Source of the DNA: a virus
DNA length: 64,000 bases
IMG/VR virus record: IMGVR_UViG_3300011429_000004
Span: 331 to 64,330 of that record
Strand: one strand, 5' to 3'
The position numbers and the translations under genes are program-made. Under the pieces are notes generated by a model. That model did not search any database. It was not told the DNA's origin and saw only the letters and a list, made by a program, of their open reading frames with translations. Below are positions 1 through 64,000 of this stretch, in pieces (positions within the stretch are counted from its first letter, which is position 1; each line of letters begins with the position of its first letter).

Positions 1-759
1 AAGGTCCGCGCCTTTGAAGAATTGGAGCGAGTAATTGCTCCAAGGCTCCCGGCTATTCAAAAGTTCGGGACTACTCCAGCTGCAACTATAGATAGACTTT
101 TTCAATGGATGGAAGCACTCTCAGATCAAGATGAGGGTAAACGTGCCAGTTCATTCAAGCAATTGGCTTCCAACTTTGGAATAAATTTAGCGCAATTAGA
201 ATCTACTAAGCACGATGGCACTGATCCTACTCTAACTGAAAGCCAAGACCCGCCAGCATGGGCTCAAGGTATTGTTGGCGAAGTTACCCAACTGAAGAAT
301 CAGCTTACTACTCAACAGCAAGCTGCTGCGGATGCTGCGGTAACTAGTTGGGCCACCTCTAAAGACTCTACTGGTACACCACTTCGTCCTCACTATTCAA
401 AAGTGAACCAATTGATGTATCAGTTAATGGTTAGTGGCGCAGTCCCAATGAAGGATGGAAACCTCGATCTTGATGGTGCATATGAAGCGGCTTGCCGAAT
501 TAATCCTGAAGTAATTGCTCTTATTCAACAAGAGCAAATTGCTAAAGCAGAGCAAGAGACTAAAGATAAAGCCGCTAAAGATGCACAGCTAGCTAAGGCT
601 AGACTTGAAAAGGCAAAGAGAGCTGGTGTAGGGCTCAAACCTTCCGCTCCTTCTATGCCTGTCGCACAAGTCAAAGGTAAGACAAACGGTACTGGTCGAG
701 AAACTACTTCAGTTAGAGATAGCCTCAGATTGTCGTTGGATCAGCTTAGAGACAACTAA
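1..759 (+). CDS. Putative scaffolding/head-assembly protein, 5'-partial. The reading frame is open to the window edge and the tracked start is a TTG.
   Basis: No stop upstream in frame to position 1. Helical, coiled-coil C-terminus rich in K/E/A. Sits immediately upstream of the capsid gene. Confidence 0.4.
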   Translation, partial: KVRAFEELERVIAPRLPAIQKFGTTPAATIDRLFQWMEALSDQDEGKRASSFKQLASNFGINLAQLESTKHDGTDPTLTESQDPPAWAQGIVGEVTQLKNQLTTQQQAAADAAVTSWATSKDSTGTPLRPHYSKVNQLMYQLMVSGAVPMKDGNLDLDGAYEAACRINPEVIALIQQEQIAKAEQETKDKAAKDAQLAKARLEKAKRAGVGLKPSAPSMPVAQVKGKTNGTGRETTSVRDSLRLSLDQLRDN

Positions 760-792
760 TTGTAAGTTTAAACCCTTTAGAGAGTAACAACT

Positions 793-1824
793 ATGGCTTA
801 TCCTAATCTGAGCGAAATTGTTACTACTACGCTCCGCAACCGTACAGGAGTGTTGCAGGATAACGTAAGTCGTAACAACGCCCTTCTTGCTCGTCTGAAT
901 AAGAAAGGTCGTATTAAGACGTTTTCTGGTGGTCGTACTATTGTACAAGAACTGGACTATGCTAACAACCAGACCTTTACTTGGTATAGTGGCTACCAGA
1001 CGATTAATATCAGCCCGAGCCAGGTGTTTACTGCTGCTGAGTTCCCCATTCGCCAGGCCGCTTTGGCTGTTTCCATTTCCGGCTTAGAGGAAATTCAGAA
1101 TAGTGGTGAAGAGGCTATTATTGACCTGTTAGAAGGCCGCATTGAGAACGGCGAGCGTTCTTTTATGAATGGTCTCTCTAATGGTGTCTATGGCGATGGC
1201 TCTGTTGCTGGTTCTATCGGTGGCTTACAGTTACTTGTTGCGGCTACGCCGACAACTGGTACTGTAGGTGGTATTGATCGTTCGCAGTGGGCGTTCTTTA
1301 GGAATCTTTCCTTTAGCGCGTTAACTGATGGCGGCGCCGCTGCTTCTGCAGCTAATATTTTAAATTACATGGATAGTTTATGGGTACAGTTGGTTAGGGG
1401 CCGTGATTTCCCCGATCTTATTGTTGCCGATAATAACATGTATAAGTTCTATCTTCAGGCGTTGCAGTCTATTCAACGAATTCAGTCTGAAGGTGGAGCG
1501 CCTGACTTAGCGGAAGCCGGTTATTCTTCACTGAAATACATGAATAGCGATGTTGTCCTTGATGGTGGTTTCCAGGGATTTTCTGCTGATCCTCTTCCCC
1601 CGGAGATTAGTGGTTCTGGTACTGCTGTTGGTGGTGTTCCGACATCGTTTATGTATTTCTTGAATACCAACTACCTCCATTGGCGTCCACATGCACAGCG
1701 TAACATGGTTCCTCTCGATCCTGATCGTTTCTCTGTTAATCAGGACGCGATGGTTCGCTTGTTAGGCTGGGCCGGTAACGCCACGTTATCGAATGCTTTC
1801 CTCCAGGGTCTTATCAAGACCTAA
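793..1824 (+). CDS. Major capsid protein (HK97-fold, lambda E-like C-terminus).
   Basis: 343 aa. Follows the scaffold-like gene with an RBS-like aggag. C-terminal LDPDRFSVNQ is reminiscent of lambda gpE PDEFVSVQ. Placed at the head of the structural operon. Confidence 0.55.
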   Translation: MAYPNLSEIVTTTLRNRTGVLQDNVSRNNALLARLNKKGRIKTFSGGRTIVQELDYANNQTFTWYSGYQTINISPSQVFTAAEFPIRQAALAVSISGLEEIQNSGEEAIIDLLEGRIENGERSFMNGLSNGVYGDGSVAGSIGGLQLLVAATPTTGTVGGIDRSQWAFFRNLSFSALTDGGAAASAANILNYMDSLWVQLVRGRDFPDLIVADNNMYKFYLQALQSIQRIQSEGGAPDLAEAGYSSLKYMNSDVVLDGGFQGFSADPLPPEISGSGTAVGGVPTSFMYFLNTNYLHWRPHAQRNMVPLDPDRFSVNQDAMVRLLGWAGNATLSNAFLQGLIKT

Positions 1825-1845
1825 TAGAAAGAAGGAGATAGTAAA

Positions 1846-2448
1846 ATGGCTGCTATCGCGACTATCACTACTTTCTATCCTATGGATGGAAAGGAGGGTG
1901 TTAACTTAAATATGACTGTGGCTAACGTCACAGCCACAGCTAATACTCCTGAGTATCCTGCGCCGCCAATGAAACTTGGTGATCGAGTGCAGGGTAATGC
2001 TGGCTCTGAGTGGCTCTTCGTTCAAGCATCTACTACTGTTACTTGCTACATGGTTGTGGCAATTGACAGTGGTTATAATGCTAACGATGCTACTCAGGCT
2101 AACATTACTTCCAACGTCTATACTTATGGCGTTGCGGAGTTCCCGCCCAACCAAGCTGGCGCTACTGTGAGCATTGGTAATGCTAACGGTGGTGTCTGTA
2201 ATGCTGGTGATTTCTTCTGGGCGATGATGAAGTCTAATGGTGGCGCACAGGTTAATGCGCGTAGTTTGGCTAACGCAGGTGGTGCTAGAATATTTATCGA
2301 AGTTGCGACTCCTGGTGTTATCTCAACTACAGCATCTAACTCTTATTTCCCTGCCATTGTCATCCCAGTGTCTCTCCAGACAACTACTGTTGTCACGCCT
2401 ATTCTGTGGGCTGGTGGATATTGGTTCCCAGTGTCAGTGACAGCTTAA
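1846..2448 (+). CDS. Ser/Thr-rich small virion protein. It may be a decoration protein and/or a glycosylation substrate.
   Basis: 200 aa, T/S/N/A-rich. Strong RBS gaaggag. Lies between the capsid gene and Maf-like gene 1. Confidence 0.4.
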   Translation: MAAIATITTFYPMDGKEGVNLNMTVANVTATANTPEYPAPPMKLGDRVQGNAGSEWLFVQASTTVTCYMVVAIDSGYNANDATQANITSNVYTYGVAEFPPNQAGATVSIGNANGGVCNAGDFFWAMMKSNGGAQVNARSLANAGGARIFIEVATPGVISTTASNSYFPAIVIPVSLQTTTVVTPILWAGGYWFPVSVTA

Positions 2449-2488
2449 GTTTAGCCTTGGCCTTACTCGGAGAAGGAGCATCTTATTC

Positions 2489-3397
2489 ATGGATAGTGGT
2501 ATACATAATGTACCTGAAGCATACCACGTCGATGGGTTTGATGCTCCTTTTACGCCTGTTAAATTGATTAATACACAGGCAGCTACTAGTGCTAGTGTTT
2601 TCTTAGAGAATGTATTAGAAAATATTAAGTTAAAAGTGCCTAGGCTTGAGCATTTACCTTCTTTTAGAAAGATTAAAGGCAACGATCATCCAATAGCTAT
2701 AGTAGGTGGTGGTCCTAGCGTAAAAACTCAAATAGAGAAGCTAAAAGAGTTTAAAACTATAGTAGTTGCAGGATCAGCGCACGACTATATAATATCACAA
2801 GGAATAAAACCTACTTACGGTGTTATATGCGATCCTGATCCTGTTAGTATTAACTATTATACTAAATTAGACACAGAAACTACCTATCTTATAGCTACTT
2901 CTTGTGACCCCAAGATAGTTAATCATTTTAAAGAGCACCAACTTGTATTATGGCACTGTCATAGCGAAGAAGCCTCTATAGAGATTAAAAAAGTAGAGAA
3001 AGAGTATTATGGGGTGGCAGGTGGATGCACAGTAGGATTAAGGTCTCTTTGCATAGCTATCCTTTTAGGGTATAATAATATACATTTCTTTGGTTTTGAT
3101 AGCTGCTTAGGACTAGAAGATAATTCACACCATGCTTATGGCTTTTCTACTGAACAAGAAGAAGACTATGGTATAACTCATAAAATTAAATTAGGTAAGG
3201 ATAGACCAGATAAAAAAACTTATACTTGTATCGGGTATCAATTAGCTCAAGCGCATCATTTCAAAGAATTTTATTTTGAGCACTATAATATCTTTACTCC
3301 GACATTTCATGGCGATGGTATGCTACAAGATTTAGGGGCAATGTTAAAACTAGAAGTAGAAGCACATATAGCTAAACAAAAAGAGACCTTGCAATGA
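2489..3397 (+). CDS. Maf-like / DUF115 (MptE-like) putative nonulosonic-acid (pseudaminic-acid) glycosyltransferase, copy 1.
   Basis: Motifs IAIVGGGPS, VVAGSAHDY and GIKPTYGVICDPDP match the Rossmann core of motility-accessory-factor/DUF115 proteins. Paralogous to the ORF at 4211-5131. Confidence 0.6.
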   Translation: MDSGIHNVPEAYHVDGFDAPFTPVKLINTQAATSASVFLENVLENIKLKVPRLEHLPSFRKIKGNDHPIAIVGGGPSVKTQIEKLKEFKTIVVAGSAHDYIISQGIKPTYGVICDPDPVSINYYTKLDTETTYLIATSCDPKIVNHFKEHQLVLWHCHSEEASIEIKKVEKEYYGVAGGCTVGLRSLCIAILLGYNNIHFFGFDSCLGLEDNSHHAYGFSTEQEEDYGITHKIKLGKDRPDKKTYTCIGYQLAQAHHFKEFYFEHYNIFTPTFHGDGMLQDLGAMLKLEVEAHIAKQKETLQ

Positions 3398-4224
3398 GCC
3401 AGGACTGGAATGCAACTAAGATCAATTGGAACGGTGGAGGGCTATCTGGCACCGTCCAATTTGGAAATGATGCTCTTACGTTGGTTATGTTCTACAATAA
3501 ATCTGTAGAAATACCTGCTAAATCTATCGAGATGGGTCGTCGTTGGTTTGAAGACCAAATATATGTAACTATTCAGCACCCAGGCGAAAATCTCAATAAA
3601 ATAGACAGACCGGCTACAGATCAAGATAAGATGCGCTATAGGTCTCAATGGAGCGCATTTGTGCAGAACAGAACACAAATTCCAGAGGGAACTACTATAG
3701 ATTTATTATTTCCAAATCATCCATCTGTGGGTGAGAACTTAAAAGCTATGGGAGTGTACACAATTGAGCAATGCGCCAAACTCTCAGCTTCCGCAATTGA
3801 CAATATCGGCCGTGGTGGCCAAGAATACGTTAATCGTGCGCAAATGTATTTATCTAGTGCCGAAAAAGGCAAAGCTTTCCATAAATTACAAAAACAAATA
3901 GACGACGAAAGAGTCGAAAAAAGAGTGCTTCAACAGCAAGTAGCCGACCTCAAGAGACAGTTAGATCAAGTGCTTATGCGTACAGGGAACCAACCACTAA
4001 GCGCGTTTGTGCCTGGACCGCAACACGACGAACAATCAGCTAGAATTAATGCTAATCATCCTACTCAGGAACTAGCAAAGAAGAGAAAGAAGAAAGTACA
4101 GCCGGTAGAAATAGAGCCTGATCCTATTACTGATCCTCTACATAAGATGCAGCCTTCTATTCATGATGAGCTTTCTAATAATCCTGATATAGGCTCTACG
4201 GATCATCAAGATGCTTCCGTTTGA
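3394..4224 (+). CDS. Hypothetical virion-module protein with a coiled-coil C-terminal half.
   Basis: 276 aa ORF. Its start overlaps the previous stop by 4 bp (ATGA overlap), suggesting translational coupling. Confidence 0.4.
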   Translation: MSQDWNATKINWNGGGLSGTVQFGNDALTLVMFYNKSVEIPAKSIEMGRRWFEDQIYVTIQHPGENLNKIDRPATDQDKMRYRSQWSAFVQNRTQIPEGTTIDLLFPNHPSVGENLKAMGVYTIEQCAKLSASAIDNIGRGGQEYVNRAQMYLSSAEKGKAFHKLQKQIDDERVEKRVLQQQVADLKRQLDQVLMRTGNQPLSAFVPGPQHDEQSARINANHPTQELAKKRKKKVQPVEIEPDPITDPLHKMQPSIHDELSNNPDIGSTDHQDASV

Positions 4225-5131
4225 GGAACAGTTTAATATACCAGGTATGGTTAAGCTTGACGGCATAGATGTACAGACAGCTACGCCGACTGAACACATT
4301 AAAGAGAACATATTAAAAAATAAAGACAGGAAACTGACTCCAATAGATCATAATATATGGTGGCGCGAACAAGTACCTATTGCTATAGTAGGTGGTGGAC
4401 CTTCTCTAGAAAAAGAAGTAGAGAATTTAAGGAAATATAATTATATAATGGCTTGTGGTTCTGCACATGATTATACAATAGAAAAAGGAATATTACCTAA
4501 TTGGTGCGCTGTTTGTGACCCTGATCCTATAGTAGTTAATTATTTAAAGTACAAAAAAGACAGTATAGATTATTTAATAGCATCTCAATGTTCGCCAGAA
4601 GTATTTGAGCACCTTAAAGATTGCCATATTACTATGTGGCATCTTATGGGTGATAAATTTGACCATTCTATTTATGGTGCAGAGGGGCAAGTACTTATAG
4701 GTGGTGGCTGTACTATACTTACAAGGGCAATGGTTATAGCAATGGGCATGGGTTTTTATAATTTACATCTTTTTGGGTGCGACACTAGCCTAGGTCTAAA
4801 CGGAGAGCATCACGCATATGAATGGAGTGATCCAACTAAAGAACAAACATACGACCAAGCAAAGGTTCAGTTTGAAGTGGATGGACCTATCTTTAGAGTA
4901 GCTGGATATCATTTAGGCCAGCTATTTGATATTAAAGCATTATCTAAACAGTACGCTAATAGGATGCAAATTACTGTTCATGGTGAAAGTTTGCTGCACT
5001 ATTTTATGGAACTAGCACAAAAGAGACTTAAACTCAAGAAAGAATGGGATTTAAAAAATGGCGTTAACTCAGGATTTAATGGGTCTGGGACTTCAGCCGT
5101 TTCTGGCGGCCAAGATAGCCCGCAACCCTAG
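4211..5131 (+). CDS. Maf-like / DUF115 putative nonulosonic-acid glycosyltransferase, copy 2.
   Basis: Motifs IAIVGGGPSL, ACGSAHDY and GILPNWCAVCDPDP. Clear paralog of 2489-3397. Confidence 0.6.
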   Translation: MLPFEEQFNIPGMVKLDGIDVQTATPTEHIKENILKNKDRKLTPIDHNIWWREQVPIAIVGGGPSLEKEVENLRKYNYIMACGSAHDYTIEKGILPNWCAVCDPDPIVVNYLKYKKDSIDYLIASQCSPEVFEHLKDCHITMWHLMGDKFDHSIYGAEGQVLIGGGCTILTRAMVIAMGMGFYNLHLFGCDTSLGLNGEHHAYEWSDPTKEQTYDQAKVQFEVDGPIFRVAGYHLGQLFDIKALSKQYANRMQITVHGESLLHYFMELAQKRLKLKKEWDLKNGVNSGFNGSGTSAVSGGQDSPQP

Positions 5132-5462
5132 ATCAGTTACAGCGCAAGGCGCTACTTTAGGCTCTGCGTCCAGAATAGGTAATCAAACTCAGATTGCTTA
5201 TGTTGTTACTACTAACTCAGGCAGTGGCTTAGTTCTGCCAAACGTTGGTGGTGACGCTGGTTGCTTACTTGGTGATGATATAGTTGTTGTCAATGGCTTA
5301 CAGGCAGCAATTATAGTCTATGCTTCAGCAAGTGCTACTTTCCTTGGATTTGGTGTTAGCGCATCTGGTAATACAGGTGTAGCTATTGCTACTGCAAATA
5401 CAGCTATTTTCTATTCTGTGACTGCTACTACTTGGGCAGTTGTGGTTGGAGGCAGTGCTTAA
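5058..5462 (+). CDS. Gly/Ser/Thr/Ala-rich small protein. It may be a virion surface protein or a glycosylation substrate. It overlaps the 3' end of Maf-like gene 2 in another frame.
   Basis: 134 aa ORF with low-complexity G/S/T/A/V composition. The true start is uncertain. Confidence 0.3.
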   Translation: MALTQDLMGLGLQPFLAAKIARNPRSVTAQGATLGSASRIGNQTQIAYVVTTNSGSGLVLPNVGGDAGCLLGDDIVVVNGLQAAIIVYASASATFLGFGVSASGNTGVAIATANTAIFYSVTATTWAVVVGGSA

Positions 5463-5557
5463 TAGTAGTCTATGGTGGCGAAAAGGCTTGGAGGTACGAA
5501 CTCCAATTGTCCTTCCCCGAACCGGGATAGCCACCACTCATTTTATAAGAGGCTACT

Positions 5558-6520
5558 ATGACACAAAAAACACTTCTACAAATAGTACAAACAGCGCAAG
5601 GCGAACTTGGGCTGGCCCAAAGTGCCAGTGTGGTTGGAAATATTGACCAAACCACGGTGCAAATGTATGGCTATGCTAATCAGTCTTTAGAAGAGCTAAG
5701 ACAAGTTAAAGACGATGGTTGGACTGCTCTTCAAAAAGAATATAATTTAGTTGTTAATGTGCCTGTTGCAACGACAGGTAATACTACTGCAAATAATGCA
5801 GTAATTACTAACATACCTAGTACTGCTGCTCTATTGGCTAATTATATGATGGTGGCAGGAGCTAACATACCTGCTGCGGCTAGAATATTATCTGTAGACT
5901 CAGCTACTCAAGTAACTATGACTATGGAATGTACTACTACAGCGGTAGGTATAGCTCTTACGTTTATGCAAGATACTTACCCAGAGCCTAGTGATTTTGG
6001 ATATTTTATAAATCGTACATGGTGGGACAGGACCAATCGCTGGGAGCTTCTAGGCCCCGACAGCCCGCAAATGGATCAATGGCATAGGTCTGGGATCGTT
6101 GTAACGGGGCCTAGGCGGCATTTTCGGCAGCTGGGAGCCTTGGCCAACACATACCGCATATGGCCGCCACCGGCCGAAATCACGGCCCCTTTACAGCTTG
6201 TATATGAATACGTTAGTCAAGATTGCGTGTATGTAAATGGAGGTACTACTACAGCCCCTACGTTTGCTAATGATGCAGATATACCTATTCTCAGCGACCG
6301 TGCAATTATTCTTGCCGTTAAATGGCGTTTTTGGGAGCAAAAAGGTTTTGATTGGACTCAAAAGCGCACTGACTACGATGATTATGTAGAGCGATTAATA
6401 GCAAGAGATGGTGGTAGGAAGACTTTATCACTGGTTAAACGACAGTCGCCGATATTTATCTCTCCATCAAATGTGCAAGATGGGTTTTTCCCAGGTCCTA
6501 CGGGACCGAATATGAGTTAG
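5558..6520 (+). CDS. Hypothetical virion protein.
   Basis: 320 aa ORF in the structural operon, preceded by an RBS. Confidence 0.4.
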   Translation: MTQKTLLQIVQTAQGELGLAQSASVVGNIDQTTVQMYGYANQSLEELRQVKDDGWTALQKEYNLVVNVPVATTGNTTANNAVITNIPSTAALLANYMMVAGANIPAAARILSVDSATQVTMTMECTTTAVGIALTFMQDTYPEPSDFGYFINRTWWDRTNRWELLGPDSPQMDQWHRSGIVVTGPRRHFRQLGALANTYRIWPPPAEITAPLQLVYEYVSQDCVYVNGGTTTAPTFANDADIPILSDRAIILAVKWRFWEQKGFDWTQKRTDYDDYVERLIARDGGRKTLSLVKRQSPIFISPSNVQDGFFPGPTGPNMS

Positions 6521-6528
6521 GAAACAAC

Positions 6529-6795
6529 ATGATGTTCGGCTTTGGATCAAATGGTGAAACAGTAAAGCAAATACAAAGAAAAGTAAATGTAACTGTAGAT
6601 GGTATCTATGGCCCTTTGACTACACAAGCGGTTAGAGATTACCAAAGTAAAAACGGTCTTACTGCCGATGGTGTAGTCGGACCACTTACAATGGAGAAAA
6701 TGAATTTATTCCCCACTACGGTAATAGGAATACTCAAGAAAGCCGGTGAGAATCTTTATGATGCAGTAGTACATTCAACACCGAGTCCTAATTAG
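6529..6795 (+). CDS. Small protein with a peptidoglycan-binding domain.
   Basis: Tandem DGIYGPLT / DGVVGPLT motifs are typical of PG_binding_1 repeats. Confidence 0.5.
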   Translation: MMFGFGSNGETVKQIQRKVNVTVDGIYGPLTTQAVRDYQSKNGLTADGVVGPLTMEKMNLFPTTVIGILKKAGENLYDAVVHSTPSPN

Positions 6796-6797
6796 TA

Positions 6798-8480
6798 ATG
6801 GCTTACGTAAAGAAAAAATATCAACAACAATTTGGGTCTAAAGGTTCTTATTTAGACAAAGACGTAGCTGTAAAAATAGCGCCCTCTCCTATCGGAGGCT
6901 GGGATGCTATTTCTCCATTGGCTGCAATGGAGGCTAAATATGCCTCTATACTTGTTAATTGGGTTCCTCGTACTGGATGGTGCGAAGTAAGAGGCGGCTA
7001 CAACATATGGTCTCAGCATCCTAATACTAATGCTGTTAATACTTTAATGGCTTATAGGCCGCCCCTTGGATCAGAGAAATTATTCTCAGCACAAGGCACT
7101 CAAATATGGAATGTATCTAGTTATGGATTACCTACTCTAGAAAGGTCTGGTGTAGGCAGCTCTTTTTATCAATATGTAAATTTTACACCTGCCTTGGGTT
7201 CTTCTTATTTAATGGCTGTAAACGGCATAGATACTTTACTTACTTACAACGGCACTACATGGGCTAATCAAACTATAACTGGTGCAGGAACAGCAGTATT
7301 CATAGGTATAAATATATTTAAACGTAGAGTGTGGTTAATTCCCCCTAGCTCTACTATAGCTTATTTTCTTGGTACTGATGCTATTACAGGTCCAGCGACT
7401 GCGCTGGACTTAGGTGCCTTTATGAATAAAGGTGGCTATGTAATGGCTATGGGCACCTGGACTGTAGATGGAGGCAATGGTCCAGATGACATGGCTATAT
7501 TTGTTACTTCTAGAGGACAAGTTATACAATATAAGGGCACTGATCCAACTAACGCCAACGCTTGGGCTCTAGTAGGCGTATTTGATTTACCGCCACCTAT
7601 TTCTAGGAGATGTCTATATAGGTTCGGTAGTGATTTAATGCTAATCACTCAAGAAGGTGTGCTGCCTATATCTCAAGCTCTTCCTTTTGATCCATCTGCT
7701 TCTAGAAGTATAGCGCTTACTAATCGTATACAGAATGCTATGTTAGTTGCCGCACAATATAGTAAGAGTTTTACTGGTTGGCAGATGTTGTCTTTTCCTC
7801 TTCAAAGTTTATTTATATTAAACGTGCCACAGGATCAAGCAAGCACTCGTGTACAGTACGTAATGAATACTATTACAGGTGCGTGGACTCAGTTTCAAGG
7901 GTGGAATGCCAATTGTTTTGAAATTTTTAACGATAGTTTGTATTTTGGAGACGCCAATGGAAATACTAACCTTGCTTATACTTCTGGTCTAGATAAAGTA
8001 GCTTATATATTTTACGATATGAAATGTGCTTTTAATTACTTTGAAGAGCCTGGCAGACTTAAAAACGGAAACATGGTAAGACCGTTTTTAATCGCAGATG
8101 GCACACTTATACCCAATATACAAATAGATGTAGACTTTGAGAATAGCTCTCCATCTGCGCCTGTAACTATTCTAACTCCTACAGGGGCTATTTGGGATAG
8201 TTCTTTATGGGATAGTGCAGTATGGTCTACTGGAGCTATTCCAGTAATTAATTGGCTTAGTTGCAATGCGCTTGGCACTGCGTTGGCCATAAGAATGACT
8301 ATTAACCTTGCTGGTGGCGGCACTTCTAGTAGTGTATCTCAATCCAGTGTGTTTGATACTGGTGTATTCGGCACAATGATATTTGATGGTAATGGTTCCA
8401 TTACTGCAAGTGGCGCAGATATACCTGTACTTCAAGTTAATTTATTTGAGATAGTACTTGAGTATGGCGGTCCTATATGA
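6798..8480 (+). CDS. Large virion protein, a tail tubular/nozzle-type candidate.
   Basis: 560 aa. Its position after the capsid/decoration genes matches a T7-like gp11/gp12 slot. No motif-level identification. Confidence 0.35.
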   Translation: MAYVKKKYQQQFGSKGSYLDKDVAVKIAPSPIGGWDAISPLAAMEAKYASILVNWVPRTGWCEVRGGYNIWSQHPNTNAVNTLMAYRPPLGSEKLFSAQGTQIWNVSSYGLPTLERSGVGSSFYQYVNFTPALGSSYLMAVNGIDTLLTYNGTTWANQTITGAGTAVFIGINIFKRRVWLIPPSSTIAYFLGTDAITGPATALDLGAFMNKGGYVMAMGTWTVDGGNGPDDMAIFVTSRGQVIQYKGTDPTNANAWALVGVFDLPPPISRRCLYRFGSDLMLITQEGVLPISQALPFDPSASRSIALTNRIQNAMLVAAQYSKSFTGWQMLSFPLQSLFILNVPQDQASTRVQYVMNTITGAWTQFQGWNANCFEIFNDSLYFGDANGNTNLAYTSGLDKVAYIFYDMKCAFNYFEEPGRLKNGNMVRPFLIADGTLIPNIQIDVDFENSSPSAPVTILTPTGAIWDSSLWDSAVWSTGAIPVINWLSCNALGTALAIRMTINLAGGGTSSSVSQSSVFDTGVFGTMIFDGNGSITASGADIPVLQVNLFEIVLEYGGPI

Positions 8481-8911
8481 TTTATACTATATCTGGTACA
8501 TACCAAGATTCAGTAGGTCAATTAATAGTTGGATATTTTAATCAAGCCAGAGGAGAAATATCTGTAGTTGAGCCTTATTCTGCGATAGGTTGGGTTAGGG
8601 ATAATAAAATTATAGGACAGGCTATTTTTACTGGTTTTACAGGATCGAATGTAGATATACATCTTAATATGCCAAAGTGTATATGTAGAAAAACTATAAA
8701 AGATGTGTATAGTTATGTATTTAATCAACTTAGATGCAATAGACTCACCGCTAAGTTAGAACCAAATAACGATAAATTATCTCGCTTGCTTCCAAGAATG
8801 GGATTTGAGTATAGGTTTACAGACGAGGGCTACTATGGAGAACCTGATAAACCTATAAACGCTGAAGTATATGTTTTAAGTAAGAAAAACGCCCTTAAAT
8901 GGATAAAATAA
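8477..8911 (+). CDS. Hypothetical protein.
   Basis: 144 aa ORF with a 4-bp overlap coupling to the upstream gene. Confidence 0.35.
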   Translation: MIYTISGTYQDSVGQLIVGYFNQARGEISVVEPYSAIGWVRDNKIIGQAIFTGFTGSNVDIHLNMPKCICRKTIKDVYSYVFNQLRCNRLTAKLEPNNDKLSRLLPRMGFEYRFTDEGYYGEPDKPINAEVYVLSKKNALKWIK

Positions 8912-9751
8912 GTGAAAGCTCCAAAAGCACCGCCAGCACCTAATGCCGCTAATACTATTGCTATGCAGACAGGCGCTAATGCTAAAACTGCGGAGCAATT
9001 GCAAGGCGCAAATATGGTGGATCAAGATAGTCCTATTGGTTCACAAACTTATAGTATTATTGGTACTAATCCAGATGGTTCACCTAAATATGGAATGACA
9101 AGGCAGTATACTCCAGAGCAACAAGCTCTATTAGATCAATTGGTTGGAACTAAGGGAACTACTGGCTCTGCTGCGTCTAATCTGGCAGACGATGCATATA
9201 GTTATTTAAGTGAAGTGCCTGATTTTACCTCTGTGGCAGGAAGCTTAACAGGGCAAGGGATAGATCGCGCACTTCCCTATATGGAAAGAATGATGGCGCC
9301 GCAAAGGGCGCAATTAGATACTGCTATGCGTAATCAGGGCATATTACCTGGAACGCCTGCTTATCAGCAACAAATGGATGCTATGCTTGCCCAGCAAGAT
9401 TTGAATAAGGGCAATTGGATGAACTCATTCCAGCAACAAGCATTTGGGCAGGCTAAAGACCAATATACTATGCCTGCTGATATGATTGGAAAATTAATGG
9501 GATTTGGCGCTCCTATGGATTTATCTGGTTCATTTGGTCAAACTCCTACAGTTAATTTTAGTCCGCCTAATGCCCAACAAGCCGTACAAACTGAATATGA
9601 TGCTAATTTTAAGAATTACCAACAAGCTGTGGCACGACAAAATATGCTTATGAATTTAGGGCTTACTGGTGTGGCTGGAATTGCTGGTGCTCCTATTAAT
9701 CCAGTTAATGCTACTTATGGCTCTTCAGTTATGAAAAGCATATTTGGGTAA
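8912..9751 (+). CDS. Gln/Ala-rich internal virion protein candidate (GTG start).
   Basis: 279 aa, Q/A/G-rich low complexity, like T7-type internal core proteins. Confidence 0.35.
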   Translation: MKAPKAPPAPNAANTIAMQTGANAKTAEQLQGANMVDQDSPIGSQTYSIIGTNPDGSPKYGMTRQYTPEQQALLDQLVGTKGTTGSAASNLADDAYSYLSEVPDFTSVAGSLTGQGIDRALPYMERMMAPQRAQLDTAMRNQGILPGTPAYQQQMDAMLAQQDLNKGNWMNSFQQQAFGQAKDQYTMPADMIGKLMGFGAPMDLSGSFGQTPTVNFSPPNAQQAVQTEYDANFKNYQQAVARQNMLMNLGLTGVAGIAGAPINPVNATYGSSVMKSIFG

Positions 9752-9763
9752 GGATGAAATAAA

Positions 9764-10123
9764 ATGCCTAATGGTCCTCGCGGTGCTCCTAGTTTTAATC
9801 AGTCAAGTCCTCCTTGGCAACGTATGGCTCAATCATTTACTCCAGGTGGTATAGGTGGGTTTTTCACTAAAATGCTTGAGGGAAATGGTACTAAGCCAGG
9901 ACAACCTATGCCACAAGTTACTCAACCTCAAGCACCTCAACCTACTTCAATTGACCCCAATATGATATCTAAAACTAGTGGTATGGATTCTATGCTAAAC
10001 AGTGTCTTTAAGGGTGCTGGCGGCACTGGTGTAGGAGTGACTGGAGATGCTAACAGTACGATGAACTCGCCCACACCAAATATTTTCAATAAACAAGCTT
10101 CATCTTATGCTGGATGGCAATAA
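9764..10123 (+). CDS. Hypothetical small virion protein.
   Basis: 119 aa ORF. Confidence 0.3.
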   Translation: MPNGPRGAPSFNQSSPPWQRMAQSFTPGGIGGFFTKMLEGNGTKPGQPMPQVTQPQAPQPTSIDPNMISKTSGMDSMLNSVFKGAGGTGVGVTGDANSTMNSPTPNIFNKQASSYAGWQ

Positions 10124-10126
10124 TAA

Positions 10127-12841
10127 ATGGCTAATAATGTAGATGATATCTACGGTACTGATCCGCAAGTAGAATTTGCGCGGAAAATGGCCGAAGCTTT
10201 GCTCTCAGGTAAGGGAGGCTTTAAAGGGCTGCCTGCTGATGTGGCTACTTTGCCTTATGCGGGCGTAAACTATGGTGGAATGAATATATTAAATGCTATA
10301 CAAGGGGCACAGTACAGGGATATAGCTGGATCACAAGATAAGAACTTAAATCAAAGGCTTATACCTGGAAATGAAGGTCTCAAAGCGCCTGTTACACTCG
10401 GAACAGGAGTAAGTCGTACTCAAGGACAAAGACAAGCGTCTCTAGCTCCTCCTCCAGGCATGTTCCCGCCACCTGTTACTCCTGGGCAAGGAGGTAAAAT
10501 AGGAGAATCAGAGACTCCTCCTACTGGACTGCCTCCTCTTGCTTTATTAGATGATTCTCCTAAATCAGCCAGTATTTATGATGCACTTGTAAATGAAGTG
10601 AAAAAATCAGAAAATATGGCTATGTTCAATGGTAAGGAAACTCAGTCTAAAGCGTATAAAGATTATTCTCAGTACAGTAATGGCTATGGCACTAAAGCTA
10701 CTCATAAAGATGAGATAATCGATAAAGACGAGGCAGAAAGAAGGTTTACATCTGATTGGAGTAAGGCAGAAAGAGTAGTCGATGGCTTTAAGCCTGGATT
10801 AGACCCTGGTACAAGAGCAGCTTTAGTTTCTTTAACTTATAACTCTGGCCCTGGTTGGAGGCAAGGAGCACTTGGTAAAGCTATACGAGAAGGTAATTTA
10901 CAAAAAGCGCAAGAGATATTTAAACAATACAATAGGGCTGGTGGCAAGGTTAATCCTGTTTTAATTGCTAGACGTGATAAAGAATCTAAATGGTTTGGTC
11001 AAGGTAAAGAAGAGCCTAGCATAGCTTCACCTATGCCTGAATTAAGAGGCACAATTCCACCAAATGCCGTGCCTCTTGATAAACCTATACAAGATACGAT
11101 AGAAAAAGATACACTAAAAACTGGTGGAATACCGCCTGCTGAAGGTGCTCCCGTTCCACCAGTGCCTAATATGCCTGCACCTGGACCGCAAGGTATGGGT
11201 TTTGGGCCGCCTATGTCGAGAACAGCTGCACTACCTCCGGCTGCAAGACCATCTATATCAGATGTTAGTCCACAAGGTGCTTATCCCGTTCCTGAATTTA
11301 CTAAAACACCTGAGCCTATTATACCTAAGACTTTAATAGATCAAGTTCCTCAGCCTCCTGTCATGCCTGCACCATCTGTTCCTGCTATGCCTGATCCTGG
11401 GCCTAGAGATATGGGTTTTGCACCTCCAGGGGCTATGTCTAGACAAGCCGCTAAATTACCTGTTTCTACCCCTGGTATACCTGGTGCCTTAGTTAATTCT
11501 CCAAGAGAAGCTACTTCAGCCATTCCTCCTGGTGTAAGTATACCTGAATCTCCTGCTGGTGTAGAAAGAGCGCAAAGTGCAGAAGAATTAGGAAGAAATA
11601 ATGACAAATTAGAAGACATGCTCAATAAAATGCCTAATGTTCCGCCTTCTAGTAGAGGGTCGCCGCCTCCTGGTATTATGAGATTAGGAGGCCCCGAAAA
11701 TCTTGGGGCGGAAGGGCCACCAGCGGGTCCGAGCCCGGCTCCGGGGCAACAATTTGCGCAGGCTAGGCCATATCAAGCAGAGCAGGCTAGGCCAGCACAA
11801 GATAACAACATTACAATACCTGGATACAGTGGACCGGCCCCGCCAGTTATGCCAGCATGGACTGATGAAATGCTGTTAGCTAGATTGAACAGGGCACCAG
11901 ATAGTGAACGCAATGATATATTAAAACAATACCACGATAGCTTAGCTCCAAAAGGTTATGATGTTCCTGGTGGTAGATTAATGGCCATGCCTCAACGTAA
12001 TGGCCCGACACAGTTTATGTTCCTACCGCATGGTGAGACAGAGCCCGGTAAATTAATTCCTAGGGCAGATAAACCAGGACTTAATTATTCACTAACGGTT
12101 CCTGGTGATGTTAGTACTGGAGAAGGTAGATTATCAGGCAGAAAAGTAACAGAACCTGAAACAGGAATGGAGACTTTAGCAAGAGATAAAGCACAACTAG
12201 ATACAGAAACCGAAGTAACAAAAACACTTGGAGCCGCAAAGGCTAAAGACGTTGCTTCTACTATAGAAAGAGGTATGACGGCTGGTCCTGTTCTTAAAAC
12301 TATTGATACAATGGACGCAATATCCAAAGCTAGTAAAAACATACCTCGCGGCCCTACTTCTCCGTTTATGACTGCTGTTAGGCAATTTGCTGATAATTTT
12401 AACATACCTATACCTAAAGATACACCAGAGGGAGAAGTACTGCAAAAATTGAATGCTGGTTTAGCTTCACAAGCAACAAGGGCTATCTCTAATAGAGGCA
12501 CTAATTTTGAATTAGAGACATTTATTAAAAATAATCCAGGACTATTGCAAACTAAAGAAGGCATGGAAATGCTTTTAGACATTATGCGCCAAGAATATAA
12601 ATCATACCAGGACATAGCTAGAATAGCCAATAGAACTAAAGGCAAAGACGTAGATATTTTTTATGATAAAGTGGATGAATATTACGATAAAAATCCAGCT
12701 AAATTCAGTCATAAAATGGAAGACGGCAGTACTGTAAGAGTAACCACTAGGAAAATACGCTCTGAAGCAGATATAGAAAAATATGTAGAGCCCGGTGAAG
12801 GATGGATAACGAGCAAAGGCAAAATTGGAGTAAGAAAATAA
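10127..12841 (+). CDS. Internal virion / ejection protein with a lysozyme-like muramidase domain and a proline-rich repeat region.
   Basis: 904 aa. Residues ~150-290 resemble phage lysozyme (ETQSKAYKDYSQYSNGYGTKATHKD...EAERRFTSDW). Two tandem ~20-aa Pro-rich repeats (MPAPGPQGMGFGPPMSRTAA and MPDPGPRDMGFAPPGAMSRQAA). Confidence 0.55.
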   Translation: MANNVDDIYGTDPQVEFARKMAEALLSGKGGFKGLPADVATLPYAGVNYGGMNILNAIQGAQYRDIAGSQDKNLNQRLIPGNEGLKAPVTLGTGVSRTQGQRQASLAPPPGMFPPPVTPGQGGKIGESETPPTGLPPLALLDDSPKSASIYDALVNEVKKSENMAMFNGKETQSKAYKDYSQYSNGYGTKATHKDEIIDKDEAERRFTSDWSKAERVVDGFKPGLDPGTRAALVSLTYNSGPGWRQGALGKAIREGNLQKAQEIFKQYNRAGGKVNPVLIARRDKESKWFGQGKEEPSIASPMPELRGTIPPNAVPLDKPIQDTIEKDTLKTGGIPPAEGAPVPPVPNMPAPGPQGMGFGPPMSRTAALPPAARPSISDVSPQGAYPVPEFTKTPEPIIPKTLIDQVPQPPVMPAPSVPAMPDPGPRDMGFAPPGAMSRQAAKLPVSTPGIPGALVNSPREATSAIPPGVSIPESPAGVERAQSAEELGRNNDKLEDMLNKMPNVPPSSRGSPPPGIMRLGGPENLGAEGPPAGPSPAPGQQFAQARPYQAEQARPAQDNNITIPGYSGPAPPVMPAWTDEMLLARLNRAPDSERNDILKQYHDSLAPKGYDVPGGRLMAMPQRNGPTQFMFLPHGETEPGKLIPRADKPGLNYSLTVPGDVSTGEGRLSGRKVTEPETGMETLARDKAQLDTETEVTKTLGAAKAKDVASTIERGMTAGPVLKTIDTMDAISKASKNIPRGPTSPFMTAVRQFADNFNIPIPKDTPEGEVLQKLNAGLASQATRAISNRGTNFELETFIKNNPGLLQTKEGMEMLLDIMRQEYKSYQDIARIANRTKGKDVDIFYDKVDEYYDKNPAKFSHKMEDGSTVRVTTRKIRSEADIEKYVEPGEGWITSKGKIGVRK

Positions 12842-13873
12842 GTGGCTGAAACTGATTGGGAAGATAAATATACTATTGAAACTAAGACTAAACCTAAATC
12901 TATTCCTGGGACAGTCGTAGATTGGGAAGATAAGTATGTAGTTAATCCAGATAAAGGTAAAAAAATATTTGTTCCATCTATTGGTGGCGAAGATTTAACG
13001 CCTTTTGGCAAAGTATCTATGGGGCCAATAGATATAGAGTATCCAAGAAGTGTAAAGAGCGCTATTGGTGCTGCGTTTGGTGGTCCTGGTCCTAGAGGTA
13101 TGCCTTTTATTAAAGATTTAATACCTACGACTGTTAAAGACGTAGAGCATATGGAGAAGCATCCAAACCTGGAGACAGCGGGCAATATAGCAGGTAGAGT
13201 AGTTGCCGGCATTCCGCAAGCTATGGTTATGCCATTTGGAACAGGGCTATTAGGTACAGTCGGTAATGCTGCAACACAAGCTTTCCTAAATTCTGTATTA
13301 GGCACAGGTGAAAGGGCGGTGCATAATAAAGAAGAGCCAAAACTAGATAAAGATACTGCTTGGGATGCTGCATTTGGTGCTGCTGGACCCGTAGTAGGAA
13401 AGGCGTTTTCTCCATATCAAAAGCCATCGCCAGTAACACCATTTAAACCTGGAAGTGTCGGGCAAGGGCCACATTCTCTTGACTATACTAATATGTATAA
13501 CAAAGCTAAGAATATGCCAGGTGGAGCTGGCTCAACTGACTATAAAGTACTAGCTAGGCAGCATATAGATGAAGTAAATAAAGTAAATAGAGTTAGGGAT
13601 GCTACTGGGGCTAAAATAGATGCATCACATGCCGGGGTAGATAGAATACTAGACTCCACTACTCAAAACCCCATAGCCAGATGGGGATTACCCATAGCGG
13701 CGGGGGCAATTTCTCATCATGTTACAGGCCATTTAGGAGCGGATGCTGCCGCTGCTGCTTTAGCGCACTGGGGGCCAGGAGTATTAAAGGGCTATTTAGG
13801 TAACCAAGCAATGAATCCAACTACTCAAACTATATTAAATTCAATACTTAGTGGACAGAGAGAAGGTGGTTAA
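12842..13873 (+). CDS. Internal virion protein candidate (GTG start).
   Basis: 343 aa, G/A-rich, directly downstream of the ejection protein. Confidence 0.35.
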   Translation: MAETDWEDKYTIETKTKPKSIPGTVVDWEDKYVVNPDKGKKIFVPSIGGEDLTPFGKVSMGPIDIEYPRSVKSAIGAAFGGPGPRGMPFIKDLIPTTVKDVEHMEKHPNLETAGNIAGRVVAGIPQAMVMPFGTGLLGTVGNAATQAFLNSVLGTGERAVHNKEEPKLDKDTAWDAAFGAAGPVVGKAFSPYQKPSPVTPFKPGSVGQGPHSLDYTNMYNKAKNMPGGAGSTDYKVLARQHIDEVNKVNRVRDATGAKIDASHAGVDRILDSTTQNPIARWGLPIAAGAISHHVTGHLGADAAAAALAHWGPGVLKGYLGNQAMNPTTQTILNSILSGQREGG

Positions 13874-13877
13874 CTAA

Positions 13878-15080
13878 ATGCCACGTAACTCAAGCGGTAC
13901 TTACAGCCTTCCAGTTGCGGCCTATGTGGCTGGCACAACTATCCGCTCAGCGGATATGAATAGTAACTTATCTGATATAGCTACAGCACTTACTCAATCT
14001 GTTGCTACCACTGGCGTATCTCCAATGACAGGGCCGCTTTACTTGGCGGCTGGCTCTCTTGCAGCGCCTTCTCTGTCTTTAGCATCTGACCACGCTACCG
14101 GCTGGTATAATAACGCCGCTGGCGCAATGACTTATGTAAGTGTAGGCGTAGCCATACTAGGCTTATCTGGCTCTGGGGCTTCTTTAATAGGTTCTCTTAC
14201 TGTTTCTACTTCTTTACAAGTAGGGACTACTTTAATAGTTGCGTCCACTACTACTATGCAAGGTATTTTAACTATTGCAGTGGCCTCTAATACAGCTGTA
14301 TTTAGAAATACAACTAACGATACAAATGTTAATTTTATTGTAACTTTTCAGCAAGGTTCTGGTGCTGGGCAAGCCGCAAGCATAAGAGCCGCAGGAACAG
14401 CTGCTAATGACATTACAGCTATAGCATATTATATGGGAGCTACTCTTGCTTATGGATATACTGCTACTTCTATTAATGCTTTTATACCTTTTAGACTAAG
14501 TGAAATAGCCGTACCAGCCGCACCTGCTGCAAATACAGGTTTAATATATGCTTATCTAGATACTACTACTAAATTAGCGTATAAAAATTCAGCCGGTAAT
14601 ATACATTATATTGCGCCTGTTGGAGGTATAATTACAGAGGCGTTTGGTTCTTACGCTTTAAATACTAATTTAAGTGCGACTATTCCAATTGACGATACTA
14701 TACCTCAAACAGGAGAAGGTGATTTAATTATATCTCAAGCTATTACTATTAAAAACGCTAATTCTAGAATAAGAGTACGCGCGCAAGGTCAGTGGGGAGC
14801 TACTTCTATAAATTCAACTCTTATTATGGCAATATTTGATAGCGCTACTGGCGCAAATGCTATAGCAGCTGTGGCTCAAAATAACGATGGCAGTAATAGT
14901 GGGTCCATGCAGCAAGCATTTTTAGAGTGGGAATACGCCGCTCCTGCCGCTGGCGCTGTTACCTATACTCTTAGGGCAGGGTGTAATTCTGCTTATAGGT
15001 TCAATGGAATTGTTAGTGCAAGGCTACTTGGTGGTTCTTCCCATGTGACTCTTCTAATAGAAGAAATTCAACAAGCGTGA
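13878..15080 (+). CDS. Tail fibre protein.
   Basis: N-terminus SSGTYSLPVAAYVAGTTIRSADMNSNLSDIATALTQS matches the conserved N-terminal pattern of phage tail fibres. Ser/Thr/Ala-rich beta-rich body. Confidence 0.5.
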   Translation: MPRNSSGTYSLPVAAYVAGTTIRSADMNSNLSDIATALTQSVATTGVSPMTGPLYLAAGSLAAPSLSLASDHATGWYNNAAGAMTYVSVGVAILGLSGSGASLIGSLTVSTSLQVGTTLIVASTTTMQGILTIAVASNTAVFRNTTNDTNVNFIVTFQQGSGAGQAASIRAAGTAANDITAIAYYMGATLAYGYTATSINAFIPFRLSEIAVPAAPAANTGLIYAYLDTTTKLAYKNSAGNIHYIAPVGGIITEAFGSYALNTNLSATIPIDDTIPQTGEGDLIISQAITIKNANSRIRVRAQGQWGATSINSTLIMAIFDSATGANAIAAVAQNNDGSNSGSMQQAFLEWEYAAPAAGAVTYTLRAGCNSAYRFNGIVSARLLGGSSHVTLLIEEIQQA

Positions 15081-15089
15081 GATAAGTAA

Positions 15090-16250
15090 ATGCCATTTTC
15101 AGGTAGTACATTTACAAACGTAGCTGGCGCTACTACGGCTGTTGCTGGTGATATAGTACAATCAGCCACATGGAATGCTATACATAGTGATTACGCTACG
15201 GCGTTTACTCAAGTGTTATCTCAAGTAGTAGCTGGTATCACTAATAGAAATATACTATGGATGAATGGCGGCTGTGAAATATGGCAACAAGGTGCCGGCA
15301 GCGCTTCTAGCATAGCTGTAGCTAGTGCGGCTACTAACTACACAGCTGATAGATGGTATCTATTAAACGGAGCTAGTTTAGCTCAAGTTGTTGCAGCTGT
15401 AACAGGTCTAACTACTAATTCTCAACTAGCAGCAAGAATAAGAAGAAATGCAGGCATCACGACAACTACTGTATCTACTTTTGGATATCCATTAGACTCT
15501 GATGAACTTCAGAGAATGCGGGGTAAAATAGCTACTTTTAGTTGTGTTGTTCAAGCTGGGGCTAATTGGTCCCCCGCTAGTGGTACTCTTACTGTTGCTC
15601 TATATGTTGGGACTGGTGCAGTAGCTAAGAGGGGAGCTGGATTTACTTCTGAAACTACTGTACTGTCTATTTCTACTAACTTAACCGCTGGTGGCGCAGT
15701 TACTGCTATCAGTGGCTCTAGTAGTGCAATTGTTCCAACTACAGCTACTCAAGGAGAATTGCAGTTTACTTGGACTCCTTCAGGCGCAGCTGGTGCCGCA
15801 GATGATATTAGTATAGATGATGTAATGGTAGAGAGTCAGCTATCAGCTACTACTTGGACACCAACTAATTTTGATAGAATAGCTTTTCCAAATATGCTAC
15901 AAGGATGCCAAAGATTCTTTAATAAAACATTTAATTATAGTGTAGCACCTGCACAAACAGGTGGACTACAAGGCGCGTTAGTTAATCAAGCCATTGCTAA
16001 TTCTTCCCCATTTATTTGGTGGCAGTTTCCAACTGAGATGCGTGTGACTGCCAGTATTGTTACATTTAATCCTTCAGCTGGCAATGCAAATTGGCGAGAT
16101 GTAGTGGCGGCTGCTGATGTGGTTGTGTCTGTAGATAGCGCATTAGGTGGCGGCACTAAAGCCATATTTATATATGGGGCTACTGCTACGGCTACCTTAG
16201 TTCCTACTCATAATTTATACATTCATGCAATCGCCTCAGCGGGTATATGA
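15090..16250 (+). CDS. Second tail fibre-like protein.
   Basis: Same N-terminal style (GSTFTNVAGATT...SATWNAIHSDYATAFTQV). 386 aa. Confidence 0.45.
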   Translation: MPFSGSTFTNVAGATTAVAGDIVQSATWNAIHSDYATAFTQVLSQVVAGITNRNILWMNGGCEIWQQGAGSASSIAVASAATNYTADRWYLLNGASLAQVVAAVTGLTTNSQLAARIRRNAGITTTTVSTFGYPLDSDELQRMRGKIATFSCVVQAGANWSPASGTLTVALYVGTGAVAKRGAGFTSETTVLSISTNLTAGGAVTAISGSSSAIVPTTATQGELQFTWTPSGAAGAADDISIDDVMVESQLSATTWTPTNFDRIAFPNMLQGCQRFFNKTFNYSVAPAQTGGLQGALVNQAIANSSPFIWWQFPTEMRVTASIVTFNPSAGNANWRDVVAAADVVVSVDSALGGGTKAIFIYGATATATLVPTHNLYIHAIASAGI

Positions 16251-16678
16251 GAGATAAAATGGCACAAGAAAAAGTACTAATGAGTTTTCCTAATTTAATA
16301 ACGGTAGAATTACCTAAAGATAGATTAGTTACTCCATTTGCAGGACTAATACCTCAGCAAATAGTCAAAGAGGTATTAGATTTAACCTACAGAGGAGTAA
16401 CCCACAGAGATGGTTCTTGGAGAATAAACCCCGCAGAGTGGAAAATAAATAAATTAGGAGTTGGTGAGTATCAAATAATACATATGCTAGGATACGACAA
16501 TACTTCTCTTAGTGTAAGTTTACTAGTACAGCCAGGAAGTTTTAGAATAGTTGAGCATGGACTATTAAGTTTTACAGTGGAGACTCTATTAGATAAAGTC
16601 CCCACTGACTTAGATTTCTCTTTTACTCTAGCTAGGGTAATTTCCCAGCCGGTCCCGCCAGCGGTCCGTTCTGCTTAG
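16247..16678 (+). CDS. Hypothetical protein, possibly a fibre assembly/chaperone protein.
   Basis: 143 aa. 4-bp overlap with the fibre gene. Confidence 0.3.
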   Translation: MRDKMAQEKVLMSFPNLITVELPKDRLVTPFAGLIPQQIVKEVLDLTYRGVTHRDGSWRINPAEWKINKLGVGEYQIIHMLGYDNTSLSVSLLVQPGSFRIVEHGLLSFTVETLLDKVPTDLDFSFTLARVISQPVPPAVRSA

Positions 16679-17009
16679 CGGATTCTACTAGCTCTTTGAC
16701 ACTCTTCGTGTTCACATTTGCACTATTCCCTAGGGGAACAGAAGAAGAACGAGCAGTAGTTGCACTAGAGCCTTTAGTAATAAGCTCTAAGATAACATGT
16801 TGCAAAAACTGTGAATTATCGTGAACTTGTGCCTTGAGCACAGCTATTTCTTGCTCTTTTGCTTGAAGAATGGCGTTTACTTTCTTCTCTAGTACATAGA
16901 GAAGATCATCCTCGTCTTCAAATTCTTCGTGGTGACTACGAGGAACTGGCGCCGGACTTTTCTTAGACCAGATGTTCATTTCAAGGTACTCCCTTATGGG
17001 ATTTCTCAC
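16632..17009 (-). CDS. Hypothetical protein. The internal Met at 16979 is a likelier start.
   Basis: 125 aa ORF on the minus strand, convergent with the structural operon. Confidence 0.3.
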   Translation of the reverse strand: MRNPIREYLEMNIWSKKSPAPVPRSHHEEFEDEDDLLYVLEKKVNAILQAKEQEIAVLKAQVHDNSQFLQHVILELITKGSSATTARSSSVPLGNSANVNTKSVKELVESAKQNGPLAGPAGKLP

Positions 17010-17046
17010 TTAGCATAAAACTTATCACAAGTCAACTAAAAATTGG

Positions 17047-18573
17047 TTAATAGATTTCTGTCTTTACCTCCCAATCAAAATCGTCTTTCCAATCTACCTT
17101 GCATATAGTACGATTCCAGTTGGATTTAAGAGTGGAGAGTTTAGGGAACACATAGTACTTGAATTGTTCATTTCGTTCTTGTATCACTTTAAGTTTATCC
17201 ATCATTTCTTTTATTTGCCTAGACCCGACTTTATTGTACGCTACGTCCATTTCTTGGACGTATTTTACTAGTTTAGATGACTGTATAGTATATCTACCTG
17301 TTGAATCTCTCTCCCCTGGAAATATGCCTTCTTCTATTAATTCTAATATGGCTTTTTCAGGCTTTCTTAGACTAATATAAGTTTGCTTTAATAATTCAGA
17401 TGTCTCTGGTATATCGTTTCTAGGATGCCATCCTCGTATATCCATTCTTTGTAGGTAGTATAACATAGATTCTATGCCACCATTGTCTAGTTCATCCCAT
17501 AACTCTTTAAAGTATTTCTTTGATTTTATATAATTCACACCGTTTTTGCAGTACATGTTATCTACTTCATTTACAAAATACCTTCTTTCGTCCGCTGTGA
17601 TGGGCATTACCCAGTCCTCGTTAGAGGCAAATACAATATGTAGACAGTTTCTTGCTTGTCGAGCATTTTGGAATTTACCCTCTACTGTAAAGTATGGCTC
17701 AGTGATTATTTGTTTAAGTATGCCTTCTACTTCTTTGTCTCCAGGGTGATAGGCTTCATCCGAGAATAAAAAAGTTTTGTTATCTAAGTGTTGGTTAAAT
17801 TTACCTGTTAAGTGGTCTCTATTAGATATAGTGATCCCATGAGTACCAAATATCCTTTTAAGAGAAGTAAGTATTATACCTTTACCTGCGCCCTTTCTGC
17901 CTTTAAATACTAGAGCAACCTCGGCTCTTGTGCCTGGGTTCTGTACAGCCCAAGCCATCCATCGCATTACGTATTTAAATTTCTCTTTGTCTTTGTTACA
18001 AAGTATTTTCCATATGTGTCTTATGGTAAGGGGCCAACCATAGTGTATAGGCTCTACTCCAAATCCTTCCCACATATTAAAATATCTTTTAACTTCGCCA
18101 TTATTGAGTGTTACCTCATAGCCTCCTGGATTTTTGTTAGGTTCAAAAGTAACAGTCTCATATTCGTTTCGCCATGTTTGACTAAGCCACCATTTGCCTA
18201 ATAAAATAACTTCGCTACCTTTTGGTCCAGTCATTGTTTCATTGCAATGCCTAGTAATTAGATCGTTTGGCTCTATAAATTGTATGGTATCCTTACCTTC
18301 TACGTCATTGTACATATATTCCATGACTTTAGGCTTTCCCCCTAGAGATTTAATAAAAGCATATTTCTCATTCATCTCTTTAAGCCTAGGTACTGCTGCT
18401 TCTTCTTGCTCTCTACCAGGAAACAAACTAATATTATAAGTAACAGGTTCTGCGTTAGTTATACTATCTAATAGTTTTTTCTTTTCTTCTTCTGTACCTA
18501 GCCATAAGTCATTAGCGTCTTTAGGCTTTTGAGTAAATGGAACTATTTTATCGTCATCTTTATTGTCAGTCAT
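17047..18573 (-). CDS. Primase-associated SF3-like NTPase/helicase (P4/D5-type C-terminal domain).
   Basis: 508 aa. P-loop GRKGAGKG and Walker B FLFSDEAY. Architecture typical of phage primase C-terminal helicase. Confidence 0.5.
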   Translation of the reverse strand: MTDNKDDDKIVPFTQKPKDANDLWLGTEEEKKKLLDSITNAEPVTYNISLFPGREQEEAAVPRLKEMNEKYAFIKSLGGKPKVMEYMYNDVEGKDTIQFIEPNDLITRHCNETMTGPKGSEVILLGKWWLSQTWRNEYETVTFEPNKNPGGYEVTLNNGEVKRYFNMWEGFGVEPIHYGWPLTIRHIWKILCNKDKEKFKYVMRWMAWAVQNPGTRAEVALVFKGRKGAGKGIILTSLKRIFGTHGITISNRDHLTGKFNQHLDNKTFLFSDEAYHPGDKEVEGILKQIITEPYFTVEGKFQNARQARNCLHIVFASNEDWVMPITADERRYFVNEVDNMYCKNGVNYIKSKKYFKELWDELDNGGIESMLYYLQRMDIRGWHPRNDIPETSELLKQTYISLRKPEKAILELIEEGIFPGERDSTGRYTIQSSKLVKYVQEMDVAYNKVGSRQIKEMMDKLKVIQERNEQFKYYVFPKLSTLKSNWNRTICKVDWKDDFDWEVKTEIY

Positions 18574-19618
18574 GCTTCCTCGCTAATCGTATTTTTTTGC
18601 CTTGTTTTGAATATTCTTTTATGGCTAGTTTACAAGCTGACATTCCTGCTTTGTCTTCATCTGGAGCAAGGATTACAGTTTTGACGTATTTAGGAATAGT
18701 TAAATTATGATAATTAGTAGAATATACAGTGCTGACTACAAAAGAATGGTTAGCTTCACGATATATAAGAGCATTTTCAGGGCCTTCTGCAATTATTAAT
18801 ATACTACTAGGATTTCCAAACCAAATACCTGCTCCTTTTATGGCTCCAAGAGCCATCTTGGGGTCATCTACAGGTGCCTTAGTTTCGCCGTTTTCCGACA
18901 AAAAGATTCTATGTATGGCTACAATAGGCCCATCTGGTGATTTTTGTGCTTTAAACAACAGAGTAGGATATCTTATACCTGATGTGTGTTTTAACCATGG
19001 GTTTATTCTTATACTAGTTTCCTTTGGGTGTATACCTCTACAATCTAAATATACTTCTCCCTTAGAGCCTTTTAGCTCTTTGGCTGTATGCCATAGCCTT
19101 TGGGATAATTCTATTTTCTTTTGTAATTGCGCAGCTTGCTCTAGGCGTCGTTTCTCTGCTGCGTCTTTAGCTGGAGTAACGATAACCCCTTGTTCGGCAA
19201 TTTTTTTAAGGTCATTACTAAGATATCCGGCTGCATCATTATATGTATTACAATTGTGCACTCTTTGCACAAGACCGATGATATCGAATCCAGATTTTCT
19301 GTACTCTCCATTAGAGTACCCAGAGAAGTCATTTGGTGAGAATCCGATTCCAAGAAGCTTACAATCTTGTTCTGTAATCGTGGAAGATGCGAAGTCGGCA
19401 CCCCGGCCCTTATAAGTATTAAATCTACACGCGCCAAAATTTCTGTCGCTTCGCGTTGGGCTAAGAAAGTCATATTCTACCTCCGTAAGTTTTTTATACT
19501 CTATGCCCCATAGAGTTAACAAACTTTCAAAGTTAGCTAATCCTTTTTCGCGGAGTTGGTCGTGCTTGGCCAAAGGGAAGATGCCATAGATGTGGTAGGT
19601 GTAGTTGTTTCTACACAC
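18566..19618 (-). CDS. Toprim-domain DNA primase.
   Basis: IIAEGPENAL ... ILAPDEDKAG (Toprim E...DxD). Overlaps the downstream NTPase gene by 8 bp. Confidence 0.5.
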   Translation of the reverse strand: MCRNNYTYHIYGIFPLAKHDQLREKGLANFESLLTLWGIEYKKLTEVEYDFLSPTRSDRNFGACRFNTYKGRGADFASSTITEQDCKLLGIGFSPNDFSGYSNGEYRKSGFDIIGLVQRVHNCNTYNDAAGYLSNDLKKIAEQGVIVTPAKDAAEKRRLEQAAQLQKKIELSQRLWHTAKELKGSKGEVYLDCRGIHPKETSIRINPWLKHTSGIRYPTLLFKAQKSPDGPIVAIHRIFLSENGETKAPVDDPKMALGAIKGAGIWFGNPSSILIIAEGPENALIYREANHSFVVSTVYSTNYHNLTIPKYVKTVILAPDEDKAGMSACKLAIKEYSKQGKKIRLARKHD

Positions 19619-19721
19619 TATGGGTAGATTGTTATAGCATTCTAGCGCACCTACAAGTATAAGTCAAGTAGGAAATTATTAATACTTATGTGATATTACA
19701 CTTATACCATAGGAGGCACCA

Positions 19722-19916
19722 ATGTTACAAACATATTTTAAGCTTAAAGAACTAGAGGAAGAACTTAAACAGATTGTCCAAGACTTGAAGAAATTCAAGT
19801 CGTTAGCTCCCTATGAACAAGCCTATGTATGGCGTCGTTCGCATGAAATTCTTAGAGAAGAGCAGCAACTTTTGGGTCAAGTCTTGACAATAGACAAGGG
19901 ACCGCCTAAACTCTGA
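19722..19916 (+). CDS. Hypothetical small coiled-coil protein.
   Basis: 64 aa ORF with an RBS aggaggcacc upstream. First gene after the strand switch. Confidence 0.3.
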   Translation: MLQTYFKLKELEEELKQIVQDLKKFKSLAPYEQAYVWRRSHEILREEQQLLGQVLTIDKGPPKL

Positions 19917-19939
19917 ATTGAACCTTTCGCGTGATGCCT

Positions 19940-20230
19940 TGCGAACGTTCATAAACTGGCCCCTAGGGTGATTCCTGGGGGCCTCCTTTTTCTGGGGTGT
20001 CGTTGGGTAGCTACAACTCTAGGGCTCGCCACAGGCCAGCCTTGGGGCGCACAGACCCTCTTGCCAAGGGGGCGCCTCGATGGCACTATGTGGCTTCGCG
20101 CTTCTGGGGACGCTACCCCGCACCCCCTAGGGGCGCTGCCCCGGTGCTGTTTCGCCCCCCTAAGGTTACCAGCACCGGGGCAACCAACAACAAAACACTA
20201 CAAATACAACAAAACACTACAAATAAGGCA
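19940..20230 (+). other. GC-rich, highly structured non-coding leader followed by a tandem AC-rich 19-nt repeat, immediately upstream of the RNR start.
   Basis: About 65% GC in an AT-rich genome. Perfect 11-bp inverted repeat ccccggtgctg / cagcaccgggg, other GC hairpins and several CTAGG motifs. Tandem repeat acaaaacactacaaata x2 at 20191-20227. Confidence 0.4.
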
Positions 20231-20237
20231 TCAAACC

Positions 20238-22016
20238 ATGAATATAGCCGTACCTACGTCACAACTATATGTTGATGGCGCTGACTCTCCTTTAACGCCA
20301 TATGGACAAGAACTAAGATACTTCGATCAACTTCACCAAGAAAAATACCGAGATAGTAACCAACCTAAGGCACATCATACAGAGATTTTAGCCAATAATC
20401 TAGCTAGTGATAGTACTCATTATCTTAAAATATATGATGCTCTTAGGTTTAACAGATTTCTCCCAGCGGGAAGGGTCCAAGCAGCACTAGGAGCAACAGA
20501 ACGTGAAGTATCTCCCTTTAATTGCTCTGTATCTCAGCGCATTGAAGATAGTATGGATTCTATTATGGCGGCATTGGGCAATGCTGCAAAAATACTCCGT
20601 CTCGGTACAGGAATTGGATATAACTTTAGTAATCTCAGACCCCAAGGCGCCGAGATTAGGAAGCTTAAAACTCAATCATCCGGCCCACTCTCATTCATGA
20701 AAATCTTCGATGTAATGGCTTCCACCATTGCATCGTCTGGTCACAGACGCGGCGCACAAATGGGGATTATGAATGTATCGCACCCGGATATCGAAGCGTT
20801 TATTGATGCGAAAATGCAAAAAGACGCATATAGACAATTTAATCTCAGTGTCGGAATTACAGATGATTTTATGCAATGCGTTGAAGAAGATAGAGAATGG
20901 GCACTCAATTTCAACGGACAAGTCTATAGAACTATTAAAGCAAAAGAGCTTTGGGAGAAAATTACAAAAAATGCTTACAATAGTGCAGAACCAGGAATCC
21001 TCTTTATAGATAGATTTAATAAATCTAATAACTTATACTACTGCGAACAAATAGAGGCTACTAATCCCTGTGCTGAGCAACCCCTTCCTCCTTATGGATT
21101 ATGCACTCTTGGCAGCTTTAATCTTGTTGCTTATGTGTATAATAACGGAGAAGAGATAGGGTTTAACCATGAATGTTTTAAACATGACATTCATACAATG
21201 GTGGAAGCCTATGATAATATATTTGACGACGCCGTATATGCCATACCAGAGCACGAAGCAGAAGCTAAAAGTAAACGTAGAATTGGACTGGGGCTTACCG
21301 GGATCGCAAATGCCATCGAATATCTCAGTGGCAGACCTAACTACGGAGAAGATGATTTTTGTGACAAATTATCAAAAATTTGTGAGATGCTAAGAGATGA
21401 AACCTATCAAGCAAGCGTCAACTTGGCAAAGAGACGAGGACCTTTCAGGCTTTATTCAAGTGAATATACAAAAGGGAAATTTATCCAAACTTTGCCTGAT
21501 GCCTTGCAATCTGAAATTAACAAGCACGGTATACGTAATTCGCACCTTATCAGCTACGCACCTTGTGGTACAATATCCCAAACTGCCGGAAACATTTCTT
21601 CGGGCGTGGAACCAGTATTTCACTACGAACAGTCACGAGATGTGTATATGAAAGAGGGCAAGGTTAATGTCACGATTAAAGATTATAACTACCGAACTCA
21701 TGGATTTCTTGGGAAGACTCTTGAGCGGTGTAGTGTCAGTGACCATATGGCTGTTGCTAACGTTATTCAGCATTTTTGTGATAGTGCAGTGTCAAAGACT
21801 GTTAATGTAGCTAGTAATTGCTCCTACGAAGAGTACCAAGAAATATATAAAGAAGCGTATAGAATAGGTCTCAAGGGGATCACGGTCTACAGGCCAAATG
21901 ATTTAAGAGGGATAGTTATTAAAGCGGCTGACGTTAAAGAAGAAATTATAAAACAAGAGGGATGCTCATTTGAAAGCATCCCTACTAGCTGCGTAAACGG
22001 CGCTTGTTCACTCTAG
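20238..22016 (+). CDS. Ribonucleotide reductase catalytic subunit. It is probably a monomeric class II (B12-dependent) NrdJ-like enzyme, since no beta-subunit gene is adjacent.
   Basis: Motifs NPCAEQPLPPYGLCTLGSFNL (active-site NPC[GA]E and CxLGSxNL) and FLPAGR, plus a C-terminal Cys pair. The annotated ORF start at 19968 lies in the GC-rich leader; the real start is probably the ATG at 20238 (MNIAVPTS). Confidence 0.65.
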   Translation: MNIAVPTSQLYVDGADSPLTPYGQELRYFDQLHQEKYRDSNQPKAHHTEILANNLASDSTHYLKIYDALRFNRFLPAGRVQAALGATEREVSPFNCSVSQRIEDSMDSIMAALGNAAKILRLGTGIGYNFSNLRPQGAEIRKLKTQSSGPLSFMKIFDVMASTIASSGHRRGAQMGIMNVSHPDIEAFIDAKMQKDAYRQFNLSVGITDDFMQCVEEDREWALNFNGQVYRTIKAKELWEKITKNAYNSAEPGILFIDRFNKSNNLYYCEQIEATNPCAEQPLPPYGLCTLGSFNLVAYVYNNGEEIGFNHECFKHDIHTMVEAYDNIFDDAVYAIPEHEAEAKSKRRIGLGLTGIANAIEYLSGRPNYGEDDFCDKLSKICEMLRDETYQASVNLAKRRGPFRLYSSEYTKGKFIQTLPDALQSEINKHGIRNSHLISYAPCGTISQTAGNISSGVEPVFHYEQSRDVYMKEGKVNVTIKDYNYRTHGFLGKTLERCSVSDHMAVANVIQHFCDSAVSKTVNVASNCSYEEYQEIYKEAYRIGLKGITVYRPNDLRGIVIKAADVKEEIIKQEGCSFESIPTSCVNGACSL

Positions 22017-22520
22017 AAGGTCTGTTACAGCGTTTATAACTTCTAGGATAGAGTCAATTTCGTGAGGTTCGTTCTTGTACATAGCGATCATTTGATCGCG
22101 AATTACAGGATCATAGTGACGAATAATCTTAATTTCCATTTTTTCGCCAGTTGACGACTGAGTAATACCCTCTTTTAAATTTTTATCAGTGAGTCTAGAC
22201 CAAGTTTGTAGGTCTAGAGTAGCATATTCACGACGCCGCCAAATCCACTCAGAGATATTTTTGGTTACAGCCTTGCCACCAAGGTTAATTGTCACAGCTG
22301 TAGCGAGATTAGTCTTTGTGATAGCTGTGAGTAATTTAACGTTATCTTGGGATAAATCTATACAAGACTGTATCCAAGATTTAATTTGTTCTGGGGTGTT
22401 AGTCCCATATAATTGGGTCTCAAAGTTAAGATTAGCGCAGTGTTGTGCGATCTTTTGCTGAAGATCAGCAATCTTTATTTTATTGTTTTTTACTGCCTTC
22501 ATTGCTTCGATTAGTTTCAC
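22008..22520 (-). CDS. Hypothetical protein.
   Basis: 170 aa ORF convergent with the RNR gene. Confidence 0.35.
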   Translation of the reverse strand: MKLIEAMKAVKNNKIKIADLQQKIAQHCANLNFETQLYGTNTPEQIKSWIQSCIDLSQDNVKLLTAITKTNLATAVTINLGGKAVTKNISEWIWRRREYATLDLQTWSRLTDKNLKEGITQSSTGEKMEIKIIRHYDPVIRDQMIAMYKNEPHEIDSILEVINAVTDLLE

Positions 22521-22806
22521 TTTTTTTCCCTTTCCAGCTTGTCTAGTCGTTTTTCTGTCTTTCGATGCTCAGTAGCACTAATAAGACAGTATACCCCTAT
22601 AATCATTAGTATTACATCTCTCCATTCCATTTTACACCACCTGCAAGAGAAGCCTAGGAAGTTCCGCTTTAGTGTAAACTAAACTTGTCCTAGGTCATTT
22701 TGATCGCGTCCTTAATACTTATTTCTTGTCGTCTTGCTGGGGATTGATACTTACAAAGCCCTTAAGCCTTACGACTTGCGATCTTACGTTTGGCTCCATT
22801 TCATTG

Positions 22807-22879
22807 GAGCCGCTAATAGGAATCGAACCTATCACACCCTGATTACAAGTCAGGTGCTCTACCAACTGAGCTATAGCGG
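22807..22879 (-). tRNA. tRNA-Thr (anticodon TGT).
   Basis: The reverse complement folds as a cloverleaf: acceptor GCCGCTA/TAGCGGC, D-arm GCTCAGTTGGTAGAGC, anticodon loop CTTGTAA, T-arm ATAGGTTCGATTCCTAT. The ORF at 22719-22916 is its translation artefact. Confidence 0.8.
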
Positions 22880-23059
22880 CGGTTAAGTGGTATGTGTTGC
22901 ATGTAGTACCGAGCAACGGGCGGTTTACACTTCTGCGGTTTTGTATCTTCTTACATTGGCCAGTACTCTCTATACTACGGGAGAATTTTGGTCAATGGTT
23001 AACAACCTCGATCACGAAAACGTGATTGACTTTTGCCTCTCTCTATGCTATAGAGGCAC

Positions 23060-23548
23060 ATGTCTGATCGTCCAAAAATCAAAGAAGTCTTAGCCGCACT
23101 ACAAGATGTGGTGGGCGATATGGTCATTACCCTACAAGCCCTAGATAAAAACGACATACCTACGCTTTTGGCTGCATACAAGCAGCTTAATGAGGTAAAA
23201 GGTATCACAGATGATCTTTACAAGACTGTAAATGAGCAATACCAGAAACTATCTTACGAGGTAATTCCTGATGCCTTTGAAACCAACAAATTCGATTCGG
23301 TTAAAGCACATGGAAGAAACTTTGTCCAGTCAGTACGAATTAATGCATCTATACCGGAACACATGCGCGAAGCTGGACACAAGTGGATTAACGAAGTCGC
23401 AAAGGTCCCAGAACTCATTATACCTAATGTCAATCCTAGATCACTCAGTGCTTTTGTTAAAGGATACTTTGAAGATAATGCAATGTGGCCCCCGGAAGAT
23501 GCGATAAAAGTACATAAACAAAGATACATTAGTATAAGGAAGACCTAG
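23060..23548 (+). CDS. Hypothetical protein.
   Basis: 162 aa ORF. Confidence 0.35.
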   Translation: MSDRPKIKEVLAALQDVVGDMVITLQALDKNDIPTLLAAYKQLNEVKGITDDLYKTVNEQYQKLSYEVIPDAFETNKFDSVKAHGRNFVQSVRINASIPEHMREAGHKWINEVAKVPELIIPNVNPRSLSAFVKGYFEDNAMWPPEDAIKVHKQRYISIRKT

Positions 23549-23679
23549 ATGTGGGTACTAGTTATATTATACGCAGCGTATCAAGTAGGGGCTGCGGTAA
23601 CAACACATGAATTTATATCAAAAGAGAGCTGCGAACAAGCGGGTATAGAAATAAAGAAGGTTATGTCTGTAAAGACGGT

Positions 23680-24027
23680 GTGCGTAAAAAGATGAGCTAC
23701 ATCTGCGAACTCTCAGAACTAAAATCTTTTATTAATACAGCTAAACCTAATGATAAATTTATATACTACACTGGCTTTTCTCTTACCCAAACCATAATGT
23801 CCAATGAACTAAGGAAAATTACTTACGAGTACGCCGTTAAAGGCGAAGTGTACTTAGTACAAAAGAGGTATCAAAATACCTTTGATTTTATGGTAATTAA
23901 AGCCAGTAAGAACCCTATCTATAAATTAATACCTTTTAGTGACGAGAAGAGAAAAGAGCATCTTAGACCTGTCAGACTGCAACCACGAAAGGCAAGAACC
24001 TATGAGTACAAATCTAGTCAAGTCTAA
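23680..24027 (+). CDS. Hypothetical protein.
   Basis: 115 aa ORF. Confidence 0.3.
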   Translation: MRKKMSYICELSELKSFINTAKPNDKFIYYTGFSLTQTIMSNELRKITYEYAVKGEVYLVQKRYQNTFDFMVIKASKNPIYKLIPFSDEKRKEHLRPVRLQPRKARTYEYKSSQV

Positions 24028-24841
24028 TGGAGCTACTGAAGTAATTCCGTTTGACACTACACCTGATTACCTTCCTGCTACCACTAAGAATACTGGCATA
24101 GAAGGACTCGGCAAAGACGACTACAAAACCCCGAGGATTCTTCTCTTGCAGGGTTTGTCTCCTCAACTTACAAATTTCCCAGAGACAGCTAGAGCAGGAC
24201 ATTTTTGGCATACTGGACTTAATGTTTCCCTTGGGGACGAGTTTACTTTTGTCCCGGTTACTGTTAATAAGCGTGTTATTTTATGGCGCCCTCGCAATGA
24301 TAATAATGGGGGTATTTTAGCCTTCTCTAAGGACGGCATCAAGTGGGATACAGGGGCCAATCAAAAGTTTCAGGTTAAACTCAGAGACAGAAAAGAAACT
24401 GTCACCTGGGACACAGGTAAAGATGTTAATTCTTCTGGCCTCACTATGTTTGGTACTGCTGATCCCGATAATAGTGAGAGTGGACCAGCTGCTACTACTG
24501 TCTACGAGTATCTTATTTATCTCCCAGAGCACCCGGAGTTATCCCCTTGTGTTATGGGAGTATCTAAGACAGGGCTACCTAATGGTAAGGGGTTTAATAC
24601 GTCCCTTATGACTATCGCCCGTACAGGCAAGCCTGTAAACTGTGTAGCAGTGCGCGCTTTTGCCGAAGAGAAATCAGGCGATGGCAATAAGTGGACTGTG
24701 CCTAATTTTAAACTCTTGGGTTGGGCTCCTAAGTCCGCTATGGAAGTAGCTGCTAAGATGGCTGAAACCTACGCAGACTATAAAGTTGAATATACAGAAG
24801 ATGACGCCTCTGCACCGTCTGTTGACGAAATAAAGTATTAA
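23939..24841 (+). CDS. Hypothetical protein. The internal ATG at 24002 (MSTNLVKSNG) is a plausible true start.
   Basis: 300 aa ORF. Followed by a perfect GC hairpin. Confidence 0.4.
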   Translation: MTRREKSILDLSDCNHERQEPMSTNLVKSNGATEVIPFDTTPDYLPATTKNTGIEGLGKDDYKTPRILLLQGLSPQLTNFPETARAGHFWHTGLNVSLGDEFTFVPVTVNKRVILWRPRNDNNGGILAFSKDGIKWDTGANQKFQVKLRDRKETVTWDTGKDVNSSGLTMFGTADPDNSESGPAATTVYEYLIYLPEHPELSPCVMGVSKTGLPNGKGFNTSLMTIARTGKPVNCVAVRAFAEEKSGDGNKWTVPNFKLLGWAPKSAMEVAAKMAETYADYKVEYTEDDASAPSVDEIKY

Positions 24842-24880
24842 CCATTCCGGGCTATTGTGGATTATCCCGTAGCCTGGATA

Positions 24881-24915
24881 GGGGAGGGGAATGTGCCCAC
24901 GTTTCCCTCCCCCAC
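24881..24915 (+). terminator. Perfect 10-bp GC-rich hairpin (gggaggggaa / ttccctcccc) after gene 23939-24841. Candidate terminator/processing site without a U-tract.
   Basis: Stem seen directly in the sequence. No T-run, so intrinsic-terminator status is uncertain. Confidence 0.3.
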
Positions 24916-25182
24916 AACGCTGGGGATTAAATATGGTACATCTAATAGGAAGGCTCCTAGAAATGGGTAAGAATGTCGGAAAAAAGAAAGGGCGATCAGC
25001 CCGCAACGGTAATGCGCCGTCACCATATACCAAGTACAATAAGATGCCCTATGTATATAGTGGCGCTTATCATGAGTGGCGTCGAAATAGGCTTGCAGGT
25101 AAAGCACCTGCGGCTATAAAAGATAAGAAATACAGCTATCAAGAGGCAGCGGAGTAACTTACCGCTATCAACCCCTGAGGAA

Positions 25183-25267
25183 GCGCTCATGGCGAAATTG
25201 GTAGACGCAACAGACTTAAAATCTGTCGGGAAATCCCGTGTGGGTTCAAGTCCCGCTGAGCGCACCA
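25183..25267 (+). tRNA. tRNA-Leu (anticodon TAA), with a long variable arm and encoded CCA.
   Basis: GCGCTCATGGCGAAATTGGTAGACGC...anticodon loop CTTAAAA...variable arm CGGGAAATCCCG...GGTTCAAGTCC...GAGCGCACCA. Confidence 0.8.
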
Positions 25268-25762
25268 ATGTCTAGATATCATACTCCAATTCAACCTTTA
25301 AATAATATACTAGACTATATAAATAAAAATTATTTTTATAGAATAGATGGAACAGTAATTAGCAAAATTACTTTGAATGTACTTGGCTGTGATGATGGAC
25401 AAGGGTATTTACATACAACTGTATGTGGTAAATCACTAAGATTACACCATATAGTTTGGTTTTTAAACAAAGGAGAGTGGCCTAAACATCAATTAGATCA
25501 TAGGGATTTAGATAGTTATAACAATAGAATAGATAATTTACGTGAAGTTAACAATAGCATACAAGCCAGAAACAAGAGAAAAACAAACAAAACTGGACTT
25601 ATCGGAGCGTATAAAGTTAAAGATGGCTATCAGTCACAAATATGGAAAAACAATAAAAGGTACATTTGTGGATATTATCCAACAAAACAAGAAGCACATG
25701 AGGCGTACAAGAAAAAATATTTAGAACTATGGGGAGTAGAGTACGCAGATGCAAAACAGTAA
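25268..25762 (+). CDS. HNH homing endonuclease with an AP2-type DNA-binding domain. A mobile element inserted between two tRNA genes.
   Basis: HNH_3 motif LHHIVWFLNKGEWPKHQLDHRDLDSYNNRIDNLREV followed by an AP2-like GAYKVKDGYQSQIWKNNKRYICGYYPTKQEAHEAY. Starts at the base after tRNA-Leu and ends one base before tRNA-Gln. Confidence 0.6.
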   Translation: MSRYHTPIQPLNNILDYINKNYFYRIDGTVISKITLNVLGCDDGQGYLHTTVCGKSLRLHHIVWFLNKGEWPKHQLDHRDLDSYNNRIDNLREVNNSIQARNKRKTNKTGLIGAYKVKDGYQSQIWKNNKRYICGYYPTKQEAHEAYKKKYLELWGVEYADAKQ

Positions 25763-25763
25763 T

Positions 25764-25839
25764 AGCCGCTTAGCTCAATTGGCAGAGCATCTGATTTTGA
25801 GTCAGAGGGTTATAGGTTCAAATCCTATAGCGGTTGCCA
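25764..25839 (+). tRNA. tRNA-Gln (anticodon TTG), with encoded CCA.
   Basis: AGCCGCTTAGCTCAATTGGCAGAGCATCTGATTTTGAGTCAGAGGGTTATAGGTTCAAATCCTATAGCGGTTGCCA. Acceptor and anticodon stems pair. Confidence 0.75.
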
Positions 25840-25956
25840 TATTTAATAAGTATAGAAAAGGTAAGAGGGTATATAACTTTGGCAGCTATCTTTGGATAGC
25901 TCCTACACAACCAATGGCGCAAAGAAGAGCTTATAAAAAATGGATACCGACTTTCC

Positions 25957-27789
25957 ATGCACGATAAAATAGAAAAGTTCTTTAAGATACTTACCCAAAT
26001 TAAAGAACCAGCCTATGACGTAGAAACTAACGGCCTCGACTGGAAAAGGTGCTACATCTGTGGTTATTCTGTTTCCGACGGTAGTGAAAGTGTATATATC
26101 CCCGTTCGTCATAGTTCTGGCAATATTGACCTGGTTAATGATTTTGAGCATGAGCTTGCTCAGTCTATTAAAGCTCATACTGGCCGTATTATTGGGCACC
26201 ACATTAAATTTGACGCGCATTTTAGCGAAAACCATGGCGCTATTCTCGGAAACAAAGTAGAAGATACTATGGTTCAAGAAGCTCTTTTAGATGAGCATCA
26301 AAGAAGCTATTCTCTAGAAAACATATGTAAAAAATATGACATCGTTCCAAAATTAGGAAAGAGATTATATGAGCATATATCTCAACAAGTTGGATGCAAG
26401 CCAGATCGTAATGCTATGGCTCACTTTCATACCCTTGCTGGTAACGATCCCCTTGCCGTCGAATATGCAGAAGGAGATACACTTACTACTAAGCAATTAC
26501 ATACAGCACAAAAGAAAAAACTCTATGCTCAACAACTTGATACAGTGGTTAACCTCGAAAACGAACTTATTTACGTTCTCCAAAAAATGGAGCGTAGAGG
26601 CATAAGAGTAGACCTCGAAGAGGCAGAAAGAGTTAAAATACAAGTAGAAGAACTCTACGATGAAGCCTACTCTAAACTTATAGTGGCTACAGACGACGAC
26701 TTTGGATACGAATTTATAAACGTAAGGTCAGCCAAAGACCTCAAACAGTACTTTGAAATGTGCGATATAGACGACTGGCCTATGACTGCGCCTACTCAGA
26801 CGCATCCTGATGGACAGCCTAGCTTTAATAAAGACTTTCTTGCTACTACGCAAGAGGGTCTTAACATTATGAATGTCAGAAAATATTCTCACCTTAAATC
26901 TTCTTTTTTAGACCCTTTAGATAGGTTCATATATAAAGGTAAGATACACACTACCTTTAACCAAACGATAGGGGAAACCCATGGAACTAGGTCTGGCCGT
27001 CTTTCTTCTAGTCATCCTAATCAGCAGCAAGTTCCTAAAAGAGATAAGCAACTTGGTTCGATTTATCGTAGGATGTTTGTGCCTAGTGATAATTATTTTC
27101 TCATTGAATATGATTATTCTCAAGCTGAACCAAGATTATATTCTCACTACTCTGATGAGCCGGCGCTCTTAAAAGGGTATAATAGTACACCGTTTATAGA
27201 TATGCACACTATAGCGGCTGAGTACATGAACGTATCTAGAGACATAGCCAAGAACTTAAACCTAGGCATAATGTACACAATGGGGCCAAAGAAACTAGCA
27301 ATCAAACTAGGGATATCGTATGACCAAGCAAAAGCTATTCTTGATAGATGGATGCAAACTTTTCCAAGAGTCTCCAACTACGACAGAAACAATCCTGGGT
27401 TTACCCAAAAAGCACAAAAAGTCGCGCAAGACAGAGGATACGTCAAAACTATACTTGGTCGCAGGGCTCGCTTTCCTGATCCTGATTTTGCATACAGGGC
27501 TGCTAACCGAATTATACAAGGTTCTAGTGCTGATGTACTTAAGTATAAAATGGTAGAAATCGATAGATATCTAGTAAACAATAAATTAGAGGACGTGTGT
27601 AGAATGCTTCTTACTATTCATGATAGTCTTGTATTTGAAATACATAATGATCGTAAAGACTTAATTAACGTAATTAGAGACATAATGGAAAGGGTGCAAG
27701 TACCTCCTTTTAATCTTAAAGTACCTATGCCTGTAGACTTCAAATCAGGTGACAATTGGAGCACAGCGACCTATGGCACTGTTTCTTGA
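25957..27789 (+). CDS. DNA polymerase I family A (T7-like), with a 3'-5' exonuclease domain.
   Basis: Exo motifs DVETNGL, HHIKFDAHF, YAEGD. Pol motifs RLSSSHPNQQQVP, DYSQAEPRL (A), RDIAKNLNLGIMY (B), IHDSLVFE (C). Confidence 0.85.
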   Translation: MHDKIEKFFKILTQIKEPAYDVETNGLDWKRCYICGYSVSDGSESVYIPVRHSSGNIDLVNDFEHELAQSIKAHTGRIIGHHIKFDAHFSENHGAILGNKVEDTMVQEALLDEHQRSYSLENICKKYDIVPKLGKRLYEHISQQVGCKPDRNAMAHFHTLAGNDPLAVEYAEGDTLTTKQLHTAQKKKLYAQQLDTVVNLENELIYVLQKMERRGIRVDLEEAERVKIQVEELYDEAYSKLIVATDDDFGYEFINVRSAKDLKQYFEMCDIDDWPMTAPTQTHPDGQPSFNKDFLATTQEGLNIMNVRKYSHLKSSFLDPLDRFIYKGKIHTTFNQTIGETHGTRSGRLSSSHPNQQQVPKRDKQLGSIYRRMFVPSDNYFLIEYDYSQAEPRLYSHYSDEPALLKGYNSTPFIDMHTIAAEYMNVSRDIAKNLNLGIMYTMGPKKLAIKLGISYDQAKAILDRWMQTFPRVSNYDRNNPGFTQKAQKVAQDRGYVKTILGRRARFPDPDFAYRAANRIIQGSSADVLKYKMVEIDRYLVNNKLEDVCRMLLTIHDSLVFEIHNDRKDLINVIRDIMERVQVPPFNLKVPMPVDFKSGDNWSTATYGTVS

Positions 27790-28104
27790 ATGGGCCAACA
27801 ACTCTTGGGCATTAGTTTGTTTTGGTGTAATCATAGGAGCTTTTGGAGGATTAATGTACCGAGCCTCCGAAGTAATGAATCTATCGTATATATGTTGGGA
27901 CTTACAAGGTAAGGTAGAAAACCTAGAAGAGGAGCTAAAGAGAAAAAATGAGGTACTTCCAGTACACGAACACCGTGAGGGACTTAGACAATAAACTAAG
28001 GCCGTGGGAGGATCACGATGCTCTTTGTTATTATGATATGATTCATAATAGTCGTGATTCAAACTATGATCCAGACTATGAAAGTGGAGCAATAGAGATT
28101 AAAA

Positions 28105-28611
28105 ATGAAGAACGAAGCAGCCTTCAAAAGCGCGTTCAAAAAGTCCGTTAAAGCTCAGAAAGGTTTTTGTTTATCCCTTGCTGCTCCTATGATAGCAGGA
28201 ATACCAGATTTATATGTGGTGATTAATGGTTTTATACCTGTGCTCCTAGAGGCTAAGTGGCTAGGTGAAGTAAATCAAGCTAAATTCACTAGAAAAGTAG
28301 CGTATAGTGAAATACAGAAGCATTGGATCACAGAGTGTAATAAAGTACAACCATATACTGCCCTTGGGTTAGTTGGTCTTAAGTACGGTAGGAGCTTATA
28401 CTCTTGTTATATACAAGAAGTTTACAAAGGAGATAATTATATTAGCTCTACTACAGAACATTTTGTAAACATGGTAGATAGCCATTTCGACGTTATACAA
28501 CTGTTTGAATTAATTAAGGTTCCAAAAGTTAACAAAGAAGTAATACATATGGTGCATAGTGATATAAATGTACCGCAACCTAATCAAGGGATACTCAGGG
28601 ATGCCACGTAG
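28105..28611 (+). CDS. VRR-NUC / PD-(D/E)xK family nuclease candidate.
   Basis: GIPDLYVV ... LLEAKW matches the PD...(D/E)xK core. Confidence 0.4.
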   Translation: MKNEAAFKSAFKKSVKAQKGFCLSLAAPMIAGIPDLYVVINGFIPVLLEAKWLGEVNQAKFTRKVAYSEIQKHWITECNKVQPYTALGLVGLKYGRSLYSCYIQEVYKGDNYISSTTEHFVNMVDSHFDVIQLFELIKVPKVNKEVIHMVHSDINVPQPNQGILRDAT

Positions 28612-28801
28612 ATACGGAAATGAACAAATACGAGCTATAATGGTGCAGGAAATAACAAAAGTACTTTATCCTGTGCTTATACCTATAGAACAACAATGTG
28701 TACAAACACAAACTGAAAATAGAAAACAAATTGAGTACATAGCTAATCAAGTTTGGACTATGTTTATTGATTTAAAGGAAGACCTTGGGAGAATAAAGTA
28801 G

Positions 28802-29257
28802 TTGAACATCGAAGAAGAACTAGATGGATTTAAACTATGCTTGAAGTGTCTTGAAGTCAAGGATATAGATGAATTTGGTAAAAATAGATATAAAAAAGAC
28901 GGTAAGCATGTGTATTGTAAATCATGTGTGCTTATTATAGACAAAAACAAAAGAACAATAAATCCAGATAGGCATAGAAAGTACAATAAAAAGCATAGAG
29001 AAAAGTACCCAGAAAAAGAAAGAGCAAGACACATATTTCGTAAGTACAAATTGACTAAAGAACAATATGAGAACCTGCTGAAACAGCAAAATAATTGTTG
29101 TGGAATATGCAGTAAACAATTTAGGAGCACTCCTAACGTAGATCATAACCACATTACAGGTAAAGTTCGTGGACTACTTTGTAATTATTGTAACAGTATG
29201 TTGGGATGGTACGAACTAAACGATGAAAGGAAAATTCAGGCGTGGACTATGAAATAA
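28802..29257 (+). CDS. Endonuclease VII-family (T4 gp49-like) Holliday-junction resolvase / HNH-like nuclease, copy 1.
   Basis: CCGICSKQF...VDHNHITGKVRGLLCNYCNSMLG Endonuclease_7 signature. TTG start in the ORF track. Confidence 0.55.
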   Translation: MNIEEELDGFKLCLKCLEVKDIDEFGKNRYKKDGKHVYCKSCVLIIDKNKRTINPDRHRKYNKKHREKYPEKERARHIFRKYKLTKEQYENLLKQQNNCCGICSKQFRSTPNVDHNHITGKVRGLLCNYCNSMLGWYELNDERKIQAWTMK

Positions 29258-30765
29258 AAACACACGATGGCCAAACTAAAAAATGGCCATTTGATAATAA
29301 GATACCAAGAGAAGTTCAATTAGCGGCTTTATCCAAATCGTGGGGTAAAGGAGGTTTTGCGTTTTTCATGAGACAAAGATTAGGCAAGACTTGGACAGCC
29401 TTTGCTGAGTTCTCTATGCTCCGTGCAGAAGGTAAAGTAGATTGGTTCGTAGTCATATGCCCTAACTCAATCAAAGAACAATGGAAACAAGACATAGAAG
29501 AAGTGGATGAATTTATACCTGTATGTGTATACGAGAGCGGCAATAAGAAGAAATCATACTATTATTTAGAACATAACAAGAACGGCGGTGTGTTCATTAT
29601 TAACTATGAAAGCGTTAAAACTTTCATGGAGGATGGGGGTTCACAGTTCCTTAACCATTCTAGGACATATATAGTTGCTGACGAAAGCACTAAGATCAAA
29701 GAACCCAACGCCAAAATGACAAAGGCTTGCCATGCTCTCGCGACTTTTTGCGCCTATAAACGTGTACTTACTGGTAAACCTACCGCCAATAGTAATGCAG
29801 ATTTATGGGCTCAACTTAAATTTATCGCGGCTACAAGCCGCAATTTTTATCAGCATAAACGTTATTACTGCGTTATGGGTGGCTTTCAAGGAAGAACAAT
29901 TACACGTAACATCAATACGGACTACTTACAAAAAGAGATGTACCCTTACTCCTATATCGCAGAGGATAAATACATCAAGGGTTTTGAAAAGATATATGAG
30001 CCGCTGCGAAGAGTTACACTCACTGAGGATCAGCAAAAACTATACACTCAAATGGAGAATGAATTAATAACGGAGCTGCAAGATGGCACCGAGATTACTG
30101 CGCCTATTATACTCGTTAAGTATTTACGGCTGCAGCAAATTAGCTCTGGTATTGCTGGTGATCCTAGTGGTGTGCAACATAATACTATTGATCCCAGCCG
30201 TAATCCTAGGATTCGCGTACTACGAGACATACTCGACAATGAGATTGACCACAAAGTTATCATTCCCTGTCGTTTTCGCCTTAGCATTGATAACTTGGAA
30301 TATACTCTTAGAAAAGATGGCTATAAGACTGCTCGCTTGGTGGGTGGGATGGGAACAGAAATAGAAACCGAGAAAGAAAGGTTTAATAAAGGTGACGCAA
30401 CAATCCTCCTCGCACAACTCCAAGTCCTATCTTATGGGCATACGCTCTGTGGTCCTGATGATAACCCTTGTGATAGTATTATATATTATGAAAACGACTT
30501 TTCTCTACTTAATCGAATGCAGTCGGAAAGTCGTCCCGAAAAATATCAAAGAGAAGTTCCGATAAGTATATACGACCTCTATGCATCCGATATGGACAAA
30601 TATATTATACAAGCTCTTGTTAAGAAAGAAGACGCCTCTATGGCATTAATGAATTATTCACGAAAATATGGTATGAGACCAGAGCTAAGCAAGGTTCCGC
30701 TAGAGCAAAGGAGCAAGGGCAATGACGACAGACAACAAGCGTACACAGACCTATTTGACAATTAA
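29242..30765 (+). CDS. Superfamily-2 (SNF2/DEAD-like) DNA helicase.
   Basis: Motif I RQRLGKTWTA, motif II IVADESTKI. 507 aa. Confidence 0.5.
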   Translation: MDYEIKTHDGQTKKWPFDNKIPREVQLAALSKSWGKGGFAFFMRQRLGKTWTAFAEFSMLRAEGKVDWFVVICPNSIKEQWKQDIEEVDEFIPVCVYESGNKKKSYYYLEHNKNGGVFIINYESVKTFMEDGGSQFLNHSRTYIVADESTKIKEPNAKMTKACHALATFCAYKRVLTGKPTANSNADLWAQLKFIAATSRNFYQHKRYYCVMGGFQGRTITRNINTDYLQKEMYPYSYIAEDKYIKGFEKIYEPLRRVTLTEDQQKLYTQMENELITELQDGTEITAPIILVKYLRLQQISSGIAGDPSGVQHNTIDPSRNPRIRVLRDILDNEIDHKVIIPCRFRLSIDNLEYTLRKDGYKTARLVGGMGTEIETEKERFNKGDATILLAQLQVLSYGHTLCGPDDNPCDSIIYYENDFSLLNRMQSESRPEKYQREVPISIYDLYASDMDKYIIQALVKKEDASMALMNYSRKYGMRPELSKVPLEQRSKGNDDRQQAYTDLFDN

Positions 30766-31180
30766 GCAGCGGCACACCGTCGCTGCGTGGCTCATCGAGA
30801 ATGGGCATGTCACACAAGACAAAAACACAGACAATACAGATTTTACATACTGGCGTACAAAGAAAGTTACAGCCGAGAAAGAAATAAACGAGGCACAGCT
30901 GCCTGGGATGCCTACTCTTACTCTGCACCAACTAAATACAAGCTTAAATACGTTCAATGAAGTTAATAAATCTTTTGGGTATAAAATTAATCTTCCAGCT
31001 ATTCAAGACACAGTGGAGATGGATAGACTTACAGCAAAAATTAAAGCGATGCAATACCAGTTGGAAGGAGACACAAAAATTATTGCAGCATTGAGAGAAA
31101 AGCTAGCTGCAAATAACCATTTGGATGCTCTCCATAAGATCGCTCAGCTTATCCCCGCAGAAGCCTTCAAGAAACGATAA
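30722..31180 (+). CDS. Hypothetical protein.
   Basis: 152 aa ORF. Confidence 0.3.
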   Translation: MTTDNKRTQTYLTIKQRHTVAAWLIENGHVTQDKNTDNTDFTYWRTKKVTAEKEINEAQLPGMPTLTLHQLNTSLNTFNEVNKSFGYKINLPAIQDTVEMDRLTAKIKAMQYQLEGDTKIIAALREKLAANNHLDALHKIAQLIPAEAFKKR

Positions 31181-31225
31181 AAAATCTCTCTTGCCCCACG
31201 TCTGGCTCGTTGCTAGACGTGGGCT

Positions 31226-32158
31226 ATGGTTGTTCCAGCTGTATTCAAATTTGTAAACTGGATCACTGGTACTCCAGTACCAATTGATGATGCTATAACA
31301 TCTGCTCTTACTCCTACCGTTGATAGCGCTTTAAGTACAGCCCTGTCTAATTTTATTTTTGGTATTGTTAGAGAAAGATTACTCGCTAATAGAGATTATT
31401 ATGTAGCCACTACTGGCAGTGATAGTAATAATGGTTTAACGCCGGCTACGCCTTTTCTAACTCTTCAAAAAGCAATGAACGTATCATCTAGTCTAGACCT
31501 AGGTGTATTTAATGTTACGAATAACGTTGCAGATGGTACTTATACAGCCGGTGTAGACATAAAACCATGGGTTGGCTCTGGTACTATATTCTTTAAAGGC
31601 AATGTTACAACTCCAGCCAATGTTAAAATAACTGTAACAGGTGACGATTGTTTCGCTAATAACGCAGGCTCTTTATCTGGTACATTTGATATATCTGGTT
31701 TTCAATTAAAAACTATTACTTCAGGGTTTTGTATACTTTCTAGACTTCCTGGTAGGATACAATATACTAAAATAGTGTTTGATACTGCACCAGTTGCTCA
31801 TGTTGTTTCTGCTTTTGGCTCTCTTATAGTTGGCTATGGAGCTAATGAGATAATAGGCAGTACTATAATACATGGACTGGCCGATACAAATGGAGTGATA
31901 GCGTGGCCAGCAACAGATGTCGCGGCAGTAGTTTATACTATAACAGGTGCGCCAAACTTTAATGTGGCCTTTGTGCAATCTGGTAATGCTGGTGCAGTAA
32001 GCGCTACTGGTTTTAGTTTCGTTGGAGCGGGCGCTACAGGAAAAAGATATGTTGTTAATGTGGGGTCTATCATACAAACTAATGGGGGTGGGGCTAATTA
32101 CTTCCCTGGTAATATAGCTGGAACAGCTGATGCAGCCACTTTCTCGGTGTATGCATAA
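31226..32158 (+). CDS. Right-handed beta-helix (pectate-lyase-like) protein. Candidate tailspike or polysaccharide depolymerase.
   Basis: YYVATTGSDSNNGLTPATPFLTLQKA is the conserved N-terminal cap motif of beta-helix lyase/tailspike families. Body is Gly/Thr/Val-rich. Confidence 0.4.
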   Translation: MVVPAVFKFVNWITGTPVPIDDAITSALTPTVDSALSTALSNFIFGIVRERLLANRDYYVATTGSDSNNGLTPATPFLTLQKAMNVSSSLDLGVFNVTNNVADGTYTAGVDIKPWVGSGTIFFKGNVTTPANVKITVTGDDCFANNAGSLSGTFDISGFQLKTITSGFCILSRLPGRIQYTKIVFDTAPVAHVVSAFGSLIVGYGANEIIGSTIIHGLADTNGVIAWPATDVAAVVYTITGAPNFNVAFVQSGNAGAVSATGFSFVGAGATGKRYVVNVGSIIQTNGGGANYFPGNIAGTADAATFSVYA

Positions 32159-33213
32159 TGCCGCAACCATATAATCCAGCTATTTGGTACTGGAACGTTG
32201 CCACTAATCCTGGTAATGTGTACTCTAGTGCTGGGGCTGCATATGTAGCAACTAGTAATGGTACTTACTTAGCGTGGGTGGCTTTAGGTAACACCGCTAC
32301 TAATATAGCTACAGAAGCAGAACTATGGGCAGTTCTCGCTAATCAGTATCCAGCTGGCATAGCTACAAGTAATTCAACAGGACTAGAGGCGATAAGAGCA
32401 TATAGAGTAAGTGTACTAGGTCCTGGGCTATTCATTCCAGATCAAAACTTTATACCACTATCGTTTGCGCCTGAGTTTGGCGTCGCTTTATTTGTTGTTG
32501 CGTCGAATGTTTTAGTACTGACTGGCAGAGGGTCATTTAAGTTTTTTATAAATGGTGTAAATTATCAAATTGACCCCACAAATTTTCCAGCTATTAGCAA
32601 CAGTGGATTATCTCCGTCTACTTTATACTATGTGTATGCTTATTGGACAGGAGCCGCTATTGCGTTAGAGTTTAGTTCATCGACTGCGTTTAGCACAGGC
32701 ACCTATGGTCAACTTATTAAATCAGGAGATCAATCAAGAACATATGTAGGAATGATATATACAACATCTGGAAGTACTTTTGTAGATAGCGCTACACAGA
32801 GATTCTGCGCATCTTATTATAATAGAACACTTAAACCAGTTCAAAGGGCTCCATTAATAGCTCTTAGAACTACTACCGCTACATCTATGACAGAATTTAA
32901 CAGCGCAGAACGAATAGAATTTATAACTCATGGCGATGAATTTTCCCAAGCATTTTTATTCGCTTCCTTGTTTAATGATACAAATGGATCAGCAATGGGT
33001 GCTGGCTTAGGTTTAAACGGTGCTGCAACAATTATAGGTCAAAATTTAGTTCTTTCTATAGGAACTATTCAACCATTAATGGTTACTGTAAATTATGGGT
33101 ATCAAATGCCTTTTGGCTATAACTTTCTAACTCCTCTTGGACAATCGTCAGTAGGATGCGTGCTTAGTATCAGTGCAACATTTACAGGATTTGGCGCCTA
33201 TCTTAGGCAATAA
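32158..33213 (+). CDS. Hypothetical beta-rich protein, a fibre/receptor-binding candidate.
   Basis: 351 aa. Start overlaps the previous stop (ATAATG). Confidence 0.3.
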   Translation: MPQPYNPAIWYWNVATNPGNVYSSAGAAYVATSNGTYLAWVALGNTATNIATEAELWAVLANQYPAGIATSNSTGLEAIRAYRVSVLGPGLFIPDQNFIPLSFAPEFGVALFVVASNVLVLTGRGSFKFFINGVNYQIDPTNFPAISNSGLSPSTLYYVYAYWTGAAIALEFSSSTAFSTGTYGQLIKSGDQSRTYVGMIYTTSGSTFVDSATQRFCASYYNRTLKPVQRAPLIALRTTTATSMTEFNSAERIEFITHGDEFSQAFLFASLFNDTNGSAMGAGLGLNGAATIIGQNLVLSIGTIQPLMVTVNYGYQMPFGYNFLTPLGQSSVGCVLSISATFTGFGAYLRQ

Positions 33214-33227
33214 CAAAGGAACGACAA

Positions 33228-34232
33228 ATGGCTGTTTATACGTATGAAGCTCTGAAAAGTGACTATACTCGCAAGTGGACAGGGATGGTAATTAGCCCTG
33301 CTAGATTAGCAGCAATAACAAAAGAGGCAGATAAAGTCATCGCTGGTAGAGATGTATATACACGGCTACAAAACGTAACCAATATACCTTGGTATTTTAT
33401 AGGTATCTTACATCTTAGAGAGAGTTCCTGTAACTTTAATAGGCATTTACATAACGGTGATCCTCTCTCTGGTAGAACATATCATGTTCCGGCTGGAAGG
33501 CCTGTTAAGGGTAATCCACCTTTTACGTTTGAAGAAAGCGCTATTGATGCCCTTACTATGATGGGCTATACCTCTATCAAGGATTGGAGCATAGAACAAA
33601 TAGCCTTTAGCAGCGAAAAGTTTAACGGTTTTGGTTATAGAATGCATGGAGTACCTAGCGCTTATCTTTGGGCAGGCACAAACCAATACATAAGCGGTAA
33701 GTACGTATCGGATGGTGTATTTGATGCAAGCGTAGTAGATGTACAGCAAGGCTGTATGGCCATCTTAAAGACTATTCTTACTAAGACACAAGAGAAAGTA
33801 GCAGAGCCTACGCCTGAAGTAATAGCTATCGAAGCGCCTAAAGCTGTTATACCAGAACCCACAGACAAAGAAATGGCTGTTGTGTCCCGTAAGTTCTGGT
33901 GGACTAATTGGGTCCAATGGCTTGCTGGTATCTTCGGTGTGGCTACAGCTAGCGCCAGTCTATTAGGTTCATTTAACTTTGACTTACTTCAGCCTTATGT
34001 ACCTGTTATCTTACAGTTCTTAAAAGATAACAACGTAGCTGTGTTACTAACTGCTTGTATCACTATTTTCTTCAAAGAAACCTTGATGAAATTATTCATG
34101 AAGCAAGATGTGATCGAGAACAAAGTAGCCCCACCTAAACCAGTAGCTCCTAATGTTCCCGAGGAACAGCCTTTAGAAGTTCTTACTGGTGTTCTACCAA
34201 TGATCTTTAGGTTATTTGGAGTAAAAATCTAA
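33228..34232 (+). CDS. Putative peptidoglycan hydrolase (lysozyme-family, endolysin candidate) with C-terminal transmembrane segments.
   Basis: N-terminal domain with a conserved-looking HLRESS...GFGYRMHG...YLWAGTN. Two hydrophobic helices at the C-terminus. Followed by membrane proteins. Confidence 0.35.
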   Translation: MAVYTYEALKSDYTRKWTGMVISPARLAAITKEADKVIAGRDVYTRLQNVTNIPWYFIGILHLRESSCNFNRHLHNGDPLSGRTYHVPAGRPVKGNPPFTFEESAIDALTMMGYTSIKDWSIEQIAFSSEKFNGFGYRMHGVPSAYLWAGTNQYISGKYVSDGVFDASVVDVQQGCMAILKTILTKTQEKVAEPTPEVIAIEAPKAVIPEPTDKEMAVVSRKFWWTNWVQWLAGIFGVATASASLLGSFNFDLLQPYVPVILQFLKDNNVAVLLTACITIFFKETLMKLFMKQDVIENKVAPPKPVAPNVPEEQPLEVLTGVLPMIFRLFGVKI

Positions 34233-34244
34233 TAGGAGAGATTA

Positions 34245-34787
34245 ATGGAGCCAGGAGAACCTCAAAAACTGTCCTCTATAGAGTTAAGAACTACTATAGA
34301 AAATATTAATAACAGGATGGCTCTGTTTGAGAAGTACTTCTCTGACATACTAAGAGAAAAAGAAGTATCTATCAATGAACGTTTTGCGGCGGCAGAGAAG
34401 GCAGTAAATGCTGCTCTCTCTGCCGCACGGGAGGCTATTAATGCTGCTATGGCAGCTTCTGAAAAAGCTATTCTTAAAGCCGAATCAGCGGCAGATAAGC
34501 GCGCTGAAGCATCTAATGAAATACGCGCAGCAATGATGGATCAACAAAAGAACTTTGCTGATAAGGTACAATCTGATTTTAGGTTTGATGCAGCTAACCA
34601 AAAAATAACAGATTTAGATAAGGTATTTTCTAAAAGAATAGAGCTAACAGAACAACAATTGGCGTCTTTAATAGGTAAGGCGCAAGGAGTTAATTTAACT
34701 TTTGGAGTAGTATTACAAATTATCACAGCTGCTGGGACTATATCAGCTATTGTTAGCGCGTTGTTTTATATTTTTACCAAGCACTAG
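34245..34787 (+). CDS. Coiled-coil protein with a C-terminal transmembrane helix. Spanin- or holin-associated candidate.
   Basis: Ala/Glu/Lys-rich helical region, then TFGVVLQIITAAGTISAIVSALFYIF. Confidence 0.3.
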   Translation: MEPGEPQKLSSIELRTTIENINNRMALFEKYFSDILREKEVSINERFAAAEKAVNAALSAAREAINAAMAASEKAILKAESAADKRAEASNEIRAAMMDQQKNFADKVQSDFRFDAANQKITDLDKVFSKRIELTEQQLASLIGKAQGVNLTFGVVLQIITAAGTISAIVSALFYIFTKH

Positions 34788-34952
34788 ACATTATTAACCT
34801 TTGAGTGCTAGGATGCCCTTCTGCCGAGCGCTGAGCCGCGCTAGGCGAGCCGCAGGGGACCACGCAGGCAGAGAGGGGTTTCCCCACAAGGTCCAAGGCG
34901 GCTTGCCACTCCTTACGCATCCTAGGCCGATCCAGACGCTAGCGGGGCATCC

Positions 34953-35186
34953 ATGGCGACCTACGAGACGATAGACGACCTCAAGGCAGGCATCGATAGG
35001 GTGAGGGAGGAAGGGCGCAAGATCATCTCTCATTTTAACCGTTTAGAAAGAGAGTACAGTGATTGGGAAGAGCGCGTTTTAGAACTTGAAAACGCGATCC
35101 AACAAGCCCAAGAAGACGCAGGACTGACTAAAGAAGAAATAGTGCAACAGATAAACGAACCTGAGTTGAGTTTATTCGATGACTGA
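34953..35186 (+). CDS. Small acidic coiled-coil protein (GC-rich codon usage).
   Basis: 77 aa ORF immediately after a GC-rich structured element. Confidence 0.25.
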   Translation: MATYETIDDLKAGIDRVREEGRKIISHFNRLEREYSDWEERVLELENAIQQAQEDAGLTKEEIVQQINEPELSLFDD

Positions 35187-35496
35187 CGCCCCAAGAGACC
35201 ATTTTCGTATTAGAGAAGTAATAGATTCACCAGAACATACTCAGCAACAAGTGATGTATGTACAGCCTGAAAGAGACATGGCGTCTATTGCAACTATGGC
35301 TTTGTGGGTATTTACTAGCTGGACTATAGTATTTATAAATATAATACTTGGTGTAGTTTGCATTAGAGATATGCTTACTCTAAAATATGAGCCTATGACT
35401 CATTGGTTTATGAGTGCAGTGTTTGTCGCTACAATATTTGGCTTAGTTGCTACTCATACTTGGGTAATAAAGAAAAATAGCCCTGCTAGAGTTTAA
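35179..35496 (+). CDS. Small membrane protein with two TM segments, a holin-like candidate.
   Basis: Two ~20-aa hydrophobic stretches. 105 aa. Last gene of the putative lysis cluster. Confidence 0.3.
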   Translation: MTDAPRDHFRIREVIDSPEHTQQQVMYVQPERDMASIATMALWVFTSWTIVFINIILGVVCIRDMLTLKYEPMTHWFMSAVFVATIFGLVATHTWVIKKNSPARV

Positions 35497-35523
35497 TCTA
35501 ACAAGGCTATTTCTAAGTTGGGG

Positions 35524-36030
35524 TTAGACTACAGTTGGGGTGATTACGATAGAGCTAAGAACCTGCGGCGCAGGGGCGACGTTTACATTCAACGTTGCGC
35601 CAAACTGCTTGCCACCGACCATGGCTGTAACACTAATGGTATCTACGCCATCAGCTACCGGAGTAGCTACGGCCTGAAGGCCATCAGCAGATGCAACAAG
35701 AGTCTCAGTTGCAGGAGTAGTATTAGACCAAATAGGCGGGCTATCCACAACTTGCGGAGTCAGCATCGGGTTGCCGTTCTGGTCCAAAAAGTCAATTACC
35801 ATGTTGATGACATGGCCTAATGATACTTGGGTATCCATGAGTATTCTATCCTTTGCTATTGTAGATACGTAGCCATCTCGGGTTAAGATGGTAAAACGTA
35901 TATACGATGGGAAGCAGTGGTGGTGATGATGATGATGATGATGACGATGGTGTCTATGCTTCTTTCTTCGCTTCATTATCGCAGTATAACACAGAGATAC
36001 TCTTTCGTAAAGCGAGATAATTAATCGCAT
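35524..36030 (-). CDS. Protein with a natural poly-histidine tract (HHRHHHHHHHHH) and a C-terminal bacterial Ig-like (Big_2-type) domain.
   Basis: The His tract is encoded by (GAT)6GACGAT on the + strand at 35925-35948. The C-terminus DGVDTISVTAMVGGKQFGATLNVNV is Big_2-like. Last gene of the sugar operon. Confidence 0.45.
   Translation of the reverse strand: MRLIISLYERVSLCYTAIMKRRKKHRHHRHHHHHHHHHCFPSYIRFTILTRDGYVSTIAKDRILMDTQVSLGHVINMVIDFLDQNGNPMLTPQVVDSPPIWSNTTPATETLVASADGLQAVATPVADGVDTISVTAMVGGKQFGATLNVNVAPAPQVLSSIVITPTVV
35919..35950. repeat. Trinucleotide microsatellite (GAT)n encoding the His tract.
   Basis: gtggtggtgatgatgatgatgatgatgacgatggtg. Confidence 0.7.
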
Positions 36031-36521
36031 GGTGAGTGTGCTCTTGGTAAAACAAACGCTGGGTTAGAGTATTTATATACATACTGTAAGAGTTTATTGT
36101 TTTCATCATAGTCTTGGCCTAAGTACTTAAATCCTTTCATACAAAAGAAAGCCAAGCTCCTAGAATTAAATGCGCCTATGTTAGCTAAGAAATACTCTAC
36201 ATCTGGAGTATCTTCTATTAGCATATTTAGCGCCTTAGAGCCAAATCCTCTCTTTTGGTTGTATCTCTCTATGAATATACCTATTTCGTTGAGCTTAGTT
36301 AGATAAATAGCCCCTACTGGGCCTTTATAATCTATGATATACCATTTTTTATATGGTTTACTCCTCACAAAACTTACGTGCTCGTCGTAAGTCGGCATCT
36401 TCTTATGAGAAATATTCTCCCATGGTTTACGATCCTTAAGAAGGTTATATAAAAACCTCTCGTACATATGACGTTCTGGGGTGGGTGTGTCGTATATACC
36501 AATAAGAGCTAGTTGGGTCAT
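36021..36521 (-). CDS. GNAT-family N-acetyltransferase (PseH-like candidate).
   Basis: GNAT motif A region IGIFIERYNQKRGFGSKALNML. 166 aa. Confidence 0.5.
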   Translation of the reverse strand: MTQLALIGIYDTPTPERHMYERFLYNLLKDRKPWENISHKKMPTYDEHVSFVRSKPYKKWYIIDYKGPVGAIYLTKLNEIGIFIERYNQKRGFGSKALNMLIEDTPDVEYFLANIGAFNSRSLAFFCMKGFKYLGQDYDENNKLLQYVYKYSNPAFVLPRAHSPCD

Positions 36522-36752
36522 TTCGTGCCTCCAGATATTAGAGCAAGTACCTCTTTTAATCTATCGTGATACCCTTGGGCCATTTTTAAACCATGCTCAT
36601 CTCCACCTAGAGCGTCTGGCTCTTCCATCTGTGAATAAAAATCTGTAATGGCTACCCTTAATGACATAGCTTGTCCAAAAGTTAGTTTTATTCCATTGAT
36701 AGTTATATCTGCTTCAGTCCACATGCCGCCGTCAGGATGATTCACCATTAGT

Positions 36753-37376
36753 TCATTTTCTCCGTTTTTCCATGATCCAGAAGGTTACATTATCAAGCAT
36801 GGTGGTCTTTTTCCAACAAAAACCATACCCTATAATTCTTAAGGAATGATTATCAATAAAGTGACTCCCGTAGTCGTCTAACCAAAGAGCGTCTTTTTCG
36901 CCATGGTATAGTTTATTAGTTGTCTCAGGGGCGAAGTACTCTACACACACTATCCATCTCTTGGAAGAATTGTATATATCTCTCATTAGTTGTTTAAGAT
37001 GCGCCGGGTGAGTGTGTATCATTACACCGTAAGTTATAACTAAATCAGCTACCTTTGTCTCTGGCTGCGCTAAGAGCGTTACACTAGGCACGTTCTCTTT
37101 GAGAAGGGTTCTAGCTTTGTCGTTGCACTCTGTAGCAAACAACTCTATTTGTTTCTCTATGCCCATAGAGAGTTTATTTAAAGCAGCTAGGTTTTGCCCT
37201 TGACCTGCACCTATTTCTAAGACGCTCTTGGGAATATCTCCGCACTTTAAATAGATAGATTTAAATACGTTGTCCCAAAAAGATAACCTTAAAGCTACTT
37301 CTTCGTCTGTGAATTTATTTCTGTCTTGGTATAAGTCCCCAAATGGACCTTGCCACAGCTCAACTTGCTTGTTCAT
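36753..37376 (-). CDS. Class I SAM-dependent methyltransferase (pseudaminic-acid-cluster-associated methylase type).
   Basis: SAM-binding motif VLEIGAGQGQN. Overlaps the cytidylyltransferase gene. Confidence 0.5.
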   Translation of the reverse strand: MNKQVELWQGPFGDLYQDRNKFTDEEVALRLSFWDNVFKSIYLKCGDIPKSVLEIGAGQGQNLAALNKLSMGIEKQIELFATECNDKARTLLKENVPSVTLLAQPETKVADLVITYGVMIHTHPAHLKQLMRDIYNSSKRWIVCVEYFAPETTNKLYHGEKDALWLDDYGSHFIDNHSLRIIGYGFCWKKTTMLDNVTFWIMEKRRK

Positions 37377-38067
37377 TTACTTTACCTTGCTCTTTTAGTA
37401 TTTTCTCTAACCTAGATATATCCTCTGGGTAGTCTACACAGTAGTTAAGATGACACATATTTTCTTTTTGTTGTACGTTTGCCCTTTTTATTTCTTTAGT
37501 GCTTTGCATCCAAGGTGTAACATGTTCTTGAAAATAGGGTGCATCAGCCATCTTGTATGCTGCCTCTAGGCAATCCATAGTAAAAGCCTCTACATCTAGC
37601 CCTTTGGGATAAGTACGTTTAGGGAAAATATTAGAAGCATAGTCAAGCTTCCTCCACAAAAGTAATTGTAAGACCTCAGAGCCCACCCTGGGATCAATGA
37701 AAGGACAATCACCTGTAACCCTAACAATATAATCAAACTTGAAAAAACATGCACAATCATAGTATCGTTTGAGCACATTTAATTCATCTCCACAAAAATT
37801 AGATATTCCCATTTTATCAGCATGAGCGATGATGGCTTCGCTATCGGGTGTGTCTGGTACTGCCACTATTGTTTCTGTGTCGTAGTCTTTGTTGGCTCGA
37901 ATATTTCTGGCTCTTTCCAAGACATGCTCTATAACTGGCCTACCAGCTAGGAGCGCCATAGATTTACCAGGGAATCTTACACTGGTCATTCTCGCCTGGA
38001 CTATTACCCCTATCTTTTGTCTAGAGGGCTTCTTTGGTTGTAAGCGAATTATTTGACCTTGAGGCAT
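37360..38067 (-). CDS. Acylneuraminate/pseudaminate cytidylyltransferase (CMP-nonulosonic acid synthetase, PseF/NeuA/SpsF family).
   Basis: N-terminal GVIVQARMTSVRFPGKSMALLAGRPVIEHV matches the IPARxxSxRxPxKxxxxLxGxP cytidylyltransferase signature. Confidence 0.55.
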   Translation of the reverse strand: MPQGQIIRLQPKKPSRQKIGVIVQARMTSVRFPGKSMALLAGRPVIEHVLERARNIRANKDYDTETIVAVPDTPDSEAIIAHADKMGISNFCGDELNVLKRYYDCACFFKFDYIVRVTGDCPFIDPRVGSEVLQLLLWRKLDYASNIFPKRTYPKGLDVEAFTMDCLEAAYKMADAPYFQEHVTPWMQSTKEIKRANVQQKENMCHLNYCVDYPEDISRLEKILKEQGKVNEQAS

Positions 38068-38302
38068 ATTTACTCTCTGTGTATTTTATTTGTTTCTCTA
38101 TTTCGTTTATTAGTTCATTCACAGGAATATCTCTTGTCTTCATTATTCTTTGTATTTCTTTATCTACTTCTCTAGCGTAGTATGGTAAATCTTCTACTTT
38201 AATGTTTATATTATTATCTAAGTAATAGCCAATCCTATTTCTAAAGGAAGTAAATATAATTTCATAAATGCCTGGTTTATAGTATGTATTCCACTTAGGC
38301 AT
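38021..38302 (-). CDS. Hypothetical small protein within the operon.
   Basis: 93 aa ORF between the HisF-like and cytidylyltransferase genes. Confidence 0.25.
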   Translation of the reverse strand: MPKWNTYYKPGIYEIIFTSFRNRIGYYLDNNINIKVEDLPYYAREVDKEIQRIMKTRDIPVNELINEIEKQIKYTESKYASRSNNSLTTKEAL

Positions 38303-39008
38303 GTATCCTCACCGGAACTCTGAATTGACCATGTAACACATCTGCGCACATCTTTGGCGTAATTTCTGTATACAAAAACATACTCCCAGCAGCAACTGCA
38401 CTTGCGCCTGATTTTATTGCAGCGTGCATATGTGCGATGTTGCCGCAACCACCACAGGCTATAAGAGGTACAGATATATCTTTAGATACTTCTTTTATCG
38501 TATCTAAATTATACCCTTTAGTAGTACCGTCTAATTCTCTATCTACTAATAGTATCTCTCCTGCTCCAAGCATCTCCATGGCTGAAGATATAACGGCTGC
38601 ATGGGCTGTGACATTAGGATGTGTCACTACTCCAACTATAGCTTGGCTGCCAAATTTCTCTGCCGCTTCTTTTATTATTTTTGCACCTGACCATATGGCT
38701 ACTTTATCTGCCCCATTAGCGAGGCAAATTTTAATATGCTCCAATGTAGATATGCCACCACCATAACAAATAGGAGCAAAAAGACCGCGAGTAAGTTCCC
38801 TAATTTTTTCACCTCGTGGCTCCCGTCGCTCAGCACTTGCTTCGATATCCAACAAAATAATCTCATCGACGTTGCGCCTTTCCATGACCTTTATGTATTG
38901 ACTCATTGGGCCTAGTTTACGATAAGGTCGCCCAAAAGAAATAGGCTTAATACATTGAAGATCACCATTAAATAATAGAGTGGGTATGATACGGTGCTTA
39001 AGAGTCAT
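38295..39008 (-). CDS. HisF-like imidazole-glycerol-phosphate-synthase cyclase-subunit homolog (WbuZ-like, acetamidino-sugar formation).
   Basis: ICYGGGISTLEHIKICLANGADKVAIWSGAKIIKEAAEKFGSQAIVGVVTH matches the HisF consensus. Confidence 0.65.
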   Translation of the reverse strand: MTLKHRIIPTLLFNGDLQCIKPISFGRPYRKLGPMSQYIKVMERRNVDEIILLDIEASAERREPRGEKIRELTRGLFAPICYGGGISTLEHIKICLANGADKVAIWSGAKIIKEAAEKFGSQAIVGVVTHPNVTAHAAVISSAMEMLGAGEILLVDRELDGTTKGYNLDTIKEVSKDISVPLIACGGCGNIAHMHAAIKSGASAVAAGSMFLYTEITPKMCADVLHGQFRVPVRIHA

Positions 39009-39226
39009 ATAAATTTCTTTTCTGTGTACATTTGTACTCTATCTATAGTATCTTCTACTAATTGCAATATTTCTGCTTTTCCTCTTTTTATACCTTTGTC
39101 TGTAAGTAAAAGATGACAAGCATCAGCTAACATAATTCCTACATTATAACTATTTTCATCGTCGTCGTTTTTATATCCTTTTAGCCTTTCAGGATCGGCT
39201 AATTGAATCATAACATCATCAGGCAT
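39005..39226 (-). CDS. Hypothetical small protein in the operon.
   Basis: 73 aa ORF bridging the HisF-like and amidotransferase genes with 4/8-bp overlaps. Confidence 0.25.
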   Translation of the reverse strand: MPDDVMIQLADPERLKGYKNDDDENSYNVGIMLADACHLLLTDKGIKRGKAEILQLVEDTIDRVQMYTEKKFI

Positions 39227-40352
39227 TTTTTAAGTCCCTCCTAAACATAGCCCTAGGAGGTCTTTTAATATCCCTTGTATCAAATAAATCTTTATTTGCC
39301 CAATGATTACATAATTCCACGAACTCTTCTATACTTACCCCTATTCTATCAAGAACATCTTCCAAGGGCACACCAAGGTAAGTGGAAGGGTATCGGCCAT
39401 CGTACAGTTCCACAATTTCTTTCGCCTCACGTCTTGTAATATTTTTTCTTCTGATGTGATTGGATGCAATATCGGTGCAGCGGCCAAAACCAAACTTGAG
39501 GTACTTAAAGTAATCATGAATACCAGTTTGAAGGTTATCAAGGTTCTCATAGTCATAACCTGTTCCTTCTACAGGGCCGTAGGCTGTTTTAAATCCATTA
39601 TTACATGCTATTTCGGCGTTTGTGGCGCCATCCCAAGGAAAGAACTGCCCTAAGAATACTCCCTTTACAGAGTCTTTCTTTAACTTGGGGTAAGTATAAA
39701 GTAACATATCTTGTTCGGTGGCTATCTTTTGATCTATGATATCTGATACTCTTAGACCGTTCAATCCACCAAATTCTTCTAACCATTTTTGATCCAGAGT
39801 AAATGTTTTTTGCGTCTCTTCATCAGGACCGCCATACTCATTTTGTGGGTTTTCTCCATATATTATAAGCGGAATATCATGCCAAGTAGCAACCCTAAAA
39901 GGAATAGAGAAAATAGTAACATGCTCCGCCCAAGATATATCCCCAATCTCTCTAAGCGTGTACGCATTGATTTTTTTTCTAACTCTTCCATTACATGTGA
40001 CATGGACATGATCTACTCCTAGCTGAGATATATTATCTAGGTTTTTATGGCCTAACTCGCTTACGTGGTCTGTCGTTGCAGTAACAGCAAGAGGGCGCAG
40101 CCCATACTGTAACGCCATTAAAACTTGGTAGTGTGAATCCTTTCCACCGGATACAGGTACAATACAATCGTATTGCTTCTTTTTGGCTTTCGCTTCTTCT
40201 ACTATTTTTGTAAATTCTTTCTGTCTCTTTGCCCAATCTATATCCTCTCGTGCCTCAAAGGCAGTGCAAGCACTGCATACTCCTTGATCGTTAAAAGTAA
40301 GATCAGGTTTTAAGTTATTATATAAGCATTTTTTGCAGTAGGTCAAGATCAT
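39219..40352 (-). CDS. N-acetyl sugar amidotransferase (PseA/WbuX family, PP-loop ATPase).
   Basis: PP-loop CIVPVSGGKDSHYQ. N-terminal Cys cluster CKKC...CSAC. 377 aa. Confidence 0.6.
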   Translation of the reverse strand: MILTYCKKCLYNNLKPDLTFNDQGVCSACTAFEAREDIDWAKRQKEFTKIVEEAKAKKKQYDCIVPVSGGKDSHYQVLMALQYGLRPLAVTATTDHVSELGHKNLDNISQLGVDHVHVTCNGRVRKKINAYTLREIGDISWAEHVTIFSIPFRVATWHDIPLIIYGENPQNEYGGPDEETQKTFTLDQKWLEEFGGLNGLRVSDIIDQKIATEQDMLLYTYPKLKKDSVKGVFLGQFFPWDGATNAEIACNNGFKTAYGPVEGTGYDYENLDNLQTGIHDYFKYLKFGFGRCTDIASNHIRRKNITRREAKEIVELYDGRYPSTYLGVPLEDVLDRIGVSIEEFVELCNHWANKDLFDTRDIKRPPRAMFRRDLKNA

Positions 40353-40813
40353 TTTATATACTCCTCTATGGCGTCTCTGTGTTTCTCATAATGCCCTAGA
40401 GTAGTATTGCATGTAATACATATTAGTCCTCGTACTTTATTTGTATTGTGACAGTGATCTACAAATAATTTAGTTTCTTTTCTACATATTTTACATTTAT
40501 TGTTTTGCTCGTTTGATATTCTATTAAAATCATCCAAAGTGATACCATATGTTCTTTTTAAATGCATGTTCTTAGCGCTGTTTATTACCAATACTGGATT
40601 AGCCTTTCGTCTTTTCTCATAATTTTTTCTGGACTCAATTATAAGTCTATCTCTATGCCTATCATAATATGATTTAGCTACTTTCTTTTTTATATGTGAT
40701 TTTTCTTTTCTATATCTAGCAGCATATTCTTTTCCATGTTTATCGTACCATACCTTATTTCTATTATAAGGTATTGATAGGTCCTCTTCAATCAAATCAA
40801 ATACGTTTTCCAT
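40349..40813 (-). CDS. Endonuclease VII-family nuclease, copy 2, embedded inside the sugar operon.
   Basis: CKICRKETKLFVDHCHNTNKVRGLICITCNTTLG Endonuclease_7 signature. Confidence 0.55.
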   Translation of the reverse strand: MENVFDLIEEDLSIPYNRNKVWYDKHGKEYAARYRKEKSHIKKKVAKSYYDRHRDRLIIESRKNYEKRRKANPVLVINSAKNMHLKRTYGITLDDFNRISNEQNNKCKICRKETKLFVDHCHNTNKVRGLICITCNTTLGHYEKHRDAIEEYIK

Positions 40814-41109
40814 CAGTGTTTTGTCTCTGGATTAGGTTGTTCTGGTTCTTGCGGTTGTGATGTTTCTTCTTTAGGTTTATTTTGTTCTTGAATTTGTTTA
40901 ACTACCCCTCCTAACATTTGTACCGTCTCAAAGAAGTCATTTATAGCCATAGTTATGGATACTCTGGGTATAGCGTTATCTAATTCTGGCACTTCTTCCA
41001 TAAAAGTAATACGTGCGTTTGGCCCCTTGCATATGCAGTGTACTTTATCTACGTGAATAGATTTTATTGCATATGCTGCTTCCATTAATTCTAATCCTTT
41101 TTTATTCAT
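40813..41109 (-). CDS. Hypothetical protein.
   Basis: 98 aa ORF, coupled on both sides by 1-4 bp overlaps. Confidence 0.3.
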   Translation of the reverse strand: MNKKGLELMEAAYAIKSIHVDKVHCICKGPNARITFMEEVPELDNAIPRVSITMAINDFFETVQMLGGVVKQIQEQNKPKEETSQPQEPEQPNPETKH

Positions 41110-42134
41110 TTTAGGTGCTCTTCTTTGAGTGCCGTTCCTGCTTTGATGTCCATACTTGCTTTTCTAGTCAAAATAGATTCATACATACTAGGAGGAAGCC
41201 CGTAGCTAGGACGAATAGAACGTATATTATGCGCAGTAAATTCTTCTCCTTCTGTAATATCTCTAACCACATAGAGTGATCTCCTAAATTGTCTGGAATA
41301 TCCTTCTTCAATTGAGGTTGTCTCAAAACTTGCCTCCGCTGCCCTTCTGCAAGCCTTCACGAAAAACTTGAAGGCGGTTGGAGTAAGTGAGAAAACTGCG
41401 TCCTCAGACGCAGAGTTGCCCGTGTACAAGTGTTTCTCTATCATACAAGCCCCCATGCCGCAAGCGATCTGTGCGGCTAGGAGGCCCTCTGTATGGTCGC
41501 TAAAGCCTATTAACTCATTTGTATTTTCATTTAACCATCTTATACGCCACAAATTAGACTCTTCTAATCTTGTAGGATAAGCGCTAACACAATGAAGAAA
41601 AATAATTTTTCTGTTTTCTATATGTGGTGCTATGTCCCATATTTCATTATCTGTAGACATGCCTGTAGATAATACTATTGGTTTATTTGTTTTAGCTACC
41701 TCTTGTATTAATGGTATATCTACTAATTCAAAACTAGCTATTTTATAAGCGGGGCAGCCTAGTTTTTCTAAGAACTCTATCCCTTGTTTACTAAACACAG
41801 ATGCAAATATAGGTATTTCAATGAAAGAAGCATACTCGAACATTCTCGCAGCTAGCTCATAGTTTGTTTGAGCTTTGGTATATAAGTCATATAGAGTATT
41901 ACCTTTCCAAAGACCATTTTTAATAGCAAAATCTGGGTTATTATAGGTATTATCTATATCTATAGTCATATCCTCTGGTGTATATACTTGTATCTTTACT
42001 GCATCTGCGCCTGCTTCTTTGGCAGCGTTAATTAAATCTTTAGCTTGTTGTAAGTTGCCCTCGTGGTTACAACTAAGCTCAGCCACTATAAATGGGTATT
42101 TATTCTTGCCTATTTCTTTGCCCAAGAAATTCAT
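41106..42134 (-). CDS. Nonulosonic acid synthase (NeuB/PseI/LegI family).
   Basis: IVAELSCNHEGNLQQAKDLINAAKEAGADAVKIQ matches the NeuB N-terminal consensus. 342 aa. Confidence 0.75.
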   Translation of the reverse strand: MNFLGKEIGKNKYPFIVAELSCNHEGNLQQAKDLINAAKEAGADAVKIQVYTPEDMTIDIDNTYNNPDFAIKNGLWKGNTLYDLYTKAQTNYELAARMFEYASFIEIPIFASVFSKQGIEFLEKLGCPAYKIASFELVDIPLIQEVAKTNKPIVLSTGMSTDNEIWDIAPHIENRKIIFLHCVSAYPTRLEESNLWRIRWLNENTNELIGFSDHTEGLLAAQIACGMGACMIEKHLYTGNSASEDAVFSLTPTAFKFFVKACRRAAEASFETTSIEEGYSRQFRRSLYVVRDITEGEEFTAHNIRSIRPSYGLPPSMYESILTRKASMDIKAGTALKEEHLK

Positions 42135-42544
42135 TCAAACCTCAGCATTTCTTTTAGCTGCTCTTTTGCGTTTCTTATCCAATCGTTCTTTTTTCTTTCT
42201 CTCATAGCGCGAGCTATCATTCTTAGTTTATGAGACTCAGATATAGATTTTAATCCAAGTATATTAGGATCAGTAGAAGGCTCTATATAAAAGCTATCTA
42301 GTTCTCTTTGTTGCCACGCATTAAAGTTACCCTCTATAACAGACTGTAATTGGTTTATTCTATTTGAATGCCATAAAGGGTCTACTTTTGGAGAATCTTT
42401 TGCATACCCCGCTACAGTATTTGCCATTGGAATATTTTTACCTAGCTCTTGTGAAGCATCCCTTACTTGCCCTTGTATAATACTAGGACCAGCTACTCCA
42501 GCACCTATCATTGTACCTATTGCATGTCTTCGAGATAGTTTCAT
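42131..42544 (-). CDS. Hypothetical protein in the operon.
   Basis: 137 aa ORF with 4-bp overlaps. Confidence 0.3.
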   Translation of the reverse strand: MKLSRRHAIGTMIGAGVAGPSIIQGQVRDASQELGKNIPMANTVAGYAKDSPKVDPLWHSNRINQLQSVIEGNFNAWQQRELDSFYIEPSTDPNILGLKSISESHKLRMIARAMRERKKNDWIRNAKEQLKEMLRFE

Positions 42545-43221
42545 TTAAAGATGTCCAATTTAGATAGGTCTGGATACTCATCGTTAGGTAAGTCTGGGTT
42601 ATTCTTAGGTAAGTGATGTAATCTCACTAAACCCTCGGCAGCTATCTCTGGAGACATATACATATGCCACCCCAACTCTTTAATATCGTCTTCTTTTGGT
42701 CTTACCCCTTCTGTGCGACCATCAAATCTAGCGCGCCTTGCCCATTTATCAAACTCTTTGTCATTATGTAGAATAGCACCACCCTGTTGAATACCTAGTA
42801 TTTTAGACCAATGAAAAGATACGCAAACATAGCCTTTTTTAGTTAAGTTACCTTTCGCCATACTGATGCACATGTCGCTGGTAAACCTTCTCGCAGCATC
42901 CCATATATTTAATGGTTTTAATTGATATAGCCCACTCCATTCTTCGTCTCTAAATGCTACTTTATATCTTGCATGCATTATTTGCATAGGCACAGATACA
43001 TAAGTATGTTTTGGTATCTCTATTGTATATGGATAATTAGCTCTTACACTATGGTACTCTAAACACAAGAACAGCGCATTAGTACAACTATTAACAACTA
43101 CACAGTACGGTGCCCCTGTATACTCTGCTACAGCATCCTCGAAGTCTTTGACTACAGAGAAAGGGTTTTTCATTTTAACCACCAGTATAAGAGACCTATA
43201 AGTATTCCAGTTATGCACCAA
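42541..43221 (-). CDS. DegT/DnrJ/EryC1-type PLP aminotransferase (PseC-like), unusually short.
   Basis: FEDAVAEYTGA..VVNSCTNAL, DAARRF and SFHWSKILG (PLP-lysine motif). Only 226 aa against ~370 typical. Confidence 0.45.
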   Translation of the reverse strand: MVHNWNTYRSLILVVKMKNPFSVVKDFEDAVAEYTGAPYCVVVNSCTNALFLCLEYHSVRANYPYTIEIPKHTYVSVPMQIMHARYKVAFRDEEWSGLYQLKPLNIWDAARRFTSDMCISMAKGNLTKKGYVCVSFHWSKILGIQQGGAILHNDKEFDKWARRARFDGRTEGVRPKEDDIKELGWHMYMSPEIAAEGLVRLHHLPKNNPDLPNDEYPDLSKLDIFK

Positions 43222-43261
43222 GCAATAATAGCTATGATATCTATTATTTGCTTAGGTATTT

Positions 43262-43540
43262 TCATTTTTTCTTCCTTCTTTTGCGTGGCTTATATTTAAG
43301 AGACTCTTCTAGCTCTTGCTCATATATTTTAAGCTGGCTAGGAAGCACGGACAAAGAAGTAATTAAACCAATCATTTTAGTTGTAATTATTTTGCCTTTA
43401 AAATAGTGCAAAGTGTCTTCTACTGCATCTATGACTATTCTTATTTTTGCTTGGTGTACTCTAGTCTCTTCGCGATCTGCCCTTTTCATGGTATCCTCCA
43501 GCCAGATGATTCTGTTCCCTTGTATATAGTACGCTGTCAT
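43262..43540 (-). CDS. Hypothetical small basic protein.
   Basis: 92 aa ORF. Confidence 0.25.
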   Translation of the reverse strand: MTAYYIQGNRIIWLEDTMKRADREETRVHQAKIRIVIDAVEDTLHYFKGKIITTKMIGLITSLSVLPSQLKIYEQELEESLKYKPRKRRKKK

Positions 43541-44544
43541 AGTACTCCTAGTTTAATTAGTTCTTCTTTGAGCCCTTGCTCACTTAGCATCTTAGTGAAA
43601 GACCCATTAGAAGTAAATGATTTCCCTTGTAGTTCTTGCATATACTCAGCGCCATTGTGTTCATACTGAGGTGGATTAATTATATATGTTTTAGTTGTGG
43701 GGTCATAATCTGTATTTTGTAGCTCCTCTTGTGTTATTATTTCTTCGTGGAGCTTTTCACCTGGACGAATACCTATTACTTCGCACCATTGTTTCTCTGG
43801 TGGATAGTTACCCATCATAACCATGGCGAGGTCTTTAACCCTGAAACTTGGCATGTCAGGAACAAACGTCTCCCCGCCATACATGCGCTCTATGCACTGT
43901 AACACAAAGTTAACGGCCTCGTCTAGGGTTATCCAAAAGCGAGTCATAGAATCGTCAGTTATGGTTAATTGTTTTAGTTCTTTTATTTGTTGCATAAACA
44001 ATGGTATGACACTACCATTGCTATTGGCCACATTACCATAACGAACAACACTAAACTTAGGACCATGGGGTCCTCTAATATTATTTGCAGCATTGAATAT
44101 CTTCTCCGCACATAGTTTAGTTGCGCCGTAGAGATTAATAGGATGCACAGCTTTGTCGGTAGAGAGTGCTATTACTTTCTTCAGTGATAAAATACCGCCA
44201 TAGGATGTAGCTGGAGTAACGCAACAGTCTACTAGGTTCTGCGCACCAAGTACATTAGTTTTAATATACTCAAATGGATTATACTCTGCTGAAGGAACTA
44301 TTTTTAAAGCAGCTGCGTGGACTATTATTTCATAGTCTCTTATAGCTAGTGCCAGTCTTTCTTTGTCTCTTACATCACCAATGAAGAATCTTAGCCTTTC
44401 ATCTTTAAATCTATTCTTCATTTGCTCTTGTTTATGTTCACATCTTGAGTAGATTCCTATCTTCTGATATTTATTGCCACTAAGCAATTTTTCAGTCAAT
44501 GCTTGTCCAAACGAACCTGTGCCACCTGTAATTAAAATATTCAT
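43537..44544 (-). CDS. UDP-GlcNAc 4,6-dehydratase (PseB/FlaA1/CapD family). First gene of the sugar operon.
   Basis: MNILITGGTGSFGQALTEKLL Rossmann motif, YGATKLCAEK catalytic YxxxK. 335 aa. Confidence 0.7.
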   Translation of the reverse strand: MNILITGGTGSFGQALTEKLLSGNKYQKIGIYSRCEHKQEQMKNRFKDERLRFFIGDVRDKERLALAIRDYEIIVHAAALKIVPSAEYNPFEYIKTNVLGAQNLVDCCVTPATSYGGILSLKKVIALSTDKAVHPINLYGATKLCAEKIFNAANNIRGPHGPKFSVVRYGNVANSNGSVIPLFMQQIKELKQLTITDDSMTRFWITLDEAVNFVLQCIERMYGGETFVPDMPSFRVKDLAMVMMGNYPPEKQWCEVIGIRPGEKLHEEIITQEELQNTDYDPTTKTYIINPPQYEHNGAEYMQELQGKSFTSNGSFTKMLSEQGLKEELIKLGVL

Positions 44545-44823
44545 CTAACAGCCCCACCATATATTATATATCTTATACATACTTCACATTCACAAGTAAA
44601 GAAGTGTGTTGGCTCTTTTTTCTTAGGTGAAGTAAAAAACCACTTCATTTAGTTTTACCTGTCTCTACGAATTTAAATAATTTAGCGGCCGTGTCTAATA
44701 TAGTTTGTGAGTTTATAGGTGCTGGTCTATCCATACCGCCCAGAGAGTAATTGCCCTTTGTATCATGTATTTCCAAAGCTAGTTTTAAGCATCTTCCTCT
44801 ATGCTCTACTTTTTCTGCGGTTG

Positions 44824-45081
44824 TCATTGTGCTAGTATCCCTGTTGGACCAAATTTCTCTAGGTCTTTCTTCTTTTGCTCTTTCTCTACTACTTGTATTA
44901 TTTCACTCATTATCTTAGAATAACTCAAAGCTTTTTCTTTCTTGTCTTGGTCCATTATGCCTAATTGTAGATCACACTGTATTCTTACAGCGCAGCCAAC
45001 ATTAGTTGTGGCGTCTGTCATTAGCGCTTCAAAGAAAGATTTAAAGATTGATTGTATACGTAGTTGCTCTTGGTTTAGCAT
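44824..45081 (-). CDS. Hypothetical small protein.
   Basis: 85 aa ORF. Confidence 0.25.
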   Translation of the reverse strand: MLNQEQLRIQSIFKSFFEALMTDATTNVGCAVRIQCDLQLGIMDQDKKEKALSYSKIMSEIIQVVEKEQKKKDLEKFGPTGILAQ

Positions 45082-45350
45082 TAAATTAATCCATCTATGT
45101 CTTTTGACTCGGGCTTATCGTCAGGGGGGAACCAGTTGGTGCGGAGCACTTGCCCATCGGTCAGGCGCTCTATGCGACAGGCAAGCTCGTAAATGGGCCT
45201 AGAGCGGCCTAGGGCGATCATTCGGATGTGGGATGGGTGGCAGGGCACCTGCCGGGCAAAGGCGCTGTAGGTCGTCTCTGAGGCTTCCAGCCACGCTTGC
45301 AGGGTGAGGCTCATAGGCGCCTTTTTAGGCGATTTTTTATCGTGAGTCAA
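45081..45350 (-). CDS. Cro/YdaS-like helix-turn-helix regulator candidate (GC-rich gene).
   Basis: TQAWLEASETTYSAFARQVPCHPSHIRMIALGRSRP resembles YdaS/Cro-type HTH. About 60% GC, unlike its neighbours. Confidence 0.35.
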   Translation of the reverse strand: MTHDKKSPKKAPMSLTLQAWLEASETTYSAFARQVPCHPSHIRMIALGRSRPIYELACRIERLTDGQVLRTNWFPPDDKPESKDIDGLI

Positions 45351-45418
45351 TAGGGTATATGCAACTTTTGGATCAGAATAAAATAGGCAGTTTTAGTCTT
45401 GCCTAGGACTTAGTTGCA

Positions 45419-46342
45419 TTACTTTTTTATGCCGGTTTGGTCTACTCCCATGAATGGCACTACATTAGATAACATAGTTGCCGGGAGCTTACCATCCCAT
45501 CTCTCTGCTTTACGCAAGTCTACTAGGTTAGAGTTTTGTGCAAGCGCTTTAGCTTGAGCCTCAATAGCAGCTGCATTTGCTTTACCGTTTAGTTCTATGC
45601 CCTTGGCTTCTGCTTCGCGGTTTAGTAGATAGGCATCGGCTTCACCCTTGGCTTTAACTACTACAGCCTCGGCACGTTTGCGTTCTTGCTCTAGTTCTTG
45701 AGTACGTGTTTCTACGTTAGCCTTTGCTGCGGCTGCGTCTGATACTGCTTTTTTGAATGTAGTGGCGTACTCAAGGTCAGTCAAAAAGAAAGCAGTTACT
45801 TCTAGCCCAAGAGAGCTTGCACCTTCTTTAATGACTGCATAGATAGTATCTCTTACTTTTGCTCTTTGTTCTGCTACGTGTTGGGTGTTAATCTTACCCA
45901 TTTCAGCCTTTAACCTGTCTTCGGCTAGAGCCTGTAAGCGTTCCTTGTAGTCTTGTACGTTCACCCAAATAAACCTGAGACCTTCTTGAGTTTTGGGCAC
46001 ACGATAGAACAAGTCGTATATAATATCTATCTCTTGATTGTCAATAGTATAAGTATTCACTGCTTTCTTGGGACGAATATTTTGTACGTCTGTCCTGATG
46101 AAGTGCACTGAGTTTACAATAGGCATCTTGAAATGTAAACCAGTACCTTCAATAGAAGATATCGCGCCAAAGCGCGTAACAACTGCGTTCTCGTACTCTT
46201 CTACTGTGTAGTAAGTAGAAAAAAACAACACTAGCAATAAACAGCCTACGATAGCTGCTGATATAGTCTTAAACGGCATTGAAGTTTCTCCTTGTGTTGG
46301 TTCGTCGTCTTGTGGATGTGCGTAAGCCCTTTGTCTTGTCAT
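45419..46342 (-). CDS. SPFH / band-7 (prohibitin/HflC-like) membrane protein.
   Basis: N-terminal TM helix, SPFH core (YTVEEYENAVVTRFG...), Ala/Glu-rich coiled-coil tail. Confidence 0.65.
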   Translation of the reverse strand: MTRQRAYAHPQDDEPTQGETSMPFKTISAAIVGCLLLVLFFSTYYTVEEYENAVVTRFGAISSIEGTGLHFKMPIVNSVHFIRTDVQNIRPKKAVNTYTIDNQEIDIIYDLFYRVPKTQEGLRFIWVNVQDYKERLQALAEDRLKAEMGKINTQHVAEQRAKVRDTIYAVIKEGASSLGLEVTAFFLTDLEYATTFKKAVSDAAAAKANVETRTQELEQERKRAEAVVVKAKGEADAYLLNREAEAKGIELNGKANAAAIEAQAKALAQNSNLVDLRKAERWDGKLPATMLSNVVPFMGVDQTGIKK

Positions 46343-46514
46343 TGTTTATCTACTCCATTTCCTTTGTCCAGAAATGCTTGTGTTTCTAGATTAGCTACCC
46401 TTTGTTCTAGAGACTTAAGTTTGTCGCTACGTTGCTCATACGCTCTATATACAAGCACGCCAAGAAACCCCAGGCATAGAACGCCCAGGATCACACCTAG
46501 TCCTAGCATATGAT

Positions 46515-46785
46515 TGCCCTTTCTTAGTTAAAGATAGTAGACGTTGCTCGAGTAGGTGTGCACCCATACCCGGTTTTCCCCCTAGTGACGGGGCGGCTGA
46601 TTTGTATTATATACTCCTTACGAGAGTACATAAAAGCGTTAGGGGTCTCTAGCCCGCGCCCTTTATCAGCCCTATAATCAACGTCAGGAGCACGAGTGCT
46701 CTCTATTAATAGCAAAAGACCCCAGATTACTCTAGGGCCTTTCACTCCAAACAAGTTTACTCGGGGTAAGTATCCGAGGAATGTT
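46515..46785. other. GC-rich structured intergenic element with CTAG-containing hairpins.
   Basis: ccccctagtgacgggg hairpin. 7-bp long-range stem ggggtct...agacccc enclosing ~65 nt. Palindrome gagcacgagtgctc. Confidence 0.3.
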
Positions 46786-47438
46786 TAGAACAGCGCGTCA
46801 GCGTCCGAAGTGTCCACATTCTTAGCCTGGAGCAACTTCAGATGCTTGGCGTAGTAAGGGTTCTTGTTGAGCTTGGCGAGTGCAGCAGTGCGCTCCTTAC
46901 CGGGGAGAGCAACCAGTGCAGTGCGCTTGTCGTTCAGCTGCTTATCGGTAGGTGCAGCAGCAGCAACAAGCTCACCAGCCTTGGCGTGACCAGCCGGGAA
47001 CTTCACCTTTTTAGTGAACATCTCGGTCTGAGCAAGCTTAAGTGCCTCGATATAGATAGTCGGATCGAACACCTTACCCTTGCGCTCACCAGTGCCTTCC
47101 GCGCGGGCATACATCTTGGCTTCGGCAAAGTCTGCCATCAGCTGCGATGCAAGATCGAGTGCCGGACCATCTTCGATGTTATGAGTAACGAACATCTTGA
47201 CGCGGCTGGCCATGCCATACGCGGCGAACCGCGCAAGCATAGAAGGATTGATCTTGTTCACGGGGAAGTCTTTGTAGGCGCCCTTAGTGTCGGTGACACG
47301 AATTGCACTCACAGTCTCAGGAACACGGCGCGCATCGCCCTTGCCCTTGTCATCGACAAAGGTCACGGAAACCGGACCCTTACCACGCTTAGAAGTCTCA
47401 GCCATAATGTTCTCCTTTGGTTCTCCGTTAATGTTCAT
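46785..47438 (-). CDS. Hypothetical protein, GC-rich (~57% GC), likely horizontally acquired.
   Basis: 217 aa ORF. The plausible start is MAETSKRGKG at 47407. The antisense + ORF at 46842-47459 is rejected as low-complexity. Confidence 0.35.
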   Translation of the reverse strand: MNINGEPKENIMAETSKRGKGPVSVTFVDDKGKGDARRVPETVSAIRVTDTKGAYKDFPVNKINPSMLARFAAYGMASRVKMFVTHNIEDGPALDLASQLMADFAEAKMYARAEGTGERKGKVFDPTIYIEALKLAQTEMFTKKVKFPAGHAKAGELVAAAAPTDKQLNDKRTALVALPGKERTAALAKLNKNPYYAKHLKLLQAKNVDTSDADALF

Positions 47439-47490
47439 TCGCTCTCGCTCATGAACTAATGAAACACCTTACTCTCTATCTCTATGGGTG

Positions 47491-47865
47491 TCAACTAGGG
47501 TTTTGTGCTGGATGCAAATATTTTTTGATGTCGGGGTTGCCCATCACTAGGTCCAAGAATTTATCCATGTCACAGGCTAAGCGACCATCTGTGCGCTCAA
47601 ACTTAGGCAAATAGTGCATATAAAAATAATATACTAAAAGAACTCTAATTAATTCTTGCTTTGATACTTGTACTCTTGCAGTGCCCACTGGTTTAGTAAG
47701 CAAATAGTGCTCACTAACATGTTCATATATGTACAACTGATGTTTAAGCCAATACTCACAGTTATAGAGCTTAGGATGTTTATCTGAAATTAACCACTGA
47801 TAGAACTGTTCCTCTACAGTTGTATTTACATCTGCGCCTATTAGGTCGAATACGTCATCTGACAT
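47491..47865 (-). CDS. Hypothetical protein.
   Basis: 124 aa ORF, AT-rich. Confidence 0.3.
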   Translation of the reverse strand: MSDDVFDLIGADVNTTVEEQFYQWLISDKHPKLYNCEYWLKHQLYIYEHVSEHYLLTKPVGTARVQVSKQELIRVLLVYYFYMHYLPKFERTDGRLACDMDKFLDLVMGNPDIKKYLHPAQNPS

Positions 47866-47907
47866 TGTTTTTACTCCTTCCGTGCCTGTAGGCCCGACCA
47901 GTCGTAG

Positions 47908-48237
47908 TTAGCTTAACTTCCCTTTGTTGAAGGCGGCTACTACAGGGTTCACTTTTTCAGTAAATTCATTTTTAGTAGATGCTTTTTTAACATATACATC
48001 TATTGTCTCTAGACCTTGCTTCTCTATCAGCCTCATAAAACCACTAAGAAGTGTTTTTGCTTCTTCTGGAGATACCTTATCAAGCATAGTTGTAAAGCTA
48101 TATATCATTACTTCTCCGAGTGCAGTGATAGCTATTCCTTTTTCAGTCTTAGCGAGTGAGAACAAAGCATTAATAGCTCTTACAAGAGTGTCTATTTGGT
48201 AGTTTTGCTCTGGTGTCGGTCTATCTGAAATAGTCAT
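47908..48237 (-). CDS. Hypothetical protein.
   Basis: 109 aa ORF. Confidence 0.3.
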   Translation of the reverse strand: MTISDRPTPEQNYQIDTLVRAINALFSLAKTEKGIAITALGEVMIYSFTTMLDKVSPEEAKTLLSGFMRLIEKQGLETIDVYVKKASTKNEFTEKVNPVVAAFNKGKLS

Positions 48238-48658
48238 AGTGTTACTCCTATCTTATTAGTGCCACTAAGCACTCGCTCACTGGCATGTGTGGACCCTTGG
48301 TAAGCTTATATACAACAGCTAAGCCTACCACACTAGAGAATAGCGCACCAATAGTAAAAGAAGTAACAATACTTTTCATTTACTTACCTCTGATCCTGTA
48401 GGATCAACCTGGTTGTTAATACCCATATATAGTTGCATCTGATATTTTATCTCGTGCCACAGCTAGGCGCAGTGCGTCCTTGGCCTCAACATACGTCTTA
48501 AACCTTGTTGCTTGCTTAAAGGCAGTGACCCATTCCCAATGGGAGCCATCTTCCCAGATGTTAAGATATCGCTTACCTTTGAGAACGCCGAGAGTTACTA
48601 TATACATCTTGTTTCCTTTCATTCGCTCTGCGCTGTTGCGCAACCGCTTATGGAGTGA

Positions 48659-48949
48659 CTAGTACTTCATCGCCTTGTTATCTACAACTATTAACAGACG
48701 CATACCACTGACTTCAATGTTGGTGAACGCTTGATCTAATAGTTTTTCACCGTCACGCTTACTGGCCTCAAGAACTACCATAGGTATACCGTCCACTTGG
48801 TGCATGAGACGCCATAGATTAAGCTCCGGCAGCCACCCAAAACATAGCACATCAGACTTTGAATAAGTTTTAATATTTGCGCTTTGAAGCGCAAACATTT
48901 TAATTTGGTTAACTGTGTCTTGTGTGGGCATGTTATATGCAACTCTCAA
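48659..48949 (-). CDS. Hypothetical protein.
   Basis: 96 aa ORF. Confidence 0.25.
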   Translation of the reverse strand: MRVAYNMPTQDTVNQIKMFALQSANIKTYSKSDVLCFGWLPELNLWRLMHQVDGIPMVVLEASKRDGEKLLDQAFTNIEVSGMRLLIVVDNKAMKY

Positions 48950-49074
48950 TTAGTATTAATTTTATTGAGTCATGGTTTCTGCCAAATATTTCATTAGAAA
49001 AATCGCCTAAGTACAACATAAAAAATTTTGTAGTTGTACTATCAAAATAAGTAATTGTTACGTTGTATCCCATA

Positions 49075-49911
49075 TTATGCCTCCACCTGCACGTTGCCAT
49101 GTTTCTTTAACATAGTTTTAACCCATGCGATTGGGTCTCGCAGCATTAGTTCATCGCCACCATGACCGCCTTCAATTAAGATATCGTTAACATCACAACC
49201 ACAAATGTCCCGACGATTGCGACAGAAGGGAATAGACGACATTCGCCTATAGTCTGCTTGAGCGTGCACCGTGGTAAACATCAGGCGCCGACAGTACGCG
49301 GGGTTAGTGAGCATGTACACGGCTCGCCCTAGGTCTAAGGGGTGACTGTCAAGCTTCACTATGGCGCCGTACACGCGCGAATTATAGGCCGGATCACCAA
49401 AACTGCAAGCGTAAAGCTCGACAGGGCGCTGCATCCCCAAGGCCATAACTAAGGCCAAGCACGCTACGCCACGATTAATTAACTCCGCGTGCGATAGCGA
49501 AGCGGAGACAGTTGTCTCTATGAACACCTTAAGAGGCGTAGTCTCTACTTGATTTTCTGAGTGTGATCGCACCAACATATCCTCGGGATGCCCCATAAGA
49601 ACAGCTGGAACGTTAGGCACATACCCTTGAATAGATGAAACAATGATAGGTTGCCCTTGAGTAAATACGTGGGCGTCACGCATCTTGTCTATGATTTTTT
49701 CGGCTTGCTCCAAGCCTTTAGTGTCACCATTAATAAGCCTAGACACTGCGGAATTAAAATCCCCACCACTAAATGAGTTGTCTTGCCAGCCTTCACAAGC
49801 GCTAACCATATCCCTAGGAATAGTCTCAAGCCATTGAGCATATGCAGCTGGGTTTTCAAACCTCATTGCATAGTCGTCTTCTATTGGTGACTGTCTTGGG
49901 ATACTAGGCAT
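49075..49911 (-). CDS. Hypothetical protein, a probable partner of the downstream AAA_5 ATPase.
   Basis: 278 aa, moderately GC-rich. Immediately downstream of the ATPase gene on the same strand. Confidence 0.35.
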   Translation of the reverse strand: MPSIPRQSPIEDDYAMRFENPAAYAQWLETIPRDMVSACEGWQDNSFSGGDFNSAVSRLINGDTKGLEQAEKIIDKMRDAHVFTQGQPIIVSSIQGYVPNVPAVLMGHPEDMLVRSHSENQVETTPLKVFIETTVSASLSHAELINRGVACLALVMALGMQRPVELYACSFGDPAYNSRVYGAIVKLDSHPLDLGRAVYMLTNPAYCRRLMFTTVHAQADYRRMSSIPFCRNRRDICGCDVNDILIEGGHGGDELMLRDPIAWVKTMLKKHGNVQVEA

Positions 49912-49954
49912 TTTATGTTCTCCGCTCTAAGCCTGTAGGCTCAACCGCGCATGG

Positions 49955-51718
49955 TTACTTTATCATATTCCATTGCGCATCGCTAAGACCCTGCTTTAGT
50001 GTGGCGTGCTCAACTAGTTCTTGAGATACACCAGCCGCTAAAAGCGCTTCACCATAGATCGACGCCCTAGGAGTGATAGTATAGCCTTGAATAGATGAAT
50101 TTCCGGTTTCTAGCTTACGGCGAACCTGCCTAACTCTAGCAAGCCAAGTCTTGTTGGCACACAGCGCATCCTCTAGAGCCTCGTCTAATGGCCAATGCAG
50201 GAACACAAAACGATTGGTCAAGGCAAAATCTTGCTTGAACCGACCAACGTATTGCACGGTGCCACCCATGCCACAAGTGTTAGCACCGGCTACAATGATG
50301 CACTGATGATGCCTGGGGACCATCTTATCGGGGAATGAGGCTAGGCCGTTAGCTAATGCACCATTTAGCGCAAGCAAAGCATCAGGCATAGAGCCGTCAA
50401 TCTCATCGAACATATAGACGCCACCATGCTCCCATGCTTCCCTAAATGCAGTAGACATAAATTGCCCATTGGCGTTTATGAAGCCTTGCAGCTGGAACGC
50501 TGTTGCGATAGCGCCATTGTAACGGTATTTGTGTTGGCCGGGAAAGAACACCTCGGCAAGCTTCTCTGCGGCTGTAGTCTTGCCCGTACCGGCTGGACCG
50601 TGCAACCATATGTTGCAATGTGCACCTGATCTAAGCTTGGCGCTGGCGAATTGAACCAATGCAGGAAAGCAACGATGCTGCACGCCCATGTTGAGCGGCG
50701 GCAGGTCTACGCGCTTTAGTTCGATGATTGTTGGCGCTTTTAACTGTATTTTAGCTGTTTCCTCATCGATATATTTGCGTAGCGCGCTTCCAACGTTTTC
50801 TACAACTTTAATTAGTTGTTCACCGTTGACATAGTTCTTAGATTGCAACAAAGCATGAGTAACAAACTGTGAAATGTCAAGTTGCATCTTAATGTCGGGC
50901 TGGCCATTAGGCTTAGGTGTCTCAGTTGTACCATTGTTATATTCTACTTTAGTGTCGTCGGGGAGTTCCGGCAGCATATCATCAAATATCTTGGACTCGT
51001 CTTGCCCCAATACTTTATCCTTGTTGCGCGCGCCTTGCGGACGGCCAACTTTATAGCGCGACCGCGCCATATTGTGTGCTTGGTTTAGATCGTTCTCAAG
51101 GAAATACTTTTGCAGATAGGCTGCGAGCGCACCAGCGTTATACTTAAAACGCTCATCAATGTCGAAACGGGAATAGTAAGGCGTGTTTTGGACCTCCCAC
51201 AGACATTGCAGCATCATGCGAAGATGCTTGTAGTTTTGCCCGTATTGCTTGCGAACGTATTCCGAGCCGGTCATTTTATCCCCCGTTGTATCGTCTCGCT
51301 CCGCGCCTGGACGCGACCGCTCGACTGGTGTTGTGCTCTTATTATAGGGCGGGGAGTATTTATAATCAACTAAAGATTGTTTAGTTGTGTTATTTAGTTG
51401 CTCAATCTTAGGTTGCAAAGGTAAAGGTAAAAAGTATAGTTGATTTTTTATGAATTTATCTAAAGCCGCATTAAATTTTTTGAGTTCATTTTCTGTTGTT
51501 AGTTGTGTATAAATCTCTTGGGCTAAGATAGGATTCTTATTTTGTGTTATTATATCATCTTTAATTAATGGTTGCTCGCTCGGTGGCGCAGGACCATTGT
51601 ATATAGTATCTCTTTGGTTTGTTGATTGTGGTGGCGACGCAAATCGTGTGCGATACTCGCAGCAAAACGCGCAATCGCAGTCTGATCTGTAATCAGATGG
51701 GCCGTCATAGGTTGACAT
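49955..51718 (-). CDS. AAA+ ATPase of the AAA_5 (MoxR/CbbQ/McrB-like) type with a long N-terminal extension bearing a Cys cluster.
   Basis: Walker A HGPAGTGKTT, Walker B VYMFDEIDG, then ALLALNGAL. N-terminal CDCAFCCEY. Codon composition shifts within the gene. Confidence 0.55.
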   Translation of the reverse strand: MSTYDGPSDYRSDCDCAFCCEYRTRFASPPQSTNQRDTIYNGPAPPSEQPLIKDDIITQNKNPILAQEIYTQLTTENELKKFNAALDKFIKNQLYFLPLPLQPKIEQLNNTTKQSLVDYKYSPPYNKSTTPVERSRPGAERDDTTGDKMTGSEYVRKQYGQNYKHLRMMLQCLWEVQNTPYYSRFDIDERFKYNAGALAAYLQKYFLENDLNQAHNMARSRYKVGRPQGARNKDKVLGQDESKIFDDMLPELPDDTKVEYNNGTTETPKPNGQPDIKMQLDISQFVTHALLQSKNYVNGEQLIKVVENVGSALRKYIDEETAKIQLKAPTIIELKRVDLPPLNMGVQHRCFPALVQFASAKLRSGAHCNIWLHGPAGTGKTTAAEKLAEVFFPGQHKYRYNGAIATAFQLQGFINANGQFMSTAFREAWEHGGVYMFDEIDGSMPDALLALNGALANGLASFPDKMVPRHHQCIIVAGANTCGMGGTVQYVGRFKQDFALTNRFVFLHWPLDEALEDALCANKTWLARVRQVRRKLETGNSSIQGYTITPRASIYGEALLAAGVSQELVEHATLKQGLSDAQWNMIK

Positions 51719-51784
51719 AGATTGGTGCCCTTTTCTATGTTAGCCTTGTATATAACACAAATACGAGCGGTTGTCAAAACAGAG

Positions 51785-51875
51785 AGACCACGCCTAGGCG
51801 CTTGAGATACAACCCGTGGGGGACTGATTGTATCGCCGCGACCGATCTAGGCGTGGTCAGTTCGTAGGATAGCAG
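51785..51875. repeat. 12-bp inverted repeat (gaccacgcctag / ctaggcgtggtc) flanking ~60 nt, upstream of the ATPase gene.
   Basis: Seen directly in the sequence. CTAG-containing like the other structured elements. Confidence 0.5.
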
Positions 51876-51882
51876 AGATGGG

Positions 51883-52143
51883 TTAAGAAACTGCTACTCC
51901 TTTTGCATCAATGTAGCCTCTAAGCTTTGGCGCACGCTTGCGCGGCTTCTTTGCTGTGCGGTCATTCATGCAAGCGCGATAAAATCGATCAGACTGATAG
52001 CGTGGATTAGTGCCGCGCAAAGCGTTAGATATAGCCTGCGCAATCTCAAACTTGTAATATTGCTCGCCTTCCTTGAATTGGTCAAAGATCGCATCTGCAA
52101 GCTTGTTGTAGTCTTTACGTGTCATGGCCATGTTATTTCCCAT
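51883..52143 (-). CDS. Hypothetical small basic protein.
   Basis: 86 aa ORF. Confidence 0.3.
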   Translation of the reverse strand: MGNNMAMTRKDYNKLADAIFDQFKEGEQYYKFEIAQAISNALRGTNPRYQSDRFYRACMNDRTAKKPRKRAPKLRGYIDAKGVAVS

Positions 52144-52435
52144 CTCCGTTTGCTAACTTCTCACAACGATAGGCTGAAAAGCTTATGATGCCGTAAATTG
52201 CTAGTTGAACAACACCAGCAACAACAATGGCGACGTTGGCGCCACAAACAAGATTAGCTAGGAACGCGGCGATTGTAGTGCAGAGCATAGAGTCCATGAT
52301 CGCGTTTTGTGCAGTGGCCATAACGACTAGTTTAGCTAGTTCTGGCTCTTGGCGCTCTATCGCTTTGATGACACTTGCGGCTGTAAGTCTAGACATCTGA
52401 TTTCCCTTTAGTCTTGGCGTAACCCTGCATTGCAA
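52133..52435 (-). CDS. Small membrane protein.
   Basis: Hydrophobic stretch LCTTIAAFLANLVCGANVAIVVAGVVQLAIYGIISF. Confidence 0.3.
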   Translation of the reverse strand: MQCRVTPRLKGNQMSRLTAASVIKAIERQEPELAKLVVMATAQNAIMDSMLCTTIAAFLANLVCGANVAIVVAGVVQLAIYGIISFSAYRCEKLANGDGK

Positions 52436-52867
52436 GATAGCTGTGAATAGTTGATACTTTGATATGGTGAGGTGTTCCGCCCATCAAGAAATACATTTCA
52501 AGACAGGCTTTGATTGTTGCACTGTCTATGTTGTATTTACGGGATAATAGAATGGAGATTGTTGTCATTGTTGCCCCTTTTCATTCGCTCCGCGCTGGTG
52601 CGCGACCGCTCATGAATTTACTTTGTCCATTCGGCTCTAGCCTTTGCTTCGAGCGATGCAAGATCACGCAGGAAATTGCGCTGCATGATTGTCGGCACGA
52701 ATTGGCCAGCCGTGTCGGCCTTGACAAGGTCGCGTTGCGCCTCGATCATTTGAAGGATCAGATAGTTGTCGCGCTTGTCATAGTTCTTAATGCGGTTTTT
52801 GCGGTTCCAGGACATTGTAGTTCCCCTTTTAAGCTCTTAATCGCTTCGCGATACGTGCCTAGCTGCG

Positions 52868-53209
52868 CTAGGCTGTTTCAGTGAATAGTGTCTCACACTC
52901 ATCTTGAGAAATGGTAAATTCGGTTTTGTGTTTTTCAAACCAAGATTGCAGCTCAATCGCGCTGCCAAACAAGGATACATCAGCTGCCCAGCGGTCCACA
53001 CATTGGCGGCAGTCGATCTTGCCTGCTACGATTTGGTCGACTAATAGTTTGACAAAATCAGGACCATATGCGTTAATCATACCATGTAGATCATACTCTA
53101 CTGCGAATAGGCGCACAAGATAGCCTTGGGCTTTGGATATTTTGGAGGGGTTTTTACGACGGGATGCCATGGGAGTTCTCCTTGGTTGTATAGAAGAAGA
53201 TACACCCAA
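52868..53209 (-). CDS. Hypothetical protein.
   Basis: 113 aa ORF. Confidence 0.3.
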   Translation of the reverse strand: MGVSSSIQPRRTPMASRRKNPSKISKAQGYLVRLFAVEYDLHGMINAYGPDFVKLLVDQIVAGKIDCRQCVDRWAADVSLFGSAIELQSWFEKHKTEFTISQDECETLFTETA

Positions 53210-53220
53210 TTAGTTAAATA

Positions 53221-53463
53221 TCACTTAACGCGCCAACACATTTTGTGTTTAACAGATATTTCAAAGCGCTTGAAATTATGCTCTGGGTTTTCCCATTCTT
53301 TGTGCCTAAATACGTTGCGCATTTTTTGACAGCGATGTACGTCAGTAATGTCTGTAAGTTCAAAACTAGAGCCAATTGGCATTGTATAGAACTCCTGCCA
53401 ATCAGATAAGTCTAGCCTAGGCTTTTTTGGTGGGATAGGTATATTTGTTAGAAGCTTTCTCAT
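53221..53463 (-). CDS. Hypothetical protein. First gene of the leftward operon leaving the regulatory hub.
   Basis: 80 aa ORF. Confidence 0.25.
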   Translation of the reverse strand: MRKLLTNIPIPPKKPRLDLSDWQEFYTMPIGSSFELTDITDVHRCQKMRNVFRHKEWENPEHNFKRFEISVKHKMCWRVK

Positions 53464-53499
53464 ATGATGTATCCTTGTAGTTGCGCGACTGATCCGTGT

Positions 53500-54500
53500 A
53501 CGTCATGCCGGATATGCCAGATAGAACGGTCTAATCTCTCTTTGTATGGGGAAGAAAGATGTATATAGTATTAACATTCTTATACATTGATATAGTAGTC
53601 TATCTGGCATATCCGACAGGATACCTCGAAACGCCATATATAGAGCCATCTACAGCAATTGTCAATTGAACAGCTATCGAACGGCTATCGGTCGGATAAG
53701 CGGCAGGACGTGTACAGAGTTTCCCGTGGAGCGTGTAATTGTATATATACAACCACAAGGCGAGTTACCTGTAGGATAGCCCGATTTTCATGGTACATAT
53801 CTGGCGGATAGATAATGAATGGAAACAGCGTTCAATTGCAAATCCATGTATTAATACTCTCTTAATGCATATACAACCTATAGCAACTCATTACTTATTG
53901 CTTTTCCATTAATACTCATGTCAAGTAAAATAATTGTGATCTCGCAACTGCTAACAATTCGCATAATATCTGTTATGTAAAATATCAGCGATAACGAAGA
54001 TGTGATAGTGATGTTCTGGGTATGTTCTATTAATACAGGTATATACAACTCTTATGTTCCCGCTTTGTTGTAATATATTATTAACTCAACTAGGTTATAC
54101 TGATTTCAGGATCGAGAAACGGAGAAATACAATGCTCGCGCATCTTTACGGCAAACCCGGCAAGTGGTATCTTGACGTAACAGATATGGAGGGGCGCACA
54201 ATCATATTGATTGATGTGAAGAACAAGAGAGAAGCGCGCAAGATTTGTAAGGTATATAATTACAAAGAATGGAATTTCTAAGAGCAGCAAACTGGTGAGC
54301 AATCACCAGTATTGCACCATTTAGTTGTATATACAACTTGGTGGACTGCAGCTATGCGGAGCACGCATAGGTTAAGATTGTATTACGATGTAGATGCAAC
54401 TCGGGCAACATATATATTTATTTTCGTGTGGAAATTAACGTTTTAGAAAAGAAGGTATGGTACTATACCCCCCCTGGACCCCCCCAGCCAGAAACACGGT
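53500..54500. promoter_or_regulatory. About 1 kb AT-rich regulatory hub. It has four copies of a TATATACAAC motif, a 16-17-bp inverted repeat pair (ccggatatgccagatag / ctatctggcatatccg) and two C7 homopolymer tracts.
   Basis: Motif copies at ~53741, 53870, 54038, 54320. Inverted repeat at 53508-53524 and 53600-53616. C7 tracts at 54466-54487. Divergent transcription units on either side. Confidence 0.45.
54132..54281 (+). CDS. Small hypothetical protein inside the regulatory hub.
   Basis: Internal ATG (MLAHLYGKPGKWY) of the tracked ORF 54054-54281. Confidence 0.2.
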   Translation: MLAHLYGKPGKWYLDVTDMEGRTIILIDVKNKREARKICKVYNYKEWNF

Positions 54501-54886
54501 CTAAAATCACATTTCCACATTGCGAGAAAATTTCTCAAGTTCTCTCCATCCTGTCCAACTTAACTTAGCTAAACTTATCTTATGAAACTTAACTCCACTA
54601 TTTATTATTTGGTCATATTTATATAAAGCTTTCCAACCATTTAAATAATTTCTAGTATATATTCTATACATAGGAACATTATTAAGAGTAGCGTTGCTAT
54701 GAGTATCATCATATATAACTATAATCTTATACATCTTTTTTCTTCACCTCCGCTATATTCCACCCCTTCTTCATACAATACTGTACCACTTTCTCAATCT
54801 TCCATTTATCCCTTGCCATATAGTACACAATGGGGGCAGCTGTAGTAACTACCCCATTTACAGTCTCTATGCCTGAAGTAAAGTAA

Positions 54887-55225
54887 TTACTCTTTATTTG
54901 GTATAGCTTCACTAACATTCTTTATCTCTATATTATTCACAAAACTAATACCAACCGTCTCTAAGACTCTTTTACTTACTTCATCTGCCCTTGGATCAGG
55001 GTTCTCTGTAAGTATATTTCCAAACGCTGCACCAATACCAATAGTTAAATAATCAAACTCACTAAGAGCCAACATAGTTAACATCTCTAATTTCTTAGAG
55101 CGAACACCTTTGTTGGTTTTCTTAAACTCTTCGTGAAGTTTTCCTACATCTACTTCAAAGGTAAATAATTTCTTTGTCATTTGATGCGCTCCTTGCGATA
55201 AAAATTCGTGCTTGACTTGTATCAT
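54887..55225 (-). CDS. Hypothetical protein.
   Basis: 112 aa ORF. Confidence 0.3.
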   Translation of the reverse strand: MIQVKHEFLSQGAHQMTKKLFTFEVDVGKLHEEFKKTNKGVRSKKLEMLTMLALSEFDYLTIGIGAAFGNILTENPDPRADEVSKRVLETVGISFVNNIEIKNVSEAIPNKE

Positions 55226-55296
55226 ACCTCTATCCGAAAGTCAACCCTGAAAGGAGGCGGCGGTTTAAGAGTAAACAGGTTCTTGCCCTTGTCCCG

Positions 55297-55842
55297 TTGG
55301 CTCCCCCGCCTTCTTTCACTTTACGACTGGTTGTGCTTACAAGCACAGAAGGAGTAGATAAAATTAAAAGGTATAGAATAAATAAAAGAAGATTAAAGGT
55401 TGCAGAGAGAACTCGCCTCGCTAGGGATGTTCTCTATGATGGTATGGTTAATTTTGAAACCCGCGCTAAGCAATGCCTAGCAGTAATGATAGATAGTATT
55501 AAAGGGCAACAAAAATCTAACTACGCTGAGCTTAAACTACTTTATCAAGAGTTTCGTAAATGTCAAGAGCTAGCTGCTGACTATGCACATAAGCTAGCAC
55601 CATATCAATCTCCAAAACTTGAGTCTATAGAAGTAAAATCTCAAGTTGAGCATAGATATGTAATGCGTGTGCCACATCAAATGAAATCCACCGACGAATG
55701 GACTAAAGCAACAGGGGCCTCTAAAGTGTCTCTAGAAGAGATGACTAAGCATAGCAAGAATAATATGACTAAAGTAACTAAAGATGTAGTTGAAGCAGAG
55801 TACGAAGAAGATAATTATGTTGAGCCCGGAATGGTGCATTAG
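55297..55842 (+). CDS. Hypothetical protein at the head of the packaging module. Small-terminase/DNA-binding role is possible by position only.
   Basis: 181 aa, K/R-rich N-terminus. Confidence 0.25.
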   Translation: MAPPPSFTLRLVVLTSTEGVDKIKRYRINKRRLKVAERTRLARDVLYDGMVNFETRAKQCLAVMIDSIKGQQKSNYAELKLLYQEFRKCQELAADYAHKLAPYQSPKLESIEVKSQVEHRYVMRVPHQMKSTDEWTKATGASKVSLEEMTKHSKNNMTKVTKDVVEAEYEEDNYVEPGMVH

Positions 55843-56249
55843 GCTCACGAGCGGTTGCACCCCAGCGCAGAGCGAGAGATACAATGCCTTTTGATAGAAA
55901 CCGTACACCTATTGCAGGTGATTTAAAACTTATAACAGTTAGTGTATCCACTGTTGCGAGCGCAAGTGTTCCTACAGGTTATAGAGGATTATTTCTTATT
56001 ACAAGCTGCTCTATGACTATTGTAACTCCTGGAGGTACTTCTGTTCCTCTTGATAACCTTGCTAAGAACTCTTTCATTTGGATGGAGATAGCTTTTGTGA
56101 GTGTAATAGCTACAGCAACATCAGCGTATGGAATTATATGAAAGTGCTTAAAGAAGTAGTGTGTAAGAAATGTAAAACTAAATACGAAACGCCGAAAGGC
56201 GCTGAGAGTAAGTTTAAATTTTGGTTTTGTGTGGAGTGTAAATATAACA

Positions 56250-56846
56250 ATGGACTTAAATAGACGAGGGTTCTTCAAACTTCTAGGTGGTGGCATAGCT
56301 TGCGCCATACTGCCGTCTATAGTTCTAGCCAAAGAAGTAATACAAGTACCTGTAGAGTTTGGTTGGACTTGGTTTATTAAACCCACTGATCTACCTTTGG
56401 AATTAGCTAAGACTATTCCTAACATAATGGCGTCCAATACCCAAAAGATTTATGATTCTACAGCAAGAGATAAACATTTATTATTAGACCTAAAAGAACT
56501 ACCTCACAGCCAAGTAAAATTAAATTTAAGCTATATAAGTGAAGACGAACAAAATAAGCGTATGATCCAGCGTATGGCCGACAGAAAAAATAAAAGAGAA
56601 AAAGATAAATTATATTATAAAAATAAATTTGAACAACAAGATAAAATAATAGAAGATACAGAGGCTAATAATAAACACCTATATAAAGAAACAAGGATTA
56701 AGTACTGGGAAAACAGAGTAGCTAGTCTAGAAAGAAACATAGAGAAAGACGCAAAATTAGCTAATCCTAATATAGATGCATACACATATTGGGACAAAGC
56801 TTTGAGACACGCTAATAAAGAACTTAATCTAGCTAGGAGCGCATAA
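56250..56846 (+). CDS. Secreted protein with a twin-arginine (Tat) signal peptide.
   Basis: MDLNRRGFFKLLGGGIACAILPSIVLA-KE. RRxFFK motif, hydrophobic core and AxA-like cleavage site (VLA). Lys-rich helical C-terminus. Confidence 0.45.
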   Translation: MDLNRRGFFKLLGGGIACAILPSIVLAKEVIQVPVEFGWTWFIKPTDLPLELAKTIPNIMASNTQKIYDSTARDKHLLLDLKELPHSQVKLNLSYISEDEQNKRMIQRMADRKNKREKDKLYYKNKFEQQDKIIEDTEANNKHLYKETRIKYWENRVASLERNIEKDAKLANPNIDAYTYWDKALRHANKELNLARSA

Positions 56847-56848
56847 AT

Positions 56849-57175
56849 ATGTCAACTAACCCAGTTAAACCCGGTAAAGGTCAGTTCAACGGAAAAAACA
56901 GCGGCGGTACACACCGTAATACTCCTGTTTCTGGTCAAATGAAAGCAGGTACTGCGCACTGTCTTGGAGAAAGAGCAGGTAGGTTTGGTAGTAGAATGGG
57001 TGGTGGCGGGGGCACTGATGTTCGCCGTGGCGCCACATTCAGCGGCGGAACATCTAGACTATCTAATGCCGACAAAGCCGGTGGTCAACATGGTGCAGGT
57101 CACTCTAAACAGCCCGGCGGGCACGGTAAACAAGGTAAGTTTGCTGATACGTCCCATAAGGGGCATACGAAGTAA
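56849..57175 (+). CDS. Gly-rich, highly basic small protein.
   Basis: 108 aa, G/K/R/H-rich. Confidence 0.3.
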   Translation: MSTNPVKPGKGQFNGKNSGGTHRNTPVSGQMKAGTAHCLGERAGRFGSRMGGGGGTDVRRGATFSGGTSRLSNADKAGGQHGAGHSKQPGGHGKQGKFADTSHKGHTK

Positions 57176-57464
57176 ATGACCAGATATATGTACCTATTTA
57201 GTGGGCCATATATTTATGTAGTAGAAAGAGAGGCTTCAATGGCAACTCGTAAATCTCATCCTAAACCAATCGACATCGCCAACCCTCAAGAAAACTTTGT
57301 AAAAGCTTGTTACGAGAATCATAACGATACTGAGGGTTTCTACGATTATATGTATCCAAGAATGAGTATAAACGGCGAAACTCCAGCTAAAACTAAAGCA
57401 CATAATACTCACGGACATTCTATTGGTCAACGTGCAGGTAAGTTAAGATTATCAGGTACAGCTG

Positions 57465-57722
57465 GTGCGCACCGAATCGGAAAGAGATAAAATGATAGAG
57501 TCAATCGTAATGGCAATGATTAGCTTGTGCCTTCTGGTACTGGCTATCTATATCGTTCTTTGGGTGCTTTCACAATTAGGTATAGTTATTCCTGAAAACG
57601 TAATGAAGATTGTTTGGGTCATAGTGGTTTTAGTTGCTATTCTTATTTTAGTGAGAACCGTGCTTCCTGGGATGGGGGTTAGGATTGGTCTACTAGAAGG
57701 AGCGGTTAAACTGTTGACCTAA
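57465..57722 (+). CDS. Small membrane protein (two TM helices).
   Basis: MAMISLCLLVLAIYIVLWVL and IVWVIVVLVAILILV. Confidence 0.3.
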   Translation: MRTESERDKMIESIVMAMISLCLLVLAIYIVLWVLSQLGIVIPENVMKIVWVIVVLVAILILVRTVLPGMGVRIGLLEGAVKLLT

Positions 57723-59344
57723 TGAGCGCCAGACAAACTAAAATAAACTACACAACTGTTTGGAAACCAAACGACGGGCCTCAAAGCTGGCTTATAACTT
57801 GTCCAGTCTTTGAGACTCTATTTGGAGGCGCGCGTGGTGGTGGAAAAAGCGACGGTGTCCTTGGCGAATGGGCAAGTCATGCCGATCTTTATGGGGAGAA
57901 CGCTATTGGGTTATGTGTACGCAGAGAACGTACACAACTTGTTGAGCTTGTTGAAAGATCAAAAGTACTTTATTTCCCGCTCGGAGCAAAGTTCAACGAA
58001 CAAGACAAAGTCTGGCGGTTTCCTAATGGAGCAAGATTAAGGTTTGCATACCTTGAGAGCGACAATGACGCGATGGCTTATCAAGGGCACAGTTATACTA
58101 GAGTTTATGTGGAAGAGATGGGGACGTTCCCCAATCCTGAGCCCATTTTTAAGCTTATGGCTACTCTTGGCAGGAATCCTGCTGTTCCAAGCAGGTTTAT
58201 CGCTACTGCAAATCCCGGCGGTCCTGGTCATAGTTGGATTAAAAATCGTTATATTGACCCTGATCCTCTCGGAATGAAGATTCTCCCCACGCTCTTTGAG
58301 AATCCTTTTACCAATGAAAAAATCTACAAAGAAAGAATTTTCATTCCATCTAAAGTTACTGATAATCCTTATACTAATACAGCTCAGTATATCGGGAATC
58401 TTTATTTATCTGGTAATGCGGAACTCGTAAAAGCATGGTTGATGGGCGATTGGAATGTAATGCTCGGGGCATTCTTTCCAGAATGGGATACACGAAAACA
58501 TGTCATTAAAACATTCCAGATACCGAAACAATGGACAAGATTTATGTCTATTGATTGGGGAACAGCGACTCCATTCTCTATTGGGTGGTGGGCAGTGGTC
58601 CCTGACGAATTTGATGCCGGCCTTGAGGTTAGACCGGATCAGTGGCAATTCTACAAAGGGCAGTCTGAAGAGACTAAGATCACTACGCTTCCTAAAGGTG
58701 CTATTATTCGATACAGGGAATGGTATGGTTCCAGAAATGCTGAAGCTCAAAGTGTTTCTACGACCGAAAACATGAACATAGGTCTTAAACTCACTGCTGA
58801 AGAAGTAGCAGAGGGTATTTGTCTACGTGAAGCCCAAGAGCCAAGAAACCATTTCGAGCAAGCAAGAATAGCCTACCGAGTAGCTGATCCTAAGATGTTT
58901 GCTATGGAAAGCGGACCCTCTATAGCCGAGAGAATGGGTAATCCTCCCTATAGAATTAATCTAATGAAAGCCGACAATAAGAGAGCTGCTACAGCTGGTA
59001 CAATAGGCGGTTGGGATATGCTTAGAGCCCGATTAAAGGGAGACGGTATAACACCTATGATGTTCTTCATGGATAATTGTATCCATGCTATAAGAACATT
59101 ACCCATAGTACAGCACAATGAGAACCACTTAGAAGATGTTCTTAAAGAAGGGGAAGACCACGCACCGGATGAAATAAGGTACGCTTGTATGTCTAGGCCA
59201 TATTCTTCTACAACACATGTAGAGCGCATTAGAACTCTTCTTAGAAAGAAGGATAGTGGATTTAGAGACGGAAATATAGTTCTTCACGATGAGTTAGATA
59301 CATTAAAGAAAACTACAAGATTTAATAATGCCCGCATCAACTAA
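57722..59344 (+). CDS. Terminase large subunit.
   Basis: Walker A GGARGGGKSDG and ATPase-coupling motifs. C-terminal nuclease-like region. 540 aa. Confidence 0.75.
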   Translation: MSARQTKINYTTVWKPNDGPQSWLITCPVFETLFGGARGGGKSDGVLGEWASHADLYGENAIGLCVRRERTQLVELVERSKVLYFPLGAKFNEQDKVWRFPNGARLRFAYLESDNDAMAYQGHSYTRVYVEEMGTFPNPEPIFKLMATLGRNPAVPSRFIATANPGGPGHSWIKNRYIDPDPLGMKILPTLFENPFTNEKIYKERIFIPSKVTDNPYTNTAQYIGNLYLSGNAELVKAWLMGDWNVMLGAFFPEWDTRKHVIKTFQIPKQWTRFMSIDWGTATPFSIGWWAVVPDEFDAGLEVRPDQWQFYKGQSEETKITTLPKGAIIRYREWYGSRNAEAQSVSTTENMNIGLKLTAEEVAEGICLREAQEPRNHFEQARIAYRVADPKMFAMESGPSIAERMGNPPYRINLMKADNKRAATAGTIGGWDMLRARLKGDGITPMMFFMDNCIHAIRTLPIVQHNENHLEDVLKEGEDHAPDEIRYACMSRPYSSTTHVERIRTLLRKKDSGFRDGNIVLHDELDTLKKTTRFNNARIN

Positions 59345-59861
59345 AGTTGTGCATATATGAATGAGTCAATTGATCCTAGAATGTTATTACAAGCTCTACT
59401 TAAGCCTATGGATGGTGGGCTAAAGAATGTCGGTGCGCCACAAGCTGGATCACCAGACGCAGGAAGTATGCTAGATACTATTATGGGTAAAGGGGCAGTA
59501 GCTAATCCAATGAAATTTTCAACAGGGCTGGAACAAGTAGAGCCAGGTGCCAATAATAAAATATGGGATGAATATGTAGGTACAAAGAAATTACCTATAG
59601 ATGCACTCATAAGAATGATGGGGCACAGATAATGCCAGGGTATTCTGATATTAACCATATACCTCCTGATCAAATGGCTATACTTCAAGCTTTACTTACA
59701 CCAAGATGGTATGAATTTACTAACGCGTATAAGACAATAGACAGAATGAATATACCATATCCTAAAGAGGGGAGACTGTCTAATAATATAGAAAATCGTA
59801 TACCAGGGCATCCAGATGCTAATTCTAGTGAGCATAGTAAGATCAATAATCCCTGGAATGC

Positions 59862-60578
59862 ATGGGGCCAGATGCTATGGCCGAAGTAAGTTTATATAAG
59901 AACTTAGAGACTCCTGTAGACACCTCTAAATCATTTTCAGGGGACTTGAAAGAATTTTTATTGAAGAGTATACTTCAAGGATCAGCAGGGCTAAGAGCTA
60001 GAACAGGAATTACTGGCTCTACTATGAAGTTACCTGAAAGTACACAAAACGCTTTACAGAGACTACAACAACAAAAACCAGTAGACCAAGCATGGGTAGA
60101 AAATTGGGCGAAAGAAGCGGGAGTACCAATAAAAGACATTAGAGGGCAAGATACTAAATATATGCGATTTGATACTTTACATTCAAGATCAGGAGAAAAA
60201 TTACCTACAGTAAGAATACCTCAAGATGAATTTGGACATTTAGGAACACATACAAAATCGACTGAAATAGGTAATTATTTTGATACAGGATTGGGATTTA
60301 CTAAGAAAATGAGTCCAAGTAAAGTTAATCAAGTTGAGCCTTCCATATTAAATCAATCAGGTATGAGCTACGCGCATCCAGAAGCCTTGGACGCCGCTTT
60401 AAAGTATCGTCTTCACCCACCTAATAAAAATTGGTTAATACCAGAAGAAATGGCCCCAAGATTACCTACTCCTAAATCTACGCCTGAAGCGCCTATGTCT
60501 ACTCCTAATCCTGAAATGTTTAAACTACCTTATAATATACCAACTATAGCTGAGATGCTAGCAGCAATAAAGAAGTAA
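59862..60578 (+). CDS. Hypothetical protein.
   Basis: 238 aa ORF between the terminase and portal genes. Confidence 0.3.
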   Translation: MGPDAMAEVSLYKNLETPVDTSKSFSGDLKEFLLKSILQGSAGLRARTGITGSTMKLPESTQNALQRLQQQKPVDQAWVENWAKEAGVPIKDIRGQDTKYMRFDTLHSRSGEKLPTVRIPQDEFGHLGTHTKSTEIGNYFDTGLGFTKKMSPSKVNQVEPSILNQSGMSYAHPEALDAALKYRLHPPNKNWLIPEEMAPRLPTPKSTPEAPMSTPNPEMFKLPYNIPTIAEMLAAIKK

Positions 60579-60584
60579 ATCAAA

Positions 60585-63149
60585 ATGGCCCGTAAACAAG
60601 CTTTAAATATATCAAACATAGATGCTTCTAATCATCCTGACGACGGAGGTGTACTATCTCCGGGTCCAGGAAGAGAAAGTTTTAAACTCGCGGCTTTTTG
60701 GAAGTCACAAGTAGAGTCTATAGACCAAGCCTATGCTAAATGGACTAAAAGGGGTAATGCTGTACTTAAGAGGTTCCGAGACGAGCGTAACCGCGTAGAT
60801 GAAGAAGGTCAGAGACGTATGAACCTTCTTTGGTCTAACTACAAAGTAATGAAACCTGCTATCTACTCTAAGTGCCCTACACCTGTAGTAGATAGAAAAT
60901 TCTTAGATAGAGACCCCACGGGTAGATTATCTTCAACTATGCTGGAGCGTGCCACAAAGAATGAATTAAATAATGGTTTTCATAGAGCTGTATCTAGGGC
61001 AGTAGACGATAGGTTACTCCCAGGCAGAGGAGTAATTTGGATAAGGTATGAGCCTCAGTTCGGCGAAGGAGACTCTATACCTGCCCCTACTATTAATCCT
61101 CTTGAAGACGCACTCCATAAAATAGAAGAGGAAGTAGGCAGGGAAGGAGAAACCTCAGAAAAAGAAGAGAAATTAGAAGACACAAACGAAATAGTGATTG
61201 CAGAGAAAGTAATTACAGACTATGTAGATTGGAAAGATTTTTATGTATTTCCTGCCAAAGCAAGAACTTGGACTGAAGTACAAGCCATAGGTAAAAAAGT
61301 ACATATATCTAAGCAAGAAGCTAAAGAACGCTTTGGAGATAAGATCGGCGGCGCAATGAAGCCCGATACTACTCCAATGGGCTCTACTTCCGAGAGGTTA
61401 GTATACTCCGAGACAGCTATATTCCAAGATATAAATGAGAGGGCTATAGTTGTATATGAAATATGGAACAAGAGCGATCTTAAAGTATACTGGGTTTCTC
61501 CTGGGTATCAGTATTTAGCAGATGTAAAAGATGACCCTCTTGAGTTAGAGCAGTTCTTCCCTGTTCCTGAGCCTCTTTTCTCTACAATGACTAATGATAC
61601 TTTAATCCCTGTGCCTGATTTTATGGAATGGCAGGATCAAGCTATTCAAATAGACGAACTTACTTCAAGAATAGCTATGCTCACCAAAGCCTGCAAGATA
61701 GCAGGCGCTTATAACTCTGCTAATGTCGCACTTGGAAGAATATTAGACGAAAGCGTAGAGAATCAGCTTATACCTGTGGATCAATGGGCAGCATTTGCTG
61801 AAAAAGGCGGCGTGAAGGGAGCAATTGATCTATTACCATTAGACGAAATACAAAAATGTATAGAGACATTAACGAATGTTCGCCAACAGGCTATGATCGA
61901 CCTCGATCAAGTCACAGGTCTTAGTGATATTGTTAGAGGTACTAGTGACAGTAGAGAGACACTTGGCGGTATAAGACTTAAAAATAACAATGCGGGAACC
62001 AGACTTAGTGATAGCCAAGAAGAAGTCGCTAGGTTTGCTAGAGATGGGATAGGTATAATTGCTGAGATTATTAGTAAGCATTTTAGTGATGAAACCCTTA
62101 TTCAGTCTTCGGGAATACTCTACGAAGAAGAGCTACAGCCTGATAACGTATTAAGAGAATTACAGGCATCTACTGACCCCGTGTCATCACAAATGCCAGG
62201 ACAGCAAAAAGAATCAGCACCACAAGCAGGCCCACCACAGCCCCAACTACCTGCACCGGCTCCGCAACAAGCGCCATCGCCTTCTCCTATGCCCGGTCAA
62301 CCCGACAACAATATCGTACCCTTCCCCGGTATGCAACAGCCTAACATGGGAATGCCTTCTATTCCGTTAACGCCACCGCCACCTGATCCTCAAGTAATTA
62401 TTTTTCAAAAAATACAAAAAGCTATATCTCTATTAAGAGAAGACATAAATAGAGGCTATCGTATAGATATAGAAACAGATAGCACTATTTTTGGAGATAA
62501 AGTACAAGAACGCGAAGATGCAACTGAGTTTATTACTGCTCTTGGCGGTACTCTTAAACAATTTCAAGGCATAGCCGCAGAGATGCCTGAAGTAATGCCT
62601 CTTCTAGGGCGTATATTACAATGGGGAGTGCGTAAATACCGTACAGGTAGAGATTTAGAGTCGGAAATAGACGCATTTGTTGTAAAAATGGATAAAAAGT
62701 CCAAACAAATGATAGAGAATCCGCCTCCTAATCCGGAACAACAGAAGGCCGAGGCGGAAATAGAGCAAATTAAGCTAGAAGGTCAAATACAGCAAACAAA
62801 CGATCAAAGAGAATCAGAGCGCCAAGCTCAAAACGATCAAAGAGACTATCAATTACAAGCTGCCGACGATCAGCGCAAGATGCAAATGGCAAAAATGGAG
62901 GATGACCGTAAGGCGCAGATGTCTCAATTAGAGCAACAACATAAAGAAAAACAAATGGCTATGGACATGGAATTTAAGATAAAAGAGCATCAATTAAAGA
63001 TGCAGCAACTTGAGCGAGAAGCTACTCATGCCTCACAAGCTCACACTCATAAAATGGCTGAACTTAAGGTAACAGCTGAAGAAAACGAAAAGAAGAGAGC
63101 AGAGGCTAAGAGAAAAGCTTCTACCACAGTAAAGAAGAAAGCAAGCTAA
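60585..63149 (+). CDS. Portal protein candidate with a long Gln/Glu-rich coiled-coil C-terminal extension.
   Basis: 854 aa, positioned after the terminase and before the scaffold-like acidic gene. C-terminal ~150 aa Q/E/K-rich helix (P22-barrel-like). Confidence 0.45.
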   Translation: MARKQALNISNIDASNHPDDGGVLSPGPGRESFKLAAFWKSQVESIDQAYAKWTKRGNAVLKRFRDERNRVDEEGQRRMNLLWSNYKVMKPAIYSKCPTPVVDRKFLDRDPTGRLSSTMLERATKNELNNGFHRAVSRAVDDRLLPGRGVIWIRYEPQFGEGDSIPAPTINPLEDALHKIEEEVGREGETSEKEEKLEDTNEIVIAEKVITDYVDWKDFYVFPAKARTWTEVQAIGKKVHISKQEAKERFGDKIGGAMKPDTTPMGSTSERLVYSETAIFQDINERAIVVYEIWNKSDLKVYWVSPGYQYLADVKDDPLELEQFFPVPEPLFSTMTNDTLIPVPDFMEWQDQAIQIDELTSRIAMLTKACKIAGAYNSANVALGRILDESVENQLIPVDQWAAFAEKGGVKGAIDLLPLDEIQKCIETLTNVRQQAMIDLDQVTGLSDIVRGTSDSRETLGGIRLKNNNAGTRLSDSQEEVARFARDGIGIIAEIISKHFSDETLIQSSGILYEEELQPDNVLRELQASTDPVSSQMPGQQKESAPQAGPPQPQLPAPAPQQAPSPSPMPGQPDNNIVPFPGMQQPNMGMPSIPLTPPPPDPQVIIFQKIQKAISLLREDINRGYRIDIETDSTIFGDKVQEREDATEFITALGGTLKQFQGIAAEMPEVMPLLGRILQWGVRKYRTGRDLESEIDAFVVKMDKKSKQMIENPPPNPEQQKAEAEIEQIKLEGQIQQTNDQRESERQAQNDQRDYQLQAADDQRKMQMAKMEDDRKAQMSQLEQQHKEKQMAMDMEFKIKEHQLKMQQLEREATHASQAHTHKMAELKVTAEENEKKRAEAKRKASTTVKKKAS

Positions 63150-63273
63150 TGAAAAATAAGTATTTTTGGATCACTAAATTTCAAAATAAAAATGGAGATA
63201 GTGGTTGGGGTATACTTACCTCAAGACATATATTTATTTTTAATTGGAACAATTTTAAGAAAAGGTTCTTTAA

Positions 63274-63711
63274 ATGACTACTTATCTATTTAAGCCTGAT
63301 TGCCCATATGCAGATAAAAGAGGCATGGTCACTAAAGAAGAATATTATTATCATAGATTTATGACTACTGAAAGCAAACAAATGATGAGGGGCAATGAGC
63401 CTGTTACTCTTAGATTTATTGGAGATGAACAGCTCCCTACAAGGCACATGGCTAATGGTAAGTACTACACTTCCAAGAAGAAATTCAGGGAAGCAACTAA
63501 AGCCGCCGGTTGTATAGAAGTAGGTAACGAGTCGCCTATTAAACAAAAATCTTACGTTCCTACTACTTCTAGAAAAGAACTAAGAGAAAACATAAGACAA
63601 GGCATCAGAGCGCTTAAAGAAGAATCACTCCCTCCACAAGAACTAGCAGAAGTAAAGCGAATAGGAAGACAAGTAGACTATCAAAATAGAAACCGTAGAC
63701 GCACTAAGTAA
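63274..63711 (+). CDS. Hypothetical basic protein.
   Basis: 145 aa ORF. Confidence 0.3.
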   Translation: MTTYLFKPDCPYADKRGMVTKEEYYYHRFMTTESKQMMRGNEPVTLRFIGDEQLPTRHMANGKYYTSKKKFREATKAAGCIEVGNESPIKQKSYVPTTSRKELRENIRQGIRALKEESLPPQELAEVKRIGRQVDYQNRNRRRTK

Positions 63712-63769
63712 AAAAGAGAGTTTTTATCTTTATTGACCCACCCCTATACTATAAGAGAAACCTTAGCGC

Positions 63770-64000
63770 ATGGCAAAAAATCACTCAGAAGATTCTGAAA
63801 AAGACGACGACAAGCTCGTGAATGGGCAGCTTGGCGATGAAGATGAGGGCCACGATGAGCCCCAAGATACCTCTATTCGTGGGGCGCTTAAGGCTGCGGT
63901 AAAAGAGGTAGAGGAAAAGGAGGATGAAGACCCCGAAGACGAAAGAGAAGAAAAATCTTCGTCTAGAGATGATAAACTGGTTCAAAAAAAGCCTAAAGAA
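63770..64000 (+). CDS. Acidic protein, 3'-partial (runs off the window). Scaffold-like composition.
   Basis: MAKNHSEDSEKDDDK...EDEDPEDEREE, no stop before the window end. Confidence 0.3.
   Translation, partial: MAKNHSEDSEKDDDKLVNGQLGDEDEGHDEPQDTSIRGALKAAVKEVEEKEDEDPEDEREEKSSSRDDKLVQKKPKE

Follow-up and report, generated by a model that had tools for sequence, protein, structure and literature searches.

Why should a phage carry two relatives of flagellin glycosyltransferases among its head genes? The question is raised by a ~64-kb uncultured phage, of which the window (the whole stretch of 64,000 nucleotides analysed here) covers positions 331 to 64,330 of IMG/VR record IMGVR_UViG_3300011429_000004. 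Because two slim Maf relatives are found among the head genes and the phage has its own sugar pathway (Table 1), the phage most likely sugar-coats its own capsid. More exactly, we consider it reasonably probable that its head proteins are O-pseudaminylated by phage-encoded minimal Maf enzymes, a reading that lacks biochemical and proteomic evidence. An earlier note had proposed a candidate virion glycosylation system at this locus; all of its in-silico predictions were met, and virion glycosylation itself is inferred only. If true, this would be capsid sugar-coating by the Maf enzyme class, which has not been described before.

Table 1. Positions in the window of the head-module genes and of the pseudaminic-acid genes
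Feature	Position	Strand	Length (aa)	Match or remark
Major capsid protein (MCP), Mx8-type HK97-fold lineage, candidate acceptor	793..1824	+	343	phrog_9953
MCP insertion, residues 261-279, QGFSADPLPPEISGSGTAV	1573..1629	+		candidate O-glycosylation loop
o200, predicted capsid decoration/cement protein, prime candidate acceptor	1846..2448	+	200	
Maf1, minimal Maf-type putative CMP-nonulosonic-acid:protein O-glycosyltransferase	2489..3397	+	302	PF01973
o276, Mx8 p50 homolog, conserved head/neck backbone gene	3394..4224	+		
Maf2, second minimal Maf-type putative transferase	4211..5131	+	306	PF01973
o134, orphan Gly/Ala/Ser/Thr-rich protein	5058..5462	+	134	position conserved in relatives
Head-tail adaptor, downstream boundary of the module	5558..6520	+	320	phrog_6013, Mx8 p51 homolog
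Possible GNAT N-acetyltransferase, weak PseH candidate	36021..36521	-		weak NCBIfam GNAT match, E 7.7e-4
Pseudaminic-acid-biosynthesis-associated methylase	36753..37376	-		TIGR03587 126.9 bits (cutoff 112.05)
CMP-ulosonic-acid cytidylyltransferase, PseF-like	37360..38067	-		PF02348 CTP_transf_3 88 bits, E 1e-24
AglZ/HisF2/WbuZ-type acetamidino-modification protein	38295..39008	-		NF038364 170.6 bits, TIGR03572 168.2 bits (both sub-cutoff); PF00977 118.6 bits
WbuX-type N-acetyl sugar amidotransferase, acetamidino formation	39219..40352	-		TIGR03573 317.8 bits (cutoff 203.2)
PseI pseudaminic acid synthase	41106..42134	-		TIGR03586 374.9 bits (cutoff 340.25); NeuB and SAF Pfam domains
Short PseC/LegC-like DegT aminotransferase	42541..43221	-	226	PF01041 E 1.7e-17
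PseB-like UDP-GlcNAc 4,6-dehydratase (inverting)	43537..44544	-		TIGR03589 PseB 390.1 bits (cutoff 407.75); PF02719 308.9 bits

The identities of the two enzyme genes are well established. Maf1 and Maf2, which the earlier note had described as paralogous Maf-like ORFs, were found where it had placed them, as were all other ORFs that it had named; the two share 34% identity across 273 aa (E 4e-54), and both contain the motifs IVGGGPS, GSAHDY, and CDPDP as it had stated. In the PF01973 HMM search that it had suggested as a check, both matched far above the gathering cutoff of 34.6 bits (Maf1, 87.0 bits, E 1.6e-24; Maf2, 81.7 bits, E 6.9e-23). Their top PDB relative, by sequence and by profile, was the Magnetospirillum Maf 5MU5 (E 3.6e-5 for Maf2), which was also the best Foldseek match of a Maf1 AF2 model with a pLDDT of 91.8 (E 1.2e-8), and GT29 CMP-sialic-acid transferases were recovered in the same fold search. 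NCBIfam matches were limited to the central domain of PseD, which was the best, and the CMP-Kdo transferase WaaZ; the PseD model gave 42 and 22 bits for the two phage Mafs against a cutoff of 670. Residues E324 and D415 of MmMaf and S334 of CbMaf are essential by mutagenesis (as cited in bioRxiv 10.1101/2020.06.03.131540). Their counterparts in Maf1 are D115, D204, and T181, respectively, and the equivalent positions are invariant in 36/36 family members. Conservation of fold and motifs is an observation.

PF01973 also contains the archaeal kinase MptE (6-hydroxymethyl-7,8-dihydropterin pyrophosphokinase, PDB 8SD5), which resembles the phage proteins in size and in an N-terminal GxGPS Rossmann motif. 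One alternative is accordingly that the phage proteins are not glycosyltransferases but pyrophosphokinases like MptE, or nucleotide-binding assembly factors of another kind; the Pse operon would then have a separate role, for example in modifying host glycans or DNA. In the Foldseek ranking 8SD5 came second and its target-normalised TM-score (0.56) was higher, and UniProt automatically annotates phage homologs as 'MptE-like'; the conserved acidic residues may be PF01973-wide and cannot by themselves separate Maf from MptE. However, the profile match to 5MU5 (E 7.6e-8) spans both catalytic motifs, whereas that to MptE (E 0.005) covers only the first ~50 domain residues with the N-terminal Rossmann motif, and the GT29, PseD, and WaaZ matches also point away from a kinase. 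No pterin/folate, other glycosyltransferase, or DNA-hypermodification genes were present among the window ORFs scanned, leaving MptE without its pathway context, and Mafs and PseI occur together on at least 11 contigs. In addition, one to three paralogs within a head operon fit cofactor synthesis poorly. On these results, the nearest solved relatives are a flagellin glycosyltransferase of the Maf family and CMP-sialic-acid transferases rather than MptE; the automatic name is probably misleading, and we regard a role other than glycosyl transfer as highly improbable.

As glycosyltransferases, Maf1 and Maf2 share the central Maf_flag10/PF01973 domain with the flagellar Mafs of Magnetospirillum (5MU5), Campylobacter (PseD/PseE/Maf4), Aeromonas (Maf1), and Clostridium botulinum (CbMaf), together with the acidic and Ser/Thr catalytic residues, the sialyltransferase-like fold, and the genomic association with CMP-Pse. 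The presumed chemistry is also the same, namely that a nonulosonic acid is O-linked in the cytoplasm to exposed Ser/Thr without a sequon. In contrast to the flagellar enzymes of ~600-670 aa, the phage Mafs comprise ~300 aa, with neither the Rossmann-like domain at the N-terminus nor the helical, flagellin/FliS-like domain at the C-terminus. Because of this minimal size and the missing terminal domains, they are not ordinary members of the flagellar Maf family, and their acceptor recognition is unexplained. The phage Mafs make up a large clade of their own, composed of short stand-alone proteins (375 clusters at E<=1e-30).

Flagellin is the target of every Maf characterised so far (PMC11339370), non-flagellin bacterial proteins can be pseudaminylated (bioRxiv 10.1101/2025.07.13.664564), and phage enzymes that alter Pse-containing host capsules are known (PMC12053666, PMC6586298). 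The Mafs and the Pse pathway could act during infection on proteins or surface structures of the host (flagellin, pilin, S-layer, LPS/capsule) instead of on the virion, for instance to exclude superinfection or shut down motility. However, the C-terminal domain missing from the phage Mafs is the one weakly similar to flagellins and the flagellin export chaperone FliS, although its function is unclear. Unlike the flagellar enzymes, the phage Mafs have no flagellar genes nearby; their neighbours, in a head operon, are the MCP and a predicted decoration protein. Genes for host takeover are as a rule early and lie outside structural operons, whereas the Mafs overlap head genes and strictly keep their place in the head module across hosts of 38-65% GC. 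A host target is therefore quite unlikely in our judgment.

The architecture of this operon, in which virion proteins would be the substrates, was clear. The MCP matched phrog_9953 'major head protein' (E 1.3e-105) with 53% identity to the MCP of Bradyrhizobium phage ppBjS10J-1 and 45% to that of Mx8, and the adaptor matched phrog_6013 'tail protein' (E 8.5e-31) and, below the cutoff, PF24175 SU10_adaptor (23.6 bits). As the earlier note had stated, the Mafs come after the capsid gene, with o200 in between. The operon is translationally coupled by stop/start overlaps at 3394/3397 and 4211/4224, and no terminator-like sites were found on the plus strand within 1644-5488. More than 30 metagenomic phages of 38-65% GC carry one to three Mafs each at the same capsid position, and in every sampled genome (>30), down to 40% MCP identity, the Maf(s) are located between the Mx8-type MCP and p50/adaptor, a synteny that extends over the whole family. 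Mafs located after p50 in other genomes are consistently nearer to Maf2 than to Maf1; Maf2 is an ancient paralog that has retained this position. No homolog was present in INPHARED, and there is no cultured representative. The head-located arrangement itself was found neither among deposited phages nor in the searchable literature, in agreement with the earlier suggestion that it is not a standard annotated phage module.

A nonulosonic-acid operon, which had been placed at 35.5-44.5 kb, proved real; it occupies 36.0-44.5 kb of the minus strand and encodes specifically a pseudaminic-acid pathway, from which the donor sugar is inferred. The PseC-like ORF scored only 39 bits against TIGR03588 PseC, far under the cutoff, and its product is unusually short, as are its counterparts in relatives (214 and 227 aa). 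The ORF syntenic with the GNAT candidate in one relative (L008) gave weak Acetyltransf Pfam matches, and PseG was not found. The Maf module and the Pse operon were observed together on at least 11 related contigs: two by record name (SRR30650669_2022 and SRR29078233_67391), five further contigs paired across the Maf and Pse match lists by their length alone, and four IMG/VR contigs present in both lists. The Pse operon is co-conserved with the Maf module, a statement that does not cover small-genome, single-Maf phages.

Which proteins are glycosylated, and at which sites, is inferred from composition and distribution. The earlier note had called o200 and o134 Ser/Thr-rich. Against a genome median of 11.4% S+T, this holds only moderately (o200, 17.0%; o134, 17.9%); both are 52-59% Gly/Ala/Val/Ser/Thr and charge-poor (6-8% KRDE). 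The o276 protein is not Ser/Thr-rich (10.9%) and is highly charged (24.6% charged residues). Nor is o276 a plausible acceptor as had been proposed; it is a conserved backbone protein with 29% identity to Mx8 p50 (tblastn, E 1.7e-15) and a match to phrog_20268 (E 3.8e-12), interleaved with the glycosylation system yet not specific to it. The o200 protein, a predicted capsid decoration/cement protein, has a cluster of Ser/Thr-interchangeable columns at residues 160-164 (nt 2323-2337). It showed no detectable sequence similarity (6-20% identity) to known cement/decoration proteins (cyanophage Pam3 cement, XM1 minor capsid, TW1 and HFTV1 capsid-stabilising, and phi29 gp8.5 base proteins), and unlike them its family is confined to Maf-bearing phages. 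To our knowledge, none of its solved homologs is glycosylated. The MCP loop has conserved flanks around a hypervariable Ser/Thr core, in which columns 273-277 are >=81% Ser/Thr with the two residues swapping freely. It was found in 16/16 core-clade MCPs from Maf-bearing phages and was missing in 5/5 Maf-less relatives and also in three distant Maf-bearing phages.

The o134 protein, a candidate for a second acceptor/decoration protein or for a specificity factor, has no relatives in Pfam, PHROG, PDB, or NCBIfam; from the N-termini of its homologs (MA...LMGLG), the start at 5058 is favoured over the gene-caller's 5079. Its family HMM matched in genomes with one, two, and three Mafs and in no Maf-less relative. 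Since the family occurs in single-Maf genomes, the earlier pairing of each Maf with its own Ser/Thr-rich ORF is too neat. All three features, namely the families of o200 and o134 and the Ser/Thr-rich loop of the MCP, were restricted to Maf-bearing phages (0/5 Maf-less relatives), a pattern that is phylogenetically confounded because these phages are essentially one clade.

The highest Ser/Thr content of the genome (21% S+T) was found in two tail-fibre-like ORFs (13878-15080 and 15090-16250), and mycobacteriophages bear glycans on capsid and tail-tube subunits alike, as cited in PMC12619734. The virion acceptors might then belong to the tail (fibres, spikes, adaptor) rather than to the head, the head-module position reflecting late co-expression only. 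Two observations make this unlikely: the Mafs of >30 genomes always lie between MCP/decoration and p50/adaptor genes, never among tail-fibre genes, and the features specific to Maf phages (o200, MCP loop, and o134) belong to the head module.

For glycosylation of the head, a route can be proposed from the gene content. The minus-strand operon would convert UDP-GlcNAc to a pseudaminic-acid derivative that is CMP-activated and probably carries acetamidino and/or methyl modifications. The capsid operon would be expressed late in infection, with Maf1 and Maf2 co-translated with the structural proteins, and in the cytoplasm the Mafs would transfer the nonulosonic acid to Ser/Thr of head proteins, likely o200, the Ser/Thr-rich MCP loop, and possibly o134. 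The two paralogs may serve different acceptors or linkages. The benefit, likewise inferred, could be virion shielding, stability, or adhesion.

Giant viruses such as Mimiviridae sp. ChoanoV1 (DUF115, GT29 proteins) likewise encode their own pathways to sugar nucleotides, together with DUF115 or sialyltransferase-like proteins. Giant viruses glycosylate their capsids and fibrils. They differ in being eukaryotic viruses with unrelated capsid architecture and gene context, and the fold match was weak (E 9e-6, TM 0.42). Virion glycosylation in mycobacteriophages was reportedly described by Freeman et al. in 2023 (Cell Host Microbe). That system is similar in that phage-encoded glycosyltransferases modify capsid (and tail) subunits of the same phage, with virion-surface shielding as the proposed role. 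Mycobacteriophage systems are those of actinobacteriophages and use conventional nucleotide-hexose glycosyltransferases, with glycans at C-termini. In contrast, the phage described here has Maf-type enzymes, a nine-carbon pseudaminic-acid derivative as the inferred sugar, and a donor pathway that is wholly phage-encoded, and it belongs to an Mx8-like group of podoviruses whose hosts are diverse.

The window represents approximately a whole phage genome, and an identical Maf1 protein was found on contigs of 64,330 and 64,186 bp. The earlier note on this DNA had read two of its ORFs, Maf1 and Maf2, as Maf-like (DUF115) proteins sharing the motifs IVGGGPS, GSAHDY, and CDPDP. All ORFs that it listed are present, the three motifs occur in both proteins, and both matched PF01973 far over the gathering cutoff. 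Maf1 and Maf2 are paralogs with 34% identity over 273 residues (E 4e-54). In a sequence search, their only significant relative of solved structure was the Maf flagellin glycosyltransferase of Magnetospirillum magneticum (5MU5), and the alignment was restricted to residues 257-440 of its 666-residue chain. A family profile of 36 members matched 5MU5 with an E value of 7.6e-8 over positions 60-214, spanning both catalytic motifs, whereas similarity to the archaeal pterin kinase MptE (8SD5) was not full-length, with the profile match (E 0.005) confined to positions 55-104, the first Rossmann motif, and an E value of only 0.65 in a single-sequence phmmer search. The AlphaFold model of Maf1 (pLDDT 91.8, pTM 0.89) gave 5MU5 as the top Foldseek match (E 1.2e-8); MptE ranked second, and several CMP-sialic-acid-dependent GT29 sialyltransferases came next (ST8SiaIII, ST6GalNAc2, and ST3Gal-type). 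An MptE-like function of proteins that are not glycosyltransferases, with the pseudaminic acid (Pse) operon unrelated to them, thus has profile and fold evidence against it in spite of that second rank. It is further disfavored by gene content, because no pterin/folate genes were found among the scanned window ORFs and no other glycosyltransferase or DNA-hypermodification genes among those in the rest of the window. We regard such a function as very unlikely.

Published mutagenesis found residues E324 and D415 to be essential in the Magnetospirillum Maf (MmMaf), and a conserved Ser located 23 residues before the second acidic residue to be essential in the Clostridium and Geobacillus Mafs (bioRxiv 10.1101/2020.06.03.131540). 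On alignment to 5MU5, D115 and D204 of Maf1 are the equivalents of MmMaf E324 and D415, and T181 is that of S334 in CbMaf; these three residues were invariant in 36 of the 36 aligned sequences, Maf2 included. Because of the sequence, profile, and fold matches and the conserved catalytic residues, we assign the phage proteins computationally as Maf-type in their catalytic domain, and transfer of Pse, Leg, or Neu from a CMP-sugar to protein Ser/Thr is an inference from this assignment. All NCBIfam matches were below threshold, and they were to the CMP-Kdo transferase WaaZ and to the central domain of PseD, a Maf-family flagellin modification protein of Campylobacter; the PseD model NF050051 (cutoff 670 bits) gave 41.9 and 22.3 bits for the two phage proteins, with the alignment covering positions 222-403 of 640.

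Flagellar Mafs are approximately 600-670 aa long and consist of three domains (N-terminal Rossmann-like, central Maf_flag10, and C-terminal helical). The phage Mafs resemble them in keeping the catalytic residues and in sharing a genome with a biosynthesis cluster for a CMP-nonulosonic acid (CMP-NulO), whereas they are half as long and lack both the N-terminal domain and the C-terminal helical domain. The latter domain weakly resembles flagellins and the chaperone FliS, and no function has been established for it (PMC11339370). Because of this half length, the two missing domains, and scores far below the PseD cutoff, they are not ordinary members of the flagellar Maf family. A scan of the window ORFs gave no flagellar genes, and the neighbors of the Mafs are the genes for the major capsid protein (MCP), the decoration protein, p50, and the adaptor.

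Features of the capsid block and the sugar operon (positions in the window)
Feature	Position	Strand	Length	Assignment or best match
MCP	793-1824	+		phrog_9953, E 1e-105
o200	1846-2448			predicted decoration/cement protein
Maf1	2489-3397	+	302 aa	PF01973 at 87.0 bits (gathering cutoff 34.6)
o276	3394-4224	+		Mx8 p50 homolog, E 1.7e-15; phrog_20268
Maf2	4211-5131	+	306 aa	PF01973 at 81.7 bits (gathering cutoff 34.6)
o134	5058-5462	+		orphan
Pse operon	36.0-44.5 kb	-		putative pseudaminic acid gene block

The MCP is 53% identical to that of Bradyrhizobium phage ppBjS10J-1 and 45% identical to that of Myxococcus phage Mx8. In Mx8, the MCP gene is followed by p49 (a virion structural protein), p50, p51 (tail/adaptor), and p52; in the window, it is followed by o200, Maf1, o276, Maf2, o134, and the adaptor gene. 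Overlaps of 4 nt (Maf1/o276), 14 nt (o276/Maf2), and 74 nt (Maf2/o134) join the genes, Shine-Dalgarno-like sequences precede o200 and Maf1, and no terminator-like site was found on the plus strand between 1644 and 5488. From the tight packing and the absence of such a site, synthesis of the Mafs along with the head proteins is almost certain. For o134, the gene callers used on metagenomes place the start at 5079 (127 aa), but the N-termini of its homologs (MA...LMGLG) agree with the start chosen in the earlier note, 5058 (134 aa). Further downstream, an ORF of 88 aa made up of a peptidoglycan-binding domain, PG_binding_1 (6529-6795, plus strand), is inserted between the adaptor gene and that of a 560-aa virion protein. 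No gene occupies this place in the relatives L006 and L007, and in L007 a 998-aa protein with a lectin-like Laminin_G_3 domain (14017-17013) replaces the 560-aa protein after the adaptor.

We then looked at the distribution of the family. A word-indexed search gave 321 Maf1 homologs at E<=1e-5, all approximately 300 aa long, all carrying PF01973, and many on 62-66-kb contigs, while an exhaustive profile search gave 4,904 clusters (50% identity) at E<=1e-3, of which 375 reached E<=1e-30; stand-alone proteins of 260-320 aa predominated. In IMG/VR, a single-protein scan returned nothing and an alignment-based scan found the loci. The inspected set comprised four Logan/ENA contigs, 22 loci from IMG/VR, and a 6-kb "MAG" contig, together with five loci with four family members that are more distant. 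The 6-kb contig, labeled Xanthobacteraceae, was the single match in a scan of bacterial genomes; it is itself a phage head module and gives no reliable host assignment. In every inspected genome, one, two, or three Mafs lay between the Mx8-type MCP and the p50/adaptor genes, a position kept down to approximately 40% MCP identity and across 38-65% GC. The Maf after the decoration gene was consistently Maf1-like and the one after p50 Maf2-like. Because position so consistently predicts the type, the paralogs must be of long standing and specific to their positions, and this speaks for separate functions. In one 39-kb relative, a Maf-Methyltransf_24-Maf fusion of 898 aa occupies the capsid-module site (L119, 6001-8697), and in another relative Methyltransf_24 is a gene of its own, the second one downstream of the Maf (L120, 2265-2840). 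Along with a Pse-associated methylase in the window, they hint at methylation of the glycan or the acceptor.

The CMP-NulO operon that had been proposed for this phage exists and is specifically Pse-type, with PseI over its cutoff (TIGR03586, 374.9 bits; cutoff 340.25). A PseB-like dehydratase scored 390.1 bits, slightly under the cutoff of 407.75, and a PseC-like DegT aminotransferase 39 bits (cutoff 423.5); for the cytidylyltransferase, support came from Pfam only (PF02348, CTP_transf_3, 88 bits). The operon also encodes the methylase associated with Pse biosynthesis (127 bits, over the cutoff of 112) and a WbuX amidotransferase (318 bits; cutoff 203) with a HisF2/WbuZ-type partner, an acetamidino-forming pair. 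Pfam and NCBIfam-type profiles gave no match for the UDP-sugar hydrolase PseG in the window ORFs and only a weak GNAT match (ORF 36021-36521) for the N-acetyltransferase PseH; these two may be supplied by the host or be too divergent to detect. Judging from this gene content, the donor is most likely CMP-Pse with acetamidino and/or methyl groups. The PseC-like protein (42541-43221, minus strand) has 226 aa versus approximately 380 aa typically, the profile matching its N-terminal part only, and may be a split or minimal enzyme; it is equally short in relatives (214 and 227 aa), and small unassigned ORFs (43262-43540 and 42131-42544) flank its gene.

The Pse operon is syntenic in relatives and is co-conserved with the Maf module on at least 11 related contigs: two on which both were confirmed by record name (SRR30650669_2022 and SRR29078233_67391), five further contigs shared by the Maf and Pse homolog lists as matched by size, and four IMG/VR contigs found in both scans. 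This co-conservation also speaks against an MptE-like role with an unrelated operon. None of 80 viral loci had a Maf gene within 7 kb of PseI, a result that is uninformative because the two modules lie approximately 30 kb apart in this phage family.

As for the acceptors, the small ORFs beside the Mafs had been described in the earlier note as Ser/Thr-rich. This holds moderately for o200 and o134, whose S+T content is 17-18% against a genome median of 11% and which consist of 52-59% S/T/G/A/V with very few charged residues. It fails for o276, which the note had named along with them as a plausible acceptor or decoration protein; it is a conserved, charged p50 backbone protein that is not Ser/Thr-rich, and we ruled it out as an acceptor. 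For o200, presence on the capsid exterior is inferred from its MCP-adjacent gene and from fold similarity to solved phage decoration proteins, the best structural match being from cyanophage Pam3. Elsewhere in the window, two plus-strand ORFs (23060-23548 and 23939-24841) match Pfam families named for Pam3 gp33 and gp34 (PF23984 and PF23977). No relative of o134 was found in Pfam, PHROG, NCBIfam, or PDB, and hhalign gave no sign of a relation to o200.

We compared these features with five Maf-less relatives (Mx8, ppBjS10J-1, BUCT555, ctMlz233, and MT835830). The o200 family, the o134 family, and a 19-residue MCP insertion (residues 261-279), in which the flanks are conserved and the Ser/Thr core is hypervariable, were each found in Maf-bearing phages only (0/5 Maf-less relatives), and freely Ser/Thr-interchanging columns cluster at residues 160-164 of o200 and 273-277 of the MCP. 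These correlations are phylogenetically confounded and remain suggestive. Moreover, three distant Maf-bearing phages have no MCP loop, ruling it out as an obligatory acceptor, and o134 also occurs in single-Maf genomes, ruling out a strict Maf2-o134 pairing, so that no one-to-one assignment of enzymes to acceptors is justified. No sequence homolog of the MCP was found in PDB, and the position of the loop in the capsid fold is without structural support. Two tail-fiber-like ORFs exceed o200 and o134 in Ser/Thr, and tail proteins could accordingly be the real acceptors, which we consider unlikely without dismissing it. That host proteins or surfaces are the targets seems to us quite unlikely. 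Neither of these possibilities, nor an MptE-like function, is excluded without biochemistry.

Taken together, the best-supported reading is self-contained O-pseudaminylation of head proteins, which we favor with some reserve in the absence of biochemistry. The phage would make the CMP-sugar itself through the Pse operon, and the minimal Mafs, expressed with the head genes, would transfer the sugar to Ser/Thr of the decoration protein o200, the MCP loop, and perhaps o134. A broader proposition, for which we see the case as evenly balanced, is that a large unrecognized group of Mx8-like phages (>30 sampled genomes, host GC 38-65%) coats its capsids with self-made modified Pse by flagellum-independent minimal Mafs, which would be split into Maf1- and Maf2-type paralogs, sometimes fused to a methyltransferase, and modify acceptors dedicated to this role (a decoration protein specific to the clade, the MCP Ser/Thr loop, and the 134-aa orphan).

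The view that this arrangement is not a standard annotated phage module withstood our searches. A tblastn search of 50,697 deposited phage records gave no Maf1 homolog, hence no cultured relative, and megablast of the first 12 kb of the window against deposited phages gave no DNA-level relative. Full-text literature searches turned up neither Maf/DUF115 enzymes encoded among phage structural genes nor phage virions carrying nonulosonic acids, although we cannot exclude reports that we have not seen. Homologs of NeuB/PseI occurred in only three deposited phage records, marginally. Metagenomic viral contigs of up to 130 kb, giant-virus MAGs included, commonly carry NulO synthases of this type (163 stretches confirmed, the IMG/VR loci L037-L116 among them), which are almost absent from deposited phage genomes. 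Demonstrated cases of phage virion glycosylation are, to our knowledge, essentially confined to mycobacteriophages and involve ordinary sugars; that work is the only established precedent we met. The Maf-Pse system joins two known themes, protein glycosylation by Mafs and glycosylation of phage virions. If the broader proposition is true, it would be the first glycosylation of a bacteriophage virion with a NulO ("bacterial sialic acid") and the first case of Maf-class enzymes encoded by a virus and used outside flagella. With capsid-directed pseudaminylation, tailed phages of many hosts would spend approximately 10 kb of a 64-kb genome on a sialic-acid-like head decoration, with a bearing on how stable virions are, on their adhesion to mucus or to glycan-binding proteins of the host, on escape from grazers or immune recognition, and on pharmacokinetics in phage therapy. 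The capsid-module system is widespread, mechanistically specific, and directly testable. The short-Maf family at large comprises hundreds of protein clusters, and compact Mafs (approximately 300 aa) with non-flagellin acceptors could serve as glyco-engineering tools and as a handle on Maf substrate recognition. The assignment also corrects a probably misleading automatic annotation in UniProt/BFVD, where related proteins from uncultured phages are named "MptE-like" pterin kinases.

In three related phages, L024 (3527-5303), L030 (1826-4677), and L032 (3045-4841), similarity of the major capsid gene to the window MCP is broken into two or three pieces by gaps of approximately 0.8-1 kb, pointing to introns, inteins, or insertions of homing endonucleases. 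Within the Pse operon, an Endonuclease VII/HNH-type ORF (40349-40813, minus strand) lies between PseI and the WbuX amidotransferase and is missing from the syntenic operon of the relative L008. Further homing-endonuclease-like ORFs are at 28802-29257 and 25238-25762, both on the plus strand. The replication region contains three tRNA genes, Thr-TGT (22805-22880, minus strand), Leu-TAA (25183-25267, plus strand), and Gln-TTG (25764-25839, plus strand), and the tRNA-Leu gene overlaps the start of the second of these ORFs, which is of the HNH_3 type.

Follow-up and report, generated by a model that had tools for sequence, protein, structure and literature searches.

Which kind of element occupies the GC-rich, hairpin-rich segment preceding the ribonucleotide reductase (RNR) gene is the question raised by this locus, which lies in a 64,000-nt stretch of viral DNA (referred to here as the window, with positions counted from its first letter). 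A first-pass annotation made from the letters had regarded the segment as a non-coding element and had named a riboswitch or an RNA thermometer controlling RNR, an RNase III hub, a small non-coding RNA and an inserted remnant as candidates. In this analysis, we concluded that the GC-rich stretch upstream of the RNR gene is a conserved non-coding control region, and we estimate with a probability of roughly 60% that it is a composite RNA-based control unit for this gene and not one long riboswitch. Regulation of RNR was upheld as the most likely role, with a small non-coding RNA as the best fit among the candidates.

Extent and distribution of the control region

GC content ranged from 0.61 to 0.70 in 100-nt windows across 19950–20199, against about 0.41 over the whole 64-kb window, and the RNA of 19920–20240 (321 nt) folded with a minimum free energy (MFE) of −141.9 kcal/mol, compared with −111.8 ± 5.4 kcal/mol for dinucleotide shuffles (z = −5.59), none of the 100 shuffles being equally stable. 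These values bear out the GC-rich structured element of the first-pass annotation and the folding check proposed there, while several of its details needed correction. The inverted repeat, given as 11 bp, is indeed perfect but 13 nt long (TGCCCCGGTGCTG, 20137–20149; CAGCACCGGGGCA, 20170–20182). The tandem 19-nt repeat is present in two copies but ends 12 nt, not 10 nt, before the ATG, and its standing as a conserved feature was lost, with one copy only in the closest relatives L085 and L164. CCCTAGG could not be kept as a defining feature, CTAG being about 2.4-fold enriched over all leaders yet missing from four; in the window, CCCCTAGGG occurs at 19960 and 20124, and CCCCTAAGG at 20157. The functional unit also begins upstream of the start at 19940, with a promoter at 19884–19912 and a hairpin, H1, at 19919–19951, so that the earlier boundary splits H1 in half.

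The gene itself (20238–22016, + strand) encodes a class II-type ribonucleotide reductase of 592 aa (Pfam Ribonuc_red_lgC, E = 2e-101), whose best phage matches are annotated as nrdJ or class II, and an identical 592-aa protein is present among the public gene calls of public collections. Homologous RNRs align solely from residues 6–28 of the protein starting at 20238, as had been asked of the N-terminus, and the relatives of full length that lack an intein insert (113) are 562–628 aa long. Furthermore, close relatives differ in the leader by indels of 1, 4, 14, 20, and 23 nt, which is untenable for any reading frame. An N-terminal RNR extension was ruled out by these alignment starts, protein lengths and indels that are not multiples of three. 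On this comparative evidence, the RNR start is ATG 20238 and the automatic ORF start at 19968 is an artefact, as suspected; gene calls can be corrected, since automatic ORF starts are misplaced where they run into the GC-rich leader, as happens in the window and in L168.

For comparison, 20 leaders from uncultivated phages whose RNRs are 59–86% identical were used, 18 in the main set and two held-out loci (L198 and L199) fetched later to test the layout model. From 5' to 3', the layout consists of a promoter (PA), hairpin H1, an intrinsic terminator (T1), a variable GC-rich spacer, a putative second promoter (PB), two 5'-UTR hairpins, a linker and the Shine-Dalgarno (SD) sequence. It was common to the 18 leaders and to both held-out leaders, and the check for conserved structure in related phages thus turned out positive. 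The layout is confined to one RNR clade (identity of 59% or more); RNRs of about 48% identity lack it upstream, and the hairpin–terminator unit was found by nhmmer once per locus, upstream of RNR only. The control region gave no match in phage genomes, whether DNA similarity was searched in near or in distant mode. A restrictive hairpin–terminator pattern, scanned against viral contigs and the genomes of 185,579 species, returned chance matches only (2 viral, 19 genome), which were ordinary terminators in GC-rich genomes. The window has a second GC-rich leader near 34.8 kb, the relatives of which are distant loci only.

Hairpin, terminator and Shine-Dalgarno complementarity

Promoter PA (19884–19912, + strand) reads TTGACA-17 nt-TAAACT, scored 10/12 in the promoter scan and has a predicted transcription start near 19919. 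By its sequence it is a strong, near-consensus sigma-70 promoter of the host type, and it is one of just two perfect TTGACA-N17-TAnnnT sites in 64 kb. All 17 leaders analysed, and likewise the held-out loci, have an equivalent, TTGAC(A/T)-17-TAnnnT or CAnnnT, with unchanged spacing to the hairpin that follows it.

Hairpin H1 (19919–19951, + strand), identified by folding and comparison of 17 leaders, has 11 bp and the apical loop UGAUGCCU, which bears UGAUGCCUU. It was assessed sequence by sequence across these leaders because a MAFFT alignment of the hairpin–terminator unit misaligned the H1 arms. Every one of the 17 has a hairpin of 10–17 bp (−8 to −17 kcal/mol, mean z = −1.8) with a GCC core at or beside the apical loop, and the stem sequence varies by lineage with pairing maintained. 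The terminator T1 (19958–19993, + strand) begins about 7 nt past H1 and about 40 nt past the predicted PA start, and is composed of GGCCCCUAGGG-UGAU-UCCUGGGGGCC followed by UCCUUUUUCU, with 11 pairs in the terminator scan, 8 of them G-C. Its 11-bp stem (19958–19983) with TCCTTTTTCT directly after it is the GC-rich stem-loop and U-tract of an intrinsic terminator. The T1 stem was likewise present in 17/17 leaders (9–18 bp, −18 to −30 kcal/mol, 5–9 T within the next 10 nt), with compensatory changes in three of the seven aligned stem pairs. By sequence inspection, nothing upstream is complementary to the T1 5' arm, and therefore there is no antiterminator. Counted from the predicted start, the U-tract ends after 72 nt in the window and after 70–92 nt in 15 of 16 other leaders.

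In and beside the H1 loop lies an anti-Shine-Dalgarno sequence, TGATGCCTT (19932–19940, + strand), whose 9 nt are 100% complementary to 20225–20233. The latter, AAGGCATCA (+ strand), is the SD region and the predicted target of the loop; it reads AAGGCAUCA, with GGC 8 nt before the ATG. The first-pass annotation had missed this complementarity, which is decisive. The SD of the other leaders reads (C)GAGGC(A/G)(U/C/A)C, 5–8 nt ahead of the ATG, and loop and SD are complementary in every leader at a distance of 284 nt in the window and 230–330 nt among leaders. The arrangement is that of a same-strand leader antisense element, which lies ahead of a gene and is complementary to that gene's ribosome-binding site. 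Both sides of the anti-SD/SD helix have changed in 8 of 11 pairs, and the pair adjoining the GCC core varies among U-A, C-G, and G-C. Across 17 leaders, 82.4% of cells were paired compared with 71.9% in shuffles, and the covariation score was 0.316 compared with 0.150 (0/500 shuffles matched it, slid controls reached at most 0.165), figures that overstate independence because these leaders share a phylogeny. Cognate loop/SD duplexes averaged −16.0 kcal/mol and non-cognate ones −13.2 kcal/mol (permutation p = 0.0002). The helix also formed in the folds of six of nine relatives. In many leaders the anti-SD is partly paired inside H1, and H1 would therefore need to open. Comparison of sequences across the lineage thus establishes the succession of PA, H1 with its anti-SD loop and T1, and a complementarity to the RNR SD that is kept by compensatory changes.

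As regards other targets, AAGGCATCA-like sites are not enriched in the window. The neighbouring DUF7307 gene was rejected, as its GAGGCA-type SD does not track the loop sequence in relatives. RNAduplex runs of the whole small RNA against the whole UTR gave long-looped, uninformative duplexes.

Probable second promoter, 5'-UTR and competing explanations

Between T1 and PB, the GC-rich spacer (19994–20060, + strand) keeps its length (68–74 nt in 13 leaders) and varies in sequence, more than any other segment when the three closest relatives are compared, and neither MAFFT with RNAalifold nor a column-pair screen found a conserved helix in it. The GC-richness of this spacer is unexplained by the small-RNA model.

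The central part of the leader gave almost no consensus structure when six leaders were analysed by MAFFT and RNAalifold. An all-against-all column-pair screen of its gapless 71-nt core returned invariant-sequence helices only (UGCCA/UGGCA and CCA/UGG), which are broken in L097, L086, L169, and L170. The core was therefore reread as a promoter. The motif at 20061–20089 (+ strand), TTGCCA-17 nt ending TGg-CACTAT, is a probable second promoter of the extended −10 type, PB, with a predicted start near 20096. It is the sole match to the PB pattern in 64 kb and its position is constant in 13 leaders; only its hexamers and TG and the spacing of 17 nt are conserved, with no conservation of the spacer sequence and no covariation. 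In the window PB scores 8/12, under the default criteria of the promoter scan, and equivalent sites were flagged in L003, L169, and L199, with L169 having a consensus TTGACA-17-TACACT at this position despite loss of the GC-rich domain. Alternatively, the motif could be conserved as a site for protein binding. A sigma-54 reading of TGGCAC was rejected on inspection of the sequence, which has no GC element at the required distance, and no NrdR boxes were seen.

Downstream of PB, hairpin A (GCGCUUCUGGGG...CCCCUAGGGGCGC, 20098–20136, + strand) begins at the predicted +1 of PB, is contained in the MFE and centroid structures, and shows high conservation in L085 and L164; most leaders have a first strong hairpin that starts 5–9 nt past the −10 hexamer. 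Hairpin B (20137–20182, + strand) is the inverted repeat described above, with a 13-bp perfect stem and a 20-nt loop. Compared with L085, two of its pairs differ by compensatory double changes, one from U-A to C-G and one from G-C to A-U, and its loop length varies (7, 20, and 21 nt). It is followed by a G-free, A/C-rich linker (20183–20224, + strand) holding the tandem repeat ACAACAAAACACTACAAAT (TRF: 20187–20225, 2.1 copies, 100% identical), which is a window-specific duplication; an A-rich, G-poor linker of 20–45 nt precedes the SD in all leaders.

The position of T1 is difficult to reconcile with a single leader of about 320 nt that acts in cis and has PA as its only promoter, in which the 5' hairpin region closes onto the SD and the GC-rich core senses a ligand (e.g., adenosylcobalamin or a deoxynucleotide), a protein or temperature as a translational riboswitch or thermosensor. 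A canonical terminator with 5–9 U, about 40 nt after the start and without an antiterminator, precedes any possible aptamer, whereas the expression platform of a riboswitch is expected downstream of the aptamer and overlapping it; T1 is upstream of the GC-rich core. Such a leader would account for the MFE and centroid folds of the window, both of which contain the anti-SD/SD helix and close the entire leader 5'–3' (z = −5.6), and for GC-richness maintained across the clade, and sensor control of a B12-dependent enzyme would be biologically sensible. The spacing of the core motifs is also kept, aligning without gaps over the 71 nt in five leaders and with one gap in a sixth; however, the core has no covarying helix in a fixed register and its conserved motifs act like −35 and −10 hexamers. 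In L169 the GC-rich core is gone, yet the hairpin, terminator, second promoter and SD pairing are retained, and the leader of L172 is interrupted in the middle by about 160 nt of inserted sequence. Rfam riboswitch and thermometer families were unmatched at E ≤ 10, and for a thermometer the sequestering partner would be 284 nt away. Considering all these results, we judge a sensor leader of this kind to be unlikely, and the riboswitch and thermometer proposals were not sustained.

It is still less probable that the region holds DNA-level signals only, with two promoters, a terminator and regulator sites serving a replication-gene switch. The promoter and terminator consensus matches are conserved as such signals would be, and the CCAC and CTCTTGCC motifs that precede PB could serve as operators, but compensatory changes preserving loop/SD complementarity over 230–330 nt are not predicted by DNA signals, for which this complementarity would be functionless, and H1 stems change sequence but stay paired. 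Finally, a functionless remnant of a GC-rich foreign sequence (from a mobile element or from captured host DNA) or an RNase III processing site is highly improbable: a GC content 20 points over the genome, enriched CTAG-containing palindromic motifs and a possible kinship with a host-type small RNA hinting at partial host origin are outweighed, for the remnant, by part position, order and spacing fixed down to 59% RNR identity, no second copy in the 64-kb window or other loci, and the phage-genome and pattern searches described above, and, for the RNase III site, by a long-range helix of just 6–12 bp and a longest local stem of 13 bp, where substrates of this enzyme typically offer a near-continuous duplex of about 20 bp or more.

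Known RNA families and a model for RNR control

At gathering thresholds, Rfam recognized three tRNAs only in the whole window, and E-value searches of the region and 19 related loci, which covered the proposed check for cobalamin and other riboswitches, gave no match at E ≤ 10 to a riboswitch of the cobalamin, 2'-dG or any other class, to a thermometer or to c4. The hairpin–terminator unit was recurrently matched by RF00519 (SuhB/MmgR) over the full model (1–77) on the + strand at seven loci with 17.7–30.3 bits; no locus reached the gathering score of 41 bits (window 17.7 bits, E = 0.66; relatives 20.8–30.3 bits). Like this family of about 77-nt RNAs ending in a Rho-independent terminator, the unit is predicted to yield a terminated RNA of 72 nt, and it shares the order of 5' hairpin, single-stranded stretch and terminator. 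The L168 stretch GCGUUUCCUCCCUCAACU matches the RF00519 consensus GCGUUUcCUCCCUAgACU. The conserved C-rich anti-SD motif of the family, cCUCCCUA, which lies in the single-stranded stretch ahead of the terminator, is absent from the copy in the window, which has GUUCAUAAACU there and a 5-nt gap in the model alignment, and is present in most relatives, e.g., UUUCCUCCCUCAACU in L168 and AUCCCCUAGACU in L097.

MmgR is a 77-nt Hfq-dependent small RNA bearing an anti-Shine-Dalgarno motif (PMC7143759), and SuhB, with Hfq, binds the Shine-Dalgarno region of thnR and so represses this gene (bioRxiv 10.64898/2025.12.09.693200). The phage unit likewise carries an anti-SD, with repression by SD pairing predicted. 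Members of the alphaproteobacterial SuhB/MmgR (alpha-r8) family are chromosomal and trans-encoded and have many targets; in contrast, the phage RNA is encoded directly upstream of its predicted target on the same strand and uses a different pairing element, the H1 loop (G)AUGCCUC(G). The hairpin–terminator unit may be a phage-borne, retargeted relative of the SuhB/MmgR small RNAs.

Another short RNA that precedes its target genes in the same orientation is the c4 antisense RNA of phages P1 and P7 (RF01695). Classically, it is described as blocking translation by base-pairing to a ribosome-binding site further down its own operon, and P4 CI RNA and Gifsy-1 IsrK are similar leader-derived phage RNAs. 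The phage unit has no sequence or structure match to RF01695, and its 3' end is predicted to be set by a terminator, whereas c4 is cut out of the operon transcript. While c4 controls an antirepressor immunity circuit, the phage unit precedes a nucleotide-metabolism gene. A C4 binding site upstream of icd has been reported. Cobalamin riboswitches (RF00174/RF01689) resemble the phage leader in being structured, GC-rich and placed before an RNR gene, and a B12 link is plausible, the enzyme being class II. Unlike them, the leader has no match at E ≤ 10, no B12-box and no covarying aptamer, and its terminator precedes the structured part. The cobalamin switches known to us repress B12-independent RNRs, not nrdJ.

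On these comparisons, we have proposed a plausible model in which a leader-encoded small RNA would most likely mask the ribosome-binding site of RNR and so repress its translation, acting in cis, in trans or in both ways; from the sequence we infer the existence of the short RNA, the positions of both transcription starts and the direction in which regulation works. Most transcription from PA would end at T1 and so produce a small RNA of about 72 nt (70–92 nt in relatives), and RNR mRNA would come chiefly from the weaker extended −10 promoter PB, carrying two stabilising hairpins, then an unstructured A/C-rich linker and the SD. The loop of the small RNA would pair with the SD region and block ribosome binding, so that RNR translation would be lowered or timed; PB transcripts would be targeted in trans, and the fraction of PA transcripts that escapes termination at T1 would be targeted in cis. 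More speculatively, the U-tail of the small RNA and the A-rich linker of its target would suit an Hfq-assisted interaction, and the G-poor, C-containing linker could allow Rho termination of untranslated mRNA.

A defined target is available for few phage-encoded small RNAs, and to our knowledge none has been described that controls a ribonucleotide reductase. Sequence comparison by itself has here led to a specific and testable small RNA–target pair, the loop at 19932–19940 and the SD at 20225–20233, which natural compensatory mutations across the phage lineage support, and they point to a possible evolutionary tie to a host small-RNA family. The sRNA gene, second promoter and hairpin-capped UTR would form a compact module that could be reused in synthetic constructs. 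A further, doubtful extension is that this soil and groundwater phage lineage carries its own SuhB/MmgR-type small RNA, a global regulator of host type, with the loop retargeted to the ribosome-binding site of its own B12-dependent RNR, and that the C-rich motif of most members could still hit host mRNAs. If this is true, one Hfq-type small RNA would both time the phage dNTP supply and reprogramme host translation.

A conserved non-coding leader upstream of the RNR gene

The first-pass annotation had read positions 19940-20237, directly before the ribonucleotide reductase (RNR) gene, as a GC-rich, multi-hairpin non-coding element, and had doubted the ORF start listed at 19968, from which the GC-rich part is translated as a low-complexity peptide. 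Homologue starts, protein lengths and indels agreed that this start is spurious and that RNR begins at ATG 20238. In phage genomes, tblastn matches begin at residues 6-28 of the protein read from that ATG, and the RNR barrel domain (Pfam) starts far downstream of 19968. The identical public RNR protein has 592 aa, full-length relatives without an intein insert (n = 113) have 562-628 aa, and indels of 1, 4, 14, 20 and 23 nt separate the window from its two closest relatives over this stretch. In the related locus L168 (P0031), the public RNR call runs into the GC-rich leader (2501-2545), starting 45 nt too far upstream, while a conserved CGAGGCATC Shine-Dalgarno (SD) precedes ATG 2546, which is the same artefact as the window's 19968 start. 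Four RNR homologues of the clade are longer (P0058, P0060, P0069 and P0086; 786-916 aa) and match PF14528 (P0058 and P0060) or PF13392 and PF14890 (P0069 and P0086), which we take to be LAGLIDADG, HNH and intein-splicing domains; this suggests that the gene carries intein or homing-endonuclease insertions.

The G+C content is 61-70% across 19950-20199 (100-nt windows) against a ~41% mean of the 64-kb window. The proposed inverted repeat is present and perfect over 13 nt (20137-20149/20170-20182), with CCCCTAGGG at 19960 and 20124 and CCCCTAAGG at 20157. The 19-nt tandem repeat is an exact duplication (20187-20225) but private to the window, being single-copy in L085 and L164; for the CCCTAGG-type motifs, those containing CTAG are ~2.4-fold enriched over the leaders but missing from four. 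Folded as RNA, 19920-20240 gave -141.9 kcal/mol vs. -111.8 ± 5.4 in dinucleotide shuffles (z = -5.6), and this value, together with the repeats, indicates that the GC-rich region is real and non-random.

RNR protein searches yielded 20 distinct related leaders besides the window (RNR 59-86% identical; L004, L005, L007, L092 and L165 duplicate loci in this count) from IMG/VR, JGI/ENA metagenomes (including soil and Hainich groundwater) and Logan assemblies. These leaders are GC-rich, 240-330 nt long and located between RNR and a divergent primase gene (or one to two small ORFs), and their common layout throughout bears out a structured element conserved in related phages. No upstream GC rise was found at RNR loci of ~48% identity or less, so the element is specific to the window's phage lineage.

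The window is essentially a complete phage genome of ~64 kb; an identical RNR is also found on a 64,186-nt contig, and deposited phages gave no nucleotide match to the window. The closest cultured-phage RNRs (~49% identical, tblastn) belong to Roseobacter, alphaproteobacterial and Pseudomonas siphoviruses. RNR belongs to a replication module, where it is preceded by minus-strand genes for a DUF5906/VapE-type helicase and a DUF7146-Toprim primase and followed by a DUF7307 (Pam3 gp33-like) gene and then DNA polymerase. The replication genes are flanked by tRNA genes (Thr-TGT, 22805-22880, -; Leu-TAA, 25183-25267, +; Gln-TTG, 25764-25839, +), and tRNAs directly downstream of RNR also occur in relatives. 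A 587-aa protein (49955-51718, -) matching PHROG 249 'porphyrin biosynthesis' (E = 1.6e-34), presumably a CobS-like AAA protein, shares its phage with the B12-dependent class II RNR. GC-rich hairpin repeats, TTTCATTCGCTCYGCGC...GCGCRACCGCT, are spread over ~7 kb of a minus-strand gene block (48617-48660, 51296-51322, 52579-52622 and, inverted, 55850-55875) and possibly serve as terminators or regulatory stem-loops. Another intergenic leader that is GC-rich (0.635; 34806-34956) precedes a 77-aa ORF (34953-35186); pairing between UGCUAGGAUGCCCU at its 5' end and GGGGCAUCC-AUGGC around ATG 34953 closes the whole leader. It contains CTTGCCA and has a fold z-score of only -1.4, and a search for its relatives gave distant loci only.

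A predicted small RNA and its complementarity to the RNR Shine-Dalgarno

The leader begins with promoter PA (19884-19912, TTGACA-17-TAAACT, promoter scan), one of just two places in the window that match TTGACA-N17-TAnnnT perfectly, and an equivalent site stands at a fixed distance in every leader. Hairpin H1 (19919-19951) was found in 17/17 analysed leaders with 10-17 bp and an invariant GCC at or beside the apical loop, while its stem sequences vary (TTCGC/GCGAA, ACACG/CGTGT, CGTAGG/CCTACG, GGTTG/CAACC and others). It is followed by the intrinsic terminator T1 (19958-19983, then UCCUUUUUCU; terminator scan), present in all leaders with 9-18 bp, -18 to -30 kcal/mol and 5-9 U within the next ten bases, its stem carrying compensatory changes among leaders. 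T1 looks constitutive, since no competitor for its 5' arm was found in the upstream sequence. The RNA predicted to run from PA to T1 would measure 72 nt in the window, with 70-92 nt in 15 of the 16 other leaders. An H1-T1 profile search gave one copy per related locus, each time upstream of RNR, and no further copy, whether in the rest of the 64-kb window or at ~150 loci whose RNRs are more distant; a restrictive DNA pattern run over IMG/VR and the genomes of 185,579 species returned chance terminator matches only.

At 19932-19940 the H1 loop region reads UGAUGCCUU, which is exactly complementary to the RNR SD region AAGGCAUCA (20225-20233, before ATG 20238). Such complementarity is present in every relative with differing sequences, as in the loop/SD pairs GAUGCCUCG/CGAGGCAUC, UUGACGCCUC/GAGGCGUCAA, GUGGACGCCC/GGGCGUCCAC, GUGCCUCU/AGAGGCAC, UUUGCCUC/GAGGCAAA and UCGGCCUCG/CGAGGCC. 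The leaders are related by descent and hence not independent trials. When they were aligned without gaps on their invariant GCC and GGC, 82.4% of loop/SD cells were paired vs. 71.9% with shuffled partners (0/500 shuffles as high), and the covariation score was 0.316 vs. 0.150 (0/500 shuffles; slid-register controls ≤0.165). Double changes occurred in 8 of 11 pairs, and U-A, C-G and G-C all occur at the position beside the core. In a separate comparison, cognate duplexes had -16.0 vs. -13.2 kcal/mol for non-cognate ones (permutation p = 0.0002). Whole-leader folding without constraints recovered the long-range helix for the window, in both the minimum-free-energy and the centroid structure, and for six of nine leaders. 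Common descent by itself would not make two sites that lie 230-330 nt apart change in complementary fashion.

Two loci fetched after the model was fixed served as a held-out test (L198, RNR 70% identical; L199, 64%). Both had PA, an H1 anti-SD loop fitting their own SD (GAUGCCUC/GAGGCAUC in L198; GUGCCU/AGGCAC in L199) and T1 with a U-tract, followed by a TTGNCN-17-(TGg)NANNNT site 70 nt (L198) or 13 nt (L199) after T1.

The DUF7307 gene was considered as a second target because of its GAGGCAC SD in the window, but this SD does not track the loop sequence in relatives. With a single H1-T1 copy per locus, RNR is thus the sole target supported by comparison. A local hairpin, GCCTCTCTCTATGCTATAGAGGC (23035-23059), would sequester the SD of the DUF7307 gene, which starts at 23060, and GAGGCA-type SDs occur in several early genes (19722, 23060, 36521 on the minus strand).

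A probable central promoter and the RNR 5'-UTR

Between T1 and the putative second promoter, PB, lies a spacer whose length is kept at 68-74 nt in 13 leaders and whose sequence is the least conserved. PB (CTC-TTGCCA-N17-(TGg)CACTAT, 20061-20089) is followed by two strong 5'-UTR hairpins (20098-20136 and 20137-20182) and an A/C-rich, G-free linker before the SD. A riboswitch had been suggested for this leader; over the central 71 nt five leaders align gapless and a sixth with one gap, and the aligned centre holds no covarying fixed-register helix. The only candidate helices (UGCCA/UGGCA) are invariant in sequence and broken in L097, L086, L169 and L170. What the leaders share instead is TTG in the first hexamer, a spacing of 17 nt whose sequence is free to vary, a TG set one base ahead of the second hexamer, and A2 and T6 within the latter. 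A promoter is therefore a better reading of the centre than an aptamer, and the pattern would correspond to an extended -10 sigma-70 signature.

The promoter scan picks it out in L003 (TTGCCA-17-CATATT, TG present), L169 (TTGACA-17-TACACT) and L199 (TTGACC-17-TACACT, TG present). Since the window match is just 8/12 and was missed by the default scan, PB is treated as inferred. L169 is the most telling of these: its GC-rich central domain is swapped for ordinary sequence, yet a consensus promoter is retained at the same 69 nt after T1 (L169 2413-2441); L172 carries an AT-richer ~160-nt insertion (~2210-2370) between terminator and second promoter. In most leaders the first strong UTR hairpin begins 5-9 nt past the -10 hexamer, at the predicted +1, just as stabiliser hairpins are placed at the 5' terminus of, for example, the ompA leader. 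Two C-rich-loop UTR hairpins in L097 (595-660) weakly match the actinobacterial 6C RNA (RF01066; 28.8 bits, E = 2.8, gathering score 47), probably a chance likeness of C-rich loops.

Relation to known RNAs and predicted control of RNR

The Rfam search of the window gave no family at gathering score on the leader. One sub-threshold family recurred, RF00519 (suhB/MmgR; gathering score 41), matching at full length (model 1-77) on the plus strand exactly on H1-T1, with 30.3 bits in L168, 28.4 in L198, 24.9 in L084, 22.4 in L167, 21.8 in L086, 20.8 in L085 and 17.7 in the window. The intervening stretch in L168 is GCGUUUCCUCCCUCAACU, compared with the consensus GCGUUUcCUCCCUAgACU. MmgR, an alphaproteobacterial sRNA of 77 nt that depends on Hfq, carries an anti-SD motif (PMC7143759), and its homologue SuhB represses thnR through Hfq-assisted SD binding (bioRxiv 10.64898/2025.12.09.693200); the predicted action of the phage unit is like that of this family. 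The unit may be a diverged relative of RF00519, and was not filed there because it scores below threshold and the C-rich motif is no longer present in the window copy. The unit's genomic logic most resembles that of c4 RNA of P1/P7, which in the classical model binds the ribosome-binding site of icd downstream of it; the c4 family had no match in the leader. c4 RNA shares an operon with icd and ant (PMC8198154, PMC2864571).

The comparison establishes which parts are present, in what order, and that the loop/SD complementarity covaries; the finding is real and conserved. In the model we propose, most PA transcripts would stop at T1, giving the ~72-nt small RNA, while RNR mRNA would begin at PB. 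The small RNA would mask the RNR SD in trans, and in cis on read-through transcripts, so that RNR translation would be lowered or timed. More speculatively, Hfq could aid pairing via the sRNA U-tail and the A-rich target linker, and the G-free, C-containing linker could permit Rho-dependent polarity on untranslated mRNA. We give a probability of roughly 60% to the reading that a leader-encoded SuhB/MmgR-like small RNA and the structured RNR leader jointly control RNR translation by SD masking. This is regulation of a known type and no new principle; it offers a precise phage sRNA-target pair, open to experiment, and possibly a case of a host sRNA design borrowed by a phage.

Follow-up and report, generated by a model that had tools for sequence, protein, structure and literature searches.

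The window, that is the whole 64-kb stretch of DNA analysed here, carries a terminase (Pfam), a portal, a DNA polymerase, an RNR, a helicase (PHROGs) and a major head protein (PHROGs), and is most likely essentially the whole genome, of about 64 kb, of an uncultivated and virulent-looking tailed phage. HMM searches identify eight minus-strand enzyme genes at 36021-44544 as a cassette of the pseudaminic acid type, pseudaminic acid being a sialic-acid-like bacterial sugar. The cassette occupies 8.5 kb, or 13% of the genome. In the order of leftward reading the region holds the following features, where L004, L006 and L008 are divergent related loci.

45081..45350, minus strand: 89-aa ORF just upstream of PseB, kept in relatives
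43537..44544, minus strand: PseB-like UDP-GlcNAc 4,6-dehydratase (inverting), step 1 (TIGR03589, Polysacc_synt_2)
43262..43540, minus strand: 92-aa ORF, no family match, no homologue in L004, L006 or L008
42541..43176, minus strand: mini-DegT, 211-aa PLP sugar aminotransferase, putative PseC role (step 2), large domain only
42131..42544, minus strand: 137-aa accessory ORF, twin-arginine-like N-terminus (MKLSRRHAIG...), no family match
41106..42134, minus strand: PseI pseudaminic acid synthase, PEP condensation (TIGR03586; NeuB and SAF Pfam domains)
40813..41109, minus strand: 98-aa ORF, no family match, not conserved in L004, L006 or L008
40349..40813, minus strand: HNH / Endonuclease VII-type gene (PF02945, 65 bits)
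39219..40352, minus strand: WbuX/PseA-type PP-loop N-acetyl-sugar amidotransferase, acetamido to acetamidino (TIGR03573)
39005..39226, minus strand: 73-aa ORF, no family match, not conserved in L004, L006 or L008
38295..39008, minus strand: HisF-like WbuZ/AglZ-type ammonia-channel subunit (NF038364, TIGR03572)
38021..38302, minus strand: 93-aa ORF, no family match, not conserved in L004, L006 or L008
37360..38067, minus strand: CMP-sugar cytidylyltransferase, PseF role (CTP_transf_3, 88 bits)
36753..37376, minus strand: pseudaminic-acid-associated SAM methyltransferase (TIGR03587)
36518..36748, minus strand: 76-aa ORF, no family match, not conserved in L004, L006 or L008
36021..36521, minus strand: GNAT N-acetyltransferase, candidate for the PseH role (orthologues match Acetyltransf_3)
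35524..35838, minus strand: 104-aa accessory ORF, gene-caller start at 35838
35473..35514, minus strand: intrinsic-terminator-like hairpin, 18-bp stem then T-run, end of the leftward transcription unit

All the ORFs named in a preliminary description of this region are present where it placed them, on the minus strand. The tight coupling that it reported, with overlaps of 1-8 bp, describes nine junctions, but at three others the overlap is longer (10, 17 and 47 bp), and two pairs of neighbours are separated, by 4 bp and by about 40-85 bp. Its reading of the operon as a pathway of the pseudaminic acid type with acetamidino and methyl tailoring is borne out by three genes that score above NCBIfam curated cut-offs, namely PseI (TIGR03586, 375 bits against 340), the WbuX-type amidotransferase (TIGR03573, 318 against 203, with an SGGKDS PP-loop motif in the translation) and the methylase (TIGR03587, 127 against 112). 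DAHP-synthase models match the PseI gene weakly, in keeping with the proposed NeuB/PseI-type rather than DAHP-type synthase. The NeuB equivalog model is matched at 228 bits, below its own threshold (TIGR03569, cut-off 400).

The dehydratase scores 390 bits with the PseB model TIGR03589, 17 bits under the cut-off of 407.75 and far ahead of the alternatives (FnlA next best at 231, LegB 56), so that the proposed PseB-like assignment is preferred to a generic epimerase or LegB; it also matches Pfam Polysacc_synt_2 (309 bits) and is 61-63% identical to its orthologues. For the cytidylyltransferase the predicted family is confirmed by CTP_transf_3 and by a best PDB match to the cytidylyltransferase 6OEW (6e-28); the NCBIfam matches listed are all KdsB-type and far under cut-off, and the PseF equivalog cut-off is not reached. 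The HisF-like protein, too, is of the family foreseen, matching AglZ/HisF2 (NF038364, 171 bits) and WbuZ (TIGR03572, 168 bits) below their cut-offs of about 300, and His_biosynth at 119 bits; aligned to HisF structures it keeps R5, E46, K99 and E167, with D11 replaced by L and D130 by T. The GNAT gene is weakly supported by itself (phrog_1249 acetyltransferase, 9e-5; PseH equivalog cut-off of NCBIfam not reached) and finds its family through its orthologues and a three-sequence profile (A1) that matches GNAT structures (3EO4, 2.5e-7).

The DegT family of the aminotransferase was correctly recognised (Pfam DegT_DnrJ_EryC1, 64 bits; PseC, 39 bits), but its start is most likely the ATG at 43176 rather than 43221, giving 211 aa, and a C-terminal domain is absent. 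The AF2 model is confident (pLDDT 93.5) and overlays the PLP domain found in PseC, PglE and perosamine synthase, and the top Foldseek matches are perosamine synthase, PseC (2FN6/2FNU) and PglE (TMq 0.62-0.68, TMt 0.37-0.40). Invariant in 34 homologues are K125, D93, T58-Y59 and N29-S30-C31-T32, among them the Lys that forms the Schiff base, the Asp that binds the pyridine, and the motifs for phosphate binding and stacking. Metagenomes yield 3,479 homologues, and the best 120 of these all measure 195-241 aa; no close relative occurs in 185,579 GTDB species genomes (best 37% identity). Mini-DegT is a conserved short form of about 210 aa, not a full-length PseC.

Homologues of PseG and HisH were found neither among window ORFs of at least 75 aa nor among 55 unassigned ORFs of at least 160 aa tested inside related viral cassettes, in agreement with the preliminary description. 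As these two are missing the encoded pathway is incomplete, and it may need a host with pseudaminic acid synthesis of its own. Four small ORFs (42131-42544, 40813-41109, 39005-39226 and 38021-38302) had been offered as stand-ins; they are unlikely to supply the missing steps because they have no family match and are unconserved in divergent relatives. Homologues of the 137-aa ORF are present only in L008 and L014, at 28-31% identity with the same N-terminal motif.

Among the viral contigs of IMG/VR, at least 60 carry the cassette. About 60 of 80 IMG/VR loci contain the gene set, which occurs in at least four different orders and whose members always share a strand. Divergent phages have the eight enzymes at 40-68% identity, whereas the small ORFs between them are unconserved, and conservation and recurrence together suggest selection on the eight enzymes. 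Such a pathway had been called unusual in a phage, which holds for cultured and GenBank phages (PseI matched 3 of 50,697 GenBank phage records by tblastn) but not for uncultured viruses. No cultured phage was matched by PseI or by the Maf2 protein described below (tblastn, Bradyrhizobium phage ppBjS10J-1 record included), and PseI, the cytidylyltransferase and the methylase are all without a matching PHROG family. The trait is shared by dozens of uncultured phages and was found in no cultured phage.

A destination for the sugar would be provided by two putative Maf-type transferases, which the preliminary description did not include. They lie in the head module, as follows.

793..1824, plus strand: major capsid protein (MCP), possible glycosylation acceptor (phrog_9953 major head protein, 1.3e-105)
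1846..2448, plus strand: w200, 200-aa lineage-specific protein, candidate acceptor, 17% S+T, directly upstream of Maf1
2489..3397, plus strand: mini-Maf 1, putative CMP-nonulosonic-acid-dependent protein glycosyltransferase (PF01973 MptE-like)
3394..4224, plus strand: w276, 276-aa conserved head-module protein between the Mafs (phrog_20268)
4211..5131, plus strand: mini-Maf 2, paralogue of Maf1 at 34% identity (PF01973; AF2 pLDDT 89)
5058..5462, plus strand: w134, 134-aa lineage-specific protein just after Maf2, candidate Maf2 acceptor, 18% S+T, 30% A+G

Both Mafs, which add 3% of the genome, match PF01973, the Maf structure 5MU5 and the C. jejuni PseD flagellin-modification model (Maf1: NCBIfam FlagModPseD 5e-11, central domain of 5MU5). 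Of the 632-666 residues of cellular Mafs they keep about 300, the central domain, while the N- and C-terminal domains are absent. For Maf2, Foldseek ranks 5MU5 first (1.2e-10), the archaeal MptE/HPPK kinase 8SD5 second and GT29/GT42 sialyltransferases after these. The PF01973 family also includes a pyrophosphokinase (MptE/HPPK).

The gene order MCP, w200, Maf1, w276, Maf2, w134, adaptor is kept in about 26 viral loci, with MCP 84-90% identical across the lineage and w200 kept beside Maf1 in IMG/VR loci; all 12 loci with Maf2 also have w134, as against 2 of the 14 that lack Maf2. The nearest cultured relative, ppBjS10J-1 (MCP 53% identical), retains the backbone of MCP, w276, adaptor and p560 but lacks Maf1, for which its head region gives no blastp match, as well as Maf2, w200 and w134; w200 has no family match. 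By raw counts that ignore shared ancestry, mini-DegT is found in all six Maf-bearing IMG/VR contigs of at least 60 kb, and all other cassette enzymes are found (blastp) at five of these Maf loci and, except for a full-length PseI match, at the sixth (L023). Contigs of equal size recur across the match lists of Maf, PseI and mini-DegT, and ERZ27267903 k141_503459 carries both Maf and cassette.

On balance we lean, with modest confidence, towards a model in which the phage makes a CMP-activated, acetamidino- or methyl-modified pseudaminic acid with which its Mafs O-glycosylate virion proteins. The leftward operon would turn host UDP-GlcNAc into the activated sugar through 4,6-dehydration by PseB, addition of the C4 amine by mini-DegT and its N-acetylation by GNAT, after which a UDP-sugar hydrolase not of the phage, or an unrecognised protein, would release the free sugar that PseI joins to PEP and the cytidylyltransferase activates with CMP. 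The WbuX amidotransferase would then convert one acetamido group to acetamidino, assisted by the HisF-like ammonia-channel subunit, which probably docks onto a host HisH-type glutaminase, and the methylase would add a methyl group. Finally, the two minimal Mafs would move the sugar onto Ser/Thr of phage structural proteins, for which w200 (1846-2448), w134 (5058-5462) and/or the capsid protein are the best candidates, resulting in a nonulosonic-acid-coated virion. Family assignments, gene order, conservation and co-occurrence are observations, whereas we infer the enzyme activities, the order of tailoring, the acceptors and the benefit to the phage from homology and gene neighbourhood. That two small Maf-type transferases are encoded among the head genes makes it probable that the phage sugar-coats its own particle; the position itself speaks for co-regulation with the late genes, and not for virion proteins as the acceptors.

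A less likely but serious alternative is that phage Mafs or host transferases place the sugar on host flagellin, pili, S-layer, LPS or capsule, which would mask receptors from superinfecting phages or keep progeny off debris. Cellular Mafs act on flagellins in Campylobacter, Helicobacter, Aeromonas and Magnetospirillum, and the match of Maf1 to the PseD model fits this view, as do the missing PseG and HisH, which suggest a host already running such a pathway. Likewise, pseI in ocean viromes was read as 'motility augmentation' (PMC6359870) and prophage enzymes altering pseudaminic acid in Acinetobacter capsules are documented (PMC12053666). The Maf genes, however, lie between capsid and adaptor genes rather than among those for early functions or host takeover, their products lack the terminal domains of flagellin Mafs, and the genes co-vary with small phage-specific proteins. 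Furthermore, no integrase or other lysogeny gene was found among the window ORFs scanned, which makes classical seroconversion unlikely.

It is rather improbable that the cassette only raises the flux of a host pseudaminic acid pathway, with the MptE-like proteins serving an unrelated function, such as a kinase-type one in head assembly. The incompleteness of the pathway without host PseG and HisH and the second-best fold match to an archaeal HPPK of PF01973 are compatible with this, and in some other viral lineages no Maf gene can be recognised within 10 kb of the cassette; these lineages, however, often encode downstream of it a conserved protein of some 270 aa whose motifs fall in the same register, the similarity to Maf being weak (hhalign 23%). 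The joint occurrence of Maf and mini-DegT, the fact that Maf and PseD are the best fold and HMM matches, sialyltransferases following HPPK, and the large cost of cassette and Mafs for a generic boost also argue against it. That a bacterial island for surface glycans was misassembled with phage DNA, or adjoins it, can be dismissed almost entirely, for although the sequence is known from metagenome assemblies only, phage genes flank the cassette on both sides within one 64-kb contig, no window ORF scanned matches typical cellular housekeeping or ribosomal families, three independent assemblies show the same arrangement, many IMG/VR contigs of 43-94 kb repeat it, and nothing close to the mini-DegT clade occurs in the species genomes.

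The preliminary description closed the operon with a poly-His Ig-like protein, which we do not sustain: an AAGGA motif precedes the ATG at 35838, the poly-His run probably lies outside the protein so that the 168-aa reading containing it is doubtful, and no Pfam family, Ig-like or other, is matched at E <= 0.1. This ORF is absent from L006 and L008. The ORF at 45081..45350 has same-position counterparts in L004, L006 and L008 (37-52% identity, blastp) and in L012, L014 and L028; it has no Pfam or NCBIfam match, and its helix-turn-helix look by eye suggests that it may encode a regulator. The endonuclease gene at 40349-40813 went unmentioned in the first reading. It is absent from the divergent L004, L006 and L008 and kept in contigs more than 99% identical, and it probably represents a homing endonuclease that entered the operon as a mobile element. 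Another member of the Endonuclease_7/HNH family lies at 28802-29257.

We tentatively propose a model in which a widespread, uncultivated group of soil and freshwater phages makes an acetamidino- or methyl-modified pseudaminic acid (Pse) and, by means of stripped-down Maf-type transferases, attaches it either to its capsid or to small, dedicated proteins of the head. Virus-specific minimal enzymes, among them a one-domain 'mini-PseC', would carry the pathway, and free sugar and ammonia may be reached by a route that uses no homologue of PseG or HisH; as a whole, this is a reading that we regard as quite possible and still doubtful. UDP-GlcNAc would be 4,6-dehydrated by PseB, then aminated at C4 by a short DegT-family aminotransferase (mini-DegT, 42541-43176, minus strand) and N-acetylated by a GNAT. 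Release of the free sugar, a step to which no phage protein is assigned, would precede its condensation with PEP by PseI, and CMP activation would follow. A WbuX-type amidotransferase, working with a HisF-like subunit and a borrowed glutaminase, would convert acetamido to acetamidino, and methylation would be added on top of the CMP-Pse route, at positions that, like the enzyme activities, we infer. As a last step the Mafs, produced alongside other late proteins of the head, would attach the sugar to virion components by O-glycosylation. What the analysis itself shows is the family assignments of these genes, their conservation and their linkage.

The enzyme genes lie on the minus strand, in the region (35524-44544) for which a preliminary description had proposed a phage-borne Pse-like pathway:

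43537-44544, minus strand: PseB-like UDP-GlcNAc 4,6-dehydratase (inverting); TIGR03589 at 390.1 bits against a cut-off of 407.75, full-length match
42541-43221, minus strand: DegT-family protein; Pfam, 64 bits (cut-off 19.8)
41106-42134, minus strand: PseI; TIGR03586 at 374.9 bits, exceeding the cut-off of 340.25
39219-40352, minus strand: WbuX-type PP-loop N-acetyl sugar amidotransferase; TIGR03573 at 317.8 bits, exceeding the cut-off of 203.2
38295-39008, minus strand: HisF-like subunit; AglZ/HisF2 NF038364 at 171 and WbuZ TIGR03572 at 168 bits (cut-offs 300-310)
37360-38067, minus strand: cytidylyltransferase; CTP_transf_3 at 88 bits, exceeding the cut-off of 22.6
36753-37376, minus strand: Pse-associated methylase; TIGR03587 at 126.9 bits, exceeding the cut-off of 112.05, full-length match
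36021-36521, minus strand: GNAT, on weaker evidence; orthologues match Acetyltransf_3, and a profile of three orthologues matches GNAT structures

All of the open reading frames (ORFs) that it claimed are present on this strand at the coordinates given, and the pathway interpretation is supported by the profile searches, in which the synthase, the amidotransferase and the methylase exceed their curated cut-offs. For the dehydratase the NCBIfam runners-up are FnlA (231 bits) and LegB (56 bits), and the synthase reaches 227.7 bits against the NeuB equivalog, under its cut-off of 399.65. The amidotransferase translation contains the SGGKDS motif. The best PDB match of the cytidylyltransferase is the cytidylyltransferase 6OEW, and its NCBIfam matches listed are all KdsB-type and far under cut-off. 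In the NCBIfam search the sole match of the GNAT at E <= 0.01 was ArsN1 (19 bits), with none to PseH, the dedicated N-acetyltransferase.

Gene callers and homologue alignments agree on ATG 43176 as the start of mini-DegT, giving a protein of ~210 aa (211). Against the PseC model TIGR03588 (~375 aa, two domains) it scores 39 bits, with a cut-off of 423.5; with a conserved catalytic lysine and conserved PLP motifs it belongs to the DegT superfamily, but it is not a canonical PseC. In a confident AlphaFold model (pLDDT 93.5), built with 34 homologues, the protein overlays the large PLP-binding domain found in perosamine synthase, PseC (2FN6/2FNU) and PglE, spanning ~40% of those enzymes (TMt 0.37-0.40) with the C-terminal domain absent. 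Its Schiff-base lysine aligns with that of PseC (SFHWSK versus SFHAIK). There are 3,479 metagenomic homologues; every one of the best 120 is between 195 and 241 aa long, at 56-98% identity (mostly 60-73%). K125, D93, T58-Y59 and N29-S30-C31-T32 are invariant in the set of 34. The closest relative in 185,579 species-representative genomes is 37% identical, while IMG/VR contigs carry relatives at 44-66%. This conservation argues for a functional, virus-adapted one-domain enzyme, which would mean that a sugar aminotransferase can function with a PLP domain only. In 36 loci of other viral lineages a conserved ORF of ~110 aa overlaps the mini-DegT stop (e.g. 10657-11004 in locus L065); it has no PDB or Pfam match, and a detached C-terminal aminotransferase domain is not supported. 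GTDB species genomes, surveyed for the host through prophage copies, gave no host clue, the best mini-DegT relative (37%) lying in MAGs.

The absence of a recognisable PseG or HisH, remarked on in the preliminary description, is borne out by scans of both the window and related cassettes. Pfam scans of window ORFs of at least 75 aa, joined into pseudo-proteins and, for the operon, also taken singly, found neither a PseG-like GT-B hydrolase nor a class-I glutamine amidotransferase (GATase, HisH-like). Neither PseG nor HisH was found among 55 unassigned ORFs of at least 160 aa inside related viral cassettes, which yielded only occasional HNH genes, PIG-L deacetylases, a formyltransferase domain, a PhyH dioxygenase and extra methyltransferases. 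Aligned to HisF structures (Thermotoga numbering), the HisF-like protein (38295-39008) retains R5, E46, K99 and E167, the four residues that gate ammonia where HisF meets HisH, and has both cyclase aspartates replaced (D11 to L, D130 to T). Such a combination is what one would expect of an ammonia-channel subunit of the WbuZ/AglZ type that still needs a glutaminase partner, most simply the HisH of the host.

It had also been suggested that four small ORFs within the operon might stand in for PseG and HisH; this is unlikely because none of the small operon ORFs matched Pfam or NCBIfam, nor is there conservation among divergent relatives. Two related contigs are >99% identical to the window and thus uninformative on purifying selection, so protein conservation was judged from three divergent phage contigs (L004, L006 and L008) whose PseI is 49-58% identical. 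These share the gene order PseB, mini-DegT, PseI, WbuX, HisF-like subunit, cytidylyltransferase, methylase and GNAT; L006 and L008 carry all eight enzymes at 38-68% identity, and L004 stops after PseI. In the three contigs the four small ORFs lack any counterpart, except that the 137-aa ORF matches weakly. The stretch from mini-DegT to PseI contains a heterogeneous set of ORFs, and we reject the small ORFs as conserved pathway steps. Where the 137-aa ORF is found it begins with a conserved twin-arginine-like motif, and unrelated small ORFs replace it in other relatives. This family of 137-149 aa (42131-42544, minus strand; 9543-9992 in L008; 10627-11064 in L014), present in some relatives only, has the N-terminus MKL[SN]RR[HK]A[IM]..., which suggests an exported protein.

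The tight coupling described for the operon, with overlaps of 1-8 bp, holds for nine junctions; the others have overlaps of 10-47 bp or short gaps. An Endonuclease VII/HNH gene (40349-40813, minus strand) is probably a mobile insertion in the operon, because it is missing from the divergent relatives compared. Similar genes are dispersed in the genome (Endonuclease VII-type at 28802-29257, plus strand, besides the operon copy; HNH_3 at 25238-25762, plus strand), and the absence of the operon copy from those relatives suggests active homing endonucleases. The last ORF of the operon, previously called a poly-His Ig-like protein, has no family match and its Ig-like character is unsupported; gene callers choose ATG 35838, with AAGGA ahead of it, and the ORF is missing in relatives. 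The poly-His run itself (35925-35966, minus strand; 12 His codons within 14) falls within the 180-nt gap between the GNAT stop and this Shine-Dalgarno-preceded ATG, in frame with the downstream ORF, and is probably either not translated or part of a leader. Near it, at 36011-35983, is a promoter-like site, and a strong terminator-like hairpin (35514-35473) closes the operon unit.

The cassette is widespread among uncultivated viruses. A two-pattern IMG/VR scan with the mini-DegT alignment found 97 viral contigs, and in the 80 loci fetched from these blastp with the window proteins detected PseB in 69, the methylase and the GNAT in 62 each, PseI, WbuX and the HisF-like subunit in 60 each, and the window-type cytidylyltransferase in 24; a further 33 loci carry a second, more divergent CTP_transf_3 cytidylyltransferase cluster. 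Its genes are arranged in no fewer than four orders, and the contigs reach 94 kb. When the single PseI sequence served as an exact pattern, the IMG/VR scan found nothing, whereas the alignment-based scans did find relatives. Among 50,697 GenBank phage records the 9-kb region has no megablast match, and thus no close DNA relatives; in tblastn against the same records PseI gives three weak matches, one of them a bacterial contig, and Maf2 gives none. No match to a PHROG family was obtained with PseI, with the cytidylyltransferase, with the methylase or with either Maf.

The two Maf-type proteins, Maf1 (2489-3397, plus strand) and Maf2 (4211-5131, plus strand), are paralogues of 302 and 306 aa, 34% identical, with an MptE-like/DUF115 domain (PF01973, 163 bits for the two jointly). 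Sequence alignment places both on the central domain of 5MU5, a Maf glycosyltransferase from Magnetospirillum, over ~residues 257-440 of the 666-aa chain 5MU5_A; at ~300 aa, against 632-666, they lack the flanking domains of the three-domain Maf architecture (~600-700 aa). Both match the NCBIfam PseD model FlagModPseD (5e-11), PseD being the Campylobacter Maf implicated in placing acetamidino-pseudaminic acid on flagellin. The best fold match of a Maf2 model (pLDDT 89) is 5MU5 (E 1.2e-10), followed by the archaeal MptE/HPPK kinase and then by GT29/GT42 sialyltransferases, enzymes whose donors are CMP-sialic acids. BFVD contains MptE-like proteins of 'uncultured Caudovirales phage' auto-named pterin kinases, so that this fold is in viral databases yet uninterpreted.

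Both genes sit in the head module, in an order conserved among related contigs and in ~26 IMG/VR loci: major capsid protein (MCP), w200 (a 200-aa protein), Maf1, w276 (276 aa), Maf2, w134 (134 aa), adaptor and p560 (560 aa). Some relatives have a single Maf, and w134 is found in 12 of 12 loci with Maf2 as against 2 of 14 without (a raw count that ignores relatedness). The nearest cultured relative, Bradyrhizobium phage ppBjS10J-1 (MCP 53% identical), retains the MCP, a w276 homologue, the adaptor and p560, and has no Maf gene and neither w200 nor w134; tblastn with PseI and Maf2 found no match in its record or in other cultured phages. All six Maf-bearing IMG/VR contigs of at least 60 kb are also in the mini-DegT list, and one ENA contig directly shows both the Maf locus and the cassette. 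By this synteny, co-variation and co-occurrence the Mafs, the two small S/T-rich proteins and the cassette behave as one lineage-specific package, and the sugar is probably attached to phage head proteins, the acceptor that we infer.

The main rival explanation is that the sugar modifies host surface structures. Cellular Mafs target flagellin, and the gaps in the pathway suggest a host with Pse production of its own; flagellin is nevertheless an unlikely acceptor here, because the phage Mafs consist of the central domain only and lie between the MCP and the adaptor rather than in a flagellar glycosylation locus, and we consider this explanation unlikely, less so than many. Phage DNA hypermodification as the target can be set aside, since nothing in the window points there, and a preprint on glycan-hypermodified phage DNA leaves nonulosonic acids unmentioned.

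In other, Maf-less lineages (27 loci) two small S/T/A/G-rich ORFs and a conserved protein of ~270 aa come after the cassette (e.g. 6708-8470 in L036, 8034-9779 in L088). The protein carries a weak Maf-like motif register (KIALIGSAPS / IGLWGVDMA); as a distant Maf its family reaches an hhalign probability of 23% in the same register, with no PDB match, and with the small ORFs it may form an analogous acceptor-plus-transferase set. Homology between these S/T-rich ORFs and the Maf-adjacent small proteins was rejected (hhalign probabilities <1%, no link). The structural module of the window also holds a second GNAT-like acyltransferase (8477-8911, plus strand; phrog_4470, 3e-14), which is kept in relatives; in the Maf-less Bradyrhizobium phage a GNAT occupies the corresponding position.

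The flagellin Pse system of Campylobacter jejuni and Helicobacter pylori comprises PseB, C, H, G, I and F together with PseA, HisH/HisF-like partners and the Mafs PseD/PseE. The phage shares its enzyme families, its chemical logic and Maf-type transferases with a PseD match, but differs in being a virus that encodes them without PseG or HisH, with an aminotransferase that lacks the whole C-terminal domain and with ~300-aa, central-domain Mafs in a head-morphogenesis module. As in WbuX/WbuY/WbuZ of E. coli O145 and AglX/AglY/AglZ of Methanococcus, a WbuX-type amidotransferase stands beside a HisF-like subunit with replaced cyclase aspartates and retained gate residues; unlike in those systems, no glutaminase (WbuY/AglY/HisH) was found, either in the window or among the related-cassette ORFs tested.

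Mycobacteriophages that glycosylate their virions are not known to use anything but conventional glycosyltransferases and host sugar nucleotides, and their virion glycosylation, unlike that proposed for the window, involves no Maf-type enzymes. The biological idea, phage-encoded glycosylation of the phage's own virion, is the same: the part of the mycobacteriophage summary covered here describes Che8 gp110, Corndog gp38 and Myrna glycosyltransferases, which modify capsid or other virion proteins of their own phages, and that part contains nothing pointing to a phage-encoded nucleotide-sugar pathway or to nine-carbon acids (PMC12363180). The VP4 spike of the haloarchaeal virus HRPV-1 bears 5-N-formyl-legionaminic acid, which affects adsorption; the virus encodes no pathway gene, and the host makes the sugar and attaches it as an N-glycan (PMC6137143). 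HRPV-1 is the sole prokaryotic virus that we found reported with a nonulosonic acid, in its case host-borrowed (PMC6137143); the likeness is a nonulosonic acid on a structural protein, a proposed one in the case of the window, and the difference is that the window contains genes for most of the pathway and for putative transferases as well. In Pacific Ocean viromes a Pse synthase gene, pseI, has likewise been tabled as a viral AMG and read as host 'motility augmentation' (PMC6359870), as one protein cluster without genome context, whereas here a whole conserved cassette and transferases occur in a near-complete phage genome. The window warns against taking viral 'pseI' matches for mere host-motility AMGs. 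Prophage enzymes of Acinetobacter epimerise or acetylate capsule Pse, and a review of giant-virus glycan machineries mentions no nonulosonic acids. In the literature, covered incompletely, we did not find a phage-encoded Pse pathway with Maf-type transferases described.

Nonulosonic acids such as Pse count as sugars of bacterial and archaeal cell surfaces. What emerges here is a conserved viral modified-Pse package with a novel minimal aminotransferase, minimal Mafs and a consistent lack of PseG and HisH, as a variation on two known kinds of system, bacterial Pse/Maf glycosylation and phage virion glycosylation. Should the proposed model be true, these phages would provide the first protein glycosylation system with nonulosonic acids that a virus encodes, and the first Maf enzymes acting on a non-flagellin substrate. 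The cassette and transferases take up ~16% of the 64-kb genome and are conserved in dozens of viral contigs, which, on the proposed model, would amount to a heavy phage investment in particle glycan coats, with effects on adsorption, stability, aggregation and recognition and a presumed benefit to the phage. Maf mechanism and acceptor recognition are poorly understood, and minimal 300-aa Mafs with simple co-encoded candidate substrates would make an attractive biochemical model; the compact parts also offer themselves for engineering pseudaminylation.

The 64-kb surroundings are phage throughout, with terminase (57722-59344), portal (60585-63149) and major head protein (793-1824) genes, a family-A DNA polymerase, ribonucleotide reductase, SNF2 helicase, primase-helicase and lysozyme-like and amidase-like virion proteins, and no integrase was seen in the window. 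Independent assemblies of three samples gave this same sequence. As a check on circular completeness, the N-terminal part of the scaffold gene, within which the window begins, was sought at its far end and not detected there. Directly upstream of the sugar operon lies an SPFH/Band-7 protein (45419-46342, minus strand), and farther along the leftward block a CobS-like AAA ATPase and a DUF7192 protein (49075-51718, minus strand). A GC-rich island at 34788-34960 (plus strand), between the rightward and the convergent leftward blocks, has an unexceptional fold (z = -1.5) and no Rfam match. Another, of ~320 nt (19920-20240, plus strand), directly upstream of ribonucleotide reductase (likely start ATG near 20238), is predicted to form a very stable multi-stem fold (-141.9 kcal/mol, z = -5.6 versus 100 shuffles) and, with no Rfam match, may be a structured leader or an RNA element of no Rfam family. 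Three tRNA genes are present: Thr-TGT (22805-22880, minus strand), Leu-TAA (25183-25267, plus strand) and Gln-TTG (25764-25839, plus strand).
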